Both the position numbers and the translations under genes were made by a program. The notes beneath the pieces were generated by a model that saw only the letters and a list, made by a program, of their open reading frames with translations, did no database searches and was not told where the DNA came from. Source: Takakia lepidozioides (taxonomy: Eukaryota > Plantae > Bryophyta). Taken from it: 64,000 nucleotides of DNA. Shown piece by piece: positions 1-64,000 of the stretch (position 1 is the first letter of the stretch; every line of letters starts with the position of its first letter). The stretch lies in assembly GCA_030704615.1 (NCBI GenBank), contig CM060733.1, forward strand, positions 29,822,001 to 29,886,000. The letters run 5' to 3'.

Positions 1-513
1 TGATCTTTATAACAATGGACAAGAGTACAAAATATTGGAACTCGACTCGGATACTGAAATGCTGGAAACTGGACCGGAATACCAGATACTGGAAACTGGA
101 CTGGAGTACTAGACTTGGAACAAGAGTAGCTTGAACTTCTGTTGGCGAGACTGAAGAGTGTCCAGTCTCGCCTCCTATATATACTGGCTACTAAGAAGCT
201 TCCCCAAGAAGCTACCCCTTGGAGGTTTCTTGCTGGAGAAGTTTCCAAGATTAAACAAAAGTTTCTTGATGGAGAAGTTTCCTTAAGCAAATGAGGTATC
301 TTGATGGAGAAGTTTCTTCCAAATGAAGCTTCCTGAGTAGTTTTCCAAGTTATTATTGGTAATTTGGTAAACTACCGGTAACTTAATAAGTGATGATAAA
401 TCATGATAGATCATGGTAAATCACGGTAAGTCATGGTAACTTTCGATAACATGATAACTTAATAACTTCTGGTATTTACTCCTGGTAAGTTCATCTGGGC
501 TATGTCCATGACA
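1..513 (-). repeat. 3' LTR of the chromovirus (partial)
   Basis: Matches 4721-5202; ends ...ATGACA at 513, adjacent to the PPT. Confidence 0.92.
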
Positions 514-1134
514 TCACCCCCTCCTCTAGCGCCGAGTTCTTCGAGGAGCGATAAAATCTTGAACTTGCTTAGAGTTGGAGAAAATCCAAAATCCGACGAA
601 TGGTACTTGCCAAGTATTCGGCTCTTCGTTCTCGACTCAAATGATTTATAGGTCCCTGTAACCATCGATAGTGTCCAATACCTTGAACTGGGGACCACGC
701 AATAATTTGAGCATTCTGATTTTCGAAGCTGCCTTCAAACATAATTTCGTTGCCCTCTGGGTCCGAAGCCTCAATCTCCAACAAAATTATCAGACTTCAA
801 GAAGGCTCCACTTGCCGTCATACGGGGTCCAGACGATGAAGTACGCGTCGCATTGGTGGCCCATCGTCTCGAGAGCGTCGGCGTGATGTTGAAGGTCGTG
901 AGAGTCAGAACGGCTGATATGGTAGTTGGATAAGCGACAACTCCAATGTATCTGGTTCTTGTGACTCCATGCTGCCAATACAAGATGCAAAAGTGCTGGA
1001 AGTGTAGCTATATATACTGATGTGTGGTGTTCCTCCCTCCTTAGCGTGTATCAGGTACATTGAATGTGGAGTCTTCTCCTTGAAGTTAGCTTGGCTGACA
1101 TCATCGTTGTGACGTCTCATTGACATGTAGCTCG

Positions 1135-4100
1135 GGCTTAGCTGGATATCGTTGATGAAACTCTTGGACTTTGTCAGAGGCATTGACGAGGATGGATGAA
1201 GGTTCCCACGTTCGTTCGCTGATGTCGTAGCCTTTCCAAGAGTCTTACAGTTTCCTCGCCGGTAACCGTCTTATAACAGGGAATGAAATGTGTCATCTTC
1301 GTAAAACGATCTACAATAACAATGATTGAATCGGTGGTCTTAGAAATTGGAAGGTCCGTAATAAAGTCCATAGATACATGACCATGGACCCTTGGGAATG
1401 GGTAATGGTTGAAGAAGGCCGTAAGGTCGATGTCGTGGTCCCTTCGCTCTACACGTGTCGCAAGATTTTATAAATTCTTTCACGAGTTTCCACATCTGCG
1501 GCCACCAATAATCCCTGGATATCAACTCCAATGTTTTGTTGAAACCGAAATGTCCTGCAGCCGGAAGATCATGACATGTTTGAAGAATTCGAAGTCATGT
1601 AGGTCCTAGAGGTACATACAGAAGTCCTTTGAAGTAAAGTAAGTCATCTTTGAATTCGAAGTCGTTTGTAACATGTGGGTTGTCTTGAGGTTGATTTAGT
1701 TGACTTCGTAGTGTCGTAGCAAAATGGTCGCTCTTCAGTGCTTCCTGAATCTCTTTTATGATCTCTGCATCGTCATAGGTGGACATGGATAGCATATTCA
1801 ATTGGAGATTTGCTGGTTTCAGGATGATGGATTTTTGTTGGTCAAAAGCTCCATCCCCTTCTTTTGGCGCAAGATATAAGAGAGAGCATCTGGTTTCCTT
1901 GAAGATGTCCGGGACGGTAGGTAATAACAAAATCAAACCTTGCGAGTGACATACTCCATCTCGCTTGACGTCGATTCAAAACACAAGCATTCATAAAATA
2001 TTCGAGATTTTTGTGATCGGTATAGACAGTGACATGATGTTTAGCTCCCTCCAATAGATATCGCCACTCCTCAAAAGCATCGATAATCGCTAGAGTTCTT
2101 TGTCATGGATTTCATAATTGATCTCCGCAGCGGAAAATTTGCGAGAACGAAAACCAACAGGGTGGAGTCAGCCATCTGTACCGTATTGAGAGAGTACCGC
2201 GCCAAGCGCAAAGTCCGATGCATCTGCTTCTAAGAAGAATGGTTAGATGGGTCTGCATGTACCAGTATGGGAGCCGTTGTAAATGTCTGCTTCAGCCTTT
2301 CAAATGCCTGGTCAGCCTTCTCGTCCCATACAAATTTGTCCTTCCATGTGAGTCGTGTCAATGGTGCAGCAATTTTGGAGTAGTCATTGATGAAGATTCT
2401 ATAGAAATTTGCAAAGCCCAGAAAACATTGTACATCTCGGACCGAAGTTGGTTTAATCCACTCGATGATGGTTTGTATTTTCTTCTGATCCATAAAGACG
2501 CATTTGTCGGAAATAATATAGCCCAGAAATTCGACCTCAGATTGATGGAAAAGACATTTCTCCAACTTGGCATATAGTCATTTTTCTCTTAATTTATCAA
2601 GGACAAGGCATACATGGCGGCCATGTTCTTCTTCATTTTGTGAAAATATCAAAATGTCGTCCAAATAGATGACTACAAAGTCATCTAAAAATTCTCAAAA
2701 GATGTCATTCATCATATGTTGGAAAATTGCTGGAGCATTTGTAAGACCAAAAGGCATAACACTGTATTCAAAATGTCCATAACTTATTCGAAAAGTTGTT
2801 TTCCATTCGTCTCATTCTTTTATCCGTAAAAGGTTATAAGCTCCTCGCAAGTCGATTTTGGTAAAAATCTTCGCTCTTCCCAGCTGGTCGAAAAGCCCAG
2901 AAATCAGCGGCAACGGATAACGATTCTTGATTGTGACTTTGTTGAGACCGCGATAGTCGACACACATGCGTAATGATCTGTCCTTCTTTTTCACAAACAA
3001 GATAGGCGCCCCCGCAGGAAATTTTGAATGTCGGATGAAGTGCTTCGACAAATTTTCATCAATGTATTCACGTAATGCAACCAACTCCGTCTGGGATAAG
3101 TTATAGATTGGGCCGAATGGTAGTTGGGCTCATTCTTGTAACTCAATTGCACAGTCATAAGGTCGATGTTTTGGCAATATGTCTGCATTTTTCTTCTCGA
3201 AGACATCTTTGAAATCTTGATATTGAGCGGGTAATGTTGAAGTACATTTGTCTGTTGTCTTTGATCGGAGTCGCATAAAGTGCAAATGTCGCCTTCTTTT
3301 TGGTAGCTCTCATGAAAGCTCTAGCTCCAAGGAATAGGGGTTGAGTACCTTTGATATTTCTACATTTTTGTCTTGCAAAAATTTTTCGCGATCGCCAGTC
3401 GATGTTGGGATTGTGAAGTACGAACCAGGGAAGTCCAAGGATCACAGGATTCGTTGGAGACTGGATGACATTGAAAACAATATGTGATGCTTGATCTTTA
3501 AGCTTCACTTCAAGTGGTCGAGTTTCATGGTCCACATTTCTTGATGCTAATGGTCGTCCATCGATAACTTCAACGGGGACCGAGAATTTCTTCTTTACGA
3601 GCGTTAAATTGTTTTGCTTTGCAAAGTTTTTTGTCCATAAAACAAGCTGAAGCTCCTGAGTCCAAAAGTGCTTCTACAGTGATATCTCGATTTTGCACTC
3701 TGATTTTTACCGGAACTGTGAAGCAAGGTGCAAGGTCTGGAGGTAGAAAAAGTCTGATGGATCGTTGTGTTTGGTGTCGTAGTAGCAGTGGCATGATGCG
3801 TCGTAGACGCATCATGTTGACGTCTTTCGAACAAACGATTATCGCATGCAATGACTTAGGTGATGAATTTGTTCAGTGTGCTCACGTTTGACATTGTCAG
3901 CAACAAATCTTTTACATCATCTTTTAGTCCACATCGAAACTGACTAATGAGGCTCTTCTCATTCCAGTCGAGGTCGCATGCAAGTTGTCAAAATTCGGCA
4001 GCATAAACGGAAGCAGGACGTGCTCCTTGTCGAAGATTTTGCATCTTTATTTCTGCAACTTTCTCTCTATCATTTTCTCCAAACGTTGCAGTGAACTCGG

Positions 4101-4566
4101 ACATGAATGTTTCAAAATTGTATAATAAATGCGAATTTTTTTCTAATAGCGGTGCAAACCAAGATAGGGCAGTGCCTGACAGAAGGGTGCCCACGAATCC
4201 TACTTGAATACCTTCATCGGGATAACGTTGTGGATGTAGTCGTAGGAACAGTCGTACTTGTTGAACAAAACCGCAAAATCTTGATCTCGTCCCATCAAAT
4301 TTCTTGGGCATGCTAATCTTTGGTTCTCTCGTAATCTATTGAAGAGGAACCGTTGCAGTAGGAGCTGTTGCAGTAGGGACTCGTATGGTTGAAGATCCAT
4401 TGTTCGACTCCTTTAACTGTGAAATTTGTTGTTGCAAATTGTGGAGAGCGTTGCCAAGATCTTAAGACTGATCAGCTTGCAATTGGGCGGTAGATGTACG
4501 AAGTTCTTGCATCTGGAGCTGAAGACTCTGCAATGTGATGACCATTTCCGCAAATGTGCCTTCCAT
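1135..4566 (-). pseudogene. gag-pol of the chromovirus, frameshifted; integrase core deleted and joined to the C-terminal half of the chromodomain
   Basis: ORF pieces 3988-4311 (gag), 3570-3851 (protease), 2812-3084 and 2230-2565 (RT), 1842-2054 (RNase H), 1340-1531 and 1174-1371 (integrase). Reading WKGYDISERTWEPSSILVNASDKVQEFHQRYP across about 1240-1140. Confidence 0.9.
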
Positions 4567-4591
4567 CTTAACTAACTAAAGAATAAACTTT

Positions 4592-4602
4592 AGTCTCGCC
4601 AA
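4592..4602 (-). promoter_or_regulatory. Non-tRNA primer-binding site (Tf1-type self-priming)
   Basis: TTGGCGAGACT lies 2 nt after the 5' LTR and is complementary to AGTCTCGCCAA (4877-4867, minus), which starts 31 nt downstream of the TATA box. Confidence 0.75.
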
Positions 4603-4604
4603 AC

Positions 4605-5202
4605 TATCAAGGACGAGAACATGACTGAACACAAACAAGAGATCGGACTAGATGTACAAGACTAGACAAGAAATCAAGGTCGGCGTGGCCGAATGCATGG
4701 TAGGTGAACATGAATCAAGATGATCTTTATAACAATGGACAAGAGTACAAAATACTGGAACTCGACTCGGATACTGAAATGCTGGAAACTGGACTGGAAT
4801 ACCAGATATTGGAAACTGGACTGGACTGGAGTACTGGACTTAGAACAAGAGTAGTTTGAACTTGTGTTGGCGAGACTGAAGAGTGTCCAGTCTCGCCTCC
4901 TATATATACTGGCTACTAAGAAGCTTCCCCAAGAAGTTTCCCCAAGAAGCTTCCCCTTGGAGGTTTCTTGCTGGAGAAGTTTCCAAGATTAAACAAAGGT
5001 TTCTTGATAGAGAAGTTTCCTTGAACAAATGAGGTATCTTGATGGAGAAGTTTCCTCCAAATGAAGCTTCATAAGTAAGTAATAATAAATCATAGTAGAT
5101 CATAATAAATCACGGTAAGTCATGATAACTTTCGGTAACATGGTAACTTGGTAACTTCTGGTATTTACTCCTAGTAAGTTCCTCTGGGCTATGTCCGTGA
5201 CA
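4605..5202 (-). repeat. 5' LTR of the chromovirus (598 bp)
   Basis: Termini TATCA (mutated TGTCA) and TGACA; TATA box at 4901-4908 on the minus strand. Confidence 0.9.
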
Positions 5203-5564
5203 GAACCCCTCATTCCCATGTCGGACATACAAAAGATTCAAACGCATTATGTCATTGTCCTTCAAATAATCCAGCACTACTTGCTTCACCACCTTCGCAG
5301 CCTCTACGCTTGGATAGTTTTTTTTGTTGACCTGACTATCCCGTTCATGTGCATGTTTACGCTTCCTACCTTTACGCCCACTTCTCGATGAACCCCCTGA
5401 CATTGCGTTCGAAGCAATGTTTCCGGACATGATGAAAATACTCTACGGAATAGACCCAGACTATTGATAATCTTATATACTAGCGGACCAATTTCCTCAC
5501 CATCTATTGGTATAGTACCCAAAGCAAACTGCCCATTCGCGCCTTGCCACGTGTCCAGGTAGCG

Positions 5565-5790
5565 GTCGCACCTATGGGTGGTCGCAACTAATAACAAAAC
5601 AAAAAAACTGCTGCAACCACCCCCTACTGGTGGTCGCACTTTTCTAAAAACAAAAAGAAAATGTGCGATCCCCCCTAAGCGGTCGCACCTAATAACAAAA
5701 AAAAAAATTCTTCAACCACCACCGGCTGGTGGTCGCACCTATTTAAAAAAAACAATTGTGCGACCACCATTAGCAGTGGTCGCAACTGTT
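5565..5790. repeat. Palindromic array (TGCGACCACC-n-GGTGGTCGCA plus A/T spacer), left part
   Basis: About 5 units at roughly 50 bp spacing; continues at 17007 after the Gypsy insertion. Confidence 0.85.
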
Positions 5791-5798
5791 AAAAAACA

Positions 5799-6125
5799 TG
5801 TCAAATTAATTTACCACTAGTATGAAACTAGCTAGGAAATAGCTAGCTTTTACATATTAATATTTGGGATTGGCCCAAGTGTCAATCCAGGGGTCAAGGC
5901 AGATTTAGGCCCTGGAGTGGTTATCTTCACGGCAAGCGCGGGAGGCTCATCTTTCTCGAGTTGAGCCTCACCGCGCCTAGCTATGGCGCCGTAATGTGGA
6001 TTTCCCATGGCGTGGGGTGCACTTGGCTTGACTTGTATTTGAGTGATGAGGTTATATATGCATGAGTTTATGCTTCAGCTTTGTGAGCTCGCATGAGCTT
6101 GTGCTTGTATTCTTCTTCTTTATCA
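5799..6125 (+). repeat. Repeat A1
   Basis: Near-identical to 16502-16828. Confidence 0.93.
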
Positions 6126-6137
6126 CTCGAGAAAGAT
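6125..6137 (+). promoter_or_regulatory. Putative self-complementary primer-binding site
   Basis: ACTCGAGAAAGAT is the exact reverse complement of 5949-5961; no TGG tRNA-type PBS is present. Confidence 0.6.
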
Positions 6138-7649
6138 AAGCTCGTATCTGTGAGTGCCAGATACGAGTTAGTTGTAGCACTTGTGGTTTTTGCTTGAGAA
6201 TGAGAGAAACCAAGTTGTTATGCAAGGAGCACCGTGGAGCTCTTGGTTGTTAGAAGCGGAGGCGATGTGGGTTACGAGGTGGTAGACCTTGGCATTCGAT
6301 CTTCAGCTTCAGAGATGAAAGCACCATGCTGCAGGTAATTCCAGAGCACCTTGATGGTTTCAGATTGTGTACATGCATGAGCAAGCACGATTGGGAAGAG
6401 GACCAGTCAAGAGCAGGTTATAGTGGCTTTGGTGGCAAAGCTGAGAACTGGACTTGGGAATGCGAGCTTTCATTGTGTGAAGGATTGCAAGACCAACGAA
6501 AGGGCTGATTTGGCTTGGGGCAAATCAGTGCACTTTGTGGAGTATGGTGAGATTGGGTTTCAATCTCGAGCTTCAGCATTGAGAGGGCTCTTGTCATGGC
6601 AAGAGCAGGGCTGGAACAGGAGCTAAGAGGTGCGGCAAGGCCATGGAATGTGCACCTAGGGTTTCAGAGCTTGGAAGAAGAGCTCTTGCACCACAAGAGA
6701 AGTGTCTTGTGGCTGGAAATGTAAGCCTTAGGGTTTCAGGAGCTTGGCAAAGGCTGTGGAGTGCTTAGTCTTGTCTTAGAGAGCATCAAGGAGCCAAGGA
6801 GCCAAGATAGGGGGCTGATATCTCTTGTGTGAAGAGGTTGCATGTGTGGAGCATGTATTCAGCTCATTGAAGCTTCCATCTTCAAGCTTGGAGGGCAAGC
6901 AAGGAAGAGGGAAGGGCTGACTTCCCTTATGTGAGGGCAATGCATGTGTGGAGCATGCTATCAGCCTGGTGAAGGCTTGCACTTTCAGGTGTGTGAGTGC
7001 AAGAAAGGAAGGAAGGGGCTGGTTTCCCTGTAGGGCATGTGGAGCATGCTTTCAGCCTGCTGAAGCTTGTATTTTCAGGTTTGTGGGTGCAAGAAATGAA
7101 GCAAAGGAGCTGATTCTCTTATGGTGAGAGTGGGGCATGTGTGGAGCATGCCTTCAGCCCATTGAGGCTCTTGTTTCAAGCTTTAGAGAGCTAGAACGGA
7201 AGGTCTAGGGCTGGTTTCCACTTGGAGTGAAAGAAAGCACTTGTAGGGCCTATGTGAGTTGGGGTTTCAACTTCAAGCTTGAAGGGAGCGCAACTCTTGA
7301 AGCAGGTGTAGGGGCTGGAATAGGCTCTAAGACAGATGCTATGGCCAAGGAAGTGCTTGAATGAGTGCTCACAAGGGCTGGGAACCAGCAGGGCTTGGTT
7401 GTTTGCCATTGAGTTTAGTGGCGTGTTTGGGGAGGCTAAGTGAGAAAGAAGGCTTGGTTTGTGGCAACCACCTCATGGCTTAGGGCTACTATGGTGGTGT
7501 GTGGGAGCCGAAAGAGCAAGAATACCTTGCTGATTTCCTCACAGCCGCCATAGCTCGGTGGAAAGAAGCCTAGAGTCCAAGAGACACAAACCCTAGCTTG
7601 GCGTGGCTAAACCCTTGGAGAAATGGCTAAACTGCTAGAGCGGCCATGG

Positions 7650-8310
7650 ATGGGGCTGTGACGGGCTGTGAGGGGCTGTGCCGGTGGCCTGGGCTGTGAC
7701 GGGCTGTGAGGGCTGTGACGGCTGTGGCCTGGGGGCTGTGATGGGCTGTGCCGTGGCCTTTTGGGGCTGTGACAGGTTGTGCCCGTGGCCTGGGCTGTGA
7801 GGGCTGTGACAGGCCGTGCCAGGCCTTTGGGGCTGTGATGGGCTGTGAGGGCTGTGGCCCTGAGGCCTTTGGGGCTGTGAGGAGCTGTGACGGGCTGTGA
7901 GGGGCTGTGACAGGCCGTGCCTGAGGCCTTTGGGGCTGTGACGGCTGTGAGGGCCTGTGAGGGTACCTGTGAGGGCCGGGCTGTGGCCTTGTGATGGGCT
8001 GTGGACAGGCCTGGCCTTTGGGCTGGGGCTGTGAGGGCTGTGACAGGGCCTGCCTTTGGGCTGTGACTGGAGGGGCTGTGACAGGGTGCCTGTGGCCTGT
8101 GGGGCTGTGACGGGCTGTGGGGCTGTGACAGGCTGTGACGGCAGGCTGTGTGTGACGGGCCTGTGACAGGCTGTGACAGGCTGTGCCCAGTGGCCTGTGG
8201 GACTGTGACGGCTGTGACAGTGAGCTGTGTGGCCTGTGCTGGTCTGTGGTGGCCCGTGTTGACCTGTGGACGGCCTGTGCTGACTCGTGGAGGCACTGGT
8301 GACTGCCTAA
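7650..8310 (+). repeat. G-rich minisatellite (GGGCTGTGAC/G, about 10-bp unit) in the 5' internal region
   Basis: Dozens of GGCTGTGA motifs visible. Confidence 0.9.
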
Positions 8311-9152
8311 GGACTGGCATGTGGTCTTGAAGGCCGAATTTTGAAGCTCGTGGAGGGCGGTTTGAGGAGTATCTTCATGATATTCCCATGGTCATGCAAG
8401 TGAGGGAAGAGAGGAGAGGAAGTGTTGGGATGAGGGCATGCTGGGGTTAGGCATTGCTTTAGCTTCTCTTCCTCGTAGTTTCCACCCTCTCATTAGGCCA
8501 AGACCTTTCCGTAGGTGGAGGCAAGAGTCAGTCCGGGTTTGGGCTGGGGTGTCCTTGCAGAGCAACACCGTGGAGTTGTTTTTGGTGTGGGGGGTTGTCG
8601 TTCTGATTTCTTGTGTTTGGATCCCCTCCATACCTGCATGCTTGACTGTGCGCCATGCTAGTTTTGTGTGGGCGCTTGTTTTATAGGTGATTGGTCCGGA
8701 TTTGATCACCGGCCAGTCCTAGAGCATGCTGTCGATGGTGAGGCTGGGGTGATGACCAGCCAGACCATCATTGTTTCTCCTGTGGTGAGGTTGGAGGTGA
8801 TGACCAGCCAACCATAGGAGTGCTTGCGGTGGATGCAGGTACAGGTGTAGGCTATGTTAGGAACTTAGTATTCCAAACCATAAGCCGCAACAGGTTCTCT
8901 ACCCGTTACCTTGTGGAGAGGGGTTAGGGACATGTTCATGACCGGTTGAGTGTCAACACGGAGGTGCCACTAGTTGCTGGGGACAGTGCCGGTTCGAGCA
9001 CTAGCGATACTAGTGGGTACACGAGACGAGGTGTGCGTTTTTAGGCCACCTTCACCTCCTGTGTCTTCTACGGAAGGTTCTGATTCGATTGTGAATCAGG
9101 AGGACTCATACCGGCGGTGCAAGTTGTTTCTTTGCCATTGTTGTGGGACACA

Positions 9153-10440
9153 ATGGAGGAGATGTATGGAGCTACCAAGGGGCCACGAAGGTACTCTGGG
9201 CGGTGGGCACCATCGAGTTGGATGATTTTATCCAAGAGTTTGATAGTTGGTGTGATTTGCAGCAAATGCGCAATCCACAACTATTTACGCCTTTCATGGC
9301 ATGGAAGGGGCTGTTTCAGCACCTTGAGGGGCCGCCTATGGATGATTACCATGAGTTTCAGGCGGGGGCATGAGGTTGAGATCGAGGAGTGGAGGATGTA
9401 CTGGTCACCCGACTATGTCTCCATCACTAGGGGCACTAGAGCCACGAGGGCAGTGGCTACACCTGCCGCTGCACCGGCAGCTTCAGCAAGTAGCAGTGGG
9501 ACTAGGGGACTGTGGTACAGTAGCTACGACGTCCACCCAAGCCACTACCGCACCTAGCACCCGTGCCTGCCTTCAACCCTGTTGTGGAGTTCTTCGAAGA
9601 GTTGAGAGGGAACTACCAAGGGGTGAGGACAGAGAAGTTGCGGAGCTTGCAAGAGTTCCAACGGAAGCCGACCGAGAGCTTGAGGGAGGCTTTCACTCGC
9701 ATGAGGCGCTTGATAGGAATGGACAAGGAGCTGAGGAGAAGGGTGCGGGATGCAACTCTCCTACAAGCGGCCCAACCCACCTTAGCAAATGTGTTTTTGC
9801 TGGCAGAGCGGATAGAGCTCAACATGGTGGAGGAACGAGTGGTCATGGTGGGATTTGCTAAGGAGACACCACGGGGTAGTGGTGCTCCTAGCCAACCACT
9901 ACCTCAACGTGCTCAAGGCAACAAGGGGGCTCAGGTGAAGCTCAGGGAAGGGCAGAGAGGACCTCAGATGCAGGGGTCTCTCCCTTCATTTGCTGGCCAA
10001 CAACGGGCGGATGTGGTGTGCTGGACATGTGGAGGACCCCATGTCAAGAAGGATTGCCCAGAGGGAGGCAAAGGGCCGGCACATGCACAGCCTGCACAGT
10101 TGCAGTGTGGGCATTGTGGCAAGCACGGGCATGGAGAGGTATGGTTTGCATCCTGAGTTGCGCCCAGGCCAGTTCCAAGGGAACAATGGTGGCCGGGGCG
10201 GTGGAGCAGCCCAGAGAGGACGAGGTGGCCAGCCACGAGGTGCAGGCCAAGGGCAAGCTCAACATGGCCAAGGACGCGGAGGTCAGGGTGTTGACCAAGG
10301 CATGGCCAACCGGCTTCAGCAGCTAGAGCAGAGGCTCGCTGCCATGGCTACAGCTCAGGTGGTACCGGCTCTAAGGCCGGATGGTCCACCTCCTGCTCCT
10401 GAGGCATGGGATTCATGTGTGGAGCAGCACTACCACTAGT
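9153..10440 (+). pseudogene. gag with two zinc knuckles (frameshifted)
   Basis: ELDDFIQEFDSWCD, QRKPTESLREAFTRMRRL, CWTCGGPHVKKDC, CGHCGKHGH. Confidence 0.8.
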
Positions 10441-11039
10441 GCAGGTGGAGTCTGCTGCAGCCGTGACTCGAGGAGCAGCACGAGTTCCTGAGCCACGAGG
10501 TGCAGAGGTGGAGTTGGATCCACAGCGTGGGGAGGCAAGCCGTCAGGCTAGGCTTCCTCAGTCATTCACATTGGCGGAGACAGTGTCGACGCCATCCATG
10601 GCACCTAGTTCTCGCCCGACTGTTACCGAGGCGGAGGTTACTATGCCATTGGGGAGAGCTACACGGGTAGCACCACTACCTAGTGTTGCCAAGGCTACGG
10701 CAGCTAGTGTGCTGCTAGGAGCGGCCACATCTGTGTGCCAGGCTCCATTGTTCTCGGCTACCATGATTGCGACGCCGGGGTAAGACCAGCTGAGGTGTTC
10801 AGGCTGGCAGCTACACTCTGTGAGAGTGGGGAGGTTACTTCATCTTCTGCGGAGATAGTGGGAGGTGTAGTGCCGGAGGGATCCTCGGATTTGAGGGTCA
10901 AGACTGCCACGGCGGCGCCATGGCAAGCTGCAGCTGCCAGGTTGATGGAGCTGCCAGCTAGGCCAGCCATTGAGCGCGCCATGGTGACACCTGGAGTTGT
11001 CATGTTAGACAACCAGGATGGCATTTTCTGTTTGAGTGG

Positions 11040-11430
11040 ACCGGCAGGCAAGAGGTACCGGCCACTGCGGTCTTGTTGACTCGGGAGCTCAGCCATTGAT
11101 GCTGGCAGAGCTGCTATTGCAGGCTTGGGCCTCACGGAGGCGGATATGGAGCCTTGTCCTTTCCAGATACAGACGTCTCTGGGAGGATCGGAGCAGGCTC
11201 GGGGCATGACACGGCGTGAGTTGGCTATCAGACTACGGCCGGATCACCCTACAGATGGCTCAGTGATGCGAGCCAAGGCCATTGTGACAGACGCAGTCTC
11301 ATACGATGTCCTGGTTGGTGGGGCAGTGTTGTACCCATGGGCTTCACCTGGATTTTTGGGAGGAGTCAGCTTCCTATAGGCCTGCATGGCAGTCAGGGGA
11401 GGGCCGGCGTGCAGCTCCCTGTGACGTTCA
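11040..11430 (+). pseudogene. Aspartic protease domain
   Basis: D-S-G (GAC TCG GGA, 11078-11086) followed by AQPLML; YDVLVGGAVLYP downstream. Confidence 0.75.
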
Positions 11431-11764
11431 TTGGGGAGTTGCGGTTGCCAGCGGGGCAAGATGCCGACACTAGCAGCATTCACAGCGGCAGTGAGTTGGC
11501 CTAGAGAGTTGCTTGAGGCAATGCTCATTCAGAGGATGTGCCACCTCCGGAGAGCAGGATGACATGTATGGTATGGCGGAGTTGCCTACCATGGTTGCTC
11601 AGACTCCATTGTGGGGCACGAGCAAGGATTTGCAGCGGTTGCTGATTGACGGGTGCAACAAGCCTGGGTGGAGGCTTTTGTACCGTCAGGAGAGGAGGAG
11701 AGTGCGGGGATTGCACCAGGACCACCTCAATTGTCTCCATTGGACACCACACCTATTGTGTGGA

Positions 11765-12660
11765 GCATTTGTCTTCTGGACTTGTTTGGCGGGATCAGCA
11801 CCGGATTGGCTGCTGTGTTACAGGCAGGTGTACGTTCGGCGTTACCTGTATGTGGAGAGGGATGAGACTGCACGACGCGTTCACTTCGCCATTTGCTCAG
11901 TTGGTGCAGCTACCCTGCTTTGTTGTGTCTACATTCGTGGATATCAGCAGCCTTGCCAGCAGACATTTCGTTGCTGGGGGCGCAGATTTGGAGCGGTTGG
12001 CTCCATTGATCTGGTAGTGGCAGGTTGGCCCTGCCAAGGGCATTCATCAGCCGGGCATGGCAATGGATTGCGAGACTCGAGGTCGGTCTGTTTTGGGAGA
12101 TGTGCGGGTTTTGCGCCACTTGCAGCTTCATCAAGCTGTATCTCAGCATACATCTTGGAGAATGTGCCACTGATGGGCGATTCTCGGGCCAGGGTGATGG
12201 CCAGTGTGCATCAAGTCGGTCGTGGCTTGGGTCAGCAGTGTGCTGGATGCAGCTAGTGGGGTCACGGGCTCATCGTCCACGGCTATGGTGGACTAACTTG
12301 ATGCCACCGCACTGCTCAAGCGTGCATTTGATGGGGTGCAGCGGCCAGCACACCTCACAGTGGATGCATTTTGGACACAGGGAGGCAGTCTCAACGTGTG
12401 AGACACGATGACCGTTCGCCTTTGTAGTGGTCAACAGGTGGGTCAACCACGAGCAGCATTACCTACACTGCTCAGCTTCCCAGGATCCATGCTTTCGGGA
12501 TGTGGACCTGGCCTCTGTGGGATGCTCAGTTGCAGCAGTTAGTGGAGCCTAATGCTGACGAGCGTGAGCGGGCATGGGTTTTCCACTGGCACTGAGGCAT
12601 CACGTCGTCAGTGTTGGGGCAAGCAATGGATCTCAATTGCTTGACCTGGATTATCAGCTT
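11765..12660 (+). pseudogene. C5 cytosine DNA methyltransferase domain (DNMT3-like) within pol, frameshifted
   Basis: Motif I LLDLFGGISTG (11776); II YLYVERD; IV DLVVAGWPCQG (PCQ at 12029-12037); VI YILENVP (12158); VIII RAHRPRLWWTNL; IX EPNADERERA-GF; X VLGQAMDLN, in canonical order. Confidence 0.88.
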
Positions 12661-13139
12661 GGCTATGGCTGAGCAACGCAGAGTGCGGAGTACACTTCCC
12701 TTGGGTCTCTGCCTACCTACCGACGGTACAGGCAGTGAGTGGGGGCGAGCATGAGGACCACGGGGTAGCATCCATGGCACACGTGGGAGGTGCTCGAGGT
12801 TCAGAGGGAGTTGGCAGCCAAGGCGGCTGTGATGGATGAGGTTGGGGATTCTTCTCGGGTTGAGGAGGTCCTCAAGATAAGATGATGGGGCAGGATGAGG
12901 CCTTGTCATTGACTGAGCAGGCAGGGAGTACTGCTCAAGAGGTTGCGCATAGCAACCACGGGACGCGTCCTCTACCTCTAAGCCCACTGGACTTAAGGTT
13001 GCAGTTACGGAGGACAATTGGGAGCCTGACATTGGACCCATTGTCACCGAGGAGAGAGACGACGTATACGGCGGTTCCTGAGGGCTTAGGAATTGCTTTG
13101 CCTTCAGTTTGAAGGACTTGGGAGCACTGAAGGGTCAAG

Positions 13140-14450
13140 AGATCCGTATTGAGTTGGCCACTGACACGCCAATCTTTCGAGACCCTATAGATATAGTGAC
13201 ATGGAGAGGTCTTTGATTCAGATGAGGACTCAAGATCTCTGGGAGGCAGGTTTGGTGGAGCTCTCTGGTGGAGAGTATGCTTCAGCCACAGTGATGCCAG
13301 CCAAGAAGGATGTCTATGGCAATTGGACGAGAGACGTATGTGCGGTGATTACCGGCCTGTAAATCGTCAGACCAAGTCCGATAAGTATGCCATGCCAACA
13401 CCAGAGGAGATCTTTGATGCCATCGGGCATGCTAAGGTCTTTAGCACTTTGGATTTACGATCCGGATATCACCAGTTGCCAATCAAGGAGGCGGACAAGC
13501 AGAAGACGGCATTCTGGGGGATCAATGAGCACGGCAAGGATTGCCTATATCAGTGGCGGTTCTTACCATTTGGGCTTAAGAATGCTCCTGCAGAGTTTCA
13601 GAGAGTCATGGATAGGATTCTAGCAGGGTGGACTTTGCTCGGTGCTACATAGATGACATCATCATCTTTAGTGTTACGATGGAGGAGCATGAGACACCTT
13701 CAGGTGGTATTGGAGCGCTTGAGAGCGCACGGATTGAAGTTGCATCCGGGGAAGTGCAAGTTTTTCCACAACCAGATTGAGTATCTGGGTCACATGATAT
13801 ATCCTGGAGGATTGGGGGTACAGCAGACTAAGGTAGAGGCCATTGCACAAATTCCACGCCCCACGGATGTGAGCCGAGTTCGAGCTTTCATGGGGTTGGC
13901 AAACTATTATAGACGGTTTGTCAAGGAATTTAGTACCATTGCAAAGGCTCTAACCAAGCTGACCAAGGTGGACCAGGAGTGGCAGTGGGAAGATGAGCAG
14001 GAACGAGCTTTTCAAGAGCTCAAGGCGAGGTTGACCTCGGCGCCTATCCTGAGACGACCTATCAGGGGGCGTCCCTTTCAGCTGCATACGGATTGGAGCA
14101 TGCTGGGGCTTGGAGCGGTGCTCACACAGTGGATGATGAGGGAAGAGAGTTCGTAGTGGCTTATGCTAGCCGCTCGAACAACGCTGCAGAGGCTAAGTAC
14201 AGCTCATATGAGGGAGAGTGCTTAGCTGCAGTGTGGGCCGTGGCACACTTCAGGTGCTATCTATACGGCAATCTTTTCACCCTTGTCACGGATCACCACC
14301 ACTCAAGTGGTTGATGGAGTCAGACAAGCTTACGGGGAAGCTTGCACGGTGGGCACTTATACTCCAGGAGTATGACTTTCAGGTTGTGCATCCGGGTTTG
14401 GTCAATCGGGATGCGGATGGATTGAGTCGCAATCCATGCACGAGCCAGCA
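13140..14450 (+). pseudogene. Reverse transcriptase and RNase H
   Basis: RMCGDYRPVN, LDLRSGYHQ, LPFGLKNAPAEFQR, YIDD (13646-13657), LHTDWSMLGLGAVL, EGECLAAVWAV, TDH, ADGLSR. Confidence 0.93.
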
Positions 14451-14730
14451 GGATGACACTGGAGCTCGGTGGCATGGTGAGACGGACGAGGAGATGGTGG
14501 GGCACGCATCTGCATTTTTGTGTATCTTGGCATCGGGAGGTCAGGTTGGACCTACACACAGGGATGACTGTAGACGGAGTGTCTGAGGACCCTGAGGCTA
14601 GTGATGAGCCAGGTGGTGCCAGAGATATACATGAGGATTCGGCTGTTGGACTACCTCCGCACGGAGACACGGCAGCCACTGTGACTGCCAGGGAGAGGGA
14701 TCGGATCCTGCAACGAGCCAAGAGGTTCAA

Positions 14731-16062
14731 GTGGGAGGGGATACACCTACTTCGAGTGTGGGAGGATGGTCGGGTGAGGATTGTGCCTCACCCACACAGC
14801 GTGCACGGTTAGTGCGGCATGCCTATGAGGAGTTGGGGCATTTTGGAGTGCGACGCACTCACAGTTTACTGCAGGGGCAGTATTGGTGGCGTGGTATGCA
14901 TACAGAGGTGCAACAGTTCGTGGCTAGGTGCATGGTGTGTGACAGGGTGCGTGCTTCATTCAACGCCCCTACACCACAGTTGCATCCTTTACCAATCATG
15001 GGATTGGGCTACAGGTGGAGTCTTGACTTCGCAGGACCGTTGCCACTGACTATGCGCCACCACAGATATGTGTTGGTGATGGTGGAGCACTTCTCCAAGT
15101 GGATTGAGTTGGTTCCATTGCCTGACAAGGCTAGAGGGGGCTGCGTATGCATTCTTGGATCGTGTGCTTAGCCGATTTGGTGCTCCAGCTGAGATACTCA
15201 CGGACCAAGGGAGAGAGTTCTTGGGGGAGTTTCAGGCTTTGTGTGATAAAACCTTGATAGACCACCGCACCACTTCTCGGGATCATCCTGAGGCCGATGG
15301 CTTGGCAGAGAGAGTTGTTCAGACGGTGAAGAGGGGTTTGCGCAAGTATGGCTTGCAGAAGGGACACCTAGGAGATTGGGATCTCCAGGTTCTTTGGTTA
15401 GCCATGGGCTACAGGTTCAGCAAACAAGCATCACTTGCTCCTTCTCACCATATTTCCTTCTCTTTGGCCGAGAGCCGGATTTGCCTGCAGCCATTCGTAG
15501 GGACACTGCTCAAGTCCTTAACCTTGACGATCCGGATGTGTGGGTACGTGCATGTGATCAGCGTGCAGAATTGTTCAAGAAAGTCATGCCCATGGCTTTT
15601 GAGAACCTTGCCATTGCACAACACTGTGATACGTTGAGGTATGCCACTATACGTGGTGGAGGATATCGTCCTGAGGTTCGGAGGTTTAGCCCTGGTGACT
15701 ATGTTTATTTGCAGCAGACTGTTCCTACGACTCCGGATGTTACTGCAGGACGTGTTATTCTGAGGGTTCAAGAGGTGTTGCCCTCAGGGGTCCTGATCTT
15801 GGAGGGTCGGGATGGCATGACTTGGAAGGACCATGTGCGTAATTGTGCGCCATGTCACCTTCCCAATGTCGATGGCAGAGTTGACCCAAACTTGGCAGTG
15901 GTACCTGCAGGTTTGAGGTGCATGCTCTGTGGGTCTGCCAAAGGGGCAGCCACCATGCTGGTGTGTGATCGATGCTCAAGGGGTTGGCATATGGGATGTT
16001 TGACACCACCTCTTGAGAAGGTTCTTGACGGAGATTGGTTGTGTCCACATTGCTTGGGATAG
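14731..16062 (+). pseudogene. DDE integrase with C-terminal PHD finger
   Basis: HHCC (H..EELGH...CMVC), SLDFAGP, TDQGREF, GLAERVVQT. PHD CMLC...CDRC..GWH..C...W.CPHC at 15919-16053. Confidence 0.9.
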
Positions 16063-16322
16063 TGGCAGTGGACATGACTGGAGGCAGCTAACAAGACATG
16101 GGAGGCCAAGCTCATAGGAGTCAATACATGAGATCCCAAGCTCAAGTTCACAGGTTGCAAGACGGCGACTAACGATGGGGCAACTCTTGCACCCGGCCTC
16201 TTGATCTATCGAGTTTGAGTGTAGTAGGGATAGTGGTGGAAGACTTAGTGAGGCTATGGTCACTATCACATCTTGTGGCTACCTGGACTTAGAGGGACCT
16301 AAGCACCAGCTAGGGGGGCGAT

Positions 16323-17006
16323 TGTATGGACTAGTGACTGCCATAGTGGGCAGCATAGTGGCAGCCTAGTGACTGACTAGTTGTAGCCTAGTGGTTGGAC
16401 TAGTGGCTGGACTAGTGGTATACTAATGTGTGGTGTGCACATGTGTTGTGTGGTTTAAGACAGCGATGTAGTTGTGTAGCGATATGTATGCGCACGACAG
16501 CTGTCAAGTTATTTTACCACTAGTATGAAACTAGCTAGGAAATAGCTAGTTTTTACATATTGACATTTGGGATTGGCCCAAGTGTCAATCCAGGGGTCAA
16601 GGCAGATTTAGGCCCTGGAGTGGTTATCTTCACGGCAAGCGCGGGAGGCTCATCTTTCTCGAGTTGAGCCTCACCGCGCCTAGCTATGGCGCCGTAGTGT
16701 GGATTCCCCATGGCGTGGGGTGCACTTGGCTTGACTTGTATTTGAGTGATGATGTTATATATGCATGAGTTTATGCTTCAACTTTGTGAGCTCGCATGAG
16801 CTTGTGCTTGTATTCTTCTTCTTTATCATTGTATGGACTAGTGACTGCCATAGTGGGCAGCATAGTGGCAGCCTAGTGACTGACTAGTTGTAGCCTAGTG
16901 GTTGGACTAGTGGCTGGACTAGTGGTGGACTAGTGTGTGGTGTACACATGTGTTGTGTGGTTTTGGACAACGATGTAGTTGTGTAGCGATATGTATGCGC
17001 ACGACA
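16323..17006 (+). repeat. B1-A2-B2 terminal repeat block
   Basis: PPT AGGGGGGCG 16312-16320; B1 16323-16499; GC spacer; A2 16502-16828; B2 16830-17006. Confidence 0.92.
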
Positions 17007-17750
17007 AACAAGAAAAATGTTGCGACCACCCCACTGCTGGTGGTCGCAGCTATTAAAACAAAATACAAATTGTGCGACCACCAGTAGCGGTGGTCGCAAC
17101 TGTTTTTTTTGTTTTTTTAAATGGTGCGACCACCCCCTGCTGGTTGTCGCACCTATTTTAAAAAACAAATGTTGAGACCACCCCCCTGCTGGTGGTCGCA
17201 ACTGTTATAAAAAAAAATAAAAAAAATCTGCAACTACCTCCCTGCTGGTGGTCACAACTATTAAAAAAAAATTAAAATTATGCGACCACCCCTGCAGGTG
17301 GTCGCACCTATTTTTGAAAAATAAAAATATTGCGACCACCACCTGCTGGTGGTCGCACCCAATTTTTAAAAAAGTAAAAATGTGCGACCACCCTCTGCTT
17401 GTGGTCGCACCTATTAAAAAATAAGTAAAAATGTGCGACCACCCCTTTCTGGTGGTCGCACCTATTTTTATTTTTTTTAAATTGTGCGACTAACTGTTGC
17501 TGACGGTCGCATGATTGACAATATAAATCATAATATATGAATTTTATAGAGAAATAATGAAGTCCACGTAATGAGGCCACATCGGTTGCCTCGTCGGTTC
17601 TCATAGTAAATAGTCAATAGTAACGTAAAAAAATAAACATAATTATGTACAATAACATCCGTTTTGGACGTGACGTGACGCACGTCCATCGCTGACGTCG
17701 GACGTGACGCTGACGCGTCAACGCCACGTCACGTCCAAATTTGCAACTAG
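17007..17750. repeat. Palindromic array, right part, ending in a 15-bp inverted repeat plus CTAG (possible Helitron-like terminus)
   Basis: About 10 units at 50-52 bp period. TTTGGACGTGACGTG (17663-17677) pairs with CACGTCACGTCCAAA (17725-17739); CTAG at 17747-17750. Confidence 0.75.
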
Positions 17751-17889
17751 ACTCTTCGGTTAGTAGATAGTCAGCAGTTAATGCATTCAATTAGGCCTCT
17801 CTCTTTGATTAGATAAATAGTGCGCTCTCCTTCTGATTCTTCATTCTAGCCTTACGGTCTCAAGCTGTAGTTTCACAGCCAGTTCTTCA

Positions 17890-20800
17890 TGGTATCAAAG
17901 CTCTAGGAGGCGAGTGAATCATAGTTAGTCAAGGGTCTAGAGGTCACTAAGAAGAACCTCGGTTGTGAGCGCTACTCCACCATATGAGAGTTAGTTGTTT
18001 TTTTTAATGAAGTATTGTAGCTGTGAGCACTGCTCCAGTAGTGGTTATTATTTTGTTTAGTTTGTTTCTTTATCTTTTCCTGTATCCAGTCGCTCAACAT
18101 GGCTGAAACTTCAGGACTTGTCATCCCTCACCAAGACAAGCTTGAAGGGAAGACAAACTATTCAGTCTGGAAGTTCAAGGTAAGAAATTATCTTTTGAGA
18201 GAAGATATTCAAGGTCTTGTTGAGAGGAACCTGCAGACTCTAGCTGAAGGTCAGAACAGGGATGAGTTTAGAAAGAAGAAGCTTAGAGCTCTTACTATCA
18301 TCAATCTGTCTCTTTCTGATAAGGTCATCCATTATGTCTCCCACTTGACTGAACCAAAGGCAGTTTGGGATGCTCTTGCCAAGATGTACGATGACAAATC
18401 ATCATCTAGGCAGATGGTAGTAAGGAACAAACTTCAGAGCATTAAAATGACTGAAGGTACTTCAATGGAAGAATTCCCTAAAACCGTCACTAGTCTGGTA
18501 GCCCAACTTGCTAGCTTTGGCGAAGAGATCGAGGAACACATTGTGGTGGAGACCATTCTGAATGCACTGCCTGATTCATACCTTGCTTATGGAGATTCCA
18601 TCATGGCTCAGAGGGAGCTCCCAGATGTTGCAGAACTGACCTCAAAGTTGCTACATGAGGAAAGTCGTTCGAAGGGAGCTAAGAGGACGTAAACTGAGCG
18701 AGGATGAGGCCCTGTGGGTGAAGTTTAAGTGCTTCAACAATGCCTACAGACAAGGAGAAAGGAACAACGGAGGAGGACGATTCCAACCTCAGAGATCGGT
18801 GACTTCTACCTGTAACGGGTGTGGTAGAAATGGTCACTGGGCCAAGAATTGTCCAGTACCCTATGAGGAGATCCTTAGGACTCGGAACCAGTAAACGAAC
18901 ATGGTCGAGGATGCACATGAGGATTCTAACGAAGATGATTGTGTTGGAGCTGCCGAAATGCTTGAAGCAGCAATGGCTGTACTCAATACCAACGACGATC
19001 TCTCTCATGGAGAAAAATAGGCTTCATGGATCGTTGATTCAGGAGCTAGTACGCATATAACTGGAAATTCAGAAATTCTCCACGACATAGAAACCAGTAG
19101 CGGTACCTCCAGTGTTCGATCTGCCGGTGGCACCTATCATTCCGTGAAGGGGAAGGGTCATACCAATGTATTGCAAAACGGTGAAATAAAACGCATTAGT
19201 GATGTTTTGTACGTTCCTGGTATGATAAGGAATCAAGTAAGGAATTTGTTGTCTCACTTGTCTGTCGGTGTTTTAGCTGACAAAGGCCATCGTGGTATCT
19301 TTGGTGCACGTCAATGTTTGTTCATAGAAAAAGACCACTCACAGAATTGTCTTGCAAGAAAAACGCATCAAGTCTACAGGCCTGTATAACCTAGATTCTA
19401 GATCAAATGAGTCTCATATAGAAATTAATAGTGTAGAATCTGATGAGATTGCTAGACTCTGGCATAGACGACTTGGTCATCTTAATTATCATACTTTTTA
19501 TTTTCTTAGTAATAGTAATAAGGTTTTGGGAATGCCTAGACTTCCTCTCCTTTCAGAAGTCTACAAACCGTGTCTACTAGGAAAACAACACAGGGAGAGG
19601 TTTCCTCGCACAAGTGAACATAGAGCTAAAATGATACTTGAATTAGTGCATACCGATCTTTGTGGACCCCTCCCTGTCGCATCTTTGTCTGGTTCTAGGT
19701 ACTTTATGGCCATTACAGATGACTATAGCACGTTGACATGGGTGTATTTTCTCAAAGAGAAAAGTCAAGCCTTCAGTTGTTTCAAAGATTTCAAGGTCAT
19801 GATATAAAAAGTGACTGGTAAATTGATATGCTGCCTACGGACAGATAGGGGTAGCGAGTTCATGTCCATTGAATTCACCGAATTTTGCAAGAAGGAAGGG
19901 ATTCAGCGGCAGCTCACCCAGTCCTACGCGCCACAATAAAATGGAATCTCGGAGCGGAAGAACAGAACATTGATGGAGCATGCTTGAAGTCTTCTACTGG
20001 AGAATTCTCTTCCAAAGTACATTTGGACTGAGGCAGTCAATTATGCGATCTATCTCATGAATCGATCTCCTACCCGTGCTAACCCTGGCACTACTCCCTA
20101 TCAACGATTCCCAGGTCTGAAACCGGATATTTCCCATCTGAGAGTATTTGGGAGTAAATCGTTTGTCCACGTTGATAAACATCAAAGGGATAAGCTCGAT
20201 TCAAAGTCCATTGAATGTGTTTTGGTGGGATATGATACTGTCACGAAAGGGTACAGTTTGTTTAATCCAACTACCCGCAAAATCCTTATCAGCCGGGATG
20301 TTCAATTTGTTGAAGTTGACGATTCTTCTCTAGAAGAAATTCTTCCCAAACTGGCCTCCGACAATCCAACAGTTACGAGCACGAATCTACCCACAATATT
20401 TCATCATCCACTTGTAGATTCAGAGGAGGCTCCACAGCTGGCTACATCTCTGCCTGCCATCGACTTGCATGTTGATATTCCTATCCATGCACCATATGCT
20501 GAGCAGGCACCTCAAACTGACAGTTCCCTAACATTACGTGGAGATGAGGCAGCTGCTCCTACTCTTGCACCGGTACGATCAGGTCGAGAACGGAGAAGGC
20601 CAACTCATCTGCAAGATTATGTCAATGTGGCGGAGACAACAATGTTTGAGCCCACGAATTATGTTGAAGCAGCTTCAATTCCTGGCTGGCAGACTACCAT
20701 GGACCAGGAGATGGCCTCCATTGAAAAGAACCACACGTGGGAATTGGTTGATCTCCCCCCTGGAAAGCGTCCAATCACAGCTAAGTTGGTGTACAAAGTG

Positions 20801-21376
20801 AAGAGGAAAGCAGATGGCTCCGTGGATAAACTCAAAGCTCGACTTATCACTCGTGGATTTGAGCAAACAGAGGGTCTTGATTTTGACGAGACCTTTGCAC
20901 CGGTGGTCAAGTAGGGTACTATTCGTGCAATTCTTGCTCTTGCTGTTCATGAAGGTTAGCCTGTCTTTCACATGGATGTCAAGACCGCCTTCCTAAATGG
21001 CGATCTTCAAGAAGAGATATTTATGGAGCAGCCCCCAGGCTATGTTGCTATCGGATTTGAAATTAAGGTATATTGTAGATTATTTAAGGCTCTCTATGGG
21101 CTTAAGCAAGCTCCACGAGCTTGGTACTCAAAAATTGACACATATCTCAAGACTCAGGGTATGCTAAAGAATAATGCCGATTACAAACTATACTACTTGA
21201 ATATTGATGGCAAAATGGTCATTCTTGTCCTCTATGTTCATGATCTCTTGCTTACGGGAAATCATGGGGAGAAAATTGCGTGGATCCGAGAACAACTCTT
21301 GAAGGAGTATGAAATGACTGATCTGGGTGTGGCGGCCTTGTACCTAGGAGCGGAGCTAGCTCACACTCATGCATGA
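17890..21376 (+). mobile_element. Ty1/Copia retrotransposon, degenerate and 3'-truncated
   Basis: tRNA-iMet PBS TGGTATCAAAGC at 17890; gag at 18099; CNGCGRNGHWAKNC; WIVDSGAS; LWHRRLGH; HTDLCGP; RT motifs DVKTAFLNG and LYGLKQAPRAW. Confidence 0.92.
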
Positions 21377-23343
21377 ATTTTCCAGTATGCGACCAAAATG
21401 CTTCAGCCGAAGCATCCATGGCCGAAATATATGCGGTAATATAGGATCCTCTCTCCCAAGGAAAAGGCAGGTATAGGTCATCATTCAAGATGCGCATGTC
21501 ATACATTGCCAAAAAGAGAAAGATCGAACTAAACGAGCGCGGAGGACATTTCGACAGACCTGTCGAGGACCGGGACATTTCATACTTGCATTGTCGATCA
21601 GCATTGCGGCGGGTCGATCGGGTGCCATATCAGTCTGTGCGAGTTCCTGATACCTACGGGAATTTTCCCCTAGTCTTCCCCTCCAGCTTTTCTATTTTAT
21701 TTTCATTTAGCTTTTAAGTACCTAAAAATCTAAAATGTACTTTCCCTGCGACTCAGTTTCCCTCTTATAAAGGCCATAGAGGGAATCGTATTACAAGGGA
21801 AAGTCTAACTCTCCCTCCAATTTCCCCTCTGGAAAACATCCAACAAGGGATTCTTCAAGGGAATTGTACTTCCCCTTTTTCAGGGCTCTCTAATGAGGGG
21901 AAACGTCTGTCATTCCCTCTGTGCCATAGTGGGGAAGTCTCAAAAGCTCCTTGTGGCCGGGGGGAGACACCAAGGTCACACCTTATGTTCAATTTGGATG
22001 TGGCTAATGCTCTAACCCGCGGGTTTTGTGTGTTCTTGTGATTCAAGTCTGATCATGTGCAATGTTTCATCTATATACTTTGAAGGGGGGTATATGGTAT
22101 AATTTTTGACATTTCATTCATGTTAATATCTCGTGATGTCAAAAACCATTTCTAAGATCGATCATTAGGCTCGCATCATCTGTGCTGATCTCTCATCCTG
22201 TAACATGTTTCAGTTGGGCAGATCATCGAGCCAGTGCATGTTTCTCGGGTATTAAGTTGTTGAATAGGCTTCGTGCAATGGTGTGATTGAGAGACCTTGC
22301 TAGTATTGTGAGATGGTTTCTCTATGATGATATTGTCGTCCAGGTAATAGGAAGGCCAAGACAAGAAAGTAACAGTAGCTCAATAGTATTAATAACAGCC
22401 AGAATGTAAGTTTATATTTTGCTTTCATGTCATATATATCAATAGAACCATCAGCATAGTAATCCTGGAGAGGTATGTCAGATCAGATTTTTGCCTAAAG
22501 GGCACCGATGGCATGTTTTCAGCTTTTTAGCAAAATGAGGCAATCCTCTTAGCGTGCTACAGATTCACTTGCATGGGATGGATTGGGGCAACTGCACCGC
22601 TCCCATCCTCTCTTCGGTCGACGTACACATACCCAGACCAATACTGAGAGAATGTCATCTTTGTTTTTTTTTTGTTTTTTTTTTTGTTTTTTCTTTAGCT
22701 GAAAGGGGATAGTGGCCCTTATTAATTTTATGGAGAATTATTGAAGGGAGAAAAATGTTCTTTTGGATTTCTATAATATGAAACTTAAACATGAGACCCA
22801 ATTTGAATATTAGCAGTTAGAGCACGGGAAGCACGCAGAAAGATTCCATAAATAAGCAGATACATAAATAATCGTATTTCAAGTAGTTGAATACTCCACA
22901 TTGACATTAATCAATAGTTTTTCTTTAATTCATTTAAAAAAGTTTATTATTAGTATGCTATGCAACAAATATCTAGTATGAGTAATTAAATGACAATATA
23001 TTCCACCTAATTATTAAAGATATTTTGCATAATCTACTTAAGGTACCGGATCATGACGGAAGACAGTTACAGTGTTCACTTCAGCACTACTATATGCATT
23101 TTAACCGGGAGGACAAGAATCTGTATTCAGCAATGGTTTTATTATGCACACTCAATACCTTGAGAAGTTGCAGTCTTCACATACTGAAAGTCACGGGAAT
23201 GTCACGAAGATATTCCACGGTCAGACAACTCTCTAAGCAACGGCACCAGCTGAGGATATGTAAAGTTTTTCCCGGGACCCCCTCAACGTTCCATGCAGCG
23301 AAGCCTCACTGTTTCCAGGATCGTCGTTCGTCTGACTGAACAG

Positions 23344-23622
23344 TCCTACCAACAAAATAATAATCCCATATCGAATGCCCATAAACCGTGCACTCTCGCG
23401 CTATAAAGCCACCGTGCAGTGCTACTACCCACGGTGGTCCCTGAGATCCGAGTGGATCCTGCGCTACTACCTACCGGGGCGGTACTAAGGTCCGAGTGGA
23501 TACTGTGCGATTCCCGGCAACAATTCTCTTTGGAATTGGGTCCTTATAGAACCCACCTACGAAACCCAACCAGCACTTTCTCGCTATTGCTCACATTTAC
23601 GCTTGCGAGAGCGCTGGACTAG
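23344..23622 (+). mobile_element. Short non-autonomous Helitron-like element carrying a USE/TATA small-RNA cassette
   Basis: 5' TCCTACCAACAAAATAATA; USE-like ATCCCATATCG 23363-23373; TATAAA at 23402; 3' hairpin CGCT-n-AGCG then CTAG|T at 23619-23623. Confidence 0.6.
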
Positions 23623-23689
23623 TCGTAGTGCCTAAAGAAAATGGAGCCCCGAGAACACAAATCGATTTCTATCAAAAATCTATTTCTAT

Positions 23690-24130
23690 CAAATGTGGCT
23701 TGCGACGGTCTTACTATTCGAGTGGGTTCCCGTAGGAGGTTCACCGCGGCATAAAGCCATTTCTGTCTTTGCCTCACTAATGGAACAGATGCATGCAATC
23801 TGAAGAATTTCAACCAATAATTTAGGCCATCCTACTAAGAAACTAATAATCCCATATCGAACGCCCCGCACTTGCAGCTGTAAATGAACCGCCACGCAGC
23901 GCGTTCAAATGTGGCCTGCAACGGTGCGTCAGGCTACCAACAAAATAATAATCCCGAATGGATCCACCGCCTGATGAGGCTCTTTTGGACACGGGACTCA
24001 GCCACGAAACCCAACCTGCACATTCCCTCGAATACTCATCGTTGCCCTTTACGCTGCCACATGAGGGCGAGACAGTAATAGTGGTAAGAAGAACGCGCAA
24101 CTGCGACAGTGTACATACGAGAACAGAGAC
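23690..24130 (+). repeat. Clustered partial copies of the same cassette family
   Basis: RNA core 23695-23744; USE 23849-23859 with truncated core at 23911; internally deleted copy from 23934. Confidence 0.7.
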
Positions 24131-24402
24131 GCAGGTATGACTGTCACACTGTTCACTATAATTGACAGACCATGACTTGCTATTAAAATAGATCGTATTT
24201 CGTGGGCATTGATATATACACTAACTCATGAATGCAGTGACTGGTTTAGAAATCGGGCTCTTGTTTGCTACGTTTTGATGATTATTTAAGACCATATTCC
24301 CCTATGCTTATTCTGGGAGAGAGTGCTGGTGACGCCGACAATATTATATCGAATGCGCGCACTTGCGCGCTATATATAAAGCCCAACGCCGCGCTATCAA
24401 AT

Positions 24403-24488
24403 GTGGCTTGCAGCGGTCTTCAGGCCCGAGTGGGTCCCGATCTACAGTAAGGTCACACCCCATTGGTGATGCAGTGGGCAACGTTTTT
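24403..24488 (+). ncRNA. Candidate Pol III small structured RNA (unknown family)
   Basis: TATA at 24371; GTGGCTT/AGGTCAC closing stem; GCCC-GAGT-GGGT hairpin; CCCATTG/CAGTGGG hairpin; TTTTT 24484-24488. USE only partial. Confidence 0.45.
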
Positions 24489-26391
24489 GTAAGAGGTAAA
24501 GCCCTCGCCCTTGGAACAGGGGTCGAAAATCCAGGAAAGTCCAAGGGCGAGGGCTTTACCTTTCGTAAGAACGAAGCTGCCCGTTTTCGAGACTGCCCGA
24601 TTTTCCTCCGCGTTGCCACTAGGGTTTCATTGTCACGTCATTGTAGCTCACTGCCCAAGTTTGAAAATTGTCTGCCCAATATTTAAAGAATAATAGATCC
24701 ATAACGTATGGGGGGACAGATTCCATAATCTGGGATTACGGCCCCCGTCCCAGTGCAAAATCCTGTAATCAAGTGCCAGGGAAAATTCCTGTCAGGGAAG
24801 CCCTAATTTTAACAAAGCCAAAAAATCTGAAGGTTGCGGTTATTTGATTTTTTTGCCTCAGAATTTTGTGTGGCCTCGTCATAATGAGGCCGCACGGTGC
24901 AGAGGGGACAGCGACCTGCCAGCGGGCCCCGCTACATTAAGACGATACCTATTGCCCTGTTTCTCTTATATATTGAAAAAACGTCAAATTCTCAGCAAGG
25001 TGGAGGTAGTGGTCTGGTGGTGCGTCGACGATGATTTAGCGAAGCAAGCCTCGGGTTCCATTCCCCAAACACAGCTCCTAGGGTTTGGCGCTTATTATAG
25101 CTACGTCCATGGAGGTAGTTTGTAACTACTCTCATGCAGGGGTTAGTTCAGCCTTGGTTTTGCAACTACCCGCATGGAGGTAGTTGTAAATTTCATATGC
25201 CAAAAAAGTTCCAAGTCCTCGGCATGAAGGTAGGTATGAAGGTAGGTTTGCTCCTATGTTAATGAGATGGTGGCCCCATCACCTGACCAACCTCATTACG
25301 ACAAGGCCACACAAAATTCTGAGCCTATTTTTTTGATATCAGGCGGTTACGGATGTTTCACTTTAACTTTGTATTCACATCCTCCGATTCCGGAGTTTTG
25401 GAGCTTTCTTATTTTTGTTATCCCGCCAATTAACAATAAATATAGAATTTAAGCCTATGCGGTTATGGACAAATGGGCTTTCTCTCTAGATGGCATCCGG
25501 CGGTTCAGTATCCGGTTATCAAACAAGTCATGGTTTACTTTAATGATGTAAAATAAATCAAAAATTAAAATCTAATGTAAAAATACTAATGAAAAATAAT
25601 AAAGTTATTTGTATCACAGTTTCATTAGGAGCTGAACCATAATCTGACCTAAATTATATCACAATTGAACATATTTGAGGTGTTCATCAACGTTATTCAA
25701 TCCCGTTATTCAATGGCCACATCGTTTATGTAACCATATAATCTGTTAGTAACCTCTGGTTAAAGGGAGGCTATAAAGGTTCATAAACTGCCTCTTGTGG
25801 GCCACTAGTTCCAGATCAAAACAAATATAAAAGAAAAACAAAACCACATGTTCTCAACCGAATCCGATTATATGAACATTTCATATCCGGCGGTTCCTAA
25901 TGGAGGCGGATATTTAAATTTCTGACCTCCGGCAGATCCACATATATATATCCGGGTTGGGATCTGCCGGGGGTTTGAGGCAGAATCAAATATCCGCCCA
26001 ACACTGGTTTTTACGTATAGGGGGAGTCCCCGCCACGAGGGTGTTCCGTTGTTTGAGGGTTCGTAGCCCGAGGGCGGAGCCCGAGGGTGTACTACCCGAA
26101 TACCAAGATATACCCGAGGGGTGGGGACTCCCGCTGCGTAAAGCCCTTTGTTTCTGCCTGGGGAGGTGCCCTACAAATACAAAGGCCCCCACCCACAGAA
26201 ACCCAACTTGGCTCGTCCACATGCATACGCAATATTAAAGAAAGACTTGCTCGGTAACAGCTCTTCCTGGTAATTGTACACTTGATTACATCCAATCACC
26301 GTGGGATACTTTGAACCCTTGACCACCTAGGTTATGCACAGGCAAGGCACAAACACCCAACCACTGGGTTACGTGCTCGAATGCATCAGGG

Positions 26392-26510
26392 TACCAACAA
26401 AATAATAATCCCGAGTGGATCCATGACCACCTCTTTTTCGAATGGGTTCCTCACGGGATTGAGCCACGAAACCCAACCTCCACATTCTCACAAATACTCA
26501 TAGTTGCCCA
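26392..26510 (+). repeat. Internally deleted copy of the cassette family
   Basis: TACCAACAAAATAATAATCCCGAGTGGATCC...GAAACCCAACC. Confidence 0.7.
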
Positions 26511-28559
26511 CGTTGATCATCCCCAACTCTCTTTCTGAGATCACGTGTGCATTTTACTGAACATACCTTCATCCTGAAGACCCCACTGTTGCTGTGATAC
26601 TAAAAGAGGGTGCCATGTCAAGCTTATTGTCTAACAACATTAGTAAACACTTCAAATACCAAGGCTACAGCAGTGGAAGAGAAAATAACCTTGGCTAGCT
26701 AATTTATTCCGTTTCTGTTTTGTTTCTACATGGTACTGTTTCCTGTTTCAGCTTGCCTCAATCCATCCCATGGAAGTGAATGTCATGCGCGCCTAGAGGA
26801 TTGCCTCATTTTGCTGAACACCTCCCAGTGGTGCCCTTTAGGCAAAAATCTGATTTGACATACGTCTGCGGGATTTCCACGTTAGTTGCTTGTACATGTG
26901 GCTATGGTGCCATTTCTTGTATTGCCCGGACTTGCAATTTCCGTACCTGTACTACTATGCTGCTGGTTCTATTGATATATATGACATGAAAGCAAAATAT
27001 AAACTTACATTCTGGCTATTAATACTATTGAGCTACTGTCACTTTCTTGCCTTGGCCTTCCTGCTACCGAACCGTGAACTACACTACCATCATAGAGAAA
27101 CCATCTCTCAGCACTCGCAAGCTCTCTCAATGACACCATTTCACACCATTGCACGAAGCCTCTTCAGTAACTTTATCCAAGAAAAGAGAGCTTCCCTCAC
27201 GTAGTATGTGTTAATTTATCTTTACCATGGCAGCTGTCAACCTAGCCATCAGCTATTAAACACCTTTAATAGAAGTAGGTGAAGTAATTCATTAATTTAG
27301 GCTGCAGTTTAGTAGATTCTTGATTTCATGGCTTTCACCACCCACTCTTGATGAGGGTTTGTAAACCCTTAACTTCCCAAGCTGAATTTTTTCACTCCCA
27401 AAAATTACCACCCCTTGGAACTACCGGGAGGCTAACCACCTACCACCATTCATCCAAAACAAATTGACCGTACACATACATGTCTACTTGGCCTTTACAC
27501 CATCTCCCCAAATTTTAGGAATTTCCACCGTGGAGTTTGAGAGATTATATTGTTTTTTTGGGGAGAATATATATATAGATATATCTTTTGGTTTGAAAAA
27601 AATCTTTATTTGCTTTGACCAAGCATGTTGAGGGCTTTTGAATTTTCCAAAAGGGTTACCCCACACCAACATTTTACTGCATATGTTGCTTTGTATGCGT
27701 TTCGGTGAGGGTTGACATGTCCATCCCTAGCAAGCACATTCAAGCCTAAAGCTTTCCTCCAAACCATGTCATTCCCAAAACCATAATTACACAAATCCCT
27801 GGTGAGGGCTGTCTTATAATGCCCATAAACATCAAGAAAATTTTCAAGCGGATCTATTGGTGAAAACCAAAATTCAAATAGGTGGAGTAGCACCGAACAA
27901 TTTTGGCATCAGTGGCGTGGTATGCTTCAATGGCCCGATGAAGGGGGCCACGTTTCTAGTAAACTCCCCTCCACCCAATAATTTTTTGACCCATTTCTCT
28001 TTAGAAAAATATGGAGGTCGCATGCCTCCTCCAAATGGCACACAATAAATTGGAGCAAGTGGGCGACCTCATGCGCTATAAATGCTCAGAAGGAATGAAT
28101 GTAAAAAAAGTTCATCTGCAAAAGTTAGGATGGTCCTCAAGATAGCGCGACCTAAAACGGGTCGCGTAGAAAGTTAAGGGTTAATTAGGCTGTTGACTTT
28201 TAGCTTGATAAATAGTGGGAACACACTAGACATAGGATGGGAGTTGAATGCGCACTTGCCAGCCTGCCGGTACGGTGGCGGGGGCTTGCCGGAGCCGGGA
28301 CGCCCTTGGCGGAGCCCGCAGTCAAATCCCCACCCCCGGGCCCTGCGCCGTGCCCTTATTGCTTGTATCATAGTACAAAAGATAAAAATTCTGAGGGGTT
28401 GTAAGAAAGCGGCGGGTAGCTTGGTGGCCGGGTGTGTTGACCATTATTGCGGGTTTGATGGGATCAAACCCGCCCATGGCGCTATGGAAATTGTATGTGA
28501 AAGGATTTGACTAAGGTACCATCAGTTTTTTGCATGTCCAAAAAATTTGTCCCTCAAGC

Positions 28560-28830
28560 GGATCTCCGCTCCCCTGTTTCCAATCGCCGCTCCCCTGTGT
28601 CCACCACTCCCCTGTGTTACTGCTCCCCGCCGCTCCCCTGTTATTGCTCCCCTGTTACTACTCTCGGCTCCCTTGTGTAGCTATTGCTCCCCTGTTTTAC
28701 TGCTTCGCCGCTCCAATAATAGGGGAGCGGAGGAATGGGGAGCAATAACAGGGGAGCAGGGGAGCGGGGAGCAATAACAGGGGAGAGGAAGAGCTGGGAA
28801 CATGGGATCGGCGGAGCGGGAACAGGGAAG
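28560..28830. repeat. Foldback-type inverted array (GCTCCCCTGTT / AACAGGGGAGC)
   Basis: Motif orientation flips near 28718. Confidence 0.7.
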
Positions 28831-28980
28831 TGCCGCAATGGGAGCATGGATTGTGGGACTCACAGCCAAACTTTTGCATAAGGTAAGCATAAGGGAGGTG
28901 AAGGACATCGAGGCACTTTTCGTGCATTTTTCGTCAAAAATGTAGGGACCCAGCCGACGGTTTGGTTACAAGCGTGCCTT

Positions 28981-31284
28981 TTGAGTCAAGCACGGTCCAA
29001 GAAACACACAGTATGCAATCGATGCTACAAGCGTGGTCACTGGGCCAAAGGTTGTGGTGTTCCCTACGACGAGGTCCTCAAACTTTGTGCCCAACAAGTC
29101 AATTTGCTTGAGGATGATAGCAACGATGACTATGATGATTCCAACTCTGAAATCATCGAAGCTGCACTAGTAGCGGTGGATTAACTAAATGAGAAGGAGG
29201 AGGTCCTTTCGGCAGAGTATGCTGAGAATGTATGATTCATTGACTTTGGCGCTAGTATGCATGTTATTGGCAACTCAAGCCAATTCATGATATTGTAGCA
29301 ACTGGAAGGTCATACCGTGTGAGGTCAGCCGGTGGGATGCACATAATGTTCAAGGCAAGGATCACACCAAAATGAGGCTCAATGGATCAATAAAGAAGAT
29401 CTCAAATGTGTGTTTGGTATGACGATAAACTTGTTTTCTGTGGGGGCCATGACTCATAGTGGTCATTTGGCTGTATTTCATTCTAGGAAATGTTTGTTCC
29501 TAGATACAAAGGATCTCAGTAGAGTCATTGCTCAAGGAATCAGAGATAAAGCAAATGGCTTTTATAAGCTTGACACCATGCTAACAAACTCCGCTACAAA
29601 CAGATTTTGCTTGATAGAGAATCAATATTTGAAGCAAACACATGTGACACTGAAATTACTTAGGATACACTCAAGACAGTTAGACTCTAGGATAGGCGAT
29701 TGGGCAACTTGAACTTTCATGGATTACATGCTCTCACCGGCCTTAATAGAGCTGAGGGAGCACCTCGCTTGCCATTGCTTTTAGAAACATGCAAGGGACG
29801 TCTACTTGGAAGACAGTAGAGGGAACAATTTCCAAAGCAAACAGAGCACAGGGTCGAGAATATACTTGAATTAATTCACACTAACTTATGTGGACCACTC
29901 CAAGTTTCTTCTTTAACCGGGTCAACGTATTTATGGCCATTACAGACGACTTTAGTCGCTACACATAGATCTATTTCGTCAAGAAGAAAGACAAAGGTTT
30001 GCAAGCATTCAAGAAATTTCGACTCATGATTGAAATTGCCACAGAGAAGAAAGTGAAGTACATTTGGACAAATCGAGGTGGTGAATTCATGTCAAGTGAA
30101 ATTACCACCTATCTTGAGTCTACAAACTCGGCAGCTTACACAGCCACACACTCCACAACAAAACGGTGTCTCGGGACGTAAGAACAAGACTCTCCTTGAG
30201 AGGGCAAGGAGCATGCTACTGGAGACCGGTCTTCCAAAAAGTCTTTGGTTAGAGGCAGTTAATACAGCTGCCTACCTGATAAATGTAAGTCCACCAGCTA
30301 CGAATTTTGGCATAACACCATTCCATGAATTATCGGGTACAAAGCCTAATATAGGGCACCTTCGTTTATTTGGTAGTACTTCATTTGTTCATGTACTTGA
30401 CAAACAGTATAGGGATCATAAGTTTGATTCTATGTCCATTGAGTGCATTCTCGTTGGGTATGATATTGAGACTAAGGGGTATAGATTGTTTAACCCAACA
30501 ACAAGAAAGGTATTCAAAGTAGGGAGGTTAAGTTTATAGAGAAACTACCTGCTTATGAAGATCAGTCTGCTATTCGGATGCAAACTCACCGGTCCTGATC
30601 AATCCAATGTCGAGTCGCTGCAAGCTGGCCCTCCCGTTGCTCTAAGTGATCATCTTCCCGAACCAGTCTCTCCTCCTAGTAGAGATCTTCACGTTGACCT
30701 ACTGTGTGAGCTCTGAGCTATTGTTTGAAACAAGCTCCTAGAGCTTGGTATGCCAAGATAGACACATATCTTAAGTGATAGGTCTTGATAGGTCTTATGT
30801 AGATTATAACCTCTATTTTCTCAAGGAAAATGGGCTGATAGTGTTATTCATCCTCTATGTCAACGACCTACTTCTAACAGGCAGCCATACAACAAAGATA
30901 ACCTGGCTACCCGTGGGACCAACTCAAGCTTCAGTATGACATGACTGATCAAGTAGGCTTTATTCAAGGGTTTACCTTGCAGCTGAGTTCCTTAATCTTG
31001 ATGAGGGCATAATGATCGCTCAGAGAGGGTATGTTAGACAGATGCTTGAGGAATTTGGTTTCTCAAACTGCAATCCTCACTCTGTGCCTATGATTGAAAA
31101 TTTAAAGTTAACGCTGGATATGGGCACACTTCCCTCTGATGAGACCAAATATCGAAGGAAAGTGGGCAAGCCGGTTTATTTGATGAACACTAGACCTGAT
31201 TTGGTGTTCCTTGTTGGAGTAGTGAATCGGTACTTAGAAATCCCACAGAACTCTCAAAACACAGTAATAAGGTCCTGGCATTGA
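28981..31284 (+). mobile_element. Ty1/Copia remnant, heavily degenerate, related to the 18-21 kb element
   Basis: CNRCYKRGHWAKGC; TPQQNGVS; WLEAVNTAAYLIN; YLMNTRPDL. Confidence 0.88.
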
Positions 31285-32084
31285 GATCACATGATGAATT
31301 TTTAACATTATTTTTCAATTCAAACCGTATGGAAGCCGCATAGCATGGAGTGACCCGTCAATCACATGCCCTGTATGAGAGATGAAGATACAACTGACCA
31401 TCTCGTGCATGTTGCATGCATGCTCGCTCTTCAATGTCACATGATAAGAGACAGTGTAACTATATACTGCCCATTGCGTATCAGGTAAAGTTCCTCGTTC
31501 ATTGAGGCGGACGCCAGAGATTACAAAAATACAAGGGTAGATCTAATATATGAAATGTAATGTAATTATGTAACGAAAACGAAGCAAGAAACAAGAAAAC
31601 GCGAACAAAAAACAACGAGGGAGCCAGAAGAAGCCCAAAAGCTGCAACTACTACTCAAGGGTCAAGCTTCGTACATGTAAGCTGCCAAGCGTTTATGATC
31701 CAAGACTTCTGTGAGAGATTGGGTTTCACGGAATAGACATTTGGATCTCCCACGGATCCCAAGACTCATAGTAAAGAGGGCAATAAATGAAGAAGTGTTC
31801 TTCAGTTTCGATACACCAGTTGTGCTCGGTGCATGCTAGTAGAGAAGGAAATTTTGATCTTATGATGTCCGTGGAAAGAGTGATCTAGGAGAAGGTGGTG
31901 GATATCTGAGATCGGGTCCTTTATGTGCACGTGAAAAGCGCTAGTGATGTCATCAACCACAGGGTAATTACCTTGAGAATAAACTTGTGAATATATCGAC
32001 TGGAATAAAGTTGTACATATCGATAGACCTGATGGACCCCATGATTGCTGTAGTAGATTGATGGTAAGAAGCATGGATCTAAAT

Positions 32085-32490
32085 ACCTAGTTGGAGGATA
32101 CATAGATCCATCCTGCTTGTGCATTTGCAACATGAAGTCAGCAAGTTTTTGAACAAAGCCTTTGATATCTGCTTCTTCAGAGAGGTCTTCGATGGTTTTC
32201 TCAATACCATAACAAAAATGCTTACACCAGGCACTGAAGCAGTACGTGCCCAAGCCTCCGTTGCTTTGCTACGATGCCTACCACCTTTCTCGACATTGGC
32301 GACCTCTGCTTCATCCAACTTACCCCACCTATCAGCACCCACACGTCCCTTAGTACGCCCCTGGATATTCGCAACAAGATTTCCTCCACGGAACCAAAAA
32401 CCAAAGAAGAATCGACAGGTGAATCTTCAAAAACTTTGTTCGCATCAACCAGGGAACTGAAGTTCTTTGCAGGCTCTACATTTGACAATC
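32085..32490 (-). pseudogene. Crypton/DUF3504-type tyrosine recombinase, N-terminal fragment
   Basis: SKATEAWART..AWC...LADFMLQMHKQDGSMYPPT resembles the L..F....K.DG..YPP.T motif; catalytic part not seen. Confidence 0.5.
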
Positions 32491-32700
32491 TAGATTCATG
32501 ATCATATATTTACCCTTGAACCTTCAGATTGCAAAGCCTCAATATCTCCAGCCGTTACGTTCACAAAACCGTATCATGTCCCTGGGAATTCGAACCTGTG
32601 ACAAGCTTGGCGGAGCGTTGTAGGGTTTAGCTCTATCCGACGGCTGTCTTGGGAGAAGACGGAGCTGTCACGTGAAGAAGCAGGTGGTGGCAGTTCTAAG

Positions 32701-33600
32701 TGATCAGGATAAAGGCTACATATGAAAAAGATAGAGAAGTGTACATAGAGGAGATTAGGGATCTCTCTTCTTTTTGCTTTTCTCTAGACGATAGGATAGG
32801 CTCCTTGTAGATATTGATTGTGCGAGGAGATAGAATGACATGATCGAGAAAATGCATACGATCGGTGAAGAAAAAAAGATACAGAAACAGACGCATGGTG
32901 TGGCGGATGGGAGGACTGGATGTCTTCCAGTACCATGTGCATGTGCAGCTGCTAGAAATGTGTGATAGTTTAGTTGATGCTTGTGGTCGCTGGAATTGGA
33001 GATAGTTGTTTATATGAAGCACTGGGTTGCAGCCAGCTGTGTTGGAATACGAGCACGATCATGCCTGTCAAGAGCGGCGATGATCTGTAAATTCGTTCTT
33101 TTGCAAGGAATTGAGCTCTTGGGCTCTTTGCTAGTCTGCTCATGATGGAACTGTTTGCAGGATGCAGAAAAGTGAAGTTGAAATTCCAAAGTTACAGGCG
33201 ATACAGGGCAGAAAGAAAGTGAACGTACCTTGAATCACGGTATGCCAGAAATAGAACGATCTCACGGTGAAGTAAGAAATTCAGTTCGACTGGACAAGAA
33301 AAGAAGAAGAAAGGCATATCGTGAGAAAGAGAAATTAGCATAGAGGAATGTAACAATTTGGTATCAGAGCAGATTTCGAGCTCTAGGATTTGTGGTTTAT
33401 GAGCCAGCTGACATTCGGCCCTTGAAGCTCGTTGCTTCAGTGGGATACAATCTCCAAAGATAGAAGTAATATATCTCCAAGGTCGATGGAGGGAGAGACA
33501 AGCCATACACAGGTCGCGGCTAAGAAAACATAGGGGAATGTTGTGCCAGAAGAACTTATCACCATGAGAGCAACAGATTTGGCATCTGCACCAAATTTGT
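32701..33600 (+). mobile_element. LTR plus tRNA-iMet PBS of a truncated LTR retrotransposon
   Basis: ...TAACA at 33355 then TGGTATCAGAGC 33359-33370; LTR start uncertain. Confidence 0.6.
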
Positions 33601-33874
33601 CTCGATTAATATTTTGAGTCCTACCAACAAATAATAATCCCTAATCAAATGTTCTACAGGATGAAAGCTGAACCTACACTAAAACTCCATCCTCTATTAT
33701 TCTACCGTCGTACACCCTAAATCGAACAGAAGCTCTGGCATATTATTACTTCAATGGGTGTAATCAGGTGTACAATCGTCAGGAATAGTTGTTACGGAGC
33801 GTGTTTTTCTTTACTACTGCATATGCATGTGTCCAGGTTGGTTTTTGTGGGTGGGGCCCTAAGAGGTCCGTTCC

Positions 33875-33955
33875 AAAAATATCCTACCCTGTGAAGCGTG
33901 AGGTAGGGTGACCCTACGACGTACCCAGTCGGGTCTGAATATCGCGGCAGGTCAC
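33875..33955 (-). ncRNA. Candidate Pol III small structured RNA (same family)
   Basis: USE 34025-34015; 27-nt spacer; TATAAA at 33987; GTGACC/GGTCAC stem; ACCC-GACT-GGGT; CCTACC/GGTAGG; T5. Confidence 0.5.
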
Positions 33956-36226
33956 AACTAACTGTGTGGCATGGCGCTTGATTTATAGCGCGCAAGTGCG
34001 GGGCTCCGGGCATTCGATATGGGATTATTAGTTTCTTCGTAGCACGTCGAAATTAAATTCTTGCTTGCAATTTTTTAGATTGGGGGTTCCGTCTTTGACG
34101 CAATCGCATATCAAACTGAAAGCGATTTGAGTGTCCGCTGTTGCATTTCTACGAACGCAGCCGTAAATCCAAAATGTGAACTCTTTCAGAATTTTCTTCA
34201 CCATTTTCAACTCCTCCAGGGCTTCTTACGTTCATCTAAGTTCAGCCAGAAGACGGCCGGCTTCATTTACAGAGCCGTCACCATAGATTTGTAATGCATG
34301 ATCTGCAGTACTTGCTACCGGATTGTGCTTTATCGAACAAAACATTTTAGTTTTACTTCTGTAAAGATTACCAGCGCATGATGACACCAGGATGAAACCA
34401 CACTGTAAGCCAAGACTATCACCTAAAGGAACGAACTGAGGAACACCCAAACCCTGAAAGGCTGAAAGCCCGTGAAAAAGCCAGAACATTAACCAGGTCG
34501 TCTACAGTGAATCAATAAATATAAGCTGAAACTTGGAAGCAGTGCCCTCCTTGGAATGCCTCCATTTGGGGAGAAAATGAAACGTTATGGTGGGGGGGGC
34601 GATGGGGGCCTTCCCATCCTGAACGAAGGTCGGACTAAAAGCTTGCAGAATTTGGGCGAATAACCATTCATTAGTCCTGTGCTCTCCCTTGCCTCAAGAC
34701 TCCTTGAATCTGCTAAAGATGGAATAATGAGTCTGATGTCCAACATTTCCCTCTAGGGGCCCAGACTTTCCAAGCTTCTTAATGCGCTTAGAAAAAATCA
34801 GGCCCATCAAAGCAGATATGGATAGGATTTCTCTACGCAGTTACACCTCGTTCTTTATATGTTAGGCTTCTATAAGATTGTTTCAAACAACAGGTTAAAT
34901 TCCCAAATAATAATTAAGAAGGCTGGCTAAAGGTCTCCTAGTTGTTACTTTTTAATTGAATGTTCTGTCTCTATATAGAACATTTTACAAAGATGAAAAT
35001 TTTCAATCATATATAAAGTGTTATGGAGGTTAGTTGAAGGTGAAATACACAAATGAATAATTGTTTTCAGGACTTCATTTGCAAGCGCTTTCTCATATTT
35101 TGAGTGAAACTGGCCTGAAACTGGTATGGAATTACCCCATTTCACTTTATTGAGCTGACCAGAAAGAGGAGCCTGCAGTGTGAAAGTAAGCATGGCGCAC
35201 AGAGGTTTATTACAGCACTGGAGAAGGAATGAGAAAGGAATATGCAGAAGTTCGTACTCAGTGCCCATTAGCTAGCACAACAGGTCAGGTTTGCATGAAG
35301 CAGGGCCAGAATACGAAGGCCACCAGAGCCCTGAGGATTCCGGACTGGCGCCAATATTCGATACAAACTTGCGGATGATTGCCTTCGTCTCTTGGGTAAG
35401 CTTGGGAGAGGGGTGCCAAATTGCAGTCAGATACCAAAGAGAGGTGAGAAGGATCTTAATTTCGATAGAGGACTCTGCTGGGTATAGAGAGGCGCCTTAA
35501 CTCGATCGTGCGTAAGCTCACCTTTAATTTTGGTACAACGCTTGGGAAATTCTCTCATCTCAGTCGAAATTGGGCGACCTAGTGGTGATCTGGAGGGGAA
35601 CATTTAAAACTGTGAATGTGGTCTTGTATCACCATCTTCCTTGATCGAAGATTAAAGTCTCCAGGGTGATCATGTCATGGCCAACGCAAGAGGATAAGCG
35701 TGGTGACTCCTTGGACCCCGACTTACAGGCTTCCGATATCTATAAACTAAATAGCAAGGAAGTGCATTGAACGTTCTATTTGTCGCCAAGACTGTCTCAT
35801 AAGATTGGGTTCTACCTGAGCAGAATTCTGCGTGCAGCATAATTACACATATTATTACGGATGTCATCATTATCAAACCAAGCGCAGATGCAACCAATCG
35901 AACCGGCCAGCTTTACGTTGCTTGGAAGCCCCTTGAACAGTGTAAAGTACAGTGTATTGCGAACAAAATGTACAAGGTGAAGCGGGGTCGTCAAAGCCTC
36001 GATATAATTAGCCTCTAAGCATAGTTGGGCTGCCATGTGTGTCTTTTCCAGCCCTTGGTAGGGCACGGTTGTCATATGAAATGAGTTATGGGTTCTTCGC
36101 TGGGCGCAATGGGTTGGACACAAAAAGAATTTACATATATAGAATCCTTCGAAATCAAGGCAGTACGTGGACGAGAATGCTGTCCAGGTTGGGTTCTGTG
36201 GGTGGGGCCCCAAGAGGCCCCGTTCC

Positions 36227-36315
36227 AAAAACATCAAGTACCCATAATCAACAAATGGGGAGTGACCTTACTATAGATCGGGACCCACTCGGGCCTGAAG
36301 ACCGCTGCAGGCCAC
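36227..36315 (-). ncRNA. Candidate Pol III small structured RNA (same family)
   Basis: USE 36385-36375; 27-nt spacer; TATATATAAA at 36347; core nearly identical to the 24403 copy; different 3' hairpin; T5. Confidence 0.5.
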
Positions 36316-37013
36316 ATTATAAAGCGCGGCGTGGCGCTTTATATATAGCGCGCAAGTGCGCGACTGCGGGCATTCGATATGGGATTATAAGTTTCTTCGT
36401 AGGATGGTCTAATTTATTGCTTGCAATTCATCAGATTGCATGCAACTGGTCTATTATGTGTAGGGGAAGGCCCCTGCCCGAGGCTGGCAGCCCTAAAATC
36501 GTGGAATGCCAGCGGGCAGGGGCCTTCCCGAACGTGAAGAACGGCTCAGAATTTTTTTCCAATCTGCAGAATGTTCCTCCAATTTGAGCGGGAGTATTTC
36601 GAGGCATATTATGAGGGACCCTGAAAAATTCTGGGCAGTTCTACAGGAATCGGTCATGCTTGCAAGCAAGTTCTCGGTCTATTGAACATGCGCAATAAAA
36701 CCGTTCCTGAATAACATTATTGTTGTGCGGAAATTAAAGGTTGCGCGGGCTCTACAAAATAGTCTACTGGTAGATTATTGTGTGTGCCGTAGTTTCTTCG
36801 TATACATACGTTCTCGATCTTTTTACATTTTTCTGGACGTGATCCGTGTAGCATTGTTTTGTTAGCTTATGTGCTCTCTCTCATTGCTTATCCAACTAAC
36901 CGTCATAAATATCTGTTCAAGTATTAATGCAGGCTTATATGAGTATAAGAACAGGAAGAAAGTCGTGAAAGGACCTTTGGCCTTTTCATATGAGCTATTC
37001 TGACTTTGGGCCG

Positions 37014-37420
37014 ACACCAGCATGTAGTCGAGTGGTAATGGGCACATACCACATTGGATGTGGTTGTGGGTTCAAACCACTCTCTACTGTGTCATGAAGG
37101 TGTCCACCTTCCTGTTGGAAGGCAGTAGCCCTTTGGGGTCAAGTGACACCATAAGTTACCCTCCCTTCGGGAGGCCTCCTACTTTATGTGTTTTTATTTT
37201 ATTTTTTGACTTCGGGCCTCACACTTCCTATTCTGAGTGAGTACTTGGCTAAGTAAGTAGTTGAAACCATGGCTCTCTGAATGGCTATGGCTACAGTATA
37301 AATCGTAGGTTGAGGCTTTAGAAGCGCAACACGTGGCCTTGTTATGCCGGCTAAATCCTGCCTATGAAGGATTACGTCAATAAAGTCCGGAATCAGCGAA
37401 GCTCCCCCTTTTTTTATTTA
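37014..37420 (+). repeat. tRNA-derived SINE-like element
   Basis: A box TAGTCGAGTGG, B box GGTTCAAACC, AATAAA and T-rich end; extent uncertain. Confidence 0.4.
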
Positions 37421-37619
37421 TCCTTCGTAATACTAAACTTTGCTTCGCCCTTCAACTTATGTTTTAATGCGTTCACTTCCTGGAAAAAAAAAGACGATTT
37501 GTGGATGACCAATCATTTTTCAAATCTCTGATAGCTACTTTACCAAAATGGATACATCAATTTCAAAGATCAAAACATGAAAATATATTATATACCAATC
37601 CTGATAGTATCCACCTTAC

Positions 37620-40600
37620 TGTGGAAGGTACCTATATACCTTGTCATGGGATGAACGTATCCACCGTTCTGTGGAATATTCTGTATATATATTCAAGGAA
37701 TGTTGCACAGTTCTTTAGTTGAAAGTAAATCTTATGACGTACAATCGCCAACATGGTATCAGAGCGTCCAGCTTGAAAATAGTTTCTTTTCTAGTGAGCT
37801 ATATGAATGAGTGTCTTGAAAGTGAGCACTGCTCCTTTCTTCTTTTCACTTTCCATAAAGTAAATTTTTTGTTGTGAGCATTGTTCCTTCAAACTAAGTA
37901 TCTAAAAGAATAGTCATCATGGCAGAAGCACAGGGGAGTCATGGTAGCATGTCAATTGGGGAAGCAAACAAGTTGGTTGGTATCAGTAACTACTACATAT
38001 GGCAGCTGAAGATGAAAGTCATATTGAGGAGAGGATGTATGGGATCTTACCGAGAACCATATTCAGCCTACAAATTTTTCAGTAGTCATGGTTGGAACGC
38101 AGTACTCTGAGCAGTCGATGAAAAAAACAAATAATCTTGCTTTGTCATGCAACTATCAGTAGCAGATAGTCTACTACGATTTGTGTCAACTTTCACCGAT
38201 CCAGCACTAGCATGGGATGGCTTGCGTCGCAAATTCGCATCTGGCAATCAGTCACATCTACTCATGTTGACGAACCAACTTCATTCGCTCAAGATGCCAG
38301 AAGGAGGATCTATGGAAGAGTACATCAACAAAGCAACAGATCTGAAGAACAAGTTGTTGTCCTTAGGAGAGAATGTCCCAGCTAGGTTTTCTGTCAGCTC
38401 ATACCCAATGATTTGTCTGCAATGAGTTATGAGGGTGTTGTTCAAACCCTGAGTAATCTAGACATTGTACTTACATTTGATCAGTTAATAGTCAAAACTG
38501 TTAACTGAAGCAGCACACCAGCCTCCAGGAGCAGCGAACATCTTGAGTAGCTAGGTGATGACGAAGCCTTGGCAGCCCATTTCAACAGAGCTGCAAGATT
38601 TCAATCAAGAGTTTTCAATGGTGGACAGTTGCAAGGTCACTTCCCGAATCCAAACAGCTTCCGTGCACGTGGATTTTCTCGAGGAAGGAACTTACGTTTT
38701 AGAGGGAAAATAGACTTATTTGGGAGAAGCTTCGGACGAGCTCGAATTATTTGTTACAACTGCGGCCAAGCGGGTCATTGCTGCAGAGTGCATTGTCCAG
38801 CCTAATAGGCTAGCTTAATTTAATGTAGAAAGAGGTCAGCCTAATCATACTTCATATGCCAACGCAATACAGAACCTTGATGTAGTACTGTCAGAAATCT
38901 CAGGTTACGTTAACTCTCCTCAGCCATGGTATATGGATAGTGGAGCCACAGCTCATGTCACTGGTTCTAGAGAAAGTGTAAGTCGGCTTGGAGAAAGTAG
39001 TGCAGAGAGGAACATCAGAACTGCTGGAGGAGAAAATCACAGCATCCAAGGTGTTGGTACCTCAACCGTGAAAACTGATTCTGACGAAATAAACATGACA
39101 AATGTTCTGCCGACCTTGAAAAAGAGTCTGATATCAATAGATATTGTCACCGATACTAGTAACATTGTTATTTTCTCCAATACACACTGTTGGATTTTAG
39201 ACCATCTTGACAACAGGAGCATTATTGCTGTAGGCTACAGAGATCCAATTAACATACTTTACAAATTTGAACCTCATCATCAGATCAATAGTGTAGATCT
39301 AGGAAGCACCGGAGATTTGTGGCATAGAAGATTTGGTTATCTTAGTCATTCTAGTCTCAGCCATTTGTCCAAACACAACAGGGTCTTGGGCTTACCAAAA
39401 ATAAAAACGTTGAAGATAGTATGCGTGCGAGTGAGTAAGTGTGTGAACCGGAAAGCGACCAAGGTGTGGGGAGCTATTCCGGACTGTCATCTACCAAAGG
39501 GAATTTCCACTGAGCCCGACAAGTCGAGGTCGAGTGGGAGTGTGAGGGGGACCGTTATGCCCCGGTGAGCAACCGAAGCTCCGAGTTGGCCCGGTGGCCG
39601 GTTTGGGAGTTAGGCGCGCGCATCAAGGCGAGTAACTATGACTTGAAGGGGAGTTTACCGAAGTGAGGTGCGCGACAGGTCCTAGAGAAAGTGTAAGTCA
39701 GCTTGGAGAAAGTAGTGCAGAGAGGAACATCAGAACTGCTGGAGGAGAAAATCACAGCATCCAAGGTGTTGGTACCTTAACCGTGAAAACTGATTCTGGC
39801 AAAATAAACATGACAAATGTTCTGTATGTGCCGACCTTGAAAAAAAGTATCAGTAGGGGCTATCACTAATACTAGTAACATTGTTATTTTCTTCAATACA
39901 CACTGTTGGATTTTAGACAATCTTGACAACATGAGCATTATAGTTGTAGGCTACAGAGATCCAATTAACAGACTTTACAAATTTGAGCCTCATCATCAGA
40001 TCAATATTGTAGATCTAGGAAACACCGGAGATTTGTGGCATAGAAGATTTGGTCACCTTAGTCACTCTAGTCTCAGCCATTTGTCCAAACACAACAGGGT
40101 CTTGGGCTTACCGAAAATAGAAACGTTGAAGATAGTATGCGAGAGCTGCCTTGCCGGCCGACAGCACAGAGAACGTTTTCCACGCCACTCGAATAATCGG
40201 GCATCTACACCTGCAGAACTTATTCATTCTGATTTGGTAGGACCCCTGCTAACTCCATCATTAAGTGGATCCAGATATTTCGTGGTCTTCACCGATGACT
40301 ACTCCCAAAAAAGCTGGATCTATTTTATGCGAAGCAAGGCCGAGACTTTTACAAAATTCAAGATTTTCAAATAACTGATTGAAGGATAAACGAGTAAGAA
40401 GATAAAGACAATCAAAACCGATCGAGGAGATGAATTACGTCAACAAAATTTAACACTTATTGCACTGAACATGGAATTAGAAGATAATTAACACAAGCAT
40501 TGACACCGCAACAAAATGGTGTGGCAGAATTAAGAAATAGGACGGTGGTGGAACGTGCATGCTCATTGGCAGCTAACAGCTCGCTCCCGGGGTTTTTATG

Positions 40601-42266
40601 GACTAAAGCCATCTCAACAACAAACTATCTCGTAAACCGTAGCCGAACGAAGGCGAACGTAGGCATCACAGCAGAAGAAAAGTACACAGGTAAAAAACAC
40701 CTCGTGAACATTGACTATTTAAGAATCTTTGGTTGTGTTGCGTACCTACATATTCCAAAAGAGCAGAGAAAAAAACTCGATAGCAAGACGAGGAAATGTC
40801 TGTTGCTATGATGAGCAGATCAAGGTTTATAGACGATATGATCCAATAAAAAAGAAACTAGCTCTTAGTAGAGATGTCACCTTTGATAAATCGAAAGTAT
40901 GATACCATAATCTCCTTCTACTAGTACTCCAGATTCTGAAGATATTGTCCCGGTTTTTAATCGCAGTCTTGATCTAGATATTGAACATAATCTCGATCCG
41001 TTAGCACCATCTGATCTAGAAAAATCTCATATGAGAAATGATGAGGTACAGATCAATCCAAGAGAGATAGAAACACCAGGTAATATAGATTCTGGGATAG
41101 AATCTCCAACGGTAGAAAGTCAAGAGAGAGAGCTGAGATTAGAAATGATAGTCAAAGGCCACTTCCAAACCAAGAACAGGCAGGTCCAGCTGAGAGACGA
41201 TACCCTTCAAGGAAAAGGTCACTGCTAGAAAATTGAAAGATTACTATTGGACACTCGCGACAGAATCAACAGAAGAGCCAACTTCAGGTATTGTGAGGCA
41301 GCAGCAGGTGAGAACTGGATGAAGGCCATGCAGTAGGAAATCGACTCGATCAATAAAAATCATACCTGGGAAGTAGTTGACATGCCCCAGGATAAAATCC
41401 CGATCACCGCAAAGTGGATTTACAAAATAAAAAAAGGACTAGCGGGGGAAGTAAAAAAGTCAAGATTGTAGCAAGGGGATTCCAACAAACGACGGGGATA
41501 GACTATTTTGATACATTTGCACTTGTGGTACGATGGTCCACAGTAAAGATCTGTTCTGTCTGTGGATGCCAGAATTAGGAAACGGAAAGTGAGACAAATG
41601 GACGTGAAAATGGCAATTTTGAATGGACGATTAAACAAAGAAGTATACATGGAGATTCCCGAAGGATTTGAAGGAGCAGGGGATTCTACAAAAGTGTGCA
41701 AATTGTACCGAGCTCTTTATGGTCTAAAGCAGGCACCGAAGGCATGGTATTCAAGAATAGATTCGTGGTTTTTGGAACAGGGCATGACAAGAAGTAGTGC
41801 GGACCCTAACATGTACTACAAAGAATATGATGGCAAGAGAATTATCATACTCATGTATGTAGATGATCTGCTCATTACTGGAGACAACGACAAGGAGGTA
41901 GGAAGGATGTAGTAAGCACTTACAGACAACTTTGAAATGACTGACATTGGGTTGGCGAGACTTTATTTTGGCATTGAGTTTGAGTATTGTCCCTCAGGGA
42001 TATGGCTTCATTAGAGAGCTTACATCAAAAAAATACTGAAAAGGTATGCAATGAGCAATTATCTACCAACAAAAATTATACCAATCGATCCTGGAGACGT
42101 ACAATTGCAGAACAAAATGGGCATCCGAAGAGTAGACTCAGAGTTTTACAGATCGTTGGTGAGCAGTTTGATATATTTGACCAATACAAGACCAGACATC
42201 TGTTTTGTGGTAAGCTGTGTGAGCAGATACATGAACGAACCAGGAGAAGCACATCTACAAGCGTGA
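37620..42266 (+). mobile_element. Ty1/Copia retrotransposon, degenerate, with internal duplication
   Basis: PBS at 37754; gag at 37919; CYNCGQAGH; WYMDSGAT; HSDLVGP; LYGLKQAPKAW; YVDD; TRPDI. LTR start uncertain. Confidence 0.92.
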
Positions 42267-42649
42267 ATGATTGAAATAAGATTGCTTGTATAAGAACATT
42301 CATGACATTCATCGCATTCATAACAATCATAGAGTATCATCTCATTCATTCATCTCATAGAAAGTGAAGTCATAAGCCAAATTTTCTGCAAAACAAGATT
42401 GATCGCATCCAAGAAAGTGTTGCCATTAACTAGCACTAAGCCAGATACAAGTCCACCTGGTTGGAACACAAACATGCATTGAAAAACAACATTGAAAACA
42501 AATATTCATTGCAAAACAACATTGATCTCATTCAAAAAATGTTCCCATTAAGCAAAGGTAGCCATTTCCAAAGTCCGATACACCCAGATTTGAGTAACAA
42601 TGATAAGGAGGGCAACTGGCAGAGTTGCATTGCAAATCCAGACTACATC

Positions 42650-43212
42650 TCAATTTGTACCCGAAGTATCTCGCTGTAGCAGTGTATGAACATCACTGGG
42701 TCCTATTATACATTGGTGAATGTACGTGTCTCGTTTTGGATCGCAAAACATCCTCCGAATGTAGATGTAGTTTAGATGCTTACGCGGGACAAATTTCACT
42801 CTCTTGCCAAGAGAGCTTGAGAGCGTGTTCTGAAAGTCCGGACAAGTGCAATTAGGGAAATCGCCAACAGTAATCTCATAGGTCCGGTCATGAACAACCG
42901 ATCCAGAAATCACCATGGTGTACACCTGCCCATACCCTGGCAAGGGAACATTCACAATTTGGGTGACGCGACACTACAGGGTTCTAGTAGACTCCATCTT
43001 GCACTCATTGTCTGTACCAGCCTCGACTGACGTACCGCATTTCCATTCCTTTTTGTGGGCCCATCGTTGCCATGTCGAGGACATGCCAAAAAGTTGGAAG
43101 GGAAAGCCATTAGGTTGACTGGTGTTACGACAGGAGGGGCTCTCGGAAGGCGAAACCCGGCCTCCTCCAACATGTCAACTTCCAGTTTGGAGAGTGCGGT
43201 TCCTAACTTCAC
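42650..43212 (-). pseudogene. SWIM zinc-finger protein fragment (probably transposon-derived)
   Basis: YEITVGDFPNCTCPDF...(C>R)KHLNYIY. Confidence 0.6.
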
Positions 43213-44706
43213 TAGTCACACGGCTGGAATTTGAGGCTTCATTATCACAGATTCCCGAACAGTCCCCAAGACATAGCGCACAATGTCATCTGGGCAGAAC
43301 CAAAACTTGTGAGGCCTAGACTCCCGCGACTGGTAATGTTGGGTCTAGTTATTGGGCAAATCACACACAGTAGATTGATGCTTGTGTGAAGGGATTAATT
43401 CTAGAGGATATCTGGAAAACTCGGATGTATTGTGCTAACAACGTCTTAGGAGTACATTCAATCTCTCCCCGGGTTAAACTATGCATACATTCTCTAAGGC
43501 AAACAAATGCACTACCTATTGATGCTATCGAAGTCCAACCTTGAGCTTAGTATTGATCATAAAGGGTCTGGAGGTTTTGCAGATGGGGCATGCCACTTCC
43601 TTTCTTTGGGTCTAATATGATGGCATCTAGCCATGACCATGCTGACACTGTCACTAGCGAAGCTCCACCGGTATATATTGCAAGTCCAAGTCATCAAGTC
43701 CTTTGGGGAGATTCACCATTTGGCTGTCAAGTGGTTGTCTTTCTATCATGTCTTTAGCCCATACTGGGTTCTTAAACCTGGCACCTGATAGAGTCCATCT
43801 TAGAAATTTTGAAGATGAAATCTGCATCTTGTCATCAGTCCATTTTGATCTCGGTTATCTGTACAATAATTTGTTGCAGTACAGAACTTTCAAGCATATA
43901 AGCCAATGTTTTGCCTGTTTGTAGATGAAGAGGTTGGTGTTGGTGTCAACAATAGTTGAATATGAAAGTCACTGCCTTGTGATTTTGTCCTTGCCTGAAT
44001 TGTTGTCCTGACATGAGTTGACGTGAAGATTTACGCAGTTGGATTGATTTGGCTCACTTAGCTGTATACATGTATTTGGTCCATGGATCTTTTCCTATTT
44101 CCAAGTGGTGAAGGTAATGTTGAGAGAGCTGGGGAGGGTGGAAGTGTAAATGGAGAGGCAGCAGAACCCCCTTCTGGAAACAATGGCCCTCCTCTTGATA
44201 TGGGCTCCTTCTTTGGTTGGTCGGATGAGGAAGAGAGGTCATAACAGAATGACTTGGAGCCACCTACAAAAGCTTTGGGTAACGACTTTGGGGGTTTTGA
44301 TGTCGGCAATGATGACTGGTGATATGAGTTGGTGCTGGAGTTTGGTTCTAGCATTCACATGCATTAAAATGCTGGAGTCACTCGAAGGTGTGTATTGTAG
44401 CATGTGGAAGCTAAGTTTTATTACAGTGAGCTTGTGAATCTGGAAATGAGTCAAATAAGGCAGTCTTGAAGTACAGCAGCCGGATTTTGGTTGTGCCACG
44501 TTTTTGCAGATGAACCTTCGCAATTCTTCGCAACAACCTTCCCTTGAAGATGAAATCCTGCCTGAGGTAGTGTAGTCATGAGCCTTATGATCCACATGTG
44601 TACCAACATTGCCATTGCAAAGGGGACATGGATATTAGACAATATCATGTCATAAGAACTCCTGGAGCTAAATGAGTACTTGAATGATGAAGAATGACAT
44701 AAATAG

Positions 44707-44983
44707 CAGTTTTTTTTTTTTGGCGAAAAATCGCCAAATGGCGACCTCAAAACATTAAAATGGAATACTCTGTCGTAAATTCCCAATTTTTTCATGGATG
44801 AAATCGCCAAACTTCTACAAGAAAAATAATAATAATGGATGAATTTGCCAAATGTGGATGATATAAATGGATGAAAGTACATAGGAGGATGATTCTATCC
44901 AAATTTTCAATGGATGAACAGAATATATAGCTATTTCTTGTAGCCACTCGTGCTATTTTTCAAATTTAAGAAAAAAATCACTG
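44707..44983. mobile_element. hAT-type MITE
   Basis: Termini CAGTTTTTT / AAAAAATCACTG; 8-bp TSD ATAAATAG / ATAAAGAG. Confidence 0.7.
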
Positions 44984-46771
44984 ATAAAGAGGCATGTGGC
45001 TTACTAGGCAAGTTTTCCCTCTACAATAGGTGGACTGGTACATAGGGTCTGGCCCGGTTATCAACCTGGGTATTAAAGATCCGACCCGGCTTTCTGCTTC
45101 CACCAATCCCACCAGGAATTATGAGCACAAAGCCTCTAAAACATAGACATACACCTATCAGGCAAAATGGGGAGGTCTATCTGTCATCCTCTCTTTAGCT
45201 TGCTCCCTTTGACACGCATTCCCCCCCCCCCAATAGATGGCCTCATTTATACGGTGTATTGGAACTCAATGTGAGTGATGGAAGCTTGGGAAACAACACT
45301 TGAGAGTGCCCAAGCTCAAAGCCGTGTGGTCATACTCAACATTAGGATCGACTAATGAACGACTGATGGAGTAAATTTGAGAAAAATGAACAAGCCCGTG
45401 CACCCGAACCAGGCTACCCCACTCACACTCAAGCCAAAAACATTGATACACAATATTCAAAGAATCCAAACATGAATGGGATAGAGCCTCTTCTGTTTCT
45501 CTTCCTCATCTCTAAGAGCTTTAAAAGAGGAAATTATCATAATATTTATGTTGGTAAGGTAAAAAGATGAGAAAATGAAGGTGAGTTGTTGCCTCACCAC
45601 AGTTCAAATTCCTTTGGTATTAAGCAAACCAACCACCTAAGCAAGAAACTATGAATGGTTATAAACTCTAAAGAAGGAAACTATACGACTGAAGATTTAA
45701 TCTTGGTGCAAAAATGGTGAATGGGTGTTCAAGTCACACTATTATCACACTATTACCTGCCGCAGACTATGCATGTTTTCCATGTTGTCTAAGCCACTCT
45801 TCATGTCTCTCCCCCTGCACATCCTTTCTCTTTCTCTTGGGTACGGGCAAACAACATCTTATCTTATGAGGATATTCTTTCTCCCGCAATAGGCTCCGAG
45901 AGGACTAAGTTAGCTGCAAGACCTAAATCACCCACTACAATTTGAATTTGAGAGGAGGAGGGAATGGTGTTGGCAAAGCAGTGTACAATAATACCTTGAC
46001 ACAAGTTCCTTCCCTTCCACTTTCTTCCCTCTCACTTATAAGTAGCTCCAATTCGCTATATCACCTTGCTACCCACACCCTCCAGATACTACAAAGACGG
46101 CACCAATCCTCATCGTATCGATGGCATGCCAAAGTGAAGCGAAGAGGTTTGAGAAGGTTTGAGAGTGAAGTGCGGCGTAAAATACTCCTAAACGGTCGTT
46201 TTTCAACACTGTATTCTCGACCCTTTTGAGATGTTGGGAAATTTTGTGTAGGGTAAAGCCTCGGCACAAGGCCTTCGAGGCCAGGTAATGGCCGAGGCCT
46301 CAGGCTTTACCATGCGTAAAGAAGCAAATACATACTACGTTGCTACCCGGCGCAATCTGATTGGGCTTGAAATATCCCATATCGATTGCCCATATTCAGG
46401 ACCCTGTGGAGGATATAAACCAGGGTGAGCTTTGTTAGAGTGGTGGGTGGAGTTATGGATGATTACATCATCCCAGTTTTCACGGAGTACCTTATATTTG
46501 GAAGAGTACGTTACACCCAAATATAACATATTCCCCAAAATATAAGGTACTTACCCTATACACCCAAATATAACATACTCCCCAAAATATAAGGTACTTA
46601 CCCTAAAATTTGTCCAAATAAGCGTACTCAAACTACAAAGGAAAAAAATGATGAGGTTCTTTACGCATATTTAAAGATGTAGCTTGGCAATACCGGATTC
46701 ATCACTTATCATCTGTTTATTGTCCAAACTGCGCAAATACTAACCGGGGTATGACCGGTGCATACTAACGC

Positions 46772-47205
46772 GGAAATTCCAAAACGAAAGAAGAACTTGT
46801 CGCCAAGGGGAGACTCGTGTGCGCAGCGGTCCCTCCTTTTTTTTGCAGCTGTAAATCAGACAGGCTGTGAATACGCCTTACTGTGGTGACCAGTGACATG
46901 GCCAAGTGGTTGGAGCTTTACAATGGAGTTCTCATGGTGCGCGTGCTTCTAAGTTGGTTTCCAAACATACCATGGGAGCGGCAGCCACTTCAAGCCATTC
47001 GTGATGTGTGTGACCCATACTTGAACCTCTTCAGGAACATTATCCCCCCTTTTCGACGCCCTTGATTTTAGTCGGATGCTAGCCTTCATGGTTTTAGGGG
47101 TGTTCACTTCAATTTTGAATACCACTGTGTAAGGATGAGCGAGTCTCTGATACTCAAGGGCTTACACGGAATTCGGGTTTGGCTTCTGCGGTGGTCAGTG
47201 ATCAG
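46772..47205 (+). pseudogene. YLMG1/YGGT pseudogene (3' half plus 3' UTR), inverted relative to the intact gene
   Basis: AKWLELYNGVLMVRVLLSWFPNIPWERQPL...; small deletions and frameshifts versus 49540-49999. Confidence 0.9.
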
Positions 47206-47354
47206 TATCAGGCTGATGAAAGTTGTCATTGAGTTTTCAGGCAGTCCTATTTGGCATTTCAGGTGTAATGTGACATGTGTAGCTAATTCAGTCATAGAAC
47301 AAATTTGATAGAATATGTAGACAATGGAAGCAAACATCCATTGACTGAACATAG

Positions 47355-47660
47355 ATTTCAATACATGAACCACCGGTGGGTAGCTCAGTTGGGTAGAGCA
47401 CTGACTGCCACTAGGTGATCTTGGGTTAAAATCAAGGCTGCCACATTGCACAGCCAGTACTTACCCTCTCATGGTGTCTAATGAAAGCTTGTGAGCTTCT
47501 TGTGTGTGTGTATGAGAATGTACTCCTCAGATGTAGTTTGCTATATGTCTGTGTGAGAATGTATTTATAAGACGATTGCCGCAGCTTGTGGCCATTGACC
47601 CGGCGCCCAGTTGGAGCATAATACAAAGGGACCGAAACTACCTTCGTCTGGGGCTGACGC
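47355..47660 (+). repeat. tRNA-derived SINE-like repeat
   Basis: TAGCTCAGTTGGGTAGAGC ... GGTTAAAATC head at 47376-47445; inverted copy at 48740-49037. Confidence 0.7.
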
Positions 47661-48229
47661 CAGTAGTATGACTTACCTTGAAACATGCAATTGAACCGGG
47701 TTTTCCAGATATGGTCTAGAAATCCCTTCACACAAACATCAAACTTCCGTGTGATTTGGCCAATAACTAGACCTCAAAAGGGCATAGGCTTTTGGCTCAG
47801 CTGTGAGATTTTCAGAGTTCGGAAATAGAGGAACAGGAATAGTTCCGTTTGATGGAATTGAAGAGGTGTCCCTCTGGTGAGAGAACCCAGGACAAGAAAT
47901 TAGAACGTGGATATCAATCTCCCTTTCCTCTGTCTGTTCGCTGATCAAAGGCAGGCTACCCGCCTTGAGTTTCGATTTCAGTCTAGTGCCGAGATTGGGT
48001 AAACTCTTGAGGTCATCCATGCTGGCCTCACCCATCGCAGACTGGAAACAGGTTCAGGGAAGTTTTCTGCTTAACTTTATTTTCATCAGACAAATTCATG
48101 GCAACAGACATGGCTTTGAAACTTCAGCCTCTAAGTCATGTTAGTCCAGCTGGGTCATGGGTTGAGGACTTAGACTCGGATCCTTGAAAATCTCTTCTAC
48201 CCTCTTCCACCAGGACTTCGCCTGTTTGT

Positions 48230-48260
<31 letters not shown>

Positions 48261-48739
48261 AAGTGAGTGTGAAGGAAAGAGGTACACAAATGCTCCACAG
48301 TTTTGATCTGATTAATAAGCACCCTTAAGGTGCCAAGTCTGACCAGTAAGGGAGTAAGACTCTACTGGGTTATGTTTGTGCTCTCGTCCCACTGCCACTC
48401 TTCTTGGAGGAGGGACTCATGCACCATTTTTGGAGTTAAGCTATAGACATTTATATGCCCTGTCACATTCCCGTCATGACTGTGTACTATGCGAAGAATA
48501 ACAAAGGTACAAGAAATCACTATACACTGCTGTAAAACTGTACTGTGATGTAGATCAGAAGTGATAGTGGCGTAAATTCTCACCTCTTGGACCGAGCATG
48601 CCTGCTCCATACAATATAGGAGGAAAGATCTTGGACCACCAGACCATGGGAATCAACCATGTGCTGTATGACACATTCTTCACAGGATTGAGGTGGACAA
48701 GGAAGTAGAATATGTTACAGAATTCAGCAAATCTGTACA

Positions 48740-49037
48740 CCAGCACCAGACGAAGGTAGTTTCGGTCCCTCTGTATTCCGCTCCAACTGGGAGCCGGGTC
48801 AATGGCCACAAGATACGGCAAACAACGTCTTGTAAGTACATTCTCACACAGACACAGGGCAAACAACATCTGAGGCATACACACACACAAGAAGCTCACA
48901 AGCTTTCATTAGACACCATGAGAGGGTAAGTACTGACCGTGCAATGTGGCAGCCTTGATTTTAACCCAAGATCCCCTAGTGGCAGTCAGTGCTCTATCTA
49001 ACTGAGCTACCCACCGGTGGTTCATATATTGAAATCT
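48740..49037 (-). repeat. tRNA-derived SINE-like repeat (inverted partner)
   Basis: Reverse-complement match to 47355-47660. Confidence 0.7.
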
Positions 49038-49614
49038 CCAAGTGTCTGTCAGGTTGGACGTGGTGACAAACTCTTAAAACTTGCCACACAATGCTTGTAA
49101 CTAACTCACTTCATTTCCATGCTTCGCATTGAAGCGGGAGGCAGAAAACCTCAAAACAGAGAATGCATCAAATTTACCTCCCACACTGCATATGATGTGA
49201 GCTGTTATGGCTTGTATGTCTTCACTTTTAACTCTTGCAAAAGTTTAAAAATATATATTTCTAATGGTAGTCCACACGGGATCAGTCCGTTCCTTACAAG
49301 AAAAACACCCTGCTGCTCCTGAAACCATATCCTACACTGTCCTCTTCTGGAGCAGTCCCCTGGACATTCTGGCGGCAAAACCAAAGAGACTCAAAGAGCT
49401 CAAATAGAAATCCTACCTCCCAGACAACATGATCTTCCACCGCCACTCAAACAAAGTGCTTCATTCTGCACACACATCCAGTACCTGTTTGACAACAAGC
49501 AAAGTGCATTCTTTTAGCTAGAAAGCTTGTACGTCAGCCAGCCTGAGACTGGTCACTGACCACCGCAGAGGCCAAACCCGAATTCCTTGTAAGCCCTTGA
49601 TATCAGAGACTCGC

Positions 49615-50508
49615 TCATCCTTGCACAGTGGTATTCAAAATTGAAGTCAACACCCCCAGAACCATGAAGGCTAGCATCGGACTAAGATCAAGGGCGTTGA
49701 AAAGAGGGGGGATAATGTTCCTGAAGAGGTTCAAGTATGGGTCACACATATCACGAATGGCTTGAAGTGGCTGCCGCTCCCATGGTATGTTTGGAAACCA
49801 ACTTAGAAGCACGCGCACCATGAGAACTCCACTGTAAAGCTCCAACCACTTGGCCATGCCACTGGCCACCACAGTAAGAGGCGTATTCACAGCCCCTGTC
49901 TGACTTACAGCTGCAAAAAAGAGAGGGGCCGCTGCGCACATGAGTCTCCCCTTTAAGACGGCAACAAGTTCCATCTCTTCTTTCGTCTTCGAATTTCCTG
50001 GGAGTCTTGTGGTAGTTAGGGTTTCTCCCAAGACCCTTGCAGCTCGCACCAGTGCTTCAGAGATGATGGCTACCGCCACCATGGTTCTCGAGAGAGCTGC
50101 TGCAGCGGCAGTAACGAATCCATCACCAGTCAAAGCCACTCTAGGGTTCGGATGTGGGGCCTCCACCATGGCCTGCAGGGGACTAGCCCTGCAAGTAGTC
50201 AAATGCCTTCTACTGGGAAGCTTACTGGTCAATAGTCCTAGAGACAATAATCGTGGAGAAGAAGCCATAAGAGAAGATGATAGGATTCCCTTTGAGATAC
50301 AAGAAATGCACGCGCAGGATAGCAAACAGCACAATTGGGGACGTCGATAGGCCTCAAAGCTGCTTCTCACAGGCATTATCCCCTCCATTCTAAAAGACAT
50401 GGTGGAGGCAGATAGGAAAGGCATAATTTTCCCCGTTATCAAATCGAAAGGAGGAAAACAGGCGCAAGCATCAAGAGACAGAGGAAGGGCGGAATCGAAG
50501 AGTATCAC
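49615..50508 (-). CDS. YLMG1: YGGT family protein, YlmG homolog 1 (plastid-targeted), intronless; true start probably a downstream ATG (50424 or 50268)
   Basis: Open frame with Ser/Ala/Leu-rich transit-peptide-like N-terminus and C-terminal YGGT domain (YSGVLMVRVLLSWFPNIPW...DPYLNLFRNIIPP...LDLSP). Confidence 0.9.
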   Translation of the reverse strand: MILFDSALPLSLDACACFPPFDLITGKIMPFLSASTMSFRMEGIMPVRSSFEAYRRPQLCCLLSCACISCISKGILSSSLMASSPRLLSLGLLTSKLPSRRHLTTCRASPLQAMVEAPHPNPRVALTGDGFVTAAAAALSRTMVAVAIISEALVRAARVLGETLTTTRLPGNSKTKEEMELVAVLKGRLMCAAAPLFFAAVSQTGAVNTPLTVVASGMAKWLELYSGVLMVRVLLSWFPNIPWERQPLQAIRDMCDPYLNLFRNIIPPLFNALDLSPMLAFMVLGVLTSILNTTVQG

Positions 50509-51781
50509 TCCTCACCACAAGCTACATGTTCAGTGAGCCTTAGGTATAATCTAACAAATAGAGAGGGCTACCAGTTACCACTTTATAGAGACCGGGTGAC
50601 TGACTATATGTCGAGTACAACTTCTGCAGGTGTTACCTGTACCTGATTCTGCGTGCAGCATATTACACGGATTATTCTCAGATTATTACGCATATCATCG
50701 TTATCAAAACGTCTGACCACATGCCAACTTCTTGACAGAACCGAGCTCAGAGACAACCAACTAAACCGGTCAGCTTTAGCAGTGGCGCGGTAAACAGACA
50801 CAGTAACGGCATTATACCAGCCCATTTTTGGCCCCGAGCCCGTTTAGTAGCGTGGCAGCTGGTGGGAAGACCAGCAGCATGGCAGCCCCCCACGGCAAAA
50901 CCCCCTTCCGGCTGGGCGCACGGCTGAGATGCGCGCCAGGCTGAGATGCATAAGTTGACTTGTGGGCCCTGCCACCTACCCAGCCACCCGTCAGCACATG
51001 TGAGCGACAATGCCCCCATAAGCCGTTGCCGTGGGGGGATGCGGGGGACGGTAACGGAATTTTAGATGGCGTGCGTGAAGATCGGGTTTGCGAGAGGGCC
51101 GACATTTTGAGGTGTGGGTAGGTGCTGCTGGGGACGCGGGAAGAGCCCCGGCAACGCCGGCCACGCCATTTTGAGGTTGGCACGTCAAAAATGACCGCTG
51201 CTGGTCTTACGGCAGTTTACTTTGCTTGGAAGCCCTTTAAGGAATAGTTTTAAAGTCCATCAAAGATAAAGCGCCATGGCCGTGTGGTGATAGCAGAGTT
51301 GGGACAGAGCAGAAAAGTAATAGTTGGGTTCTCGTGTGTCTCTTGTCCACCCCTTAGTATGGCATGGGTTCTGTGATATGAAAATGAGAATGGGGTTCTC
51401 GTTGTGTGAAGTGGATTGGACAACATAGAATTATTCACCTATATATAATCCTTGGGATTCAAGGCGACACGGCCTCCAATATCAGACCCATGGAGGAGAA
51501 GCAGAGTGGATGCATATGCACTAATATGTAGTTCTCCTTTTGAGCTTTATTTTGACAAGAAATTGTAATTATAAGACGAATGATGGTTGTCGTCAGCTGA
51601 ATGCTGAAGCTCGAACACCAAAATGGGGCTTGGCAAGGAAAGTGCAGAAGTTCTGGTAAGCCTGTTATAAGAACATCTATCGTTTGGATTCGGAAAAACA
51701 ATGCTGGCTGGAAATGATGTGGAATGAAATGAGCACTCCATAATCGAGGTAGTAGCATTTCACCATTTGTATAACAAATAA

Positions 51782-52263
51782 CTAGGGTAGCCTGTGCCGT
51801 TGGCCCAAGTGTCATCTAAGCCCAAGTGCAATCTCCTATGTATGCAAGTGCATCTCCTATGTCTAGGCCCAAAGTGCGACCTCTAGGGTAGCCTGTGCCG
51901 TTCCAATGTCATCTAAGTCCAAATGCATTTTTTTTCCACAGAGCCTACGACCAGATTTCCGGAGACCTTTCCCTTGATATCTCTCCTCTCGAGGCTCCAA
52001 CCATTGTCCCCGGAATTCACACTTTGCTATTTTTCGGGAATTTCAAGTGACCCAAAGTACTTGAAATTCCACATCTCCCACACCGCAGGTCCAAAAATCA
52101 TGAGACCAAGCCGTGCACCCCTCCTTGTCGAGGGCTTTCCAACGGTACCAAGCACCAAGGTTGGGGCCTCGCGGTTGGGGACATCTCAAATCTACAAAAC
52201 AAACAAAACAAAATAAATGCATGCAATTCATGCAAGTCCTGCCCTCTAGTAATTATGAATAGA
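51782..52263 (-). mobile_element. Non-autonomous Helitron-like element
   Basis: Minus strand A|TCTATTC ... GGCCAACGGCACAGGCTACCCTAG|T; shares modules with 54152-55827. Confidence 0.6.
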
Positions 52264-52648
52264 TAGTAAAAATCCAGAAGATCACACACTGTTTATTAAT
52301 AAATATCGCGGTAACAGGATTTGAGCCTTGAATCACCTGGGTGGCACGCAGGGTAATATCCTCATAAACATGCACAAGAAGTTGAACTCTAGACCTAAAG
52401 ACCATGAAACTGTTCATCCGGGGGATGTCATTCATTAGAAATATGGACAGAATATTCTGGTGGCAACTATCTCGATCAAATTGGAAGTGTAATTGAAGAA
52501 AAAAGAAAAAAAGAAAAAGTATCGGTGCTAAACAAGCCAAAGCAGCTCGCTTTGGTAGTCCTGCCTTGAGCCAAGCGATATTTGCAATACATGTGCCAAA
52601 GTTGGAATCAATATATGAAGCGAGACGTTTGTTGGCCTTGCCTTCTAA

Positions 52649-53494
52649 GTACAATCGTCAACATGGTATCAGAGCGTCCAGCTTGAAAATAGTTTCTTTT
52701 CTAATGAGCTATGTTCCTAGACTTGTGAATGAATGTCTTGAAAGTGAGCACTGCTCCTTTCTTCTTTTCTCTTTCCATAAAGTAAGTTTTTTGTTGTGAG
52801 CATTATTCTCCAAACTGAGTATCTGAGAGAATAGTCATCATAGTAGAAGCACAGGGGAGTCATGGTAGCATGTCAATTGGGGAAGCAAACAAGTTGGTTG
52901 GTATCAGTAACTACTACATATGGCAGCTGAAGATGAAAGCCATATTGAGGAGAGATGATGTATGGGATCTTACCGAGAACCTTATTCAGCCTACAAAATT
53001 TCCAGTAGTCGTGGTTGGAACGCAGTACTCTGAGTAGTAGATGAAAAAAACAAAGAATCTTGCTTTGTCATGCATCTATCAGTAGCAGATAGTCTACTAG
53101 GATTTGTGTCAACTTTCACCGATCCAGCACTAGCATGGGATGGCTTTGCATTGCAAGTTCGCATTTGGCAATCAGTCACATCTACTCATGCTGACGAACC
53201 AGCTTCATTTGCTCAAGATGCCAGAAAGAGGATCTATGGAAAAGTACATCAACAAAACAACAGAGCTGAAGAACAAGTTGATGTCCTTAGGAGAGAATGT
53301 CCCAGACAAGTCCATCTGTCAGCTCATACTCAAGGGTTTGCCAAGAAGTTATGAGGGTGTTGTTCAAACCCTGAGTAATCTAGACTGTACTTACATTCGA
53401 TCAGTTAACAGCCAAACTGTTAACCGAAGCAGCACACCAGGAGCGGCAAACATCTCAGCTAGGTGATGAAGAAGCCTTGGCAGCGCATTTCAAC
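52649..53494 (+). mobile_element. 5' fragment (PBS and gag) of the same Copia family as 37.7 kb
   Basis: High similarity to 37739-38587; PBS at 52664. Confidence 0.9.
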
Positions 53495-53589
53495 ATTCAA
53501 TCATGGGGGCTCACAGATCTTTACAGTACATCATATGTACAAATAATAAAGTACATAATATGTACAGTGTGCAGAACATCGTATAGCAT

Positions 53590-53778
53590 CATTGTTCTCG
53601 TATGTACACTTTTGCGGTTGAGCCTTCTTCTAACTCACTATCACTGTCTAGCACTGTGGCAGCGTAAATGTGGGCAACTGCGAGTATCCGGGAAAATGTG
53701 CAGGTTGGGTGATCCATTCCAGAAAAAGCCTCATCAAGCGGTCATGGATCCACTCGGGATTATTATTTTAGGTTAGCT
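53590..53778 (-). repeat. Internally deleted copy of the cassette family
   Basis: Reverse complement is homologous to 23934-24130. Confidence 0.7.
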
Positions 53779-54151
53779 TATGTACGCTCATCTTAATCAC
53801 AATTGGCCGGAGGCCTATATACCAGTACCAGTCTGGTGTGTTCAAAATACGATACCAGTCCAACACTGGTTTGTTCAAGAACTGGCATTCTAAGTTCACT
53901 TTAATTTTATTGCTATTACGTGGACATCAATGCCACAGGGTCTAAAATCCTCCTAATGTATAACTTGTCAAGGGGATTCATCATTCGACAAGAGGCACCA
54001 TGGCTCCGCCATCCTGCAGACGGTTTGGCATGAGCTATCTTATCTCTAGAGAGAGAAGACACTAGGCGCCCCTCTACTAATCCACTGTTCCTTTCAAGCT
54101 TGATCAGAGTGCTCAAGTTTAGCAGTACTATTTCTCATCCGTTCATGATAA

Positions 54152-55827
54152 CTAGGGTAGCCTGTGCCGTTGGCCCAAGTGTCAAGTGTCATTTAAGCCC
54201 AAGTGCAATCTCCTATGTCGAGGCCCAAAAGCGACCTCTAGGGTAGCCTCTGCCGTTGGGCCAAGGGTCCAATGTCATCTAAGTCCAAATGCATTTTTTT
54301 TCCACAGAATAGGTGGTTGTCGCCTCTCATTTTAGATTAATAGGGTAGCTTGTGCTGCTGGCCCAAGTGTCCAATGTCATCTAAGCCCAAGTGTAAGATC
54401 TTCTATGTATCCCAGTGCGTCCTTTATATCGAGGCCCAAGTGCAACCTCTAGGGTAGCATGTGCCTTTGGCCCATGTATGTGAAGAATTGGAATCTAAGC
54501 CCAAGTACAATTTCTTACGTATCCAAGTGGGTCTCCTATGTCGAGGCCCAAGTGCGACCTCTAGTGCAGCCTATGTCGTTGGCCCATGTGTAAAGAATTG
54601 AAATCTAAGCCCAAGTGCAATCTTCTATTCATGTATAGGCCCAAGTGTCTAGTGTCATCTAAGTCCAAGTGCAATCCCATATTTGATCATTTTTTTTTTT
54701 AGAGAGCCTACAACCAGATTTGAACCGGTGACCTTTCCCTTGATATCTCTCCCGTCGAGGCTCCAACCATTGTCCCATAAATGCCCACTTTGCCATTTTT
54801 GCTATTTTTTGTGAATTTCCAGCGACCAAAAGTACTTGGAATTCCACATCTCCCACACCACAGGTCCAAAAATCATGAGACCAAGCCCGTGCACCCCTCC
54901 TCGTCGAGGGCTTTCCAACGGTACCAAGCACCAGCGATGGGGCCTCGCGGTTGGGGACATCTCAACGTAACAAAACAAAACAAACGTCTGGCTTCATATA
55001 TTGACTAGGGTAGCCTCTGCCGTTGGCCCAAGTGTCTAGTGTCATCTAAGTCCAAGTGCAATCTGCTATGTATCAAAGTATGTCTCCTATGTTGAGCCGA
55101 AATGCAACCTCTAGGGTAGCTTGTGTCGTTGGCCCAAGTGTCCAAGTGTCCAGTGTCATCTAAGCCCAAGTGCAATCCCTTCTGTATCTAGAGACCCTCC
55201 TGTTTGGGAGATCTAGGCATGTGTTAAGAATTGAAATCTAAGTCCAAGTGCAATCCCCTATGTATTCAAGTAGCGTCTCTTATGTCAAGGCCCATGTGTG
55301 AAGAATTGAAATCAAAGCCCAAGTGCAATTTCTTATGTATCCAAGTGGCTCTCATATATCGAGGTCCATGTGCGACCTCTAGTGTAGCCTATGCCGTTGG
55401 TCCATGTGTGAAGAATATAAATCTAAGCCCAAGTGCAATCTTCTATTCATGTATCCAAGTGCATCTCCCATGTACAGGCCCAAATGTCCAGTGTCATCTA
55501 AGTCCAAGTGCAATCCCATATTTGATCATTTTTTTTTTTAGAGAGCCTACGACCAGATTTGAATTGGAGACCTTTGCCTTGATATCTCTCCCGTCGAGGC
55601 TCCAACCATTGTCCCCAGAATGCCCACTTTGCCATTTTTGCTATTTTTCGTGAATTTCCAGTGACCAAAAGTACTTGGAATTCGACATCTCCCACAACGC
55701 ATGTCCAAAAATCATGAGACCAAGCCAATGCACCCCTCATCGTCGAGGGCTTTCCAACGGTACCAAGCAGTGACAAAACAAAACAAAACAAAATAAAACA
55801 AACAAATCGTCTTAATTCATATATTGA
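54152..55827 (-). mobile_element. Head-to-tail dimer of non-autonomous Helitrons with internal tandem repeats and a tRNA-like module
   Basis: A|TC at 55828/55827; CTAG|TC junction at 55005/55004; CTAG|T at 54152/54151. A further 3' end lies at 55864-56030. Confidence 0.7.
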
Positions 55828-56454
55828 TGATGAGCTGGTTGCAGCTGCATGTGTAATAGGTAACTAGGGTAGCACGTGCCGTTGGCCCAAGTGTCCAGTG
55901 TCATCTAAGCCCAAGTGTAAGATCTTCTACGTATCCAAGCGCGTCCTCTATGTTGAGGCCTAAGTGCGACCTCCAGGTAGCATGTGCCTTTGGCCCATGT
56001 GTGTGAAGAATTGAAATCTAAGACCAAAACACTATTTTAATTAATTCTGGACTTTTGGCTTAAATCCGGACTAAACTTAATATATATTTGAATTAAAATT
56101 AATTGAAATATTAATAATATCATGGTGTAATGTGTGATTGAACATTGTGAAATTATGGGTGATGTCATACTGGTTTTAAAATGTGTCATATAAGAGGTCC
56201 ATTTGACATTGAAGTGCTCAATGTGCAGTAGTAGTATTGAACAATTCATTGAACGTCCACTTGGAAGTCGAATAATGTAATATTCCATTGCAAGATCACA
56301 ATAAACAAATGGGTTGGATCGAACATGGGCCAGACTCCTACATTACCATACTCGATACAACTTGCTAGTAATTTTATTGATTGAATCTTCATATCAAGCA
56401 CAATGTTCACATACCACGCCATTGGAATGAATCATGTTTTGGATGTGACAAGGG

Positions 56455-58380
56455 CAGTAAAATATTAGAATAGCATGAAACATTCGGAAGAGGTACTAGG
56501 GTAGTACAATAAGGTTTGGGGTGTAACTAGAGAGAAGTGCAATAAGGTTTGGGTTTATAGTAAGGGTAAGGGTTTAGGGTTTGGATTTAGGGTACAAAAG
56601 GACAAACAAATATGATAGACTCACACTCGGTAGAAATAAGAAATGGTTGAGGAATTTGATATCCCTGTAATCATTCTGTCATACCTTATCCAACAAAAGA
56701 AAATATTAAAAGAGCATGAAACATTGAGAAGAGGTAACATGGTAGTACAATAAGGTTTGGAGTGCAAATAGGGTAGTACACTAAAGTTATTGGTTTATGG
56801 TAAGATTAATGGCTTAGGGGTGATGGTAAAGGTAGGGTTTTCGGTTTGGGTTTAAGGTACAAATGGACAAACAAATATGGAAGACTCACACTCGCTAGAA
56901 CTTGGTGTATATTAGTAGGATAAAAAATAAAAATAAAAATGGAGAAACAAATATTATGGAAGAGTCATTGGGCCGGAAAAGTATTTAGATTGAGGATTCG
57001 TCCTTAAAACCTAGTATTAAGATACATATGGTTATGGTATGGATACTTCATTCCCATTTGTAGGGGAAGGGTAAGGGTTTAGACGTAACAATGGTGTAGG
57101 GTTTTGTTTAGGGTTTCCGACGAGGGTTTAGGGTTTGGGTTGAAGGCAGAAATGATGAGCATACATGCCGGAAGACTCGCACTCGCTACAACTTAGTGTG
57201 TGTTAGTAGGGTACAAAATGAGAATTTGGATGTAACAGTGAAGAGATTTTGATAACCATAATGGTTATGGTTATGGTATGGATAGTTGATTCCCATTTGC
57301 AAAGGCAAGGGTAAGGGTTTTGGGGTAATGGGTTAAGGGTAAATGTTTAGTGTTTTATAGTAAACCTGGTTTAAGGTAGGGATTTAGGGTTTTTGTTTAA
57401 GTTACAAAATAGACAAACACTTATGGAAGACTCCAATCGCTACAACTTAGTGTTGTTAATAGGATAGTAAGCAAAATAAAAATGAAGAACCTAATATTAT
57501 TGAAGTGTAGTCATTGCATCGGACAAGTATTTAAATGAAAGACTCGTCCTTGGAACCTCGTATTAAAATACATAGAAAGCAAAGTTCGATAAAAAAATGT
57601 ATGTCAATCCAAACCAAAGGCAAAACCTTTCGCAAAGTGAAGGGCGAAGAGATTTGAATAAGTATAATAGTTATGGTTATGGTATGGATACTTCATTCCC
57701 ATTTGTAGGGGAAGGGTAAAGGTTTAGACGTAACAATGGCGTAGGGTTTTGTTTAGGGTTTCCGACGAGGGTTTAGGGTTTGGGTTGAAGGTAGAAATGG
57801 TGAGCATACATGCCGGAAGACTCGCACTCGCTACAGCTTAGTGTGTGTTAATAGGGTACAAAATGAAAAATTGGATACATTGAAGAGATTTGGATAACCA
57901 AAGGTTATGGTTATGGTATGGATAGTTGATTCCCATTTGCAAAGGGAAGGGAAAGGGTTCTGGGATATTGGGTTAAAGGTAAATGTTTAGGGTTTTATAG
58001 TAAGGGTTTAGGGTAGGGGTTTAGGATTTTTGTTTAAGTTACAAAATAGACAAACACTTATGGAAACTCCAGTCGCTAGAACTTAGTGTTGTTAGTAGGG
58101 TACTAGTAAGCAAAATAAAAATGAAGAACCTAATATTATGGATAAGTATTTAAATGAAAAACTCGTCCTTGGAACCTGGTATTAAGATACAACATAGAAA
58201 GCAAATTGTAACATGCCTAAGTGCATGTCAATCCAAACAAAGGAAAAAGCTAGCGCAAATGTGAAGGGAGAAGACATTTCAATAACCGTAATGGTAATGG
58301 TTATGGCTATGGTTATGGTATGAATAGTTCATGGGCCATTTGCAGAAAATGGTAAGGGTTAGGGGTAATGCAAACATATA
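56455..58380. repeat. Hierarchical tandem repeat with telomere-like TTTAGGG motifs
   Basis: Block at 57029 repeated at 57674 (645-bp period); about 240-bp subunits at 56460 and 56701. Confidence 0.8.
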
Positions 58381-59169
58381 AAGCAACGTATAAAAAAGAT
58401 ATGTCAATCCTAAATCCTAAATTGCCAAAAAAAAAAGGAAAGTACACCCTATGAGATTTGGAAAGAAAATGGCGTTATATAACGACTTTGGGAAGCGCCT
58501 GGTTCTCATGGGAGAAAATGGATCCGAAGAAAATATGATAGAGGATAAAAAGTCAAACCACCAAATAAAAAATATGAGAAATAAAAATTGCTTAAAATTT
58601 GAACAACGGAAAATGACATATGAAAGTCCCTCTTAAACCAGGGCCAACGATAAGAAGTATGAAAATGAAATGAAATGAAAATTTGGGAAGAAAACCTCAG
58701 AGAAAAAACTTCACGACTGACAAATTGAAAAGTATGTCAACAACGATTGGGTAAGGCTCCTCCTAATACTTCAGTGGGAGAATTGGTTATGCGAAAAGCA
58801 AGTTCAATCTTTGAGAGAAGGATTGGAAATGGGCTATTTTCTTTCGTTGTTAAAAACCACTTTAACCGAATTTGAAGACTCCAGTGGTCGTGCCCGTCAT
58901 TTTTGTTCTTGTGATCTGTATGTTATCTCCCCCACAGGGTTTTCTTTGTTGACCAGAATGTACAGCAGGCCAGAATCCAGCATACCAGAAACAAAGGACG
59001 AGAACGTCCACTGGACATTCAAGGTTCAGTGCAACATAAGAAGATAACAAAAAGGATCCCCCAACGCAAACAAGAAGGGCCATATAGAGAAGAAAAAATT
59101 TATTTCTTAAATCGAAGTACTGGAGTTGACCTCAACAATTTGTCCTTGGTCTGGAACTCGCTCGCACGA

Positions 59170-62100
59170 CTCGCTTTCTGACTGACGATTAGCCTCCTCC
59201 AGATTAGCGCGCGCCTTCACTGGTTCGGCGGCAGTAATTCTCTTAGTGCTATTCCTTGTTGTATTTTTTCATGGAGGCATTGTCCACACAACATTGTTCA
59301 CGTGGATCCATTGAGGAGGATCTGACGAGTTACTCCCAAAATTTTGACCAACAGTCCCTGTACTTTTCCAAGTCTGTTGGGTTACCACCTTTTCTCAGTC
59401 TCCACCACTCCACCTTTACCTTCTTAAAATTAGGATCCTCCCTTTAGCGGATCATGTCAGATATTGTCACCCCCATCCAGACCGGGCACGTACTTGGGTC
59501 ATGAGGGCGAACGAGCACAAAAAACCCTTTCTCAATATCCTTGAACGGATTCAAGGGTATCTTTGGACGCTCACACCTCGGGCCATTGTAAGGTTTTGGG
59601 ATTTCATCCTCTTCTTCCACATCTGGCACTATCTGTGGATGGATTCCATCTCTGCGATGATTCGTGGACCAATTTGTTTTCGGCCAGAATCCCTCAAGCA
59701 GATGAGTACGCTCGGGAGTTTCTGGAATTGGCTTATCCAGGTCGGCGAGAATGTTTCCCCAGTACTCAGGGTCATATTGTTCCATTTGACCTCTGTAATG
59801 ATCGTCAAGCATCATTTCTTTCGTCCAAAAATCCCTATATTTTTTAATTCCATTCTTGATGAATGATTGTTTTTCGGAGGAGTCGTCCCCGACTCCCCAG
59901 ATAGGTCTCCTTGGAACGGCGTCTGGGTCTCATTCAGGGAGCTTGGGAGTCCTATCAGGATTGGACTTCCACATCTTCACGCTATTGTTTGTTGGAAACC
60001 AATCCGAATCAGTAGCTGACTTCTTGTACTTCATGACATCCTTAAATAAGCGGAAGACGTGCATCTCCGAAATCCCGATCAACGCCTCCTTTCCATCCAA
60101 AATACAGCCCTTTACAAAATTCTTGAAGTCGGGAACCTCCTGAATAATTTGTGGAATGAACTGCAGATCTTGCGAGATCATGAATGACCTCATCAAATCC
60201 GAAAGAATGTAGGTGTTTTGTTCCTTTAGCTTCTTCGAAAGGTAGCTGAAGAACCCGTCGATGTCCTCATAGGTGTATCCGACCATTAGAAACCCTAGCT
60301 GGATCTCTTCAAAAACATCTTTGGCGGTCAGGAGGGATAGAAAAGCAAGCATCCATTTGTTCTTATTGTCCTTCGCGGAGTTGTTGCAAGTACAGTCTTC
60401 TCGAAAGTGGACAAGCACCACGTTTGTCTTCCAGCCTGTAGGGTTTAAGAGCATCCAAACTCTCGATTTACCTCTTAAAAGTGATTCGAAAAACTCGTTT
60501 TGAAGTCGGTAATCGAAAATATTCTTGGACTCGCGACAGGTTGGCTTCTCCAGCTGGCGCAGGCAACGTGCCAAAGAACCAATTGTAAAGTTTGAATTTC
60601 CCTTCCAGAACTCAAGAGAATACTGACCGTAAGCTCCATCACCGTGTCCGTGCGTGACCATTCCCGTTAGTGAAACTGGAAGCTGACTCAATCCAGAAAT
60701 CATCTTGTTTGGAGTCTAGAGCCTTGGAATAGCTGTTTTCCTATGATCCATTTTGTCGTGAATAATACAGAGAAACTCCTCCAGAATCATAACAGACTCA
60801 TTCCTCCAGCTATGGTACAATCTTCTACACGACTCTTGGTGCCTCAAATATTTATCAAGCGCTCGTTTGTGTGTCACTTGTTCCGCACTTCTCTTGACAG
60901 ACTTTTTGATCAGGTCCTTTAACATCTCACACCCCGTGCGCTTCACAAATGTGCTCCAAGTTTTACGAACTCCACGTTAGGAAATATCCGACTCCGGATG
61001 CGGCTAACAGCCGACTGCGAGACTCCTTTCAACCCGAAAAGTCTGTTCATCTGTTACAATAAGGAAGGGTCAGGAAAGGAACGTCCACTGGACAGTGGAG
61101 GTTCATGAAACTAGAACCACAGTCGAAAGAGACAAATTCGAAGGGAGGGTCATCCACATTGATCATAAAAAACTTCCAGGAATGAAATTGAAGGATGGAG
61201 ATTTCATACCTCGTTGGACTCTTCTCGCATTCGCTTCCAGTTCATTTCAGGTGGTAAGACTCTCTAAATATCCCTCCTTCCCTCCCCAATGCATCCTGTC
61301 TTATGGGGCATGAGGTCAGTATTTCCGTTGATAATGGACATAATGTTACCCTCTGCCTGAAGCGTCTGTGGGCGTGGCCTCTTCACTCCACGGTTCCCAT
61401 GGAGACTTGACAACCAACCCTGTTTACTCAACTTTTTGTACTCTATGTATGTGGACCTGCCAATTCCATGAATTGTCCACCACACAGTCTCACAAACATA
61501 CGTATGCCTTGCGAGAGGTCCCTTCCAGCATGTGCGTTTTGAAACATTTAGCCCATGTTCTCTCCTCTCATCGAAAGTGGATCCCTAAACGAAGTACAGA
61601 TAGCCAAGGTTTTTCGCCAATCAAAATATTGACAGTAGTGAAGTCTACAGCAAGGTTTGCTGCTCACGGACCGGACTTCCTCCAGAGTAAGATTCTTCAT
61701 TCTTATTTTGGAGTGTTCCAAATATCGATCCTTCTTCTTCCTCGTAAAATGCCGATACGCCGCTTTCTTTACACCAGCCTCGTGATCTTTGTACAAGATA
61801 CTGTCAGAAGATCTAATAAAATTCTCCAAATCATTTGAGAGTAGTCTCCCACTTTGCAAAAGTCGTGTTTTTTTTAAAGGCCATTTTACAAGAGACATCA
61901 AAGATCCAGATCCTCCAGTAAGTATTCTGGTGACAAGAACTCCAACATCGTCCTCTCCCAGTTTGTCATTGAGGATCACCTCGTCCGGAATGCAAATCCT
62001 CCCCTCGAACAGTGTACCCCCATCATCACCCAACAGTACGCACTGCAAGTTTCTCCAGTTGTTTCTTCCAATTCCTCCGCTCGGATTCTCGGAACTCTTC

Positions 62101-62503
62101 AAGGGTCTGTGGTTTGATTTATCCTCGTCGACGTCAGAATTTTCGACAGTATACCTTGTCTCCGGCGTAAAATCAGGATTCATGTCATGCCTTCTTTGAT
62201 ACTCGTTATTTGAACTTCGCCAACATTCTATACCACCGGGGTCCCAATGGCCTCTTTCAAGGTGTCAGCATCCATATGTCCATAAGGAAGAGGACATAAT
62301 GAGTGTGCTTCATCACAGGAGATGAGAACCACTGAAATGGTTGAGGAAGATAATTGGTGTCCATGACAGGTCCCAACCCCGGAGACATTAAGGCAGTCCC
62401 CAGTTGCTACTGCAGATGAAGACCCGGGAAGAGTAAGAAACACTCTTTGACCTGTCTCTAAGCTCATGATCACCGGAACCTCCACTGCACACGCGAGGTT
62501 CAA
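59170..62503 (-). pseudogene. Sola-like DDE/D transposase, degenerate, probably intron-containing
   Basis: IHDKMD; NSAKDNKNKW; FLMVGYTYEDIDGFFS (GHTHEDID-type) in 59930-60946. Superfamily assignment from motif recall. Confidence 0.7.
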
Positions 62504-64000
62504 GAAACTGAAAACCCCTCCGTAACTACCTTACTCACAGAAGTTTTCAGTATGAGTTGAAGTTCTATTCAAAGATGAATCAATACAAAAAAAGAAAATA
62601 CCCTCGTGTAAGAACATTTCAGAGAAGTAGAATAGAAATGGAATTATTGTTTGGTCTGGAACATGTAATGTGAAGATGAAGTCTAATTATATAACCTCCA
62701 CTGTACAGTGGAGGTTGGATGAGATACAGATGAAAAAAATCGGACGGATGAATACTAGTGGATGAATATGGTTACGTGGATGAATAATTGTAATGACGGA
62801 TGAATGTGAGCATTGACGCGACTGTCTAGTGGAGGTCCACGACTTAAGGAATGACGAAATACAGAAATTGGAGAGATGGACAAATACAGTGAAATGATAA
62901 TATTGGACTGTAATTTCTAAACGTGCAGATGAGAAATAAGTAGATTTTCCTGTAGACTATCGAAAACACACAGATGTCATAACATTTCCTACGGAAGAAA
63001 ATGCAGTTCACACGAGAGATTATGGAAATTCAAAGAGGTACACCTGCGATGGCCACAGAGGTACGGGATGCTCAGAGAAGTGCACTATGGGCAGTGAGGT
63101 GGGAGATGACCAGAGAGGTGCGGGAAACACAATCTGCAAGTGAGAGGTATGGATATGGAAGTTTGAACAGTGTGCACTCAGACCTTATATAGAGGTGACA
63201 CCAGGTTGCCCGCTGGAACCCCTCCAATGGGATATTGCAATACATTGTCTCACGAATCGATTTCCAGCGCCGTGGATATCCGATATCGCCACAATCGAAC
63301 GGTTCTGGCGGGTGCAGGAGTGCACTCTTTGAGCGATTTCGGAAATGAGTGTCATTTACTAGTAGAACCCTATGTCACAATTATGATGCCAAAATGATAA
63401 CGGCCGATAACGGTGGTTCAATGGTTTCGTACTGGTGCTTATAAAGCAGTACGTATTTCGCATTCAATGTTGTCTTCGTGGATCAAGGCCTAACGCCGTT
63501 GATAAGCGTTTCATGAAATCGTGCGGCTATGACACTCGGCAAAGAATGCGGCGGGCGTAAATGAGTGAGAGAGGAAATATTCCACGCCTGCATCCGCCGA
63601 ATGTAGACATTGTCAGGAGCAATAATTCCAAGCGGCAAAACGCCGCAATAGGATCTGATTTGTACGATAAATCATTATCGTCATGTGTGGGGTGTGGGAA
63701 ATATCCCGCGGGGTTATAATTGTTGATCCAGTGCAAGGGATCATTAAAGTCATATTTTCTCATTCATTCATCATTTTTCTCATTTCATCTAATCATTCGT
63801 CAAATGGATGGATAGAATGGAAAAGATAAATTGGATGATATTTGCATGGATGTTGGATGGAACATGCACGACCGTTTGATTTTGAAAGGACGCGATGGTT
63901 CAAATCCTTTGCGACTGCACCATATAAGGGGTGCGCACGTTCAGCCCACCCTTTCGGCACTCCATTGTGTTCGCGGAAGCGCTGCGGAAGTGGTAAGAGA

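Follow-up and report, generated by a model that had tools for sequence, protein, structure and literature searches.

The window analysed here, a stretch of 64,000 nucleotides from Takakia lepidozioides, hosts one old, frameshifted and decayed copy of a Ty3/Gypsy-type LTR retrotransposon, in which two repeats, A and B, each present twice and about 3% diverged, follow the order A-int-B-GC-A-B (int, internal region). The element starts with TGTC, ends with GACA, and is flanked by a 4-bp target-site duplication (TSD). This structural description is by itself near certain. Circular permutation, with an att site internal to the LTR being used on cDNA in which the U5 end had been joined to the U3 start, is the probable origin of copies of this kind.

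Repeat layout, insertion site and priming sites

The features of the copy, numbered as in the window, are the following.

5795-5798, plus strand: left 4-bp TSD, AACA, matching AACA at 17007-17010; the host array is restored on removal
5799-6125, plus strand: A1, 5' terminal repeat, from TGTC (integrase-level left end) to TTTATCA (U5 end); 97.2% identical to A2 over 327 nt
5949-5960, plus strand: ATCTTTCTCGAG, presumed self-primer, at which the genomic RNA and its R region would start; fully complementary to 6126-6137
6126-6137, plus strand: minus-strand primer-binding site (PBS) of the self-priming (Tf1/sushi) type, directly after A1, judged from pairing and compensatory changes
6811-8280, plus strand: untranslated leader with two tandem-repeat blocks, one of about 100-bp units (6811-7219), one of G-rich GGGCTGTGA-type units (about 7650-8280)
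9563-10156, plus strand: gag remnant with two CCHC-like zinc knuckles; the translation has CWTCGGPHVKKDC and CGHCGKHGHG
11513-12411, plus strand: frameshifted remnant of a C5 cytosine DNA methyltransferase; PF00145 match at 11513-12256, PCQ and ENV motifs visible, homologues found
13323-14586, plus strand: reverse transcriptase (RT) and Ty3/Gypsy-type RNase H, with stops and frameshifts (RVT_1 at 13323-14156, RT_RNaseH and RT_RNaseH_2 at 14093-14586)
14731-15637, plus strand: DDE integrase, H2C2 zinc domain (PF17921, Integrase_H2C2) and rve core (PF00665), in two frames
15376-16062, plus strand: integrase C-terminal region with a PHD finger at its end (PF00628, E = 9e-11)
16310-16321, plus strand: polypurine tract (PPT) context CTAGGGGGGCGA, plus-strand primer site adjoining B1; conserved in relatives
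16321-16499, plus strand: B1, 5' portion of U3 in the RT-level LTR, ending CGCACGACA; 96.1% identical to B2 over 179 nt
16496-16505, no strand: palindrome GACA-GC-TGTC at the B1/A2 boundary, presumed internal att site; its halves are the genomic termini of the element
16502-16828, plus strand: A2; 97.2% identical to A1
16824-16833, plus strand: A2/B2 joint, U5 end and U3 start, equivalent to an LTR-LTR circle junction
16828-17006, plus strand: B2, 3' terminal repeat, ending GACA (integrase-level right end); 96.1% identical to B1
17007-17010, plus strand: right 4-bp TSD, AACA, matching the left one

The end of A and the start of B have a single base, A, in common (6125, 16321, 16828). B1 and A2 are spaced by GC (16500-16501), and the resulting palindrome, GACAGCTGTC, is perfect. 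The A2/B2 joint reads TTTATCA/TTGTATGG, and corresponds to the end of A1 (TTTATCA/CTCGAG) followed by the start of B1 (GCGA/TTGTATGG). Probes for A and B found two matches each in the whole window, 0 being expected by chance. The host site is an array whose palindromic units are about 52 bp long, and excision in silico of the element plus one AACA restores the normal inter-unit spacer of the array. TSDs of 4 bp, like TG...CA ends, are characteristic of DDE integration.

The self-primer and the PBS form 12 of 12 pairs. The complementarity score of 13/14 was reached by none of 500 shuffles, and the predicted RNA fold joins the two segments (z = -7.0). A complementary segment is found 172-185 nt upstream of the end of A also in copies from Calypogeia and moss-type metagenomes, and in four haplotypes or lineages the pairing, 11-12 nt long, is preserved by changes on both sides, with a constant spacing to the A end. 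The PPT before B1 is similarly kept in Marchantia, Calypogeia and metagenome copies. Since the PPT precedes B1 and the self-priming site follows A1, the RT-level LTR is B-NN-A (NN, two-nucleotide spacer), and the integrated copy is therefore a circular permutation that retains the U5/U3 joint. A1 takes in the 3' portion of U3, together with R and U5; the positions assigned to the RNA 5' end and to the poly(A) site are presumptive. In Calypogeia the RT-level ends are TTGG...GTTTA, and thus lack TG...CA, while TGTC...GACA is invariant.

The sequence-only reading of this DNA had already described the repeat order and the AACA flanking TGTC...GACA, set the RT-level LTR as B plus A from the PPT and the primer site, equated the genomic ends with the palindrome halves and the A2/B2 joint with joined cDNA ends, and assigned the element a DDE integrase. 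Layout, ends and joint proved exact, B being 179 nt long; PPT conservation and the covarying self-priming site agree with the LTR so defined, and both integrase domains were found.

Coding content

The intact relative L001 encodes PR, DNMT, RT, RH, an H2C2 plus rve integrase and PHD; its gag features zf-CCHC, and protease and DNA_methylase lie within one ORF. The Pol order of the window copy, RT, Gypsy-type RNase H and integrase, is identical in the intact L001 ORF. A Pfam search with the gag remnant of the decayed window copy gave no match. As to the class of the methyltransferase, PDB yielded only weak matches, to DNMT2 (1e-5) and DNMT3B (6e-4); the domain is intact in L001, L002, L003 and many polyproteins. 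Relatives of the integrase C-terminal/PHD region, 62-83% identical, are found in liverworts and metagenomes. Across the lineage, the products encoded are gag, protease, a C5-DNA methyltransferase, RT, RNase H, a DDE integrase and a PHD finger. The tyrosine recombinase domain (PF00589, Phage_integrase) was not detected in intact L001 or in the scanned ORF pieces of the window copy, a subset of its ORFs.

Pol order, TG...CA termini and a short TSD (class range 4-6 bp) are traits shared with Ty3/Gypsy elements. Unlike in these, two complete identical LTRs do not surround the internal region; the integrated form is A-PBS-int-PPT-B-NN-A-B.

Recurrence in liverworts, moss-type metagenomes and green algae

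The A-int-B-NN-A-B layout with TGTC...GACA ends recurs in Marchantia, in Calypogeia and in about 15 independent metagenome copies, the lineage being hosted by liverworts, moss-type metagenomes and green algae. At least 21 independent insertions from separate assemblies and different species have the A-int-BAB layout. Chromosome-scale assemblies contribute two Calypogeia copies, L008 (TSD CTAA) and L009 (TSD AATG), and three Marchantia copies (L005, L006, L099). Three metagenome A-int-BAB copies have exact TSDs (L023, TCTC; L032, CATA; L036, AAGG). Together with the window copy, L008, L009 and four A-int-B copies, exact 4-bp TSDs are found in at least 10 copies. The palindrome, its spacer always 2 nt long, is kept in every relative, even in the distant L001, L002, L003 and Haematococcus. 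In about 15 of 16 independent copies the A/B joint is just as exact. The exception is one lineage (L023, L037, L091), where the joint includes a 17-nt filler and CGA from the PPT, as expected from end joining.

The identities of the A and B pairs, measured in single elements, are 97.2/96.1, 98.5/99.0, 97.7/97.1, 92.1/93.8, 88.4/88.2 and 92.2/91.3%. Divergences run parallel within each element, and both pairs were therefore identical at the time of insertion.

Complete copies number 15, of which 8 are A-int-BAB and 7 A-int-B. BA-int-BA was found neither among these nor among about 47 independent 3' ends, and B was never seen upstream of A1 in the copies examined. The sequence-only reading had looked to recurrent A-int-BAB copies with 4-bp TSDs at TGTC/GACA for support, and to ordinary BA-int-BA copies or a faulty assembly for refutation; the former are spread across species, the latter are absent from the sets just named, and the window layout, recurring in independent assemblies, is no artefact of assembly and no isolated case.

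A2-B2 is missing from about 26 independent metagenome copies, which read A-int-B, or int-B adjoining the flank. Exact TSDs flank 4 of the 7 complete metagenome A-int-B copies. In liverwort genome assemblies the A-int-B form is absent from all 6 copies (Fisher p = 0.005). Integration of 1-LTR circles, deletion by B x B recombination or assembly collapse may account for A-int-B copies.

Proposed integration from joined cDNA

In textbook LTR retrotransposons and retroviruses a linear cDNA is integrated through its two termini, and circles are held to be dead ends. Terminal integration of a linear cDNA cannot yield A-int-BAB copies; the integrase-level ends adjoin in the middle of the LTR, and the U5/U3 joint is retained. 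Split repeats beside an ordinary DDE integrase suggest that the ends of the cDNA are joined and the molecule is opened again within the internal palindrome before insertion. The cycle proposed is drawn from integrated copies. Transcription would start within A1, about 175 nt upstream of its end. The RNA 5' end would fold onto the 11-12 nt following A1 and prime the minus strand as in Tf1, a step that covariation supports, and the plus strand would be primed by the PPT before B1, in keeping with its conservation. According to the standard model, the cDNA would then have a B-NN-A LTR at each end. Joining of the U5 end to the U3 start would leave the joint that survives as A2/B2 in every A-int-BAB copy. 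The integrase would bypass the cDNA termini and cut after CA on both strands of GACA-NN-TGTC, in the PBS-proximal LTR, generating 2-nt 5' overhangs that resemble normally processed ends. The opened A-int-B-NN-A-B molecule would finally be inserted with the 4-bp duplication found at its TGTC and GACA ends.

Two quite different routes to the same layout are very improbable. The elements may have been inserted as ordinary BA-int-BA and later recombined or rearranged to A-int-BAB, or the window may contain a one-off rearrangement or misassembly. Nothing specific speaks for this, except that it is what one would expect by default when an LTR element has a DDE integrase. Recurrence, TSDs lying exactly at TGTC...GACA, the lack of B upstream of A1 and the equal divergence of A and B pairs all speak against it; rearrangement after insertion and misassembly are contradicted by recurrence, exact TSDs and equal divergences. 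Alternatively, a tyrosine recombinase, own or acting in trans, may recombine circular cDNA with the target, as in Ngaro/PAT-type elements of the DIRS order. A1-int-B1-A2-B2 is the textbook split-direct-repeat layout of that order (PMC8969392; PMC5890265), and there too ends are joined in replication, the internal B1-A2 junction corresponding to the joined termini. DIRS elements, however, encode a tyrosine recombinase and lack TSDs (PMC8969392), whereas in the lineage described here a DDE integrase goes together with TGTC...GACA ends and TSDs of 4 bp, and the recombinase scan of intact L001 and of a subset of the window ORFs was negative; of the DIRS traits only the split repeats are found, and this second route is as implausible as the first.

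The simplest form that the joined cDNA could take is a closed 2-LTR circle, which may be the one used, though this is less likely than permutation and internal att use as such. Because the palindrome would occur in two identical copies on a symmetric 2-LTR circle, ABA-int-B copies are expected to be as frequent as A-int-BAB, and the observed 0 versus 8 departs from this (binomial p = 0.008). Their absence reflects either a bias to the PBS-proximal LTR, or rapid decay to A-int-B, or an intermediate other than a symmetric circle. It is possible, if rather unlikely, that permutation and internal att site hold and the intermediate is linear, a head-to-tail or over-extended cDNA. The plus strand could, for example, jump from the U5 end of the template to the U3 start, giving LTR-int-LTR-LTR(partial), with the integrase then acting at the first A start on the left and the last B end on the right. 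Such a molecule is inherently asymmetric, and accounts for the numbers of A-int-BAB (8), A-int-B (7) and ABA-int-B (0) among complete copies; the precision of the joint fits polymerase synthesis no less well than it fits end joining by the cell. The L002 and L003 contigs, in which head-to-tail elements share one B-NN-A, also favour it, but may be genomic arrays or assembly products. For this family, end-to-end template jumping is conjectural, and the filler at the L023/L037/L091 joint resembles end joining. The sequence-only proposal, that the cDNA circularises and the integrase uses an intra-LTR att site, is thus sustained by the permuted geometry and by palindrome-half ends with 4-bp TSDs, and weakened by the missing ABA-int-B sister product (0 of 15).

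The same reading had held the A-BAB layout foreign to Gypsy elements with DDE integrase, a view outdated by KnitGypsy-Dnmt3 of Klebsormidium nitens, for which DIRS-like repeats and Gypsy domains had already been noted (de Mendoza et al. 2018; PMC5890265, Fig. 4c legend). The protein matches obtained for the Takakia element include none from Klebsormidium, a genus outside the sequences compared; going by its description, KnitGypsy-Dnmt3 shares with the Takakia element a Gypsy-type Pol, a cytosine DNA methyltransferase inside the polyprotein and DIRS-like repeats; its host is a charophyte alga, whereas the Takakia-type lineage is found in liverworts, moss-type metagenomes and chlorophytes. The part of that article considered here gives no TSDs, att palindrome, PBS/PPT analysis or mechanism (PMC5890265). 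On that basis, the permuted layout has been noted once before, and the underlying mechanism is unexplored so far. In Tf1/sushi elements the RNA 5' end pairs with the 11-12 nt after U5 (PMC6317226). These elements and plant Tcn1 Ty3/Gypsy elements resemble the lineage in the self-primed minus strand and TGT...ACA-type ends, but have ordinary LTR-int-LTR structure and a chromodomain, in place of permuted repeats, a PHD finger and DNMT.

Retroviral integrases are able to cleave palindromic LTR-LTR junctions (Delelis et al. 2005, 2007; PMC1180852, PMC1905944), and according to one report integration can take place at a circle junction set inside the molecule (Panganiban and Temin 1984, as related in PMC11054761). 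The likeness lies in a palindrome of two att halves cut after each CA, and in the permuted proviruses that an internal junction produces. In retroviruses this is a side or disputed pathway, and the palindrome is the U5/U3 joint, with a 4-nt spacer; in the Takakia lineage the palindrome is intra-LTR, has a 2-nt spacer, and is apparently the sole att site used.

Ends abutted with a spacer of a few bp, in a joined intermediate that is the substrate of a DDE enzyme, are known from the circle junctions of bacterial IS3, IS30 and IS256 families. These are DNA transposons moving without reverse transcription, and the likeness is functional only.

That integration from U5/U3-joined cDNA, be it a circle or a concatemer, by way of the intra-LTR palindrome is obligatory throughout this DDE-integrase lineage, from chlorophytes to liverworts, is a tentative proposal, given slightly less than even weight. 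If true, it would be a fixed, natural counterpart of the retroviral pathway, long abandoned, in which the circle junction serves as integration precursor, and would provide a mechanistic bridge from LTR to DIRS elements and to IS circle-junction transposition. If the cycle proposed above is right, a retroviral-type integrase is adaptable to the sole use of a junction-like att site inside the LTR, and split direct repeats, a layout regarded as diagnostic of elements with tyrosine recombinase, arise also with a DDE enzyme. The classification of transposable elements would be affected, and LTR-finding software would miss or misfile such elements. The family would also offer a tractable natural system for the study of joined cDNA as integration precursor, Marchantia being transformable. 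Its DNA methyltransferase and PHD finger connect it to questions on the interaction of transposons with host chromatin.

Repeat layout and its recurrence among relatives

The Takakia element carries two split terminal repeats, A and B, arranged as A1, internal region (int), B1, a 2-nt spacer (NN), A2 and B2, an order written here A-int-BAB. Each of the probes for A and for B has exactly two matches in the 64-kb window, against none expected by chance, and no further copies of the element were found there.

Terminal repeats of the window copy
5799-6125: A1, 327 nt, 97.2% identical to A2
16321-16499: B1, 179 nt, 96.1% identical to B2
16502-16828: A2, 327 nt, 97.2% identical to A1
16828-17006: B2, 179 nt, 96.1% identical to B1

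The GC spacer between B1 and A2 generates the perfect palindrome GACAGCTGTC at 16496-16505. The element starts with TGTC, ends with GACA and is flanked on both sides by AACA. The A2/B2 joint, TTTATCA/TTGTATGG, combines the A1 end (TTTATCA/CTCGAG) with the B1 start (GGGGGGCGA/TTGTATGG), one A at the boundary being assignable to either repeat. The repeats had been correctly placed, with spacer and flanks, in an earlier sequence-only reading. The element interrupts an array of ~52-bp palindromic units, and its excision with one AACA gives back an ordinary inter-unit spacer. In each unit of the array (5560-5798 and 17007-17470) a run of A comes after a hairpin rich in G+C (GTGCGACCACC...GGTGGTCGCAC). 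Elsewhere, the interval 56001-58000 is low in G+C (0.36) and has a strong GC skew (+0.37), unlike the remainder of the window.

Relatives 62-83% identical in the piece encoding the integrase and its PHD finger were found in Marchantia polymorpha, Calypogeia fissa, Sphagnum and many metagenome contigs, the nearest ones being in liverworts; more distant relatives are hosted by Haematococcus and Scenedesmus, and none was found by scanning viral_contigs. Two Calypogeia copies are complete, with their own target-site duplications (TSDs).

Complete Calypogeia copies
L008: A1 1482-1821; B1 10826-10923; GT; A2; B2 to 11362; TSD CTAA
L009: A1 1861-2202; B1-AC-A2-B2 to 16903; TSD AATG

Three Marchantia copies (L005, L006, L099) feature int, a polypurine tract (PPT) and B-GC-A-B, the B pair being 100% identical in one of them; they were read at the 3' side only, A1 and TSD lying beyond the 10-kb flank. 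The metagenome sample (80 loci fetched, 7 more added) adds some 15 independent insertions of the form A-int-BAB or int-BAB. TSDs are exact in L023/L091 (TCTC), L032/L079 (CATA) and L036 (AAGG), match at 3/4 positions in L094, and in L076 the TSD, AATG, is shifted by a small 5' deletion. The Haematococcus locus L004 and contig L002 were excluded from the reading of termini as too rearranged, and most of the sequence at the Marchantia loci L007 and L010 consists of N.

Identities of the A and B pairs run in parallel within elements (97.2/96.1, 98.5/99.0, 97.7/97.1, 92.1/93.8, 88.4/88.2 and 92.2/91.3%). It follows that neither pair had diverged by the time of insertion, which rules out that the split layout is a later patchwork. 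B is found upstream of A1 in no copy among the fetched loci. Ordinary BA-int-BA copies, named in the sequence-only reading as the outcome speaking against it, were looked for in the same loci and none was found. The A-int-BAB layout is a trait of the family, not a one-off. Solo A-B repeats are absent from the ~1 Mb of fetched loci, a sample smaller than a genome-wide survey.

Other repetitions were noticed in some relatives. In L099, a locus on chromosome 2 of Marchantia, the 736 bp that adjoin B2 on its 3' side (11360-12095) recur, 97.4% identical, at 683-1418; this upstream copy is 10.7 kb away, has no A1 adjoining, and the repeat may be a segmental duplication or belong to another repeat family. 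Contig L001 has ends that overlap by 23 nt. In L002 and in L003 at least two element copies follow each other head to tail, neighbours having a single B-NN-A in common, and an 8.9-kb stretch of L003 recurs after 11,535 bp (99.99% identity). Tandem arrays in the genome, circular DNA or products of assembly may account for these structures.

Ends set by reverse transcription and ends used in integration

The motif CTAGGGGGGCGA, which adjoins the 5' side of B1 and is kept across the window, Marchantia, Calypogeia and moss-type copies, fits a PPT setting the start of U3 at the B start. A segment located 172-185 nt upstream of the A end is reverse-complementary to the first 11-12 nt downstream of A1.

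Putative self-priming pairs
Window (5949-5960 / 6126-6137): inside A ATCTTTCTCGAG; after A1 CTCGAGAAAGAT
L008, Calypogeia: inside A AGTTCTCTAAG; after A1 CTTAGAGAACT
L009, Calypogeia: inside A AGTTCTCCAAGT; after A1 ACTTGGAGAACT
Moss-type copies: inside A AGTTCTTTGAG; after A1 CTCAAAGAACT

Complementarity is kept in the four lineages despite different sequences, denoting compensatory changes, and the window score was reached by 0/500 shuffles. In the predicted RNA fold from the segment to the primer-binding site (PBS) both ends are paired (z = -7.0 for the window), and a 15-bp stem between the two is predicted in the metagenome copy L036. Complementarity and covariation are, at the sequence level, the signature of self-priming of the Tf1/sushi type, predicted also for plant Tcn1 elements (PMC6317226). 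Such a site places the end of U5 at that of A, and the start of the RNA ~175 nt further upstream. A search for tRNA genes in the window matching the PBS found none, and a tRNA-type PBS was abandoned once self-complementarity and covariation had been found. With a PPT before B1 and a self-priming PBS after A1, the LTR at the level of reverse transcription (RT) is B-NN-A. The same LTR had been proposed in the sequence-only reading, and is borne out by PPT conservation and by the primer site, now typed as self-priming. In L009 (~2005-2030), as in A2 of L099, a PBS-like copy immediately precedes the self-primer segment within A and forms a perfect hairpin with it (CTTGGAGAACT-AGTT-AGTTCTCCAAG in L009).

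The genomic termini correspond to the two halves of the palindrome lying inside this LTR. RT-level ends are TTGG...GTTTA in Calypogeia, not TG...CA, whereas TGTC...GACA shows no variation, nor does the flanking CGCACGACA / TGTCA. It follows that the palindrome halves must be what the integrase recognises. The distant L001, L002, L003 and Haematococcus sequences have the palindrome as well, and its spacer is 2 nt long in every case. This spacer (e.g. window 16500-16501, L008 10924-10925, L009 16465-16466) is GC in young copies and GT, AC or AT in older ones; transitions from GC suffice, and the drift may reflect deamination of a methylated CAG/CTG site. The internal att site and the permutation of the element suggested earlier are well founded, given the palindrome-half termini, the 4-bp TSDs and the two sets of boundaries.

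A proposed integration pathway and its alternatives

Any pathway has to deal with two boundary sets, a U5/U3 joint in each copy, 4-bp TSDs and a DDE integrase, no recombinase having been found in the ORF pieces scanned or in the intact relative L001. We infer that the cDNA would be synthesised as BA-int-BA, and that its ends would be joined, U5 to U3. The integrase would cleave after CA, on each strand, the palindrome in the PBS-proximal LTR, the 2-nt spacer yielding 2-nt 5' overhangs, the same as in normal 3' processing, and A-int-B-NN-A-B would then be inserted by the integrase. Palindromic LTR-LTR junctions are cleaved by foamy-virus and HIV-1 integrases (PMC1180852, PMC1905944), and an internally placed circle junction was used experimentally by Panganiban and Temin in 1984, according to a passage in PMC11054761. 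About 15 A/B joints are canonical. The other one, at 10836-10857 of L023, belongs to an insertion also represented by L037 and L091. It hosts a 17-nt filler, in part a duplicate of A sequence close by, as well as CGA from the PPT end, and looks like a product of imprecise end joining.

A closed 2-LTR circle, the intermediate favoured in the sequence-only reading, has two identical palindromes, and opening the other one yields ABA-int-B. The 15 complete copies comprise eight A-int-BAB, seven A-int-B and no ABA-int-B (0 versus 8, p = 0.008). The closed circle is plausible but unproven, and ABA-int-B copies, which its simplest form predicts, are absent from this set. The main rival is a linear, asymmetric intermediate in which the cDNA runs on across a U5/U3 joint; this would explain the lack of ABA-int-B.

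The A-int-B form is represented by ~26 independent metagenome 3' ends in which int-PPT-B directly meets the flank, without A2-B2. The 5' end is visible in seven (L015, L020, L042, L077; also L024, L071, L082), and there are ~19 further 3' ends. TSDs are exact in 4/7 (TGTT, ACTA, TACA, ATTA) and match at three of four positions in two. None of six copies in liverwort genome assemblies is of this form (Fisher p = 0.005). A-int-B copies could stem from the integration of 1-LTR circles, again opened at the internal palindrome, or from deletion, either A x A in ABA-int-B or B x B in A-int-BAB. In the tree they are interspersed among A-int-BAB copies with similar branch lengths, a pattern compatible with formation at integration or by later deletion, which does not separate the two. 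The youngest could also result from collapse in short-read assemblies, as L096 and L094 disagree at one locus.

Coding content and relation to known elements

The internal region of the window copy has stops and frameshifts throughout. A gag remnant with two zinc knuckles is recognisable, and Pol features RVT_1, Gypsy-type RNase H, Integrase_H2C2 and rve, together with two domains that the sequence-only reading had not included.

Additional domains of the window copy
11513-12411: C5-DNA-methylase remnant (PF00145), PCQ and ENV motifs recognisable
15376-16062: PHD finger at the integrase C-terminus (domain match)

The methyltransferase is located between protease and RT (here, reverse transcriptase). 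In L001, a metagenome contig hosting an intact relative, one ORF encodes protease and DNA_methylase, a second RT, RNase H, integrase and PHD, a third a zinc knuckle; no tyrosine recombinase was found in it. The DDE-integrase Gypsy assignment made earlier is right. Methyltransferase and PHD finger are intact in L001, L002 and L003. Dnmt3 membership was looked for, and PDB matches of the methyltransferase were only weak. The leader between PBS and gag contains two tandem-repeat blocks, at 6811-7219 (~100-bp units) and ~7650-8280 (G-rich GGGCTGTGA-type units); an antisense ORF of 237 aa (7607-8320) probably owes its existence to the latter block.

A DIRS-like layout combined with Gypsy domains, described in the sequence-only reading as atypical of Gypsy elements, is already on record. 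In KnitGypsy-Dnmt3 of Klebsormidium nitens, a Gypsy element, Pol is described as including a Dnmt3-type methyltransferase (de Mendoza et al. 2018, PMC5890265), and the legend of Fig. 4c in that paper assigns to this element a DIRS retrotransposon repeat structure and Gypsy domains. The window family resembles it in layout and domains, as judged from the published description. A literature search on Gypsy elements with split repeats found no published TSDs, att palindrome, primer sites or mechanism. With no tyrosine recombinase found and with TSDs, the family falls outside the definition of DIRS elements; of Gypsy features it misses one, two complete LTRs, and it has self-priming in common with Tf1/sushi elements. 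Membership in Chlamyvir was rejected, as those elements carry chromodomains, and PHD is unmentioned in the Chlamyvir literature found.

The original observation is confirmed, and its interpretation partly supported. The split layout was already known in one alga; its occurrence in bryophytes and chlorophytes is new. So are the TSDs, the conservation of the palindrome, the primer site of the self-priming type and the mechanism that they imply.

Follow-up and report, generated by a model that had tools for sequence, protein, structure and literature searches.

Organization of the cassettes

We analyzed a 64-kb stretch of Takakia lepidozioides DNA (the window), in which several cassettes with a USE and a TATA box were found to be copies of one repeat of approximately 0.35–0.4 kb. 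The most intact copy, c36, occupies 36161..36456 on the minus strand, with its USE at 36375-36385 and TATA at 36337-36347. Its predicted RNA of 89 nt (36227-36315, minus strand) ends at T5 and is followed by a 6-bp GC hairpin and a ACCCAACC block (the ACCC block). A GC-rich palindrome at 36448..36545, upstream of c36, looks homologous to those at 24482-24573 and 46241-46325 by eye rather than by scored alignment. A full copy, c34 (33745..34095, minus strand; USE 34015-34025, TATA 33981-33987), has a predicted RNA of 81 nt (33875-33955, minus strand) that ends at T5, followed by a hairpin, the ACCC block, and a tail of approximately 100 nt. Adjoining c34 in inverted orientation is a weak fragment with the pre-USE segment and a decayed USE (33617..33651, plus strand).

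On the plus strand, c23a (23336..23656) has its USE at 23363-23373 and TATA at 23402-23408; its CCGAGTGGAT core is doubled and a T4 run was not found, and the ACCC block and tail are kept. The fragment f23686 (23686..23761; E = 1e-4) retains only the leader, the long hairpin, and a decayed T-run, lacks a promoter, and lies head-to-tail directly before c23b. Unit c23b (23774..24127) belongs to a rearranged variant, Form B: its USE is exact (23849-23859), only a decayed TGTAAATGA is left of its TATA, a copy of the pre-USE segment interrupts the body after CAGG, and the second hairpin is missing, with the ACCC block and tail kept. Unit c24 (24331..24505) has a decayed USE, ATATTATATCG, at 24341-24351 and TATA at 24371-24381; its predicted RNA of 86 nt (24403-24488, plus strand) ends at T5, and a long palindrome (24482-24573) follows.

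There are three further copies. The copy d26 (26120..26294, plus strand) holds a decayed body core, the palindrome, the ACCC block, and a tail of the c34 type. Two are of Form B: s26 (26382..26514, plus strand), whose USE and TATA are unrecognizable, and s53 (53591..53770, minus strand), which has no promoter and a tail conserved with that of c23b (77% over 192 nt). Finally, unit K (46374..46480, plus strand) has the same 18-nt USE block and TATA at 46414 in front of an unrelated body, a short hairpin ending in T4. A palindrome of the family (46241-46325) lies immediately upstream of unit K.

Promoter anatomy and spacing

The element ATCCCATATCG, which agrees with the plant USE RTCCCACATCG at 10 of 11 positions, has exact matches at five sites: 23363(+), 23849(+), 34025(-), 36385(-), and 46374(+). 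When up to one mismatch was permitted, six matches were observed against 0.76 expected, and at least six occurred in 0 of 100 shuffles. TATAWA was found in four of the USE units and in c24. The first-pass annotation had placed a USE 27–28 nt before TATA at 23363, 34025(-), and 36385(-). These copies are exact, and the gaps recomputed by script from the USE end to the first T of TATAWA are 28, 27, and 27 nt, respectively; the USE copies at 23849 and 46374, the latter with a gap of 29 nt, had been missed. A script also confirmed the position of the GTG(G/A) proposed as the start in four copies, since GTGR lies at offset 32 from the first T of TATA in the units at 23363, 36385, 34025, and 24371. 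The first run of four or more T is at offsets 116, 108, and 113 in c36, c34, and c24, giving predicted RNAs of 89, 81, and 86 nt, in agreement with the T5 reported in three copies and the body of 80–90 nt. The USE, TATA, fixed start offset, and T5 are a real, non-random promoter anatomy.

Published USE-TATA spacings of the Pol III type are 23–24 bp in Arabidopsis and 25 bp in moss U6, and those of the Pol II type are 32–34 bp (PMC8287931; bioRxiv 10.1101/2023.10.25.562971). The gap of 27–29 nt observed here lies between these values, which come from genes of other plants and vary by approximately 2 nt with the counting convention. Judged by sequence, the spacing appears to lean toward the Pol III value.

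We also compared the cassettes with contigs of two small sets that carry the same species label and are only guessed to represent RNA. Within 33700-36600, these contigs matched the palindrome at 36486-36594 alone and not c34 or c36, a lack of coverage that is no proof of silence.

Repeat family and pattern of conservation

Self-BLAST and an nhmmer profile recovered eight clear family members and three weak fragments in the window; they share 75–92% identity and are spread over 23.3–53.8 kb in both orientations. The combination of promoter, hairpin stretch, and T-run recurs approximately ten times in the window. Alignment of the copies revealed homology from approximately 60–85 nt 5' of the USE to more than 100 nt 3' of the T-run. 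Five copies end at profile positions 334–338, but we do not claim a common 3' end, because this agreement is confounded by the choice of input range and by upstream remnants that persist in decayed form in d26 and s26. The unit is arranged as follows: a conserved pre-USE block, the USE, TATA, and a hairpin-forming leader of approximately 55 nt with an invariant CGAnTGG. After these come a variable hairpin and the T-run, then a GC-rich palindrome, which is long in some copies and collapsed in others, and last the ACCC block with its tail of approximately 100 nt.

Many copies of the family are truncated, doubled, or recombined. Between c24 and c36, identity is 92% over 112 nt and both flanks differ, an arrangement that indicates recombination or conversion. 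Form B was found at three separate sites (23925, 26382, and 53770), at two of which the USE and TATA are unrecognizable. The surroundings of the cassettes are transposon-rich, with Gypsy and Copia remains and primer-binding sites of LTR elements. Nested LTR elements sit between copies.

Among the four promoter-bearing copies, conservation was 1.00 in the USE, 0.93 in the next 7 nt, and 0.84 in the preceding 18 nt, followed by the ACCC block (0.81) and the T-run (0.75). The lowest segments were the long hairpin (0.38) and the second hairpin (0.34). The lowness of the figure for the body is exaggerated by two rearranged copies, and c36 and c34 compared alone gave 0.63. The pattern of a gene, in which the RNA is more conserved than its flanks, was not observed: values of 0.38 for the body and 0.34 for the second hairpin stand against 0.84–1.00 for the USE block. 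The exact USE was retained even where TATA (c23b) or the body (c23a) was disrupted. Repeat membership, motif spacing, and this pattern of conservation are direct observations.

Fold of the body and searches for known RNAs

Seven matches to GGYCCGAGTGGRTMC with up to two mismatches were found against 0.38 expected, and the CGAnTGG core was invariant in every copy. The three intact bodies (36315-, 24403+, and 33955-) fold into a closing stem, a hairpin whose loop is GAGU, and another hairpin that varies, as the first-pass annotation had described. The inner stem that it had also described as pairing despite a varying sequence spans no more than 4 bp, in a register that differs from copy to copy, and the MFE fold of the unit at 34025 employs a different hairpin. 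MFE z-scores of the three bodies ranged from -0.65 to -1.33, which is no better than shuffles. RNAalifold returned 11 pairs with zero compensatory changes, in a window that holds only two independent full bodies.

The body had been said to match none of the recognized USE-TATA RNAs (U6, U3, 7SL, MRP, and telomerase RNA), and our searches agree. Rfam 15 gave 0 matches at the gathering score over the whole window and nothing relevant at E ≤ 10 when the 23–37 kb region or c36 and c34 in isolation were searched. ARAGORN found no tRNA, and a script scan for the hammerhead core (CUGANGA, helix II, GAAA) found none in any cassette. In c23b there is a core-like hammerhead remnant with 2 extra nt before GAAA and neither helix I nor helix III. 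HDV-like folds, judged by eye, do not fit.

Several kinds of repeat were considered and rejected. For an LTR, TRIM, or retrozyme element, the exact PBS sites (33359, 37754, and 52664) are parts of other elements on the opposite strand, and none abuts a cassette. For a SINE or tRNA-derived element, there is an A-box-like core only, without a convincing B box, tail, or duplication, and ARAGORN reported nothing. The tail after the ACCC block is not the upstream region of a next unit, as local alignments were no better than shuffles (z < 1.3). An apparent terminal inverted repeat, the inverted pre-USE segment near c34, is another fragment of the family.

Outside the window, a metagenome scan for USE-N22-37-TATAWA returned 120 loci, all attributable to chance, with no cassette homologue and no downstream snRNA motif. 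No contigs encoding two window proteins were on record, and literature searches on the USE variant and on snRNA-type promoters in transposons turned up no description of such a unit.

Interpretation of the cassettes

Because the promoter and DNA motifs are kept and the sequence and fold of the RNA are not, we favor the reading that the cassettes are a duplicating, probably mobile, promoter-bearing element likely to give a short Pol III transcript, at a probability of roughly 45%. In appearance the unit is closer to a repeat or mobile element that carries a promoter than to a new cellular RNA that is conserved. How it is transcribed, by which polymerase, and how it spreads are inferred as follows. 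An intact unit would carry a plant snRNA-type, SNAPc-dependent promoter, and a short transcript would start near GTG, 32 nt after TATA; if the polymerase is Pol III, the transcript would stop at T5 as an RNA of 81–89 nt. The unit would have been duplicated and recombined and would now be decaying inside a retrotransposon-rich stretch, with preservation and propagation acting on the promoter block and on a pair of short DNA motifs rather than on the sequence or fold of the RNA. Terminal repeats, target-site duplications, empty sites, and a linked transposase or reverse transcriptase were not found in the window, which speaks against this reading.

Other points also speak against the promoter-bearing element. 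A fragmented tandem gene array would look similar. The retention of CGAnTGG and of hairpins whose sequences cannot be aligned (the second hairpin and the palindrome after the T-run) amounts to constraint, which could act on RNA. In c36, c24, and c34, the USE or TATA, the start offset, the fold outline, and T5 have all been retained jointly, which is what functional genes would do. The first-pass annotation had proposed unknown Pol III small RNA genes. The promoter anatomy of that proposal stands, but the units belong to a decaying repeat in which no segment is less conserved than the predicted RNA, and neither thermodynamics nor covariation supports a conserved fold; such genes are possible, and the other reading is better supported. 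In its fuller form, as a lineage-specific family of Pol III type 3 small RNA genes in small clusters with many pseudogenes, whose RNA of 81–89 nt (built of a long GAGU-looped 5' hairpin, another hairpin, and a U-tail) has a cellular function, we consider this explanation unlikely, although it is the rival to be taken most seriously. The joint retention of the promoter, start offset, fold outline, and T5 in the three units, the CGAnTGG core invariant across copies, the second hairpin that pairs despite differing sequence, and a spacing closer to the Pol III value are all as such a family would have them, and, with no known family matching, it would be new. Against it stand an RNA that is less conserved than every other segment of the unit, non-significant z-scores and no compensatory pairs, a variant without the second hairpin at several places with the promoter unrecognizable at two of three sites, and the setting in a transposon graveyard.

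A further explanation, which appears improbable, is that the cassettes are the dead remains of an ancient tandem array. Copies of a single ancestral snRNA-like gene would have been split up by inserted retrotransposons and by inversions, and would now be neither transcribed nor mobile. The head-to-tail order of c23a, f23686, c23b, and c24 in 1.2 kb and of c36 and c34 in 2.4 kb would suit such an array, as would the decay of the USE, TATA, or T-run in several units and the LTR elements nested between copies. However, an exact 11/11 USE in five units amid 20–40% divergence is unlike neutral decay, and copies on both strands and rearranged variants at distant sites also argue against it. A Pol II gene of the Sm class, snRNA-like or spliced-leader-like, would take the T-run as the Sm site, the GC hairpin as the 3' terminal stem, and the ACCC block as the 3' box of an RNA of approximately 125 nt. 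We regard this as very unlikely. It would account for AUAUUUUUGG between hairpins in c34, the conserved block just 3' of the 3' hairpin, where a plant snRNA has its 3' box, and the GUARGG retained in the 3' arm of the long hairpin, where spliced-leader RNAs have it too. But only c34 has the A before the U-run, and with it the canonical Sm site (RAU4-6GR), the AGTNNAA of the plant 3' box is missing from the block, and the USE-TATA gap is 6–7 nt below Pol II spacing. Moreover, the would-be leader exon is only approximately 75% conserved, the 3' hairpin is anything between 6 and more than 25 bp long, and Rfam gave no snRNA or spliced-leader match. Rolling-circle spread of the cassette as the cargo of a mini-Helitron has the slimmest chance. 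The end of c23a near CTAG with a weak hairpin before it, and the constant GC-rich hairpins after the T-run, recall a Helitron terminus, but CTAG occurs in c23a only and homology continues past it (c23b vs. s53, to 24125 and 53593). The ACCC block after the hairpins is conserved and is therefore not flank, and there is no shared 5' TC or A|T insertion site.

A narrower form of the promoter-bearing element, doubtful in our view, is a plant repeat or retroelement that spreads an upstream SNAPc-type Pol III promoter along with a structured leader that evolves fast. Since a type 3 promoter is located 5' of the RNA, retro-copying of the transcript would be expected to leave it behind. If transcription of head-to-tail units ran past T5, terminally redundant RNAs might result, from which the promoter would be restored on reverse transcription. 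The second conceivable route is SNAPc-driven arrays of variable small RNAs in heterochromatin, comparable to nematode piRNA units. Either route, if true, would employ the snRNA transcription machinery of land plants in a way not described before.

If the promoter-bearing reading is true, a multi-copy element carrying a type 3 promoter would be a new way for plant repeats to recruit SNAPc and Pol III, and would join the very few transposon promoters that depend on snRNA factors. A USE-based search for telomerase RNA or other small RNAs in bryophyte-grade genomes would pick up such units falsely, and they could serve as compact native Pol III promoters for guide-RNA expression.

Comparison with known systems

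The cassettes resemble SINEs and tRNA-derived repeats in being short, multi-copy, and probably transcribed by Pol III, and we take the likeness of the CCGAGTGG core to an A box as a lead only. Unlike SINEs, they have no B box, tRNA-like fold, poly(A) tail, or target-site duplication, and their promoter is external.

Plant type 3 (USE plus TATA) genes comprise those of U6, U3, 7SL, MRP, and telomerase RNA and follow the rules of Waibel and Filipowicz (PMC8287931, PMC6765143). The cassettes share with them a USE matching at 10/11, TATA at a fixed distance, a predicted start approximately 30 nt after TATA, and a T-run as putative terminator. They differ in the intermediate gap of 27–29 nt and in an RNA that matches none of these five. 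In contrast to real snRNA genes, the RNA is less conserved than the promoter, and the promoter and flanks belong to a multi-copy repeat.

In trypanosomatids, Pr77 is a promoter of LINE and SINE-like retroelements bound by SNAP50 and TBP (PMC8190864). As with Pr77, a small conserved module with snRNA-type factors would be common to repeats with differing bodies. However, Pr77 is internal, so that it retrotransposes with the RNA, and it also acts as an HDV-like ribozyme, whereas the cassette promoter lies upstream of the start. The type I piRNA genes of Caenorhabditis elegans are SNAPc-dependent (PMC7884074) and, like the cassettes, are clustered tiny units that lie in heterochromatin and combine variable bodies with a conserved motif upstream of each. 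The likeness is one of analogy only, as the C. elegans units are transcribed by Pol II, give 21-nt RNAs, and number thousands of loci.

Promoter motif, spacing, and copies of the cassettes

Exact copies of the USE, a plant snRNA-type upstream promoter box (ATCCCATATCG), were found in the window at 23363(+), 23849(+), 34025(-), 36385(-), and 46374(+). When up to one mismatch was allowed, six matches were obtained against 0.76 expected, and no shuffle reached six. The gap between the USE end and the first T of TATAWA, measured by script, was 28 nt at 23363 and 27 nt at 36385 and 34025, as the first-pass annotation had claimed (27-28 nt), and 29 nt at 46374; the 23849 copy carried only TGTAAATGA in place of TATAWA. 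A GTG(G/A) start exactly 32 nt past the first T of the TATA box, also described earlier, was present in all four named units (23363, 36385, 34025, and 24371). The first run of at least four T lay 116, 108, and 113 nt from the same T in the copies c36, c34, and c24, so that the predicted RNAs are 89, 81, and 86 nt long, respectively, and no T4 run was present in the 23363 unit (c23a). The motif of the body, the predicted RNA stretch up to the T-run, was enriched (7 matches against 0.38 expected). On these results, the initial description is accurate. Its list of copies held for the named units but missed those at 23849 and 46374 and several promoter-less fragments.

Self-BLAST and an nhmmer profile placed the cassettes in one repeat family with 75-92% identity, comprising c36 (36161-36456, -), c34 (33745-34095, -), c23a (23336-23656, +), c23b (23774-24127, +), c24 (24331-24505, +), d26 (about 26120-26294, +), s26 (26382-26514, +), and s53 (53591-53770, -). 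Weaker members were f23686 (23686-23761, +), J (33617-33651, +), and K (46374, +), the last by its promoter only. Homology extended from 60-85 nt upstream of the USE to >100 nt past the T-run. What is repeated is therefore not the RNA alone but a longer segment that takes in the promoter. The copies tended to lie head-to-tail, with c23a, f23686, c23b, and c24 inside 1.2 kb and c36 and c34 2.4 kb apart. A metagenome scan for extra copies gave chance matches only, and no contigs encoding two of the window proteins, sought for further copies, were on record.

Unit anatomy and variants

Each unit starts with a pre-USE segment (CCTACNAANAAANTNATAAT), followed by the USE, AAYGCCC, a GC-rich spacer, the TATA box, and a leader of ~21 nt. 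An irregular hairpin of 48-54 nt (48 in c34; 54 in c36 and c24), with the closing pair GUGRCC/GGUCAC and CGAnUGG at its tip, precedes a second hairpin, whose sequence is unalignable between copies, and the T-run. The 3' part consists of a GC-rich palindrome, the conserved block CCACRRAAACCCAACCTGSAC (ACCC block), and a ~100-nt tail. The palindrome was down to ~6 bp in c36, c34, and c23a; long palindromes at 24482-24573, 46241-46325, and 36448-36545 had z-scores of -5 to -11 and seem homologous by eye rather than by a scored alignment. This palindrome family, which also includes about 26140-26190, has arms of up to 34 nt, and its members always lie directly past the T-run of a unit or directly ahead of the promoter of the next. 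Same-species contigs from two runs, uninformative on short RNAs, matched only the palindrome at 36486-36594 and not c34 or c36; those of run X1 matched at about 87-90%, and the palindrome is therefore repeated, or expressed, at other places in this species.

In a rearranged variant, Form B (c23b, s26, and s53), the pre-USE segment has been copied into the body after CAGG, and the second hairpin is missing. It was present at three separate sites, at two of which neither USE nor TATA was recognisable. The core of c23a was doubled. c24 shared 92% identity with c36 across 112 nt, with a decayed USE and different flanks on both sides. K (46374-46480, +) has the 18-nt USE block and TATA of the family and GCAATCTGAT upstream as in c36, but the short hairpin that follows (GGAUGAU..AUCAUCC, ahead of T4) is unrelated to theirs; K is a promoter copy carrying a different payload.

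Identity searches, conservation, and RNA structure

The earlier claim that the body matches none of the U6, U3, 7SL, MRP, and telomerase RNAs was borne out: Rfam 15 gave no matches at gathering thresholds in the whole window, and at E<=10 nothing relevant in 23-37 kb or in c36 and c34 alone. ARAGORN detected no tRNA, and a core scan found no hammerhead core in any cassette. A hammerhead-like segment in a Form B copy at 23975-24020(+), with CUGAUGA, a 4-bp GGCU/AGCC helix, and ACGAAAC, was rejected on its helix geometry, though it may be the relic of a hammerhead module.

Mean pairwise identity among the four promoter-bearing copies was 1.00 in the USE, 0.93 in the 7 nt after it, 0.84 in the 18 nt before it, 0.81 in the ACCC block, and 0.75 in the T-run, compared with 0.54-0.61 in the spacer, TATA, and leader, 0.38 in the long hairpin, and 0.34 in the second hairpin. 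For c36 versus c34 alone, the values were 0.63 for the body and 0.40 for the second hairpin. Invariance across all eight aligned copies was limited to CGA-TGG-T-C and two T positions in the T-run. The USE was exact even where the TATA or body of the unit was broken.

The three intact bodies (c36, c24, and c34) showed the fold outline proposed previously, with MFE z-scores of only -0.65 to -1.33 (~0 in rearranged copies). The varying but pairing inner stem was weaker than described, being only 4 bp long and differing in register between c36 and c34; the MFE fold of c34 favours another hairpin. RNAalifold on four bodies gave 11 pairs with a covariation term of -1.06, and none of these pairs had compensatory double changes; the window contains only two independent full bodies, because c36 and c24 are near-identical. 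In the second hairpin and the palindrome past the T-run, pairing was kept with differing sequences. This is the sole hint of structural selection, and its target could be DNA as well as RNA.

Genomic surroundings

The cassettes are set among transposon remains. Copia gag, integrase, and reverse transcriptase were located at 18.1-21.4 kb, with additional Copia fragments at 30 and 38.9-40.4 kb. Exact tRNA-iMet primer-binding sites (PBS; TGGTATCAGAGC) at 33359, 37754, and 52664 (+) mark LTR elements. The stretches 37739-38587 and 52649-53495 shared 90% identity over 850 nt; since this similarity begins only 15 nt ahead of the PBS, the 5' LTRs of the 37754 and 52664 elements are missing or unrelated. 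An ORF at 49615-50508 (-) belongs to the YGGT family (Pfam E 9e-19), and part of it is duplicated in inverted orientation ~3 kb away, near K (46772-47215 vs 49998-49539, 91% identity). Another ORF, at 59930-60703 (-), encodes a DUF7869 domain (E 2e-31). Self-comparison revealed tandem-repeat blocks with many internal matches at 17006-17511, 54150-56030, and 56460-58370.

Interpretation of the repeat family

The best-supported reading, to which we tentatively assign a probability of about 45%, is an element that duplicates and is probably mobile or derived from a transposon. The snRNA-type promoter would be its conserved core and may launch a short, fast-evolving, hairpin-rich predicted transcript. 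Element termini, target-site duplications, and empty sites were not found.

Conventions for counting promoter spacing may vary by ~2 nt, as for AtU6-26. In Arabidopsis, Pol III promoters have a USE-TATA spacing of 23-24 bp and Pol II promoters one of 32-34 bp (PMC8287931), and that of moss U6 genes is 25 bp (bioRxiv 10.1101/2023.10.25.562971). The cassette gap of 27-29 nt is intermediate but nearer the Pol III value, the more so given such a difference in counting, and the TTTTT that the first-pass annotation had reported in three copies, here located at +81 to +89, fits a Pol III terminator. A genuine lineage-specific family of Pol III small-RNA genes accompanied by pseudogenes is possible, at a clearly lower probability than the mobile element. 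In real snRNA-type genes, conservation of the RNA is much higher than that of the promoter; in the cassettes this order is reversed. Inert debris from an old array is less likely still. An Sm-class or spliced-leader-like RNA made by Pol II, in which the T-run would serve as the Sm site and a 3' stem and 3' box would come after it, is improbable: this layout fits c34 only, and AGTNNAA is missing from the CCACRRAAACCCAACCTGSAC block. Slightly more doubtful again is the cassette as Helitron cargo, a reading of the c23a region to which the other copies give no support.

For the duplicating element, no description of a plant repeat with a USE and TATA promoter was found in the literature on USE variants and snRNA-type promoters in transposons. 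The nearest analogues are the trypanosomatid Pr77 (PMC8190864) and the SNAPc-dependent piRNA units of nematodes (PMC7884074).
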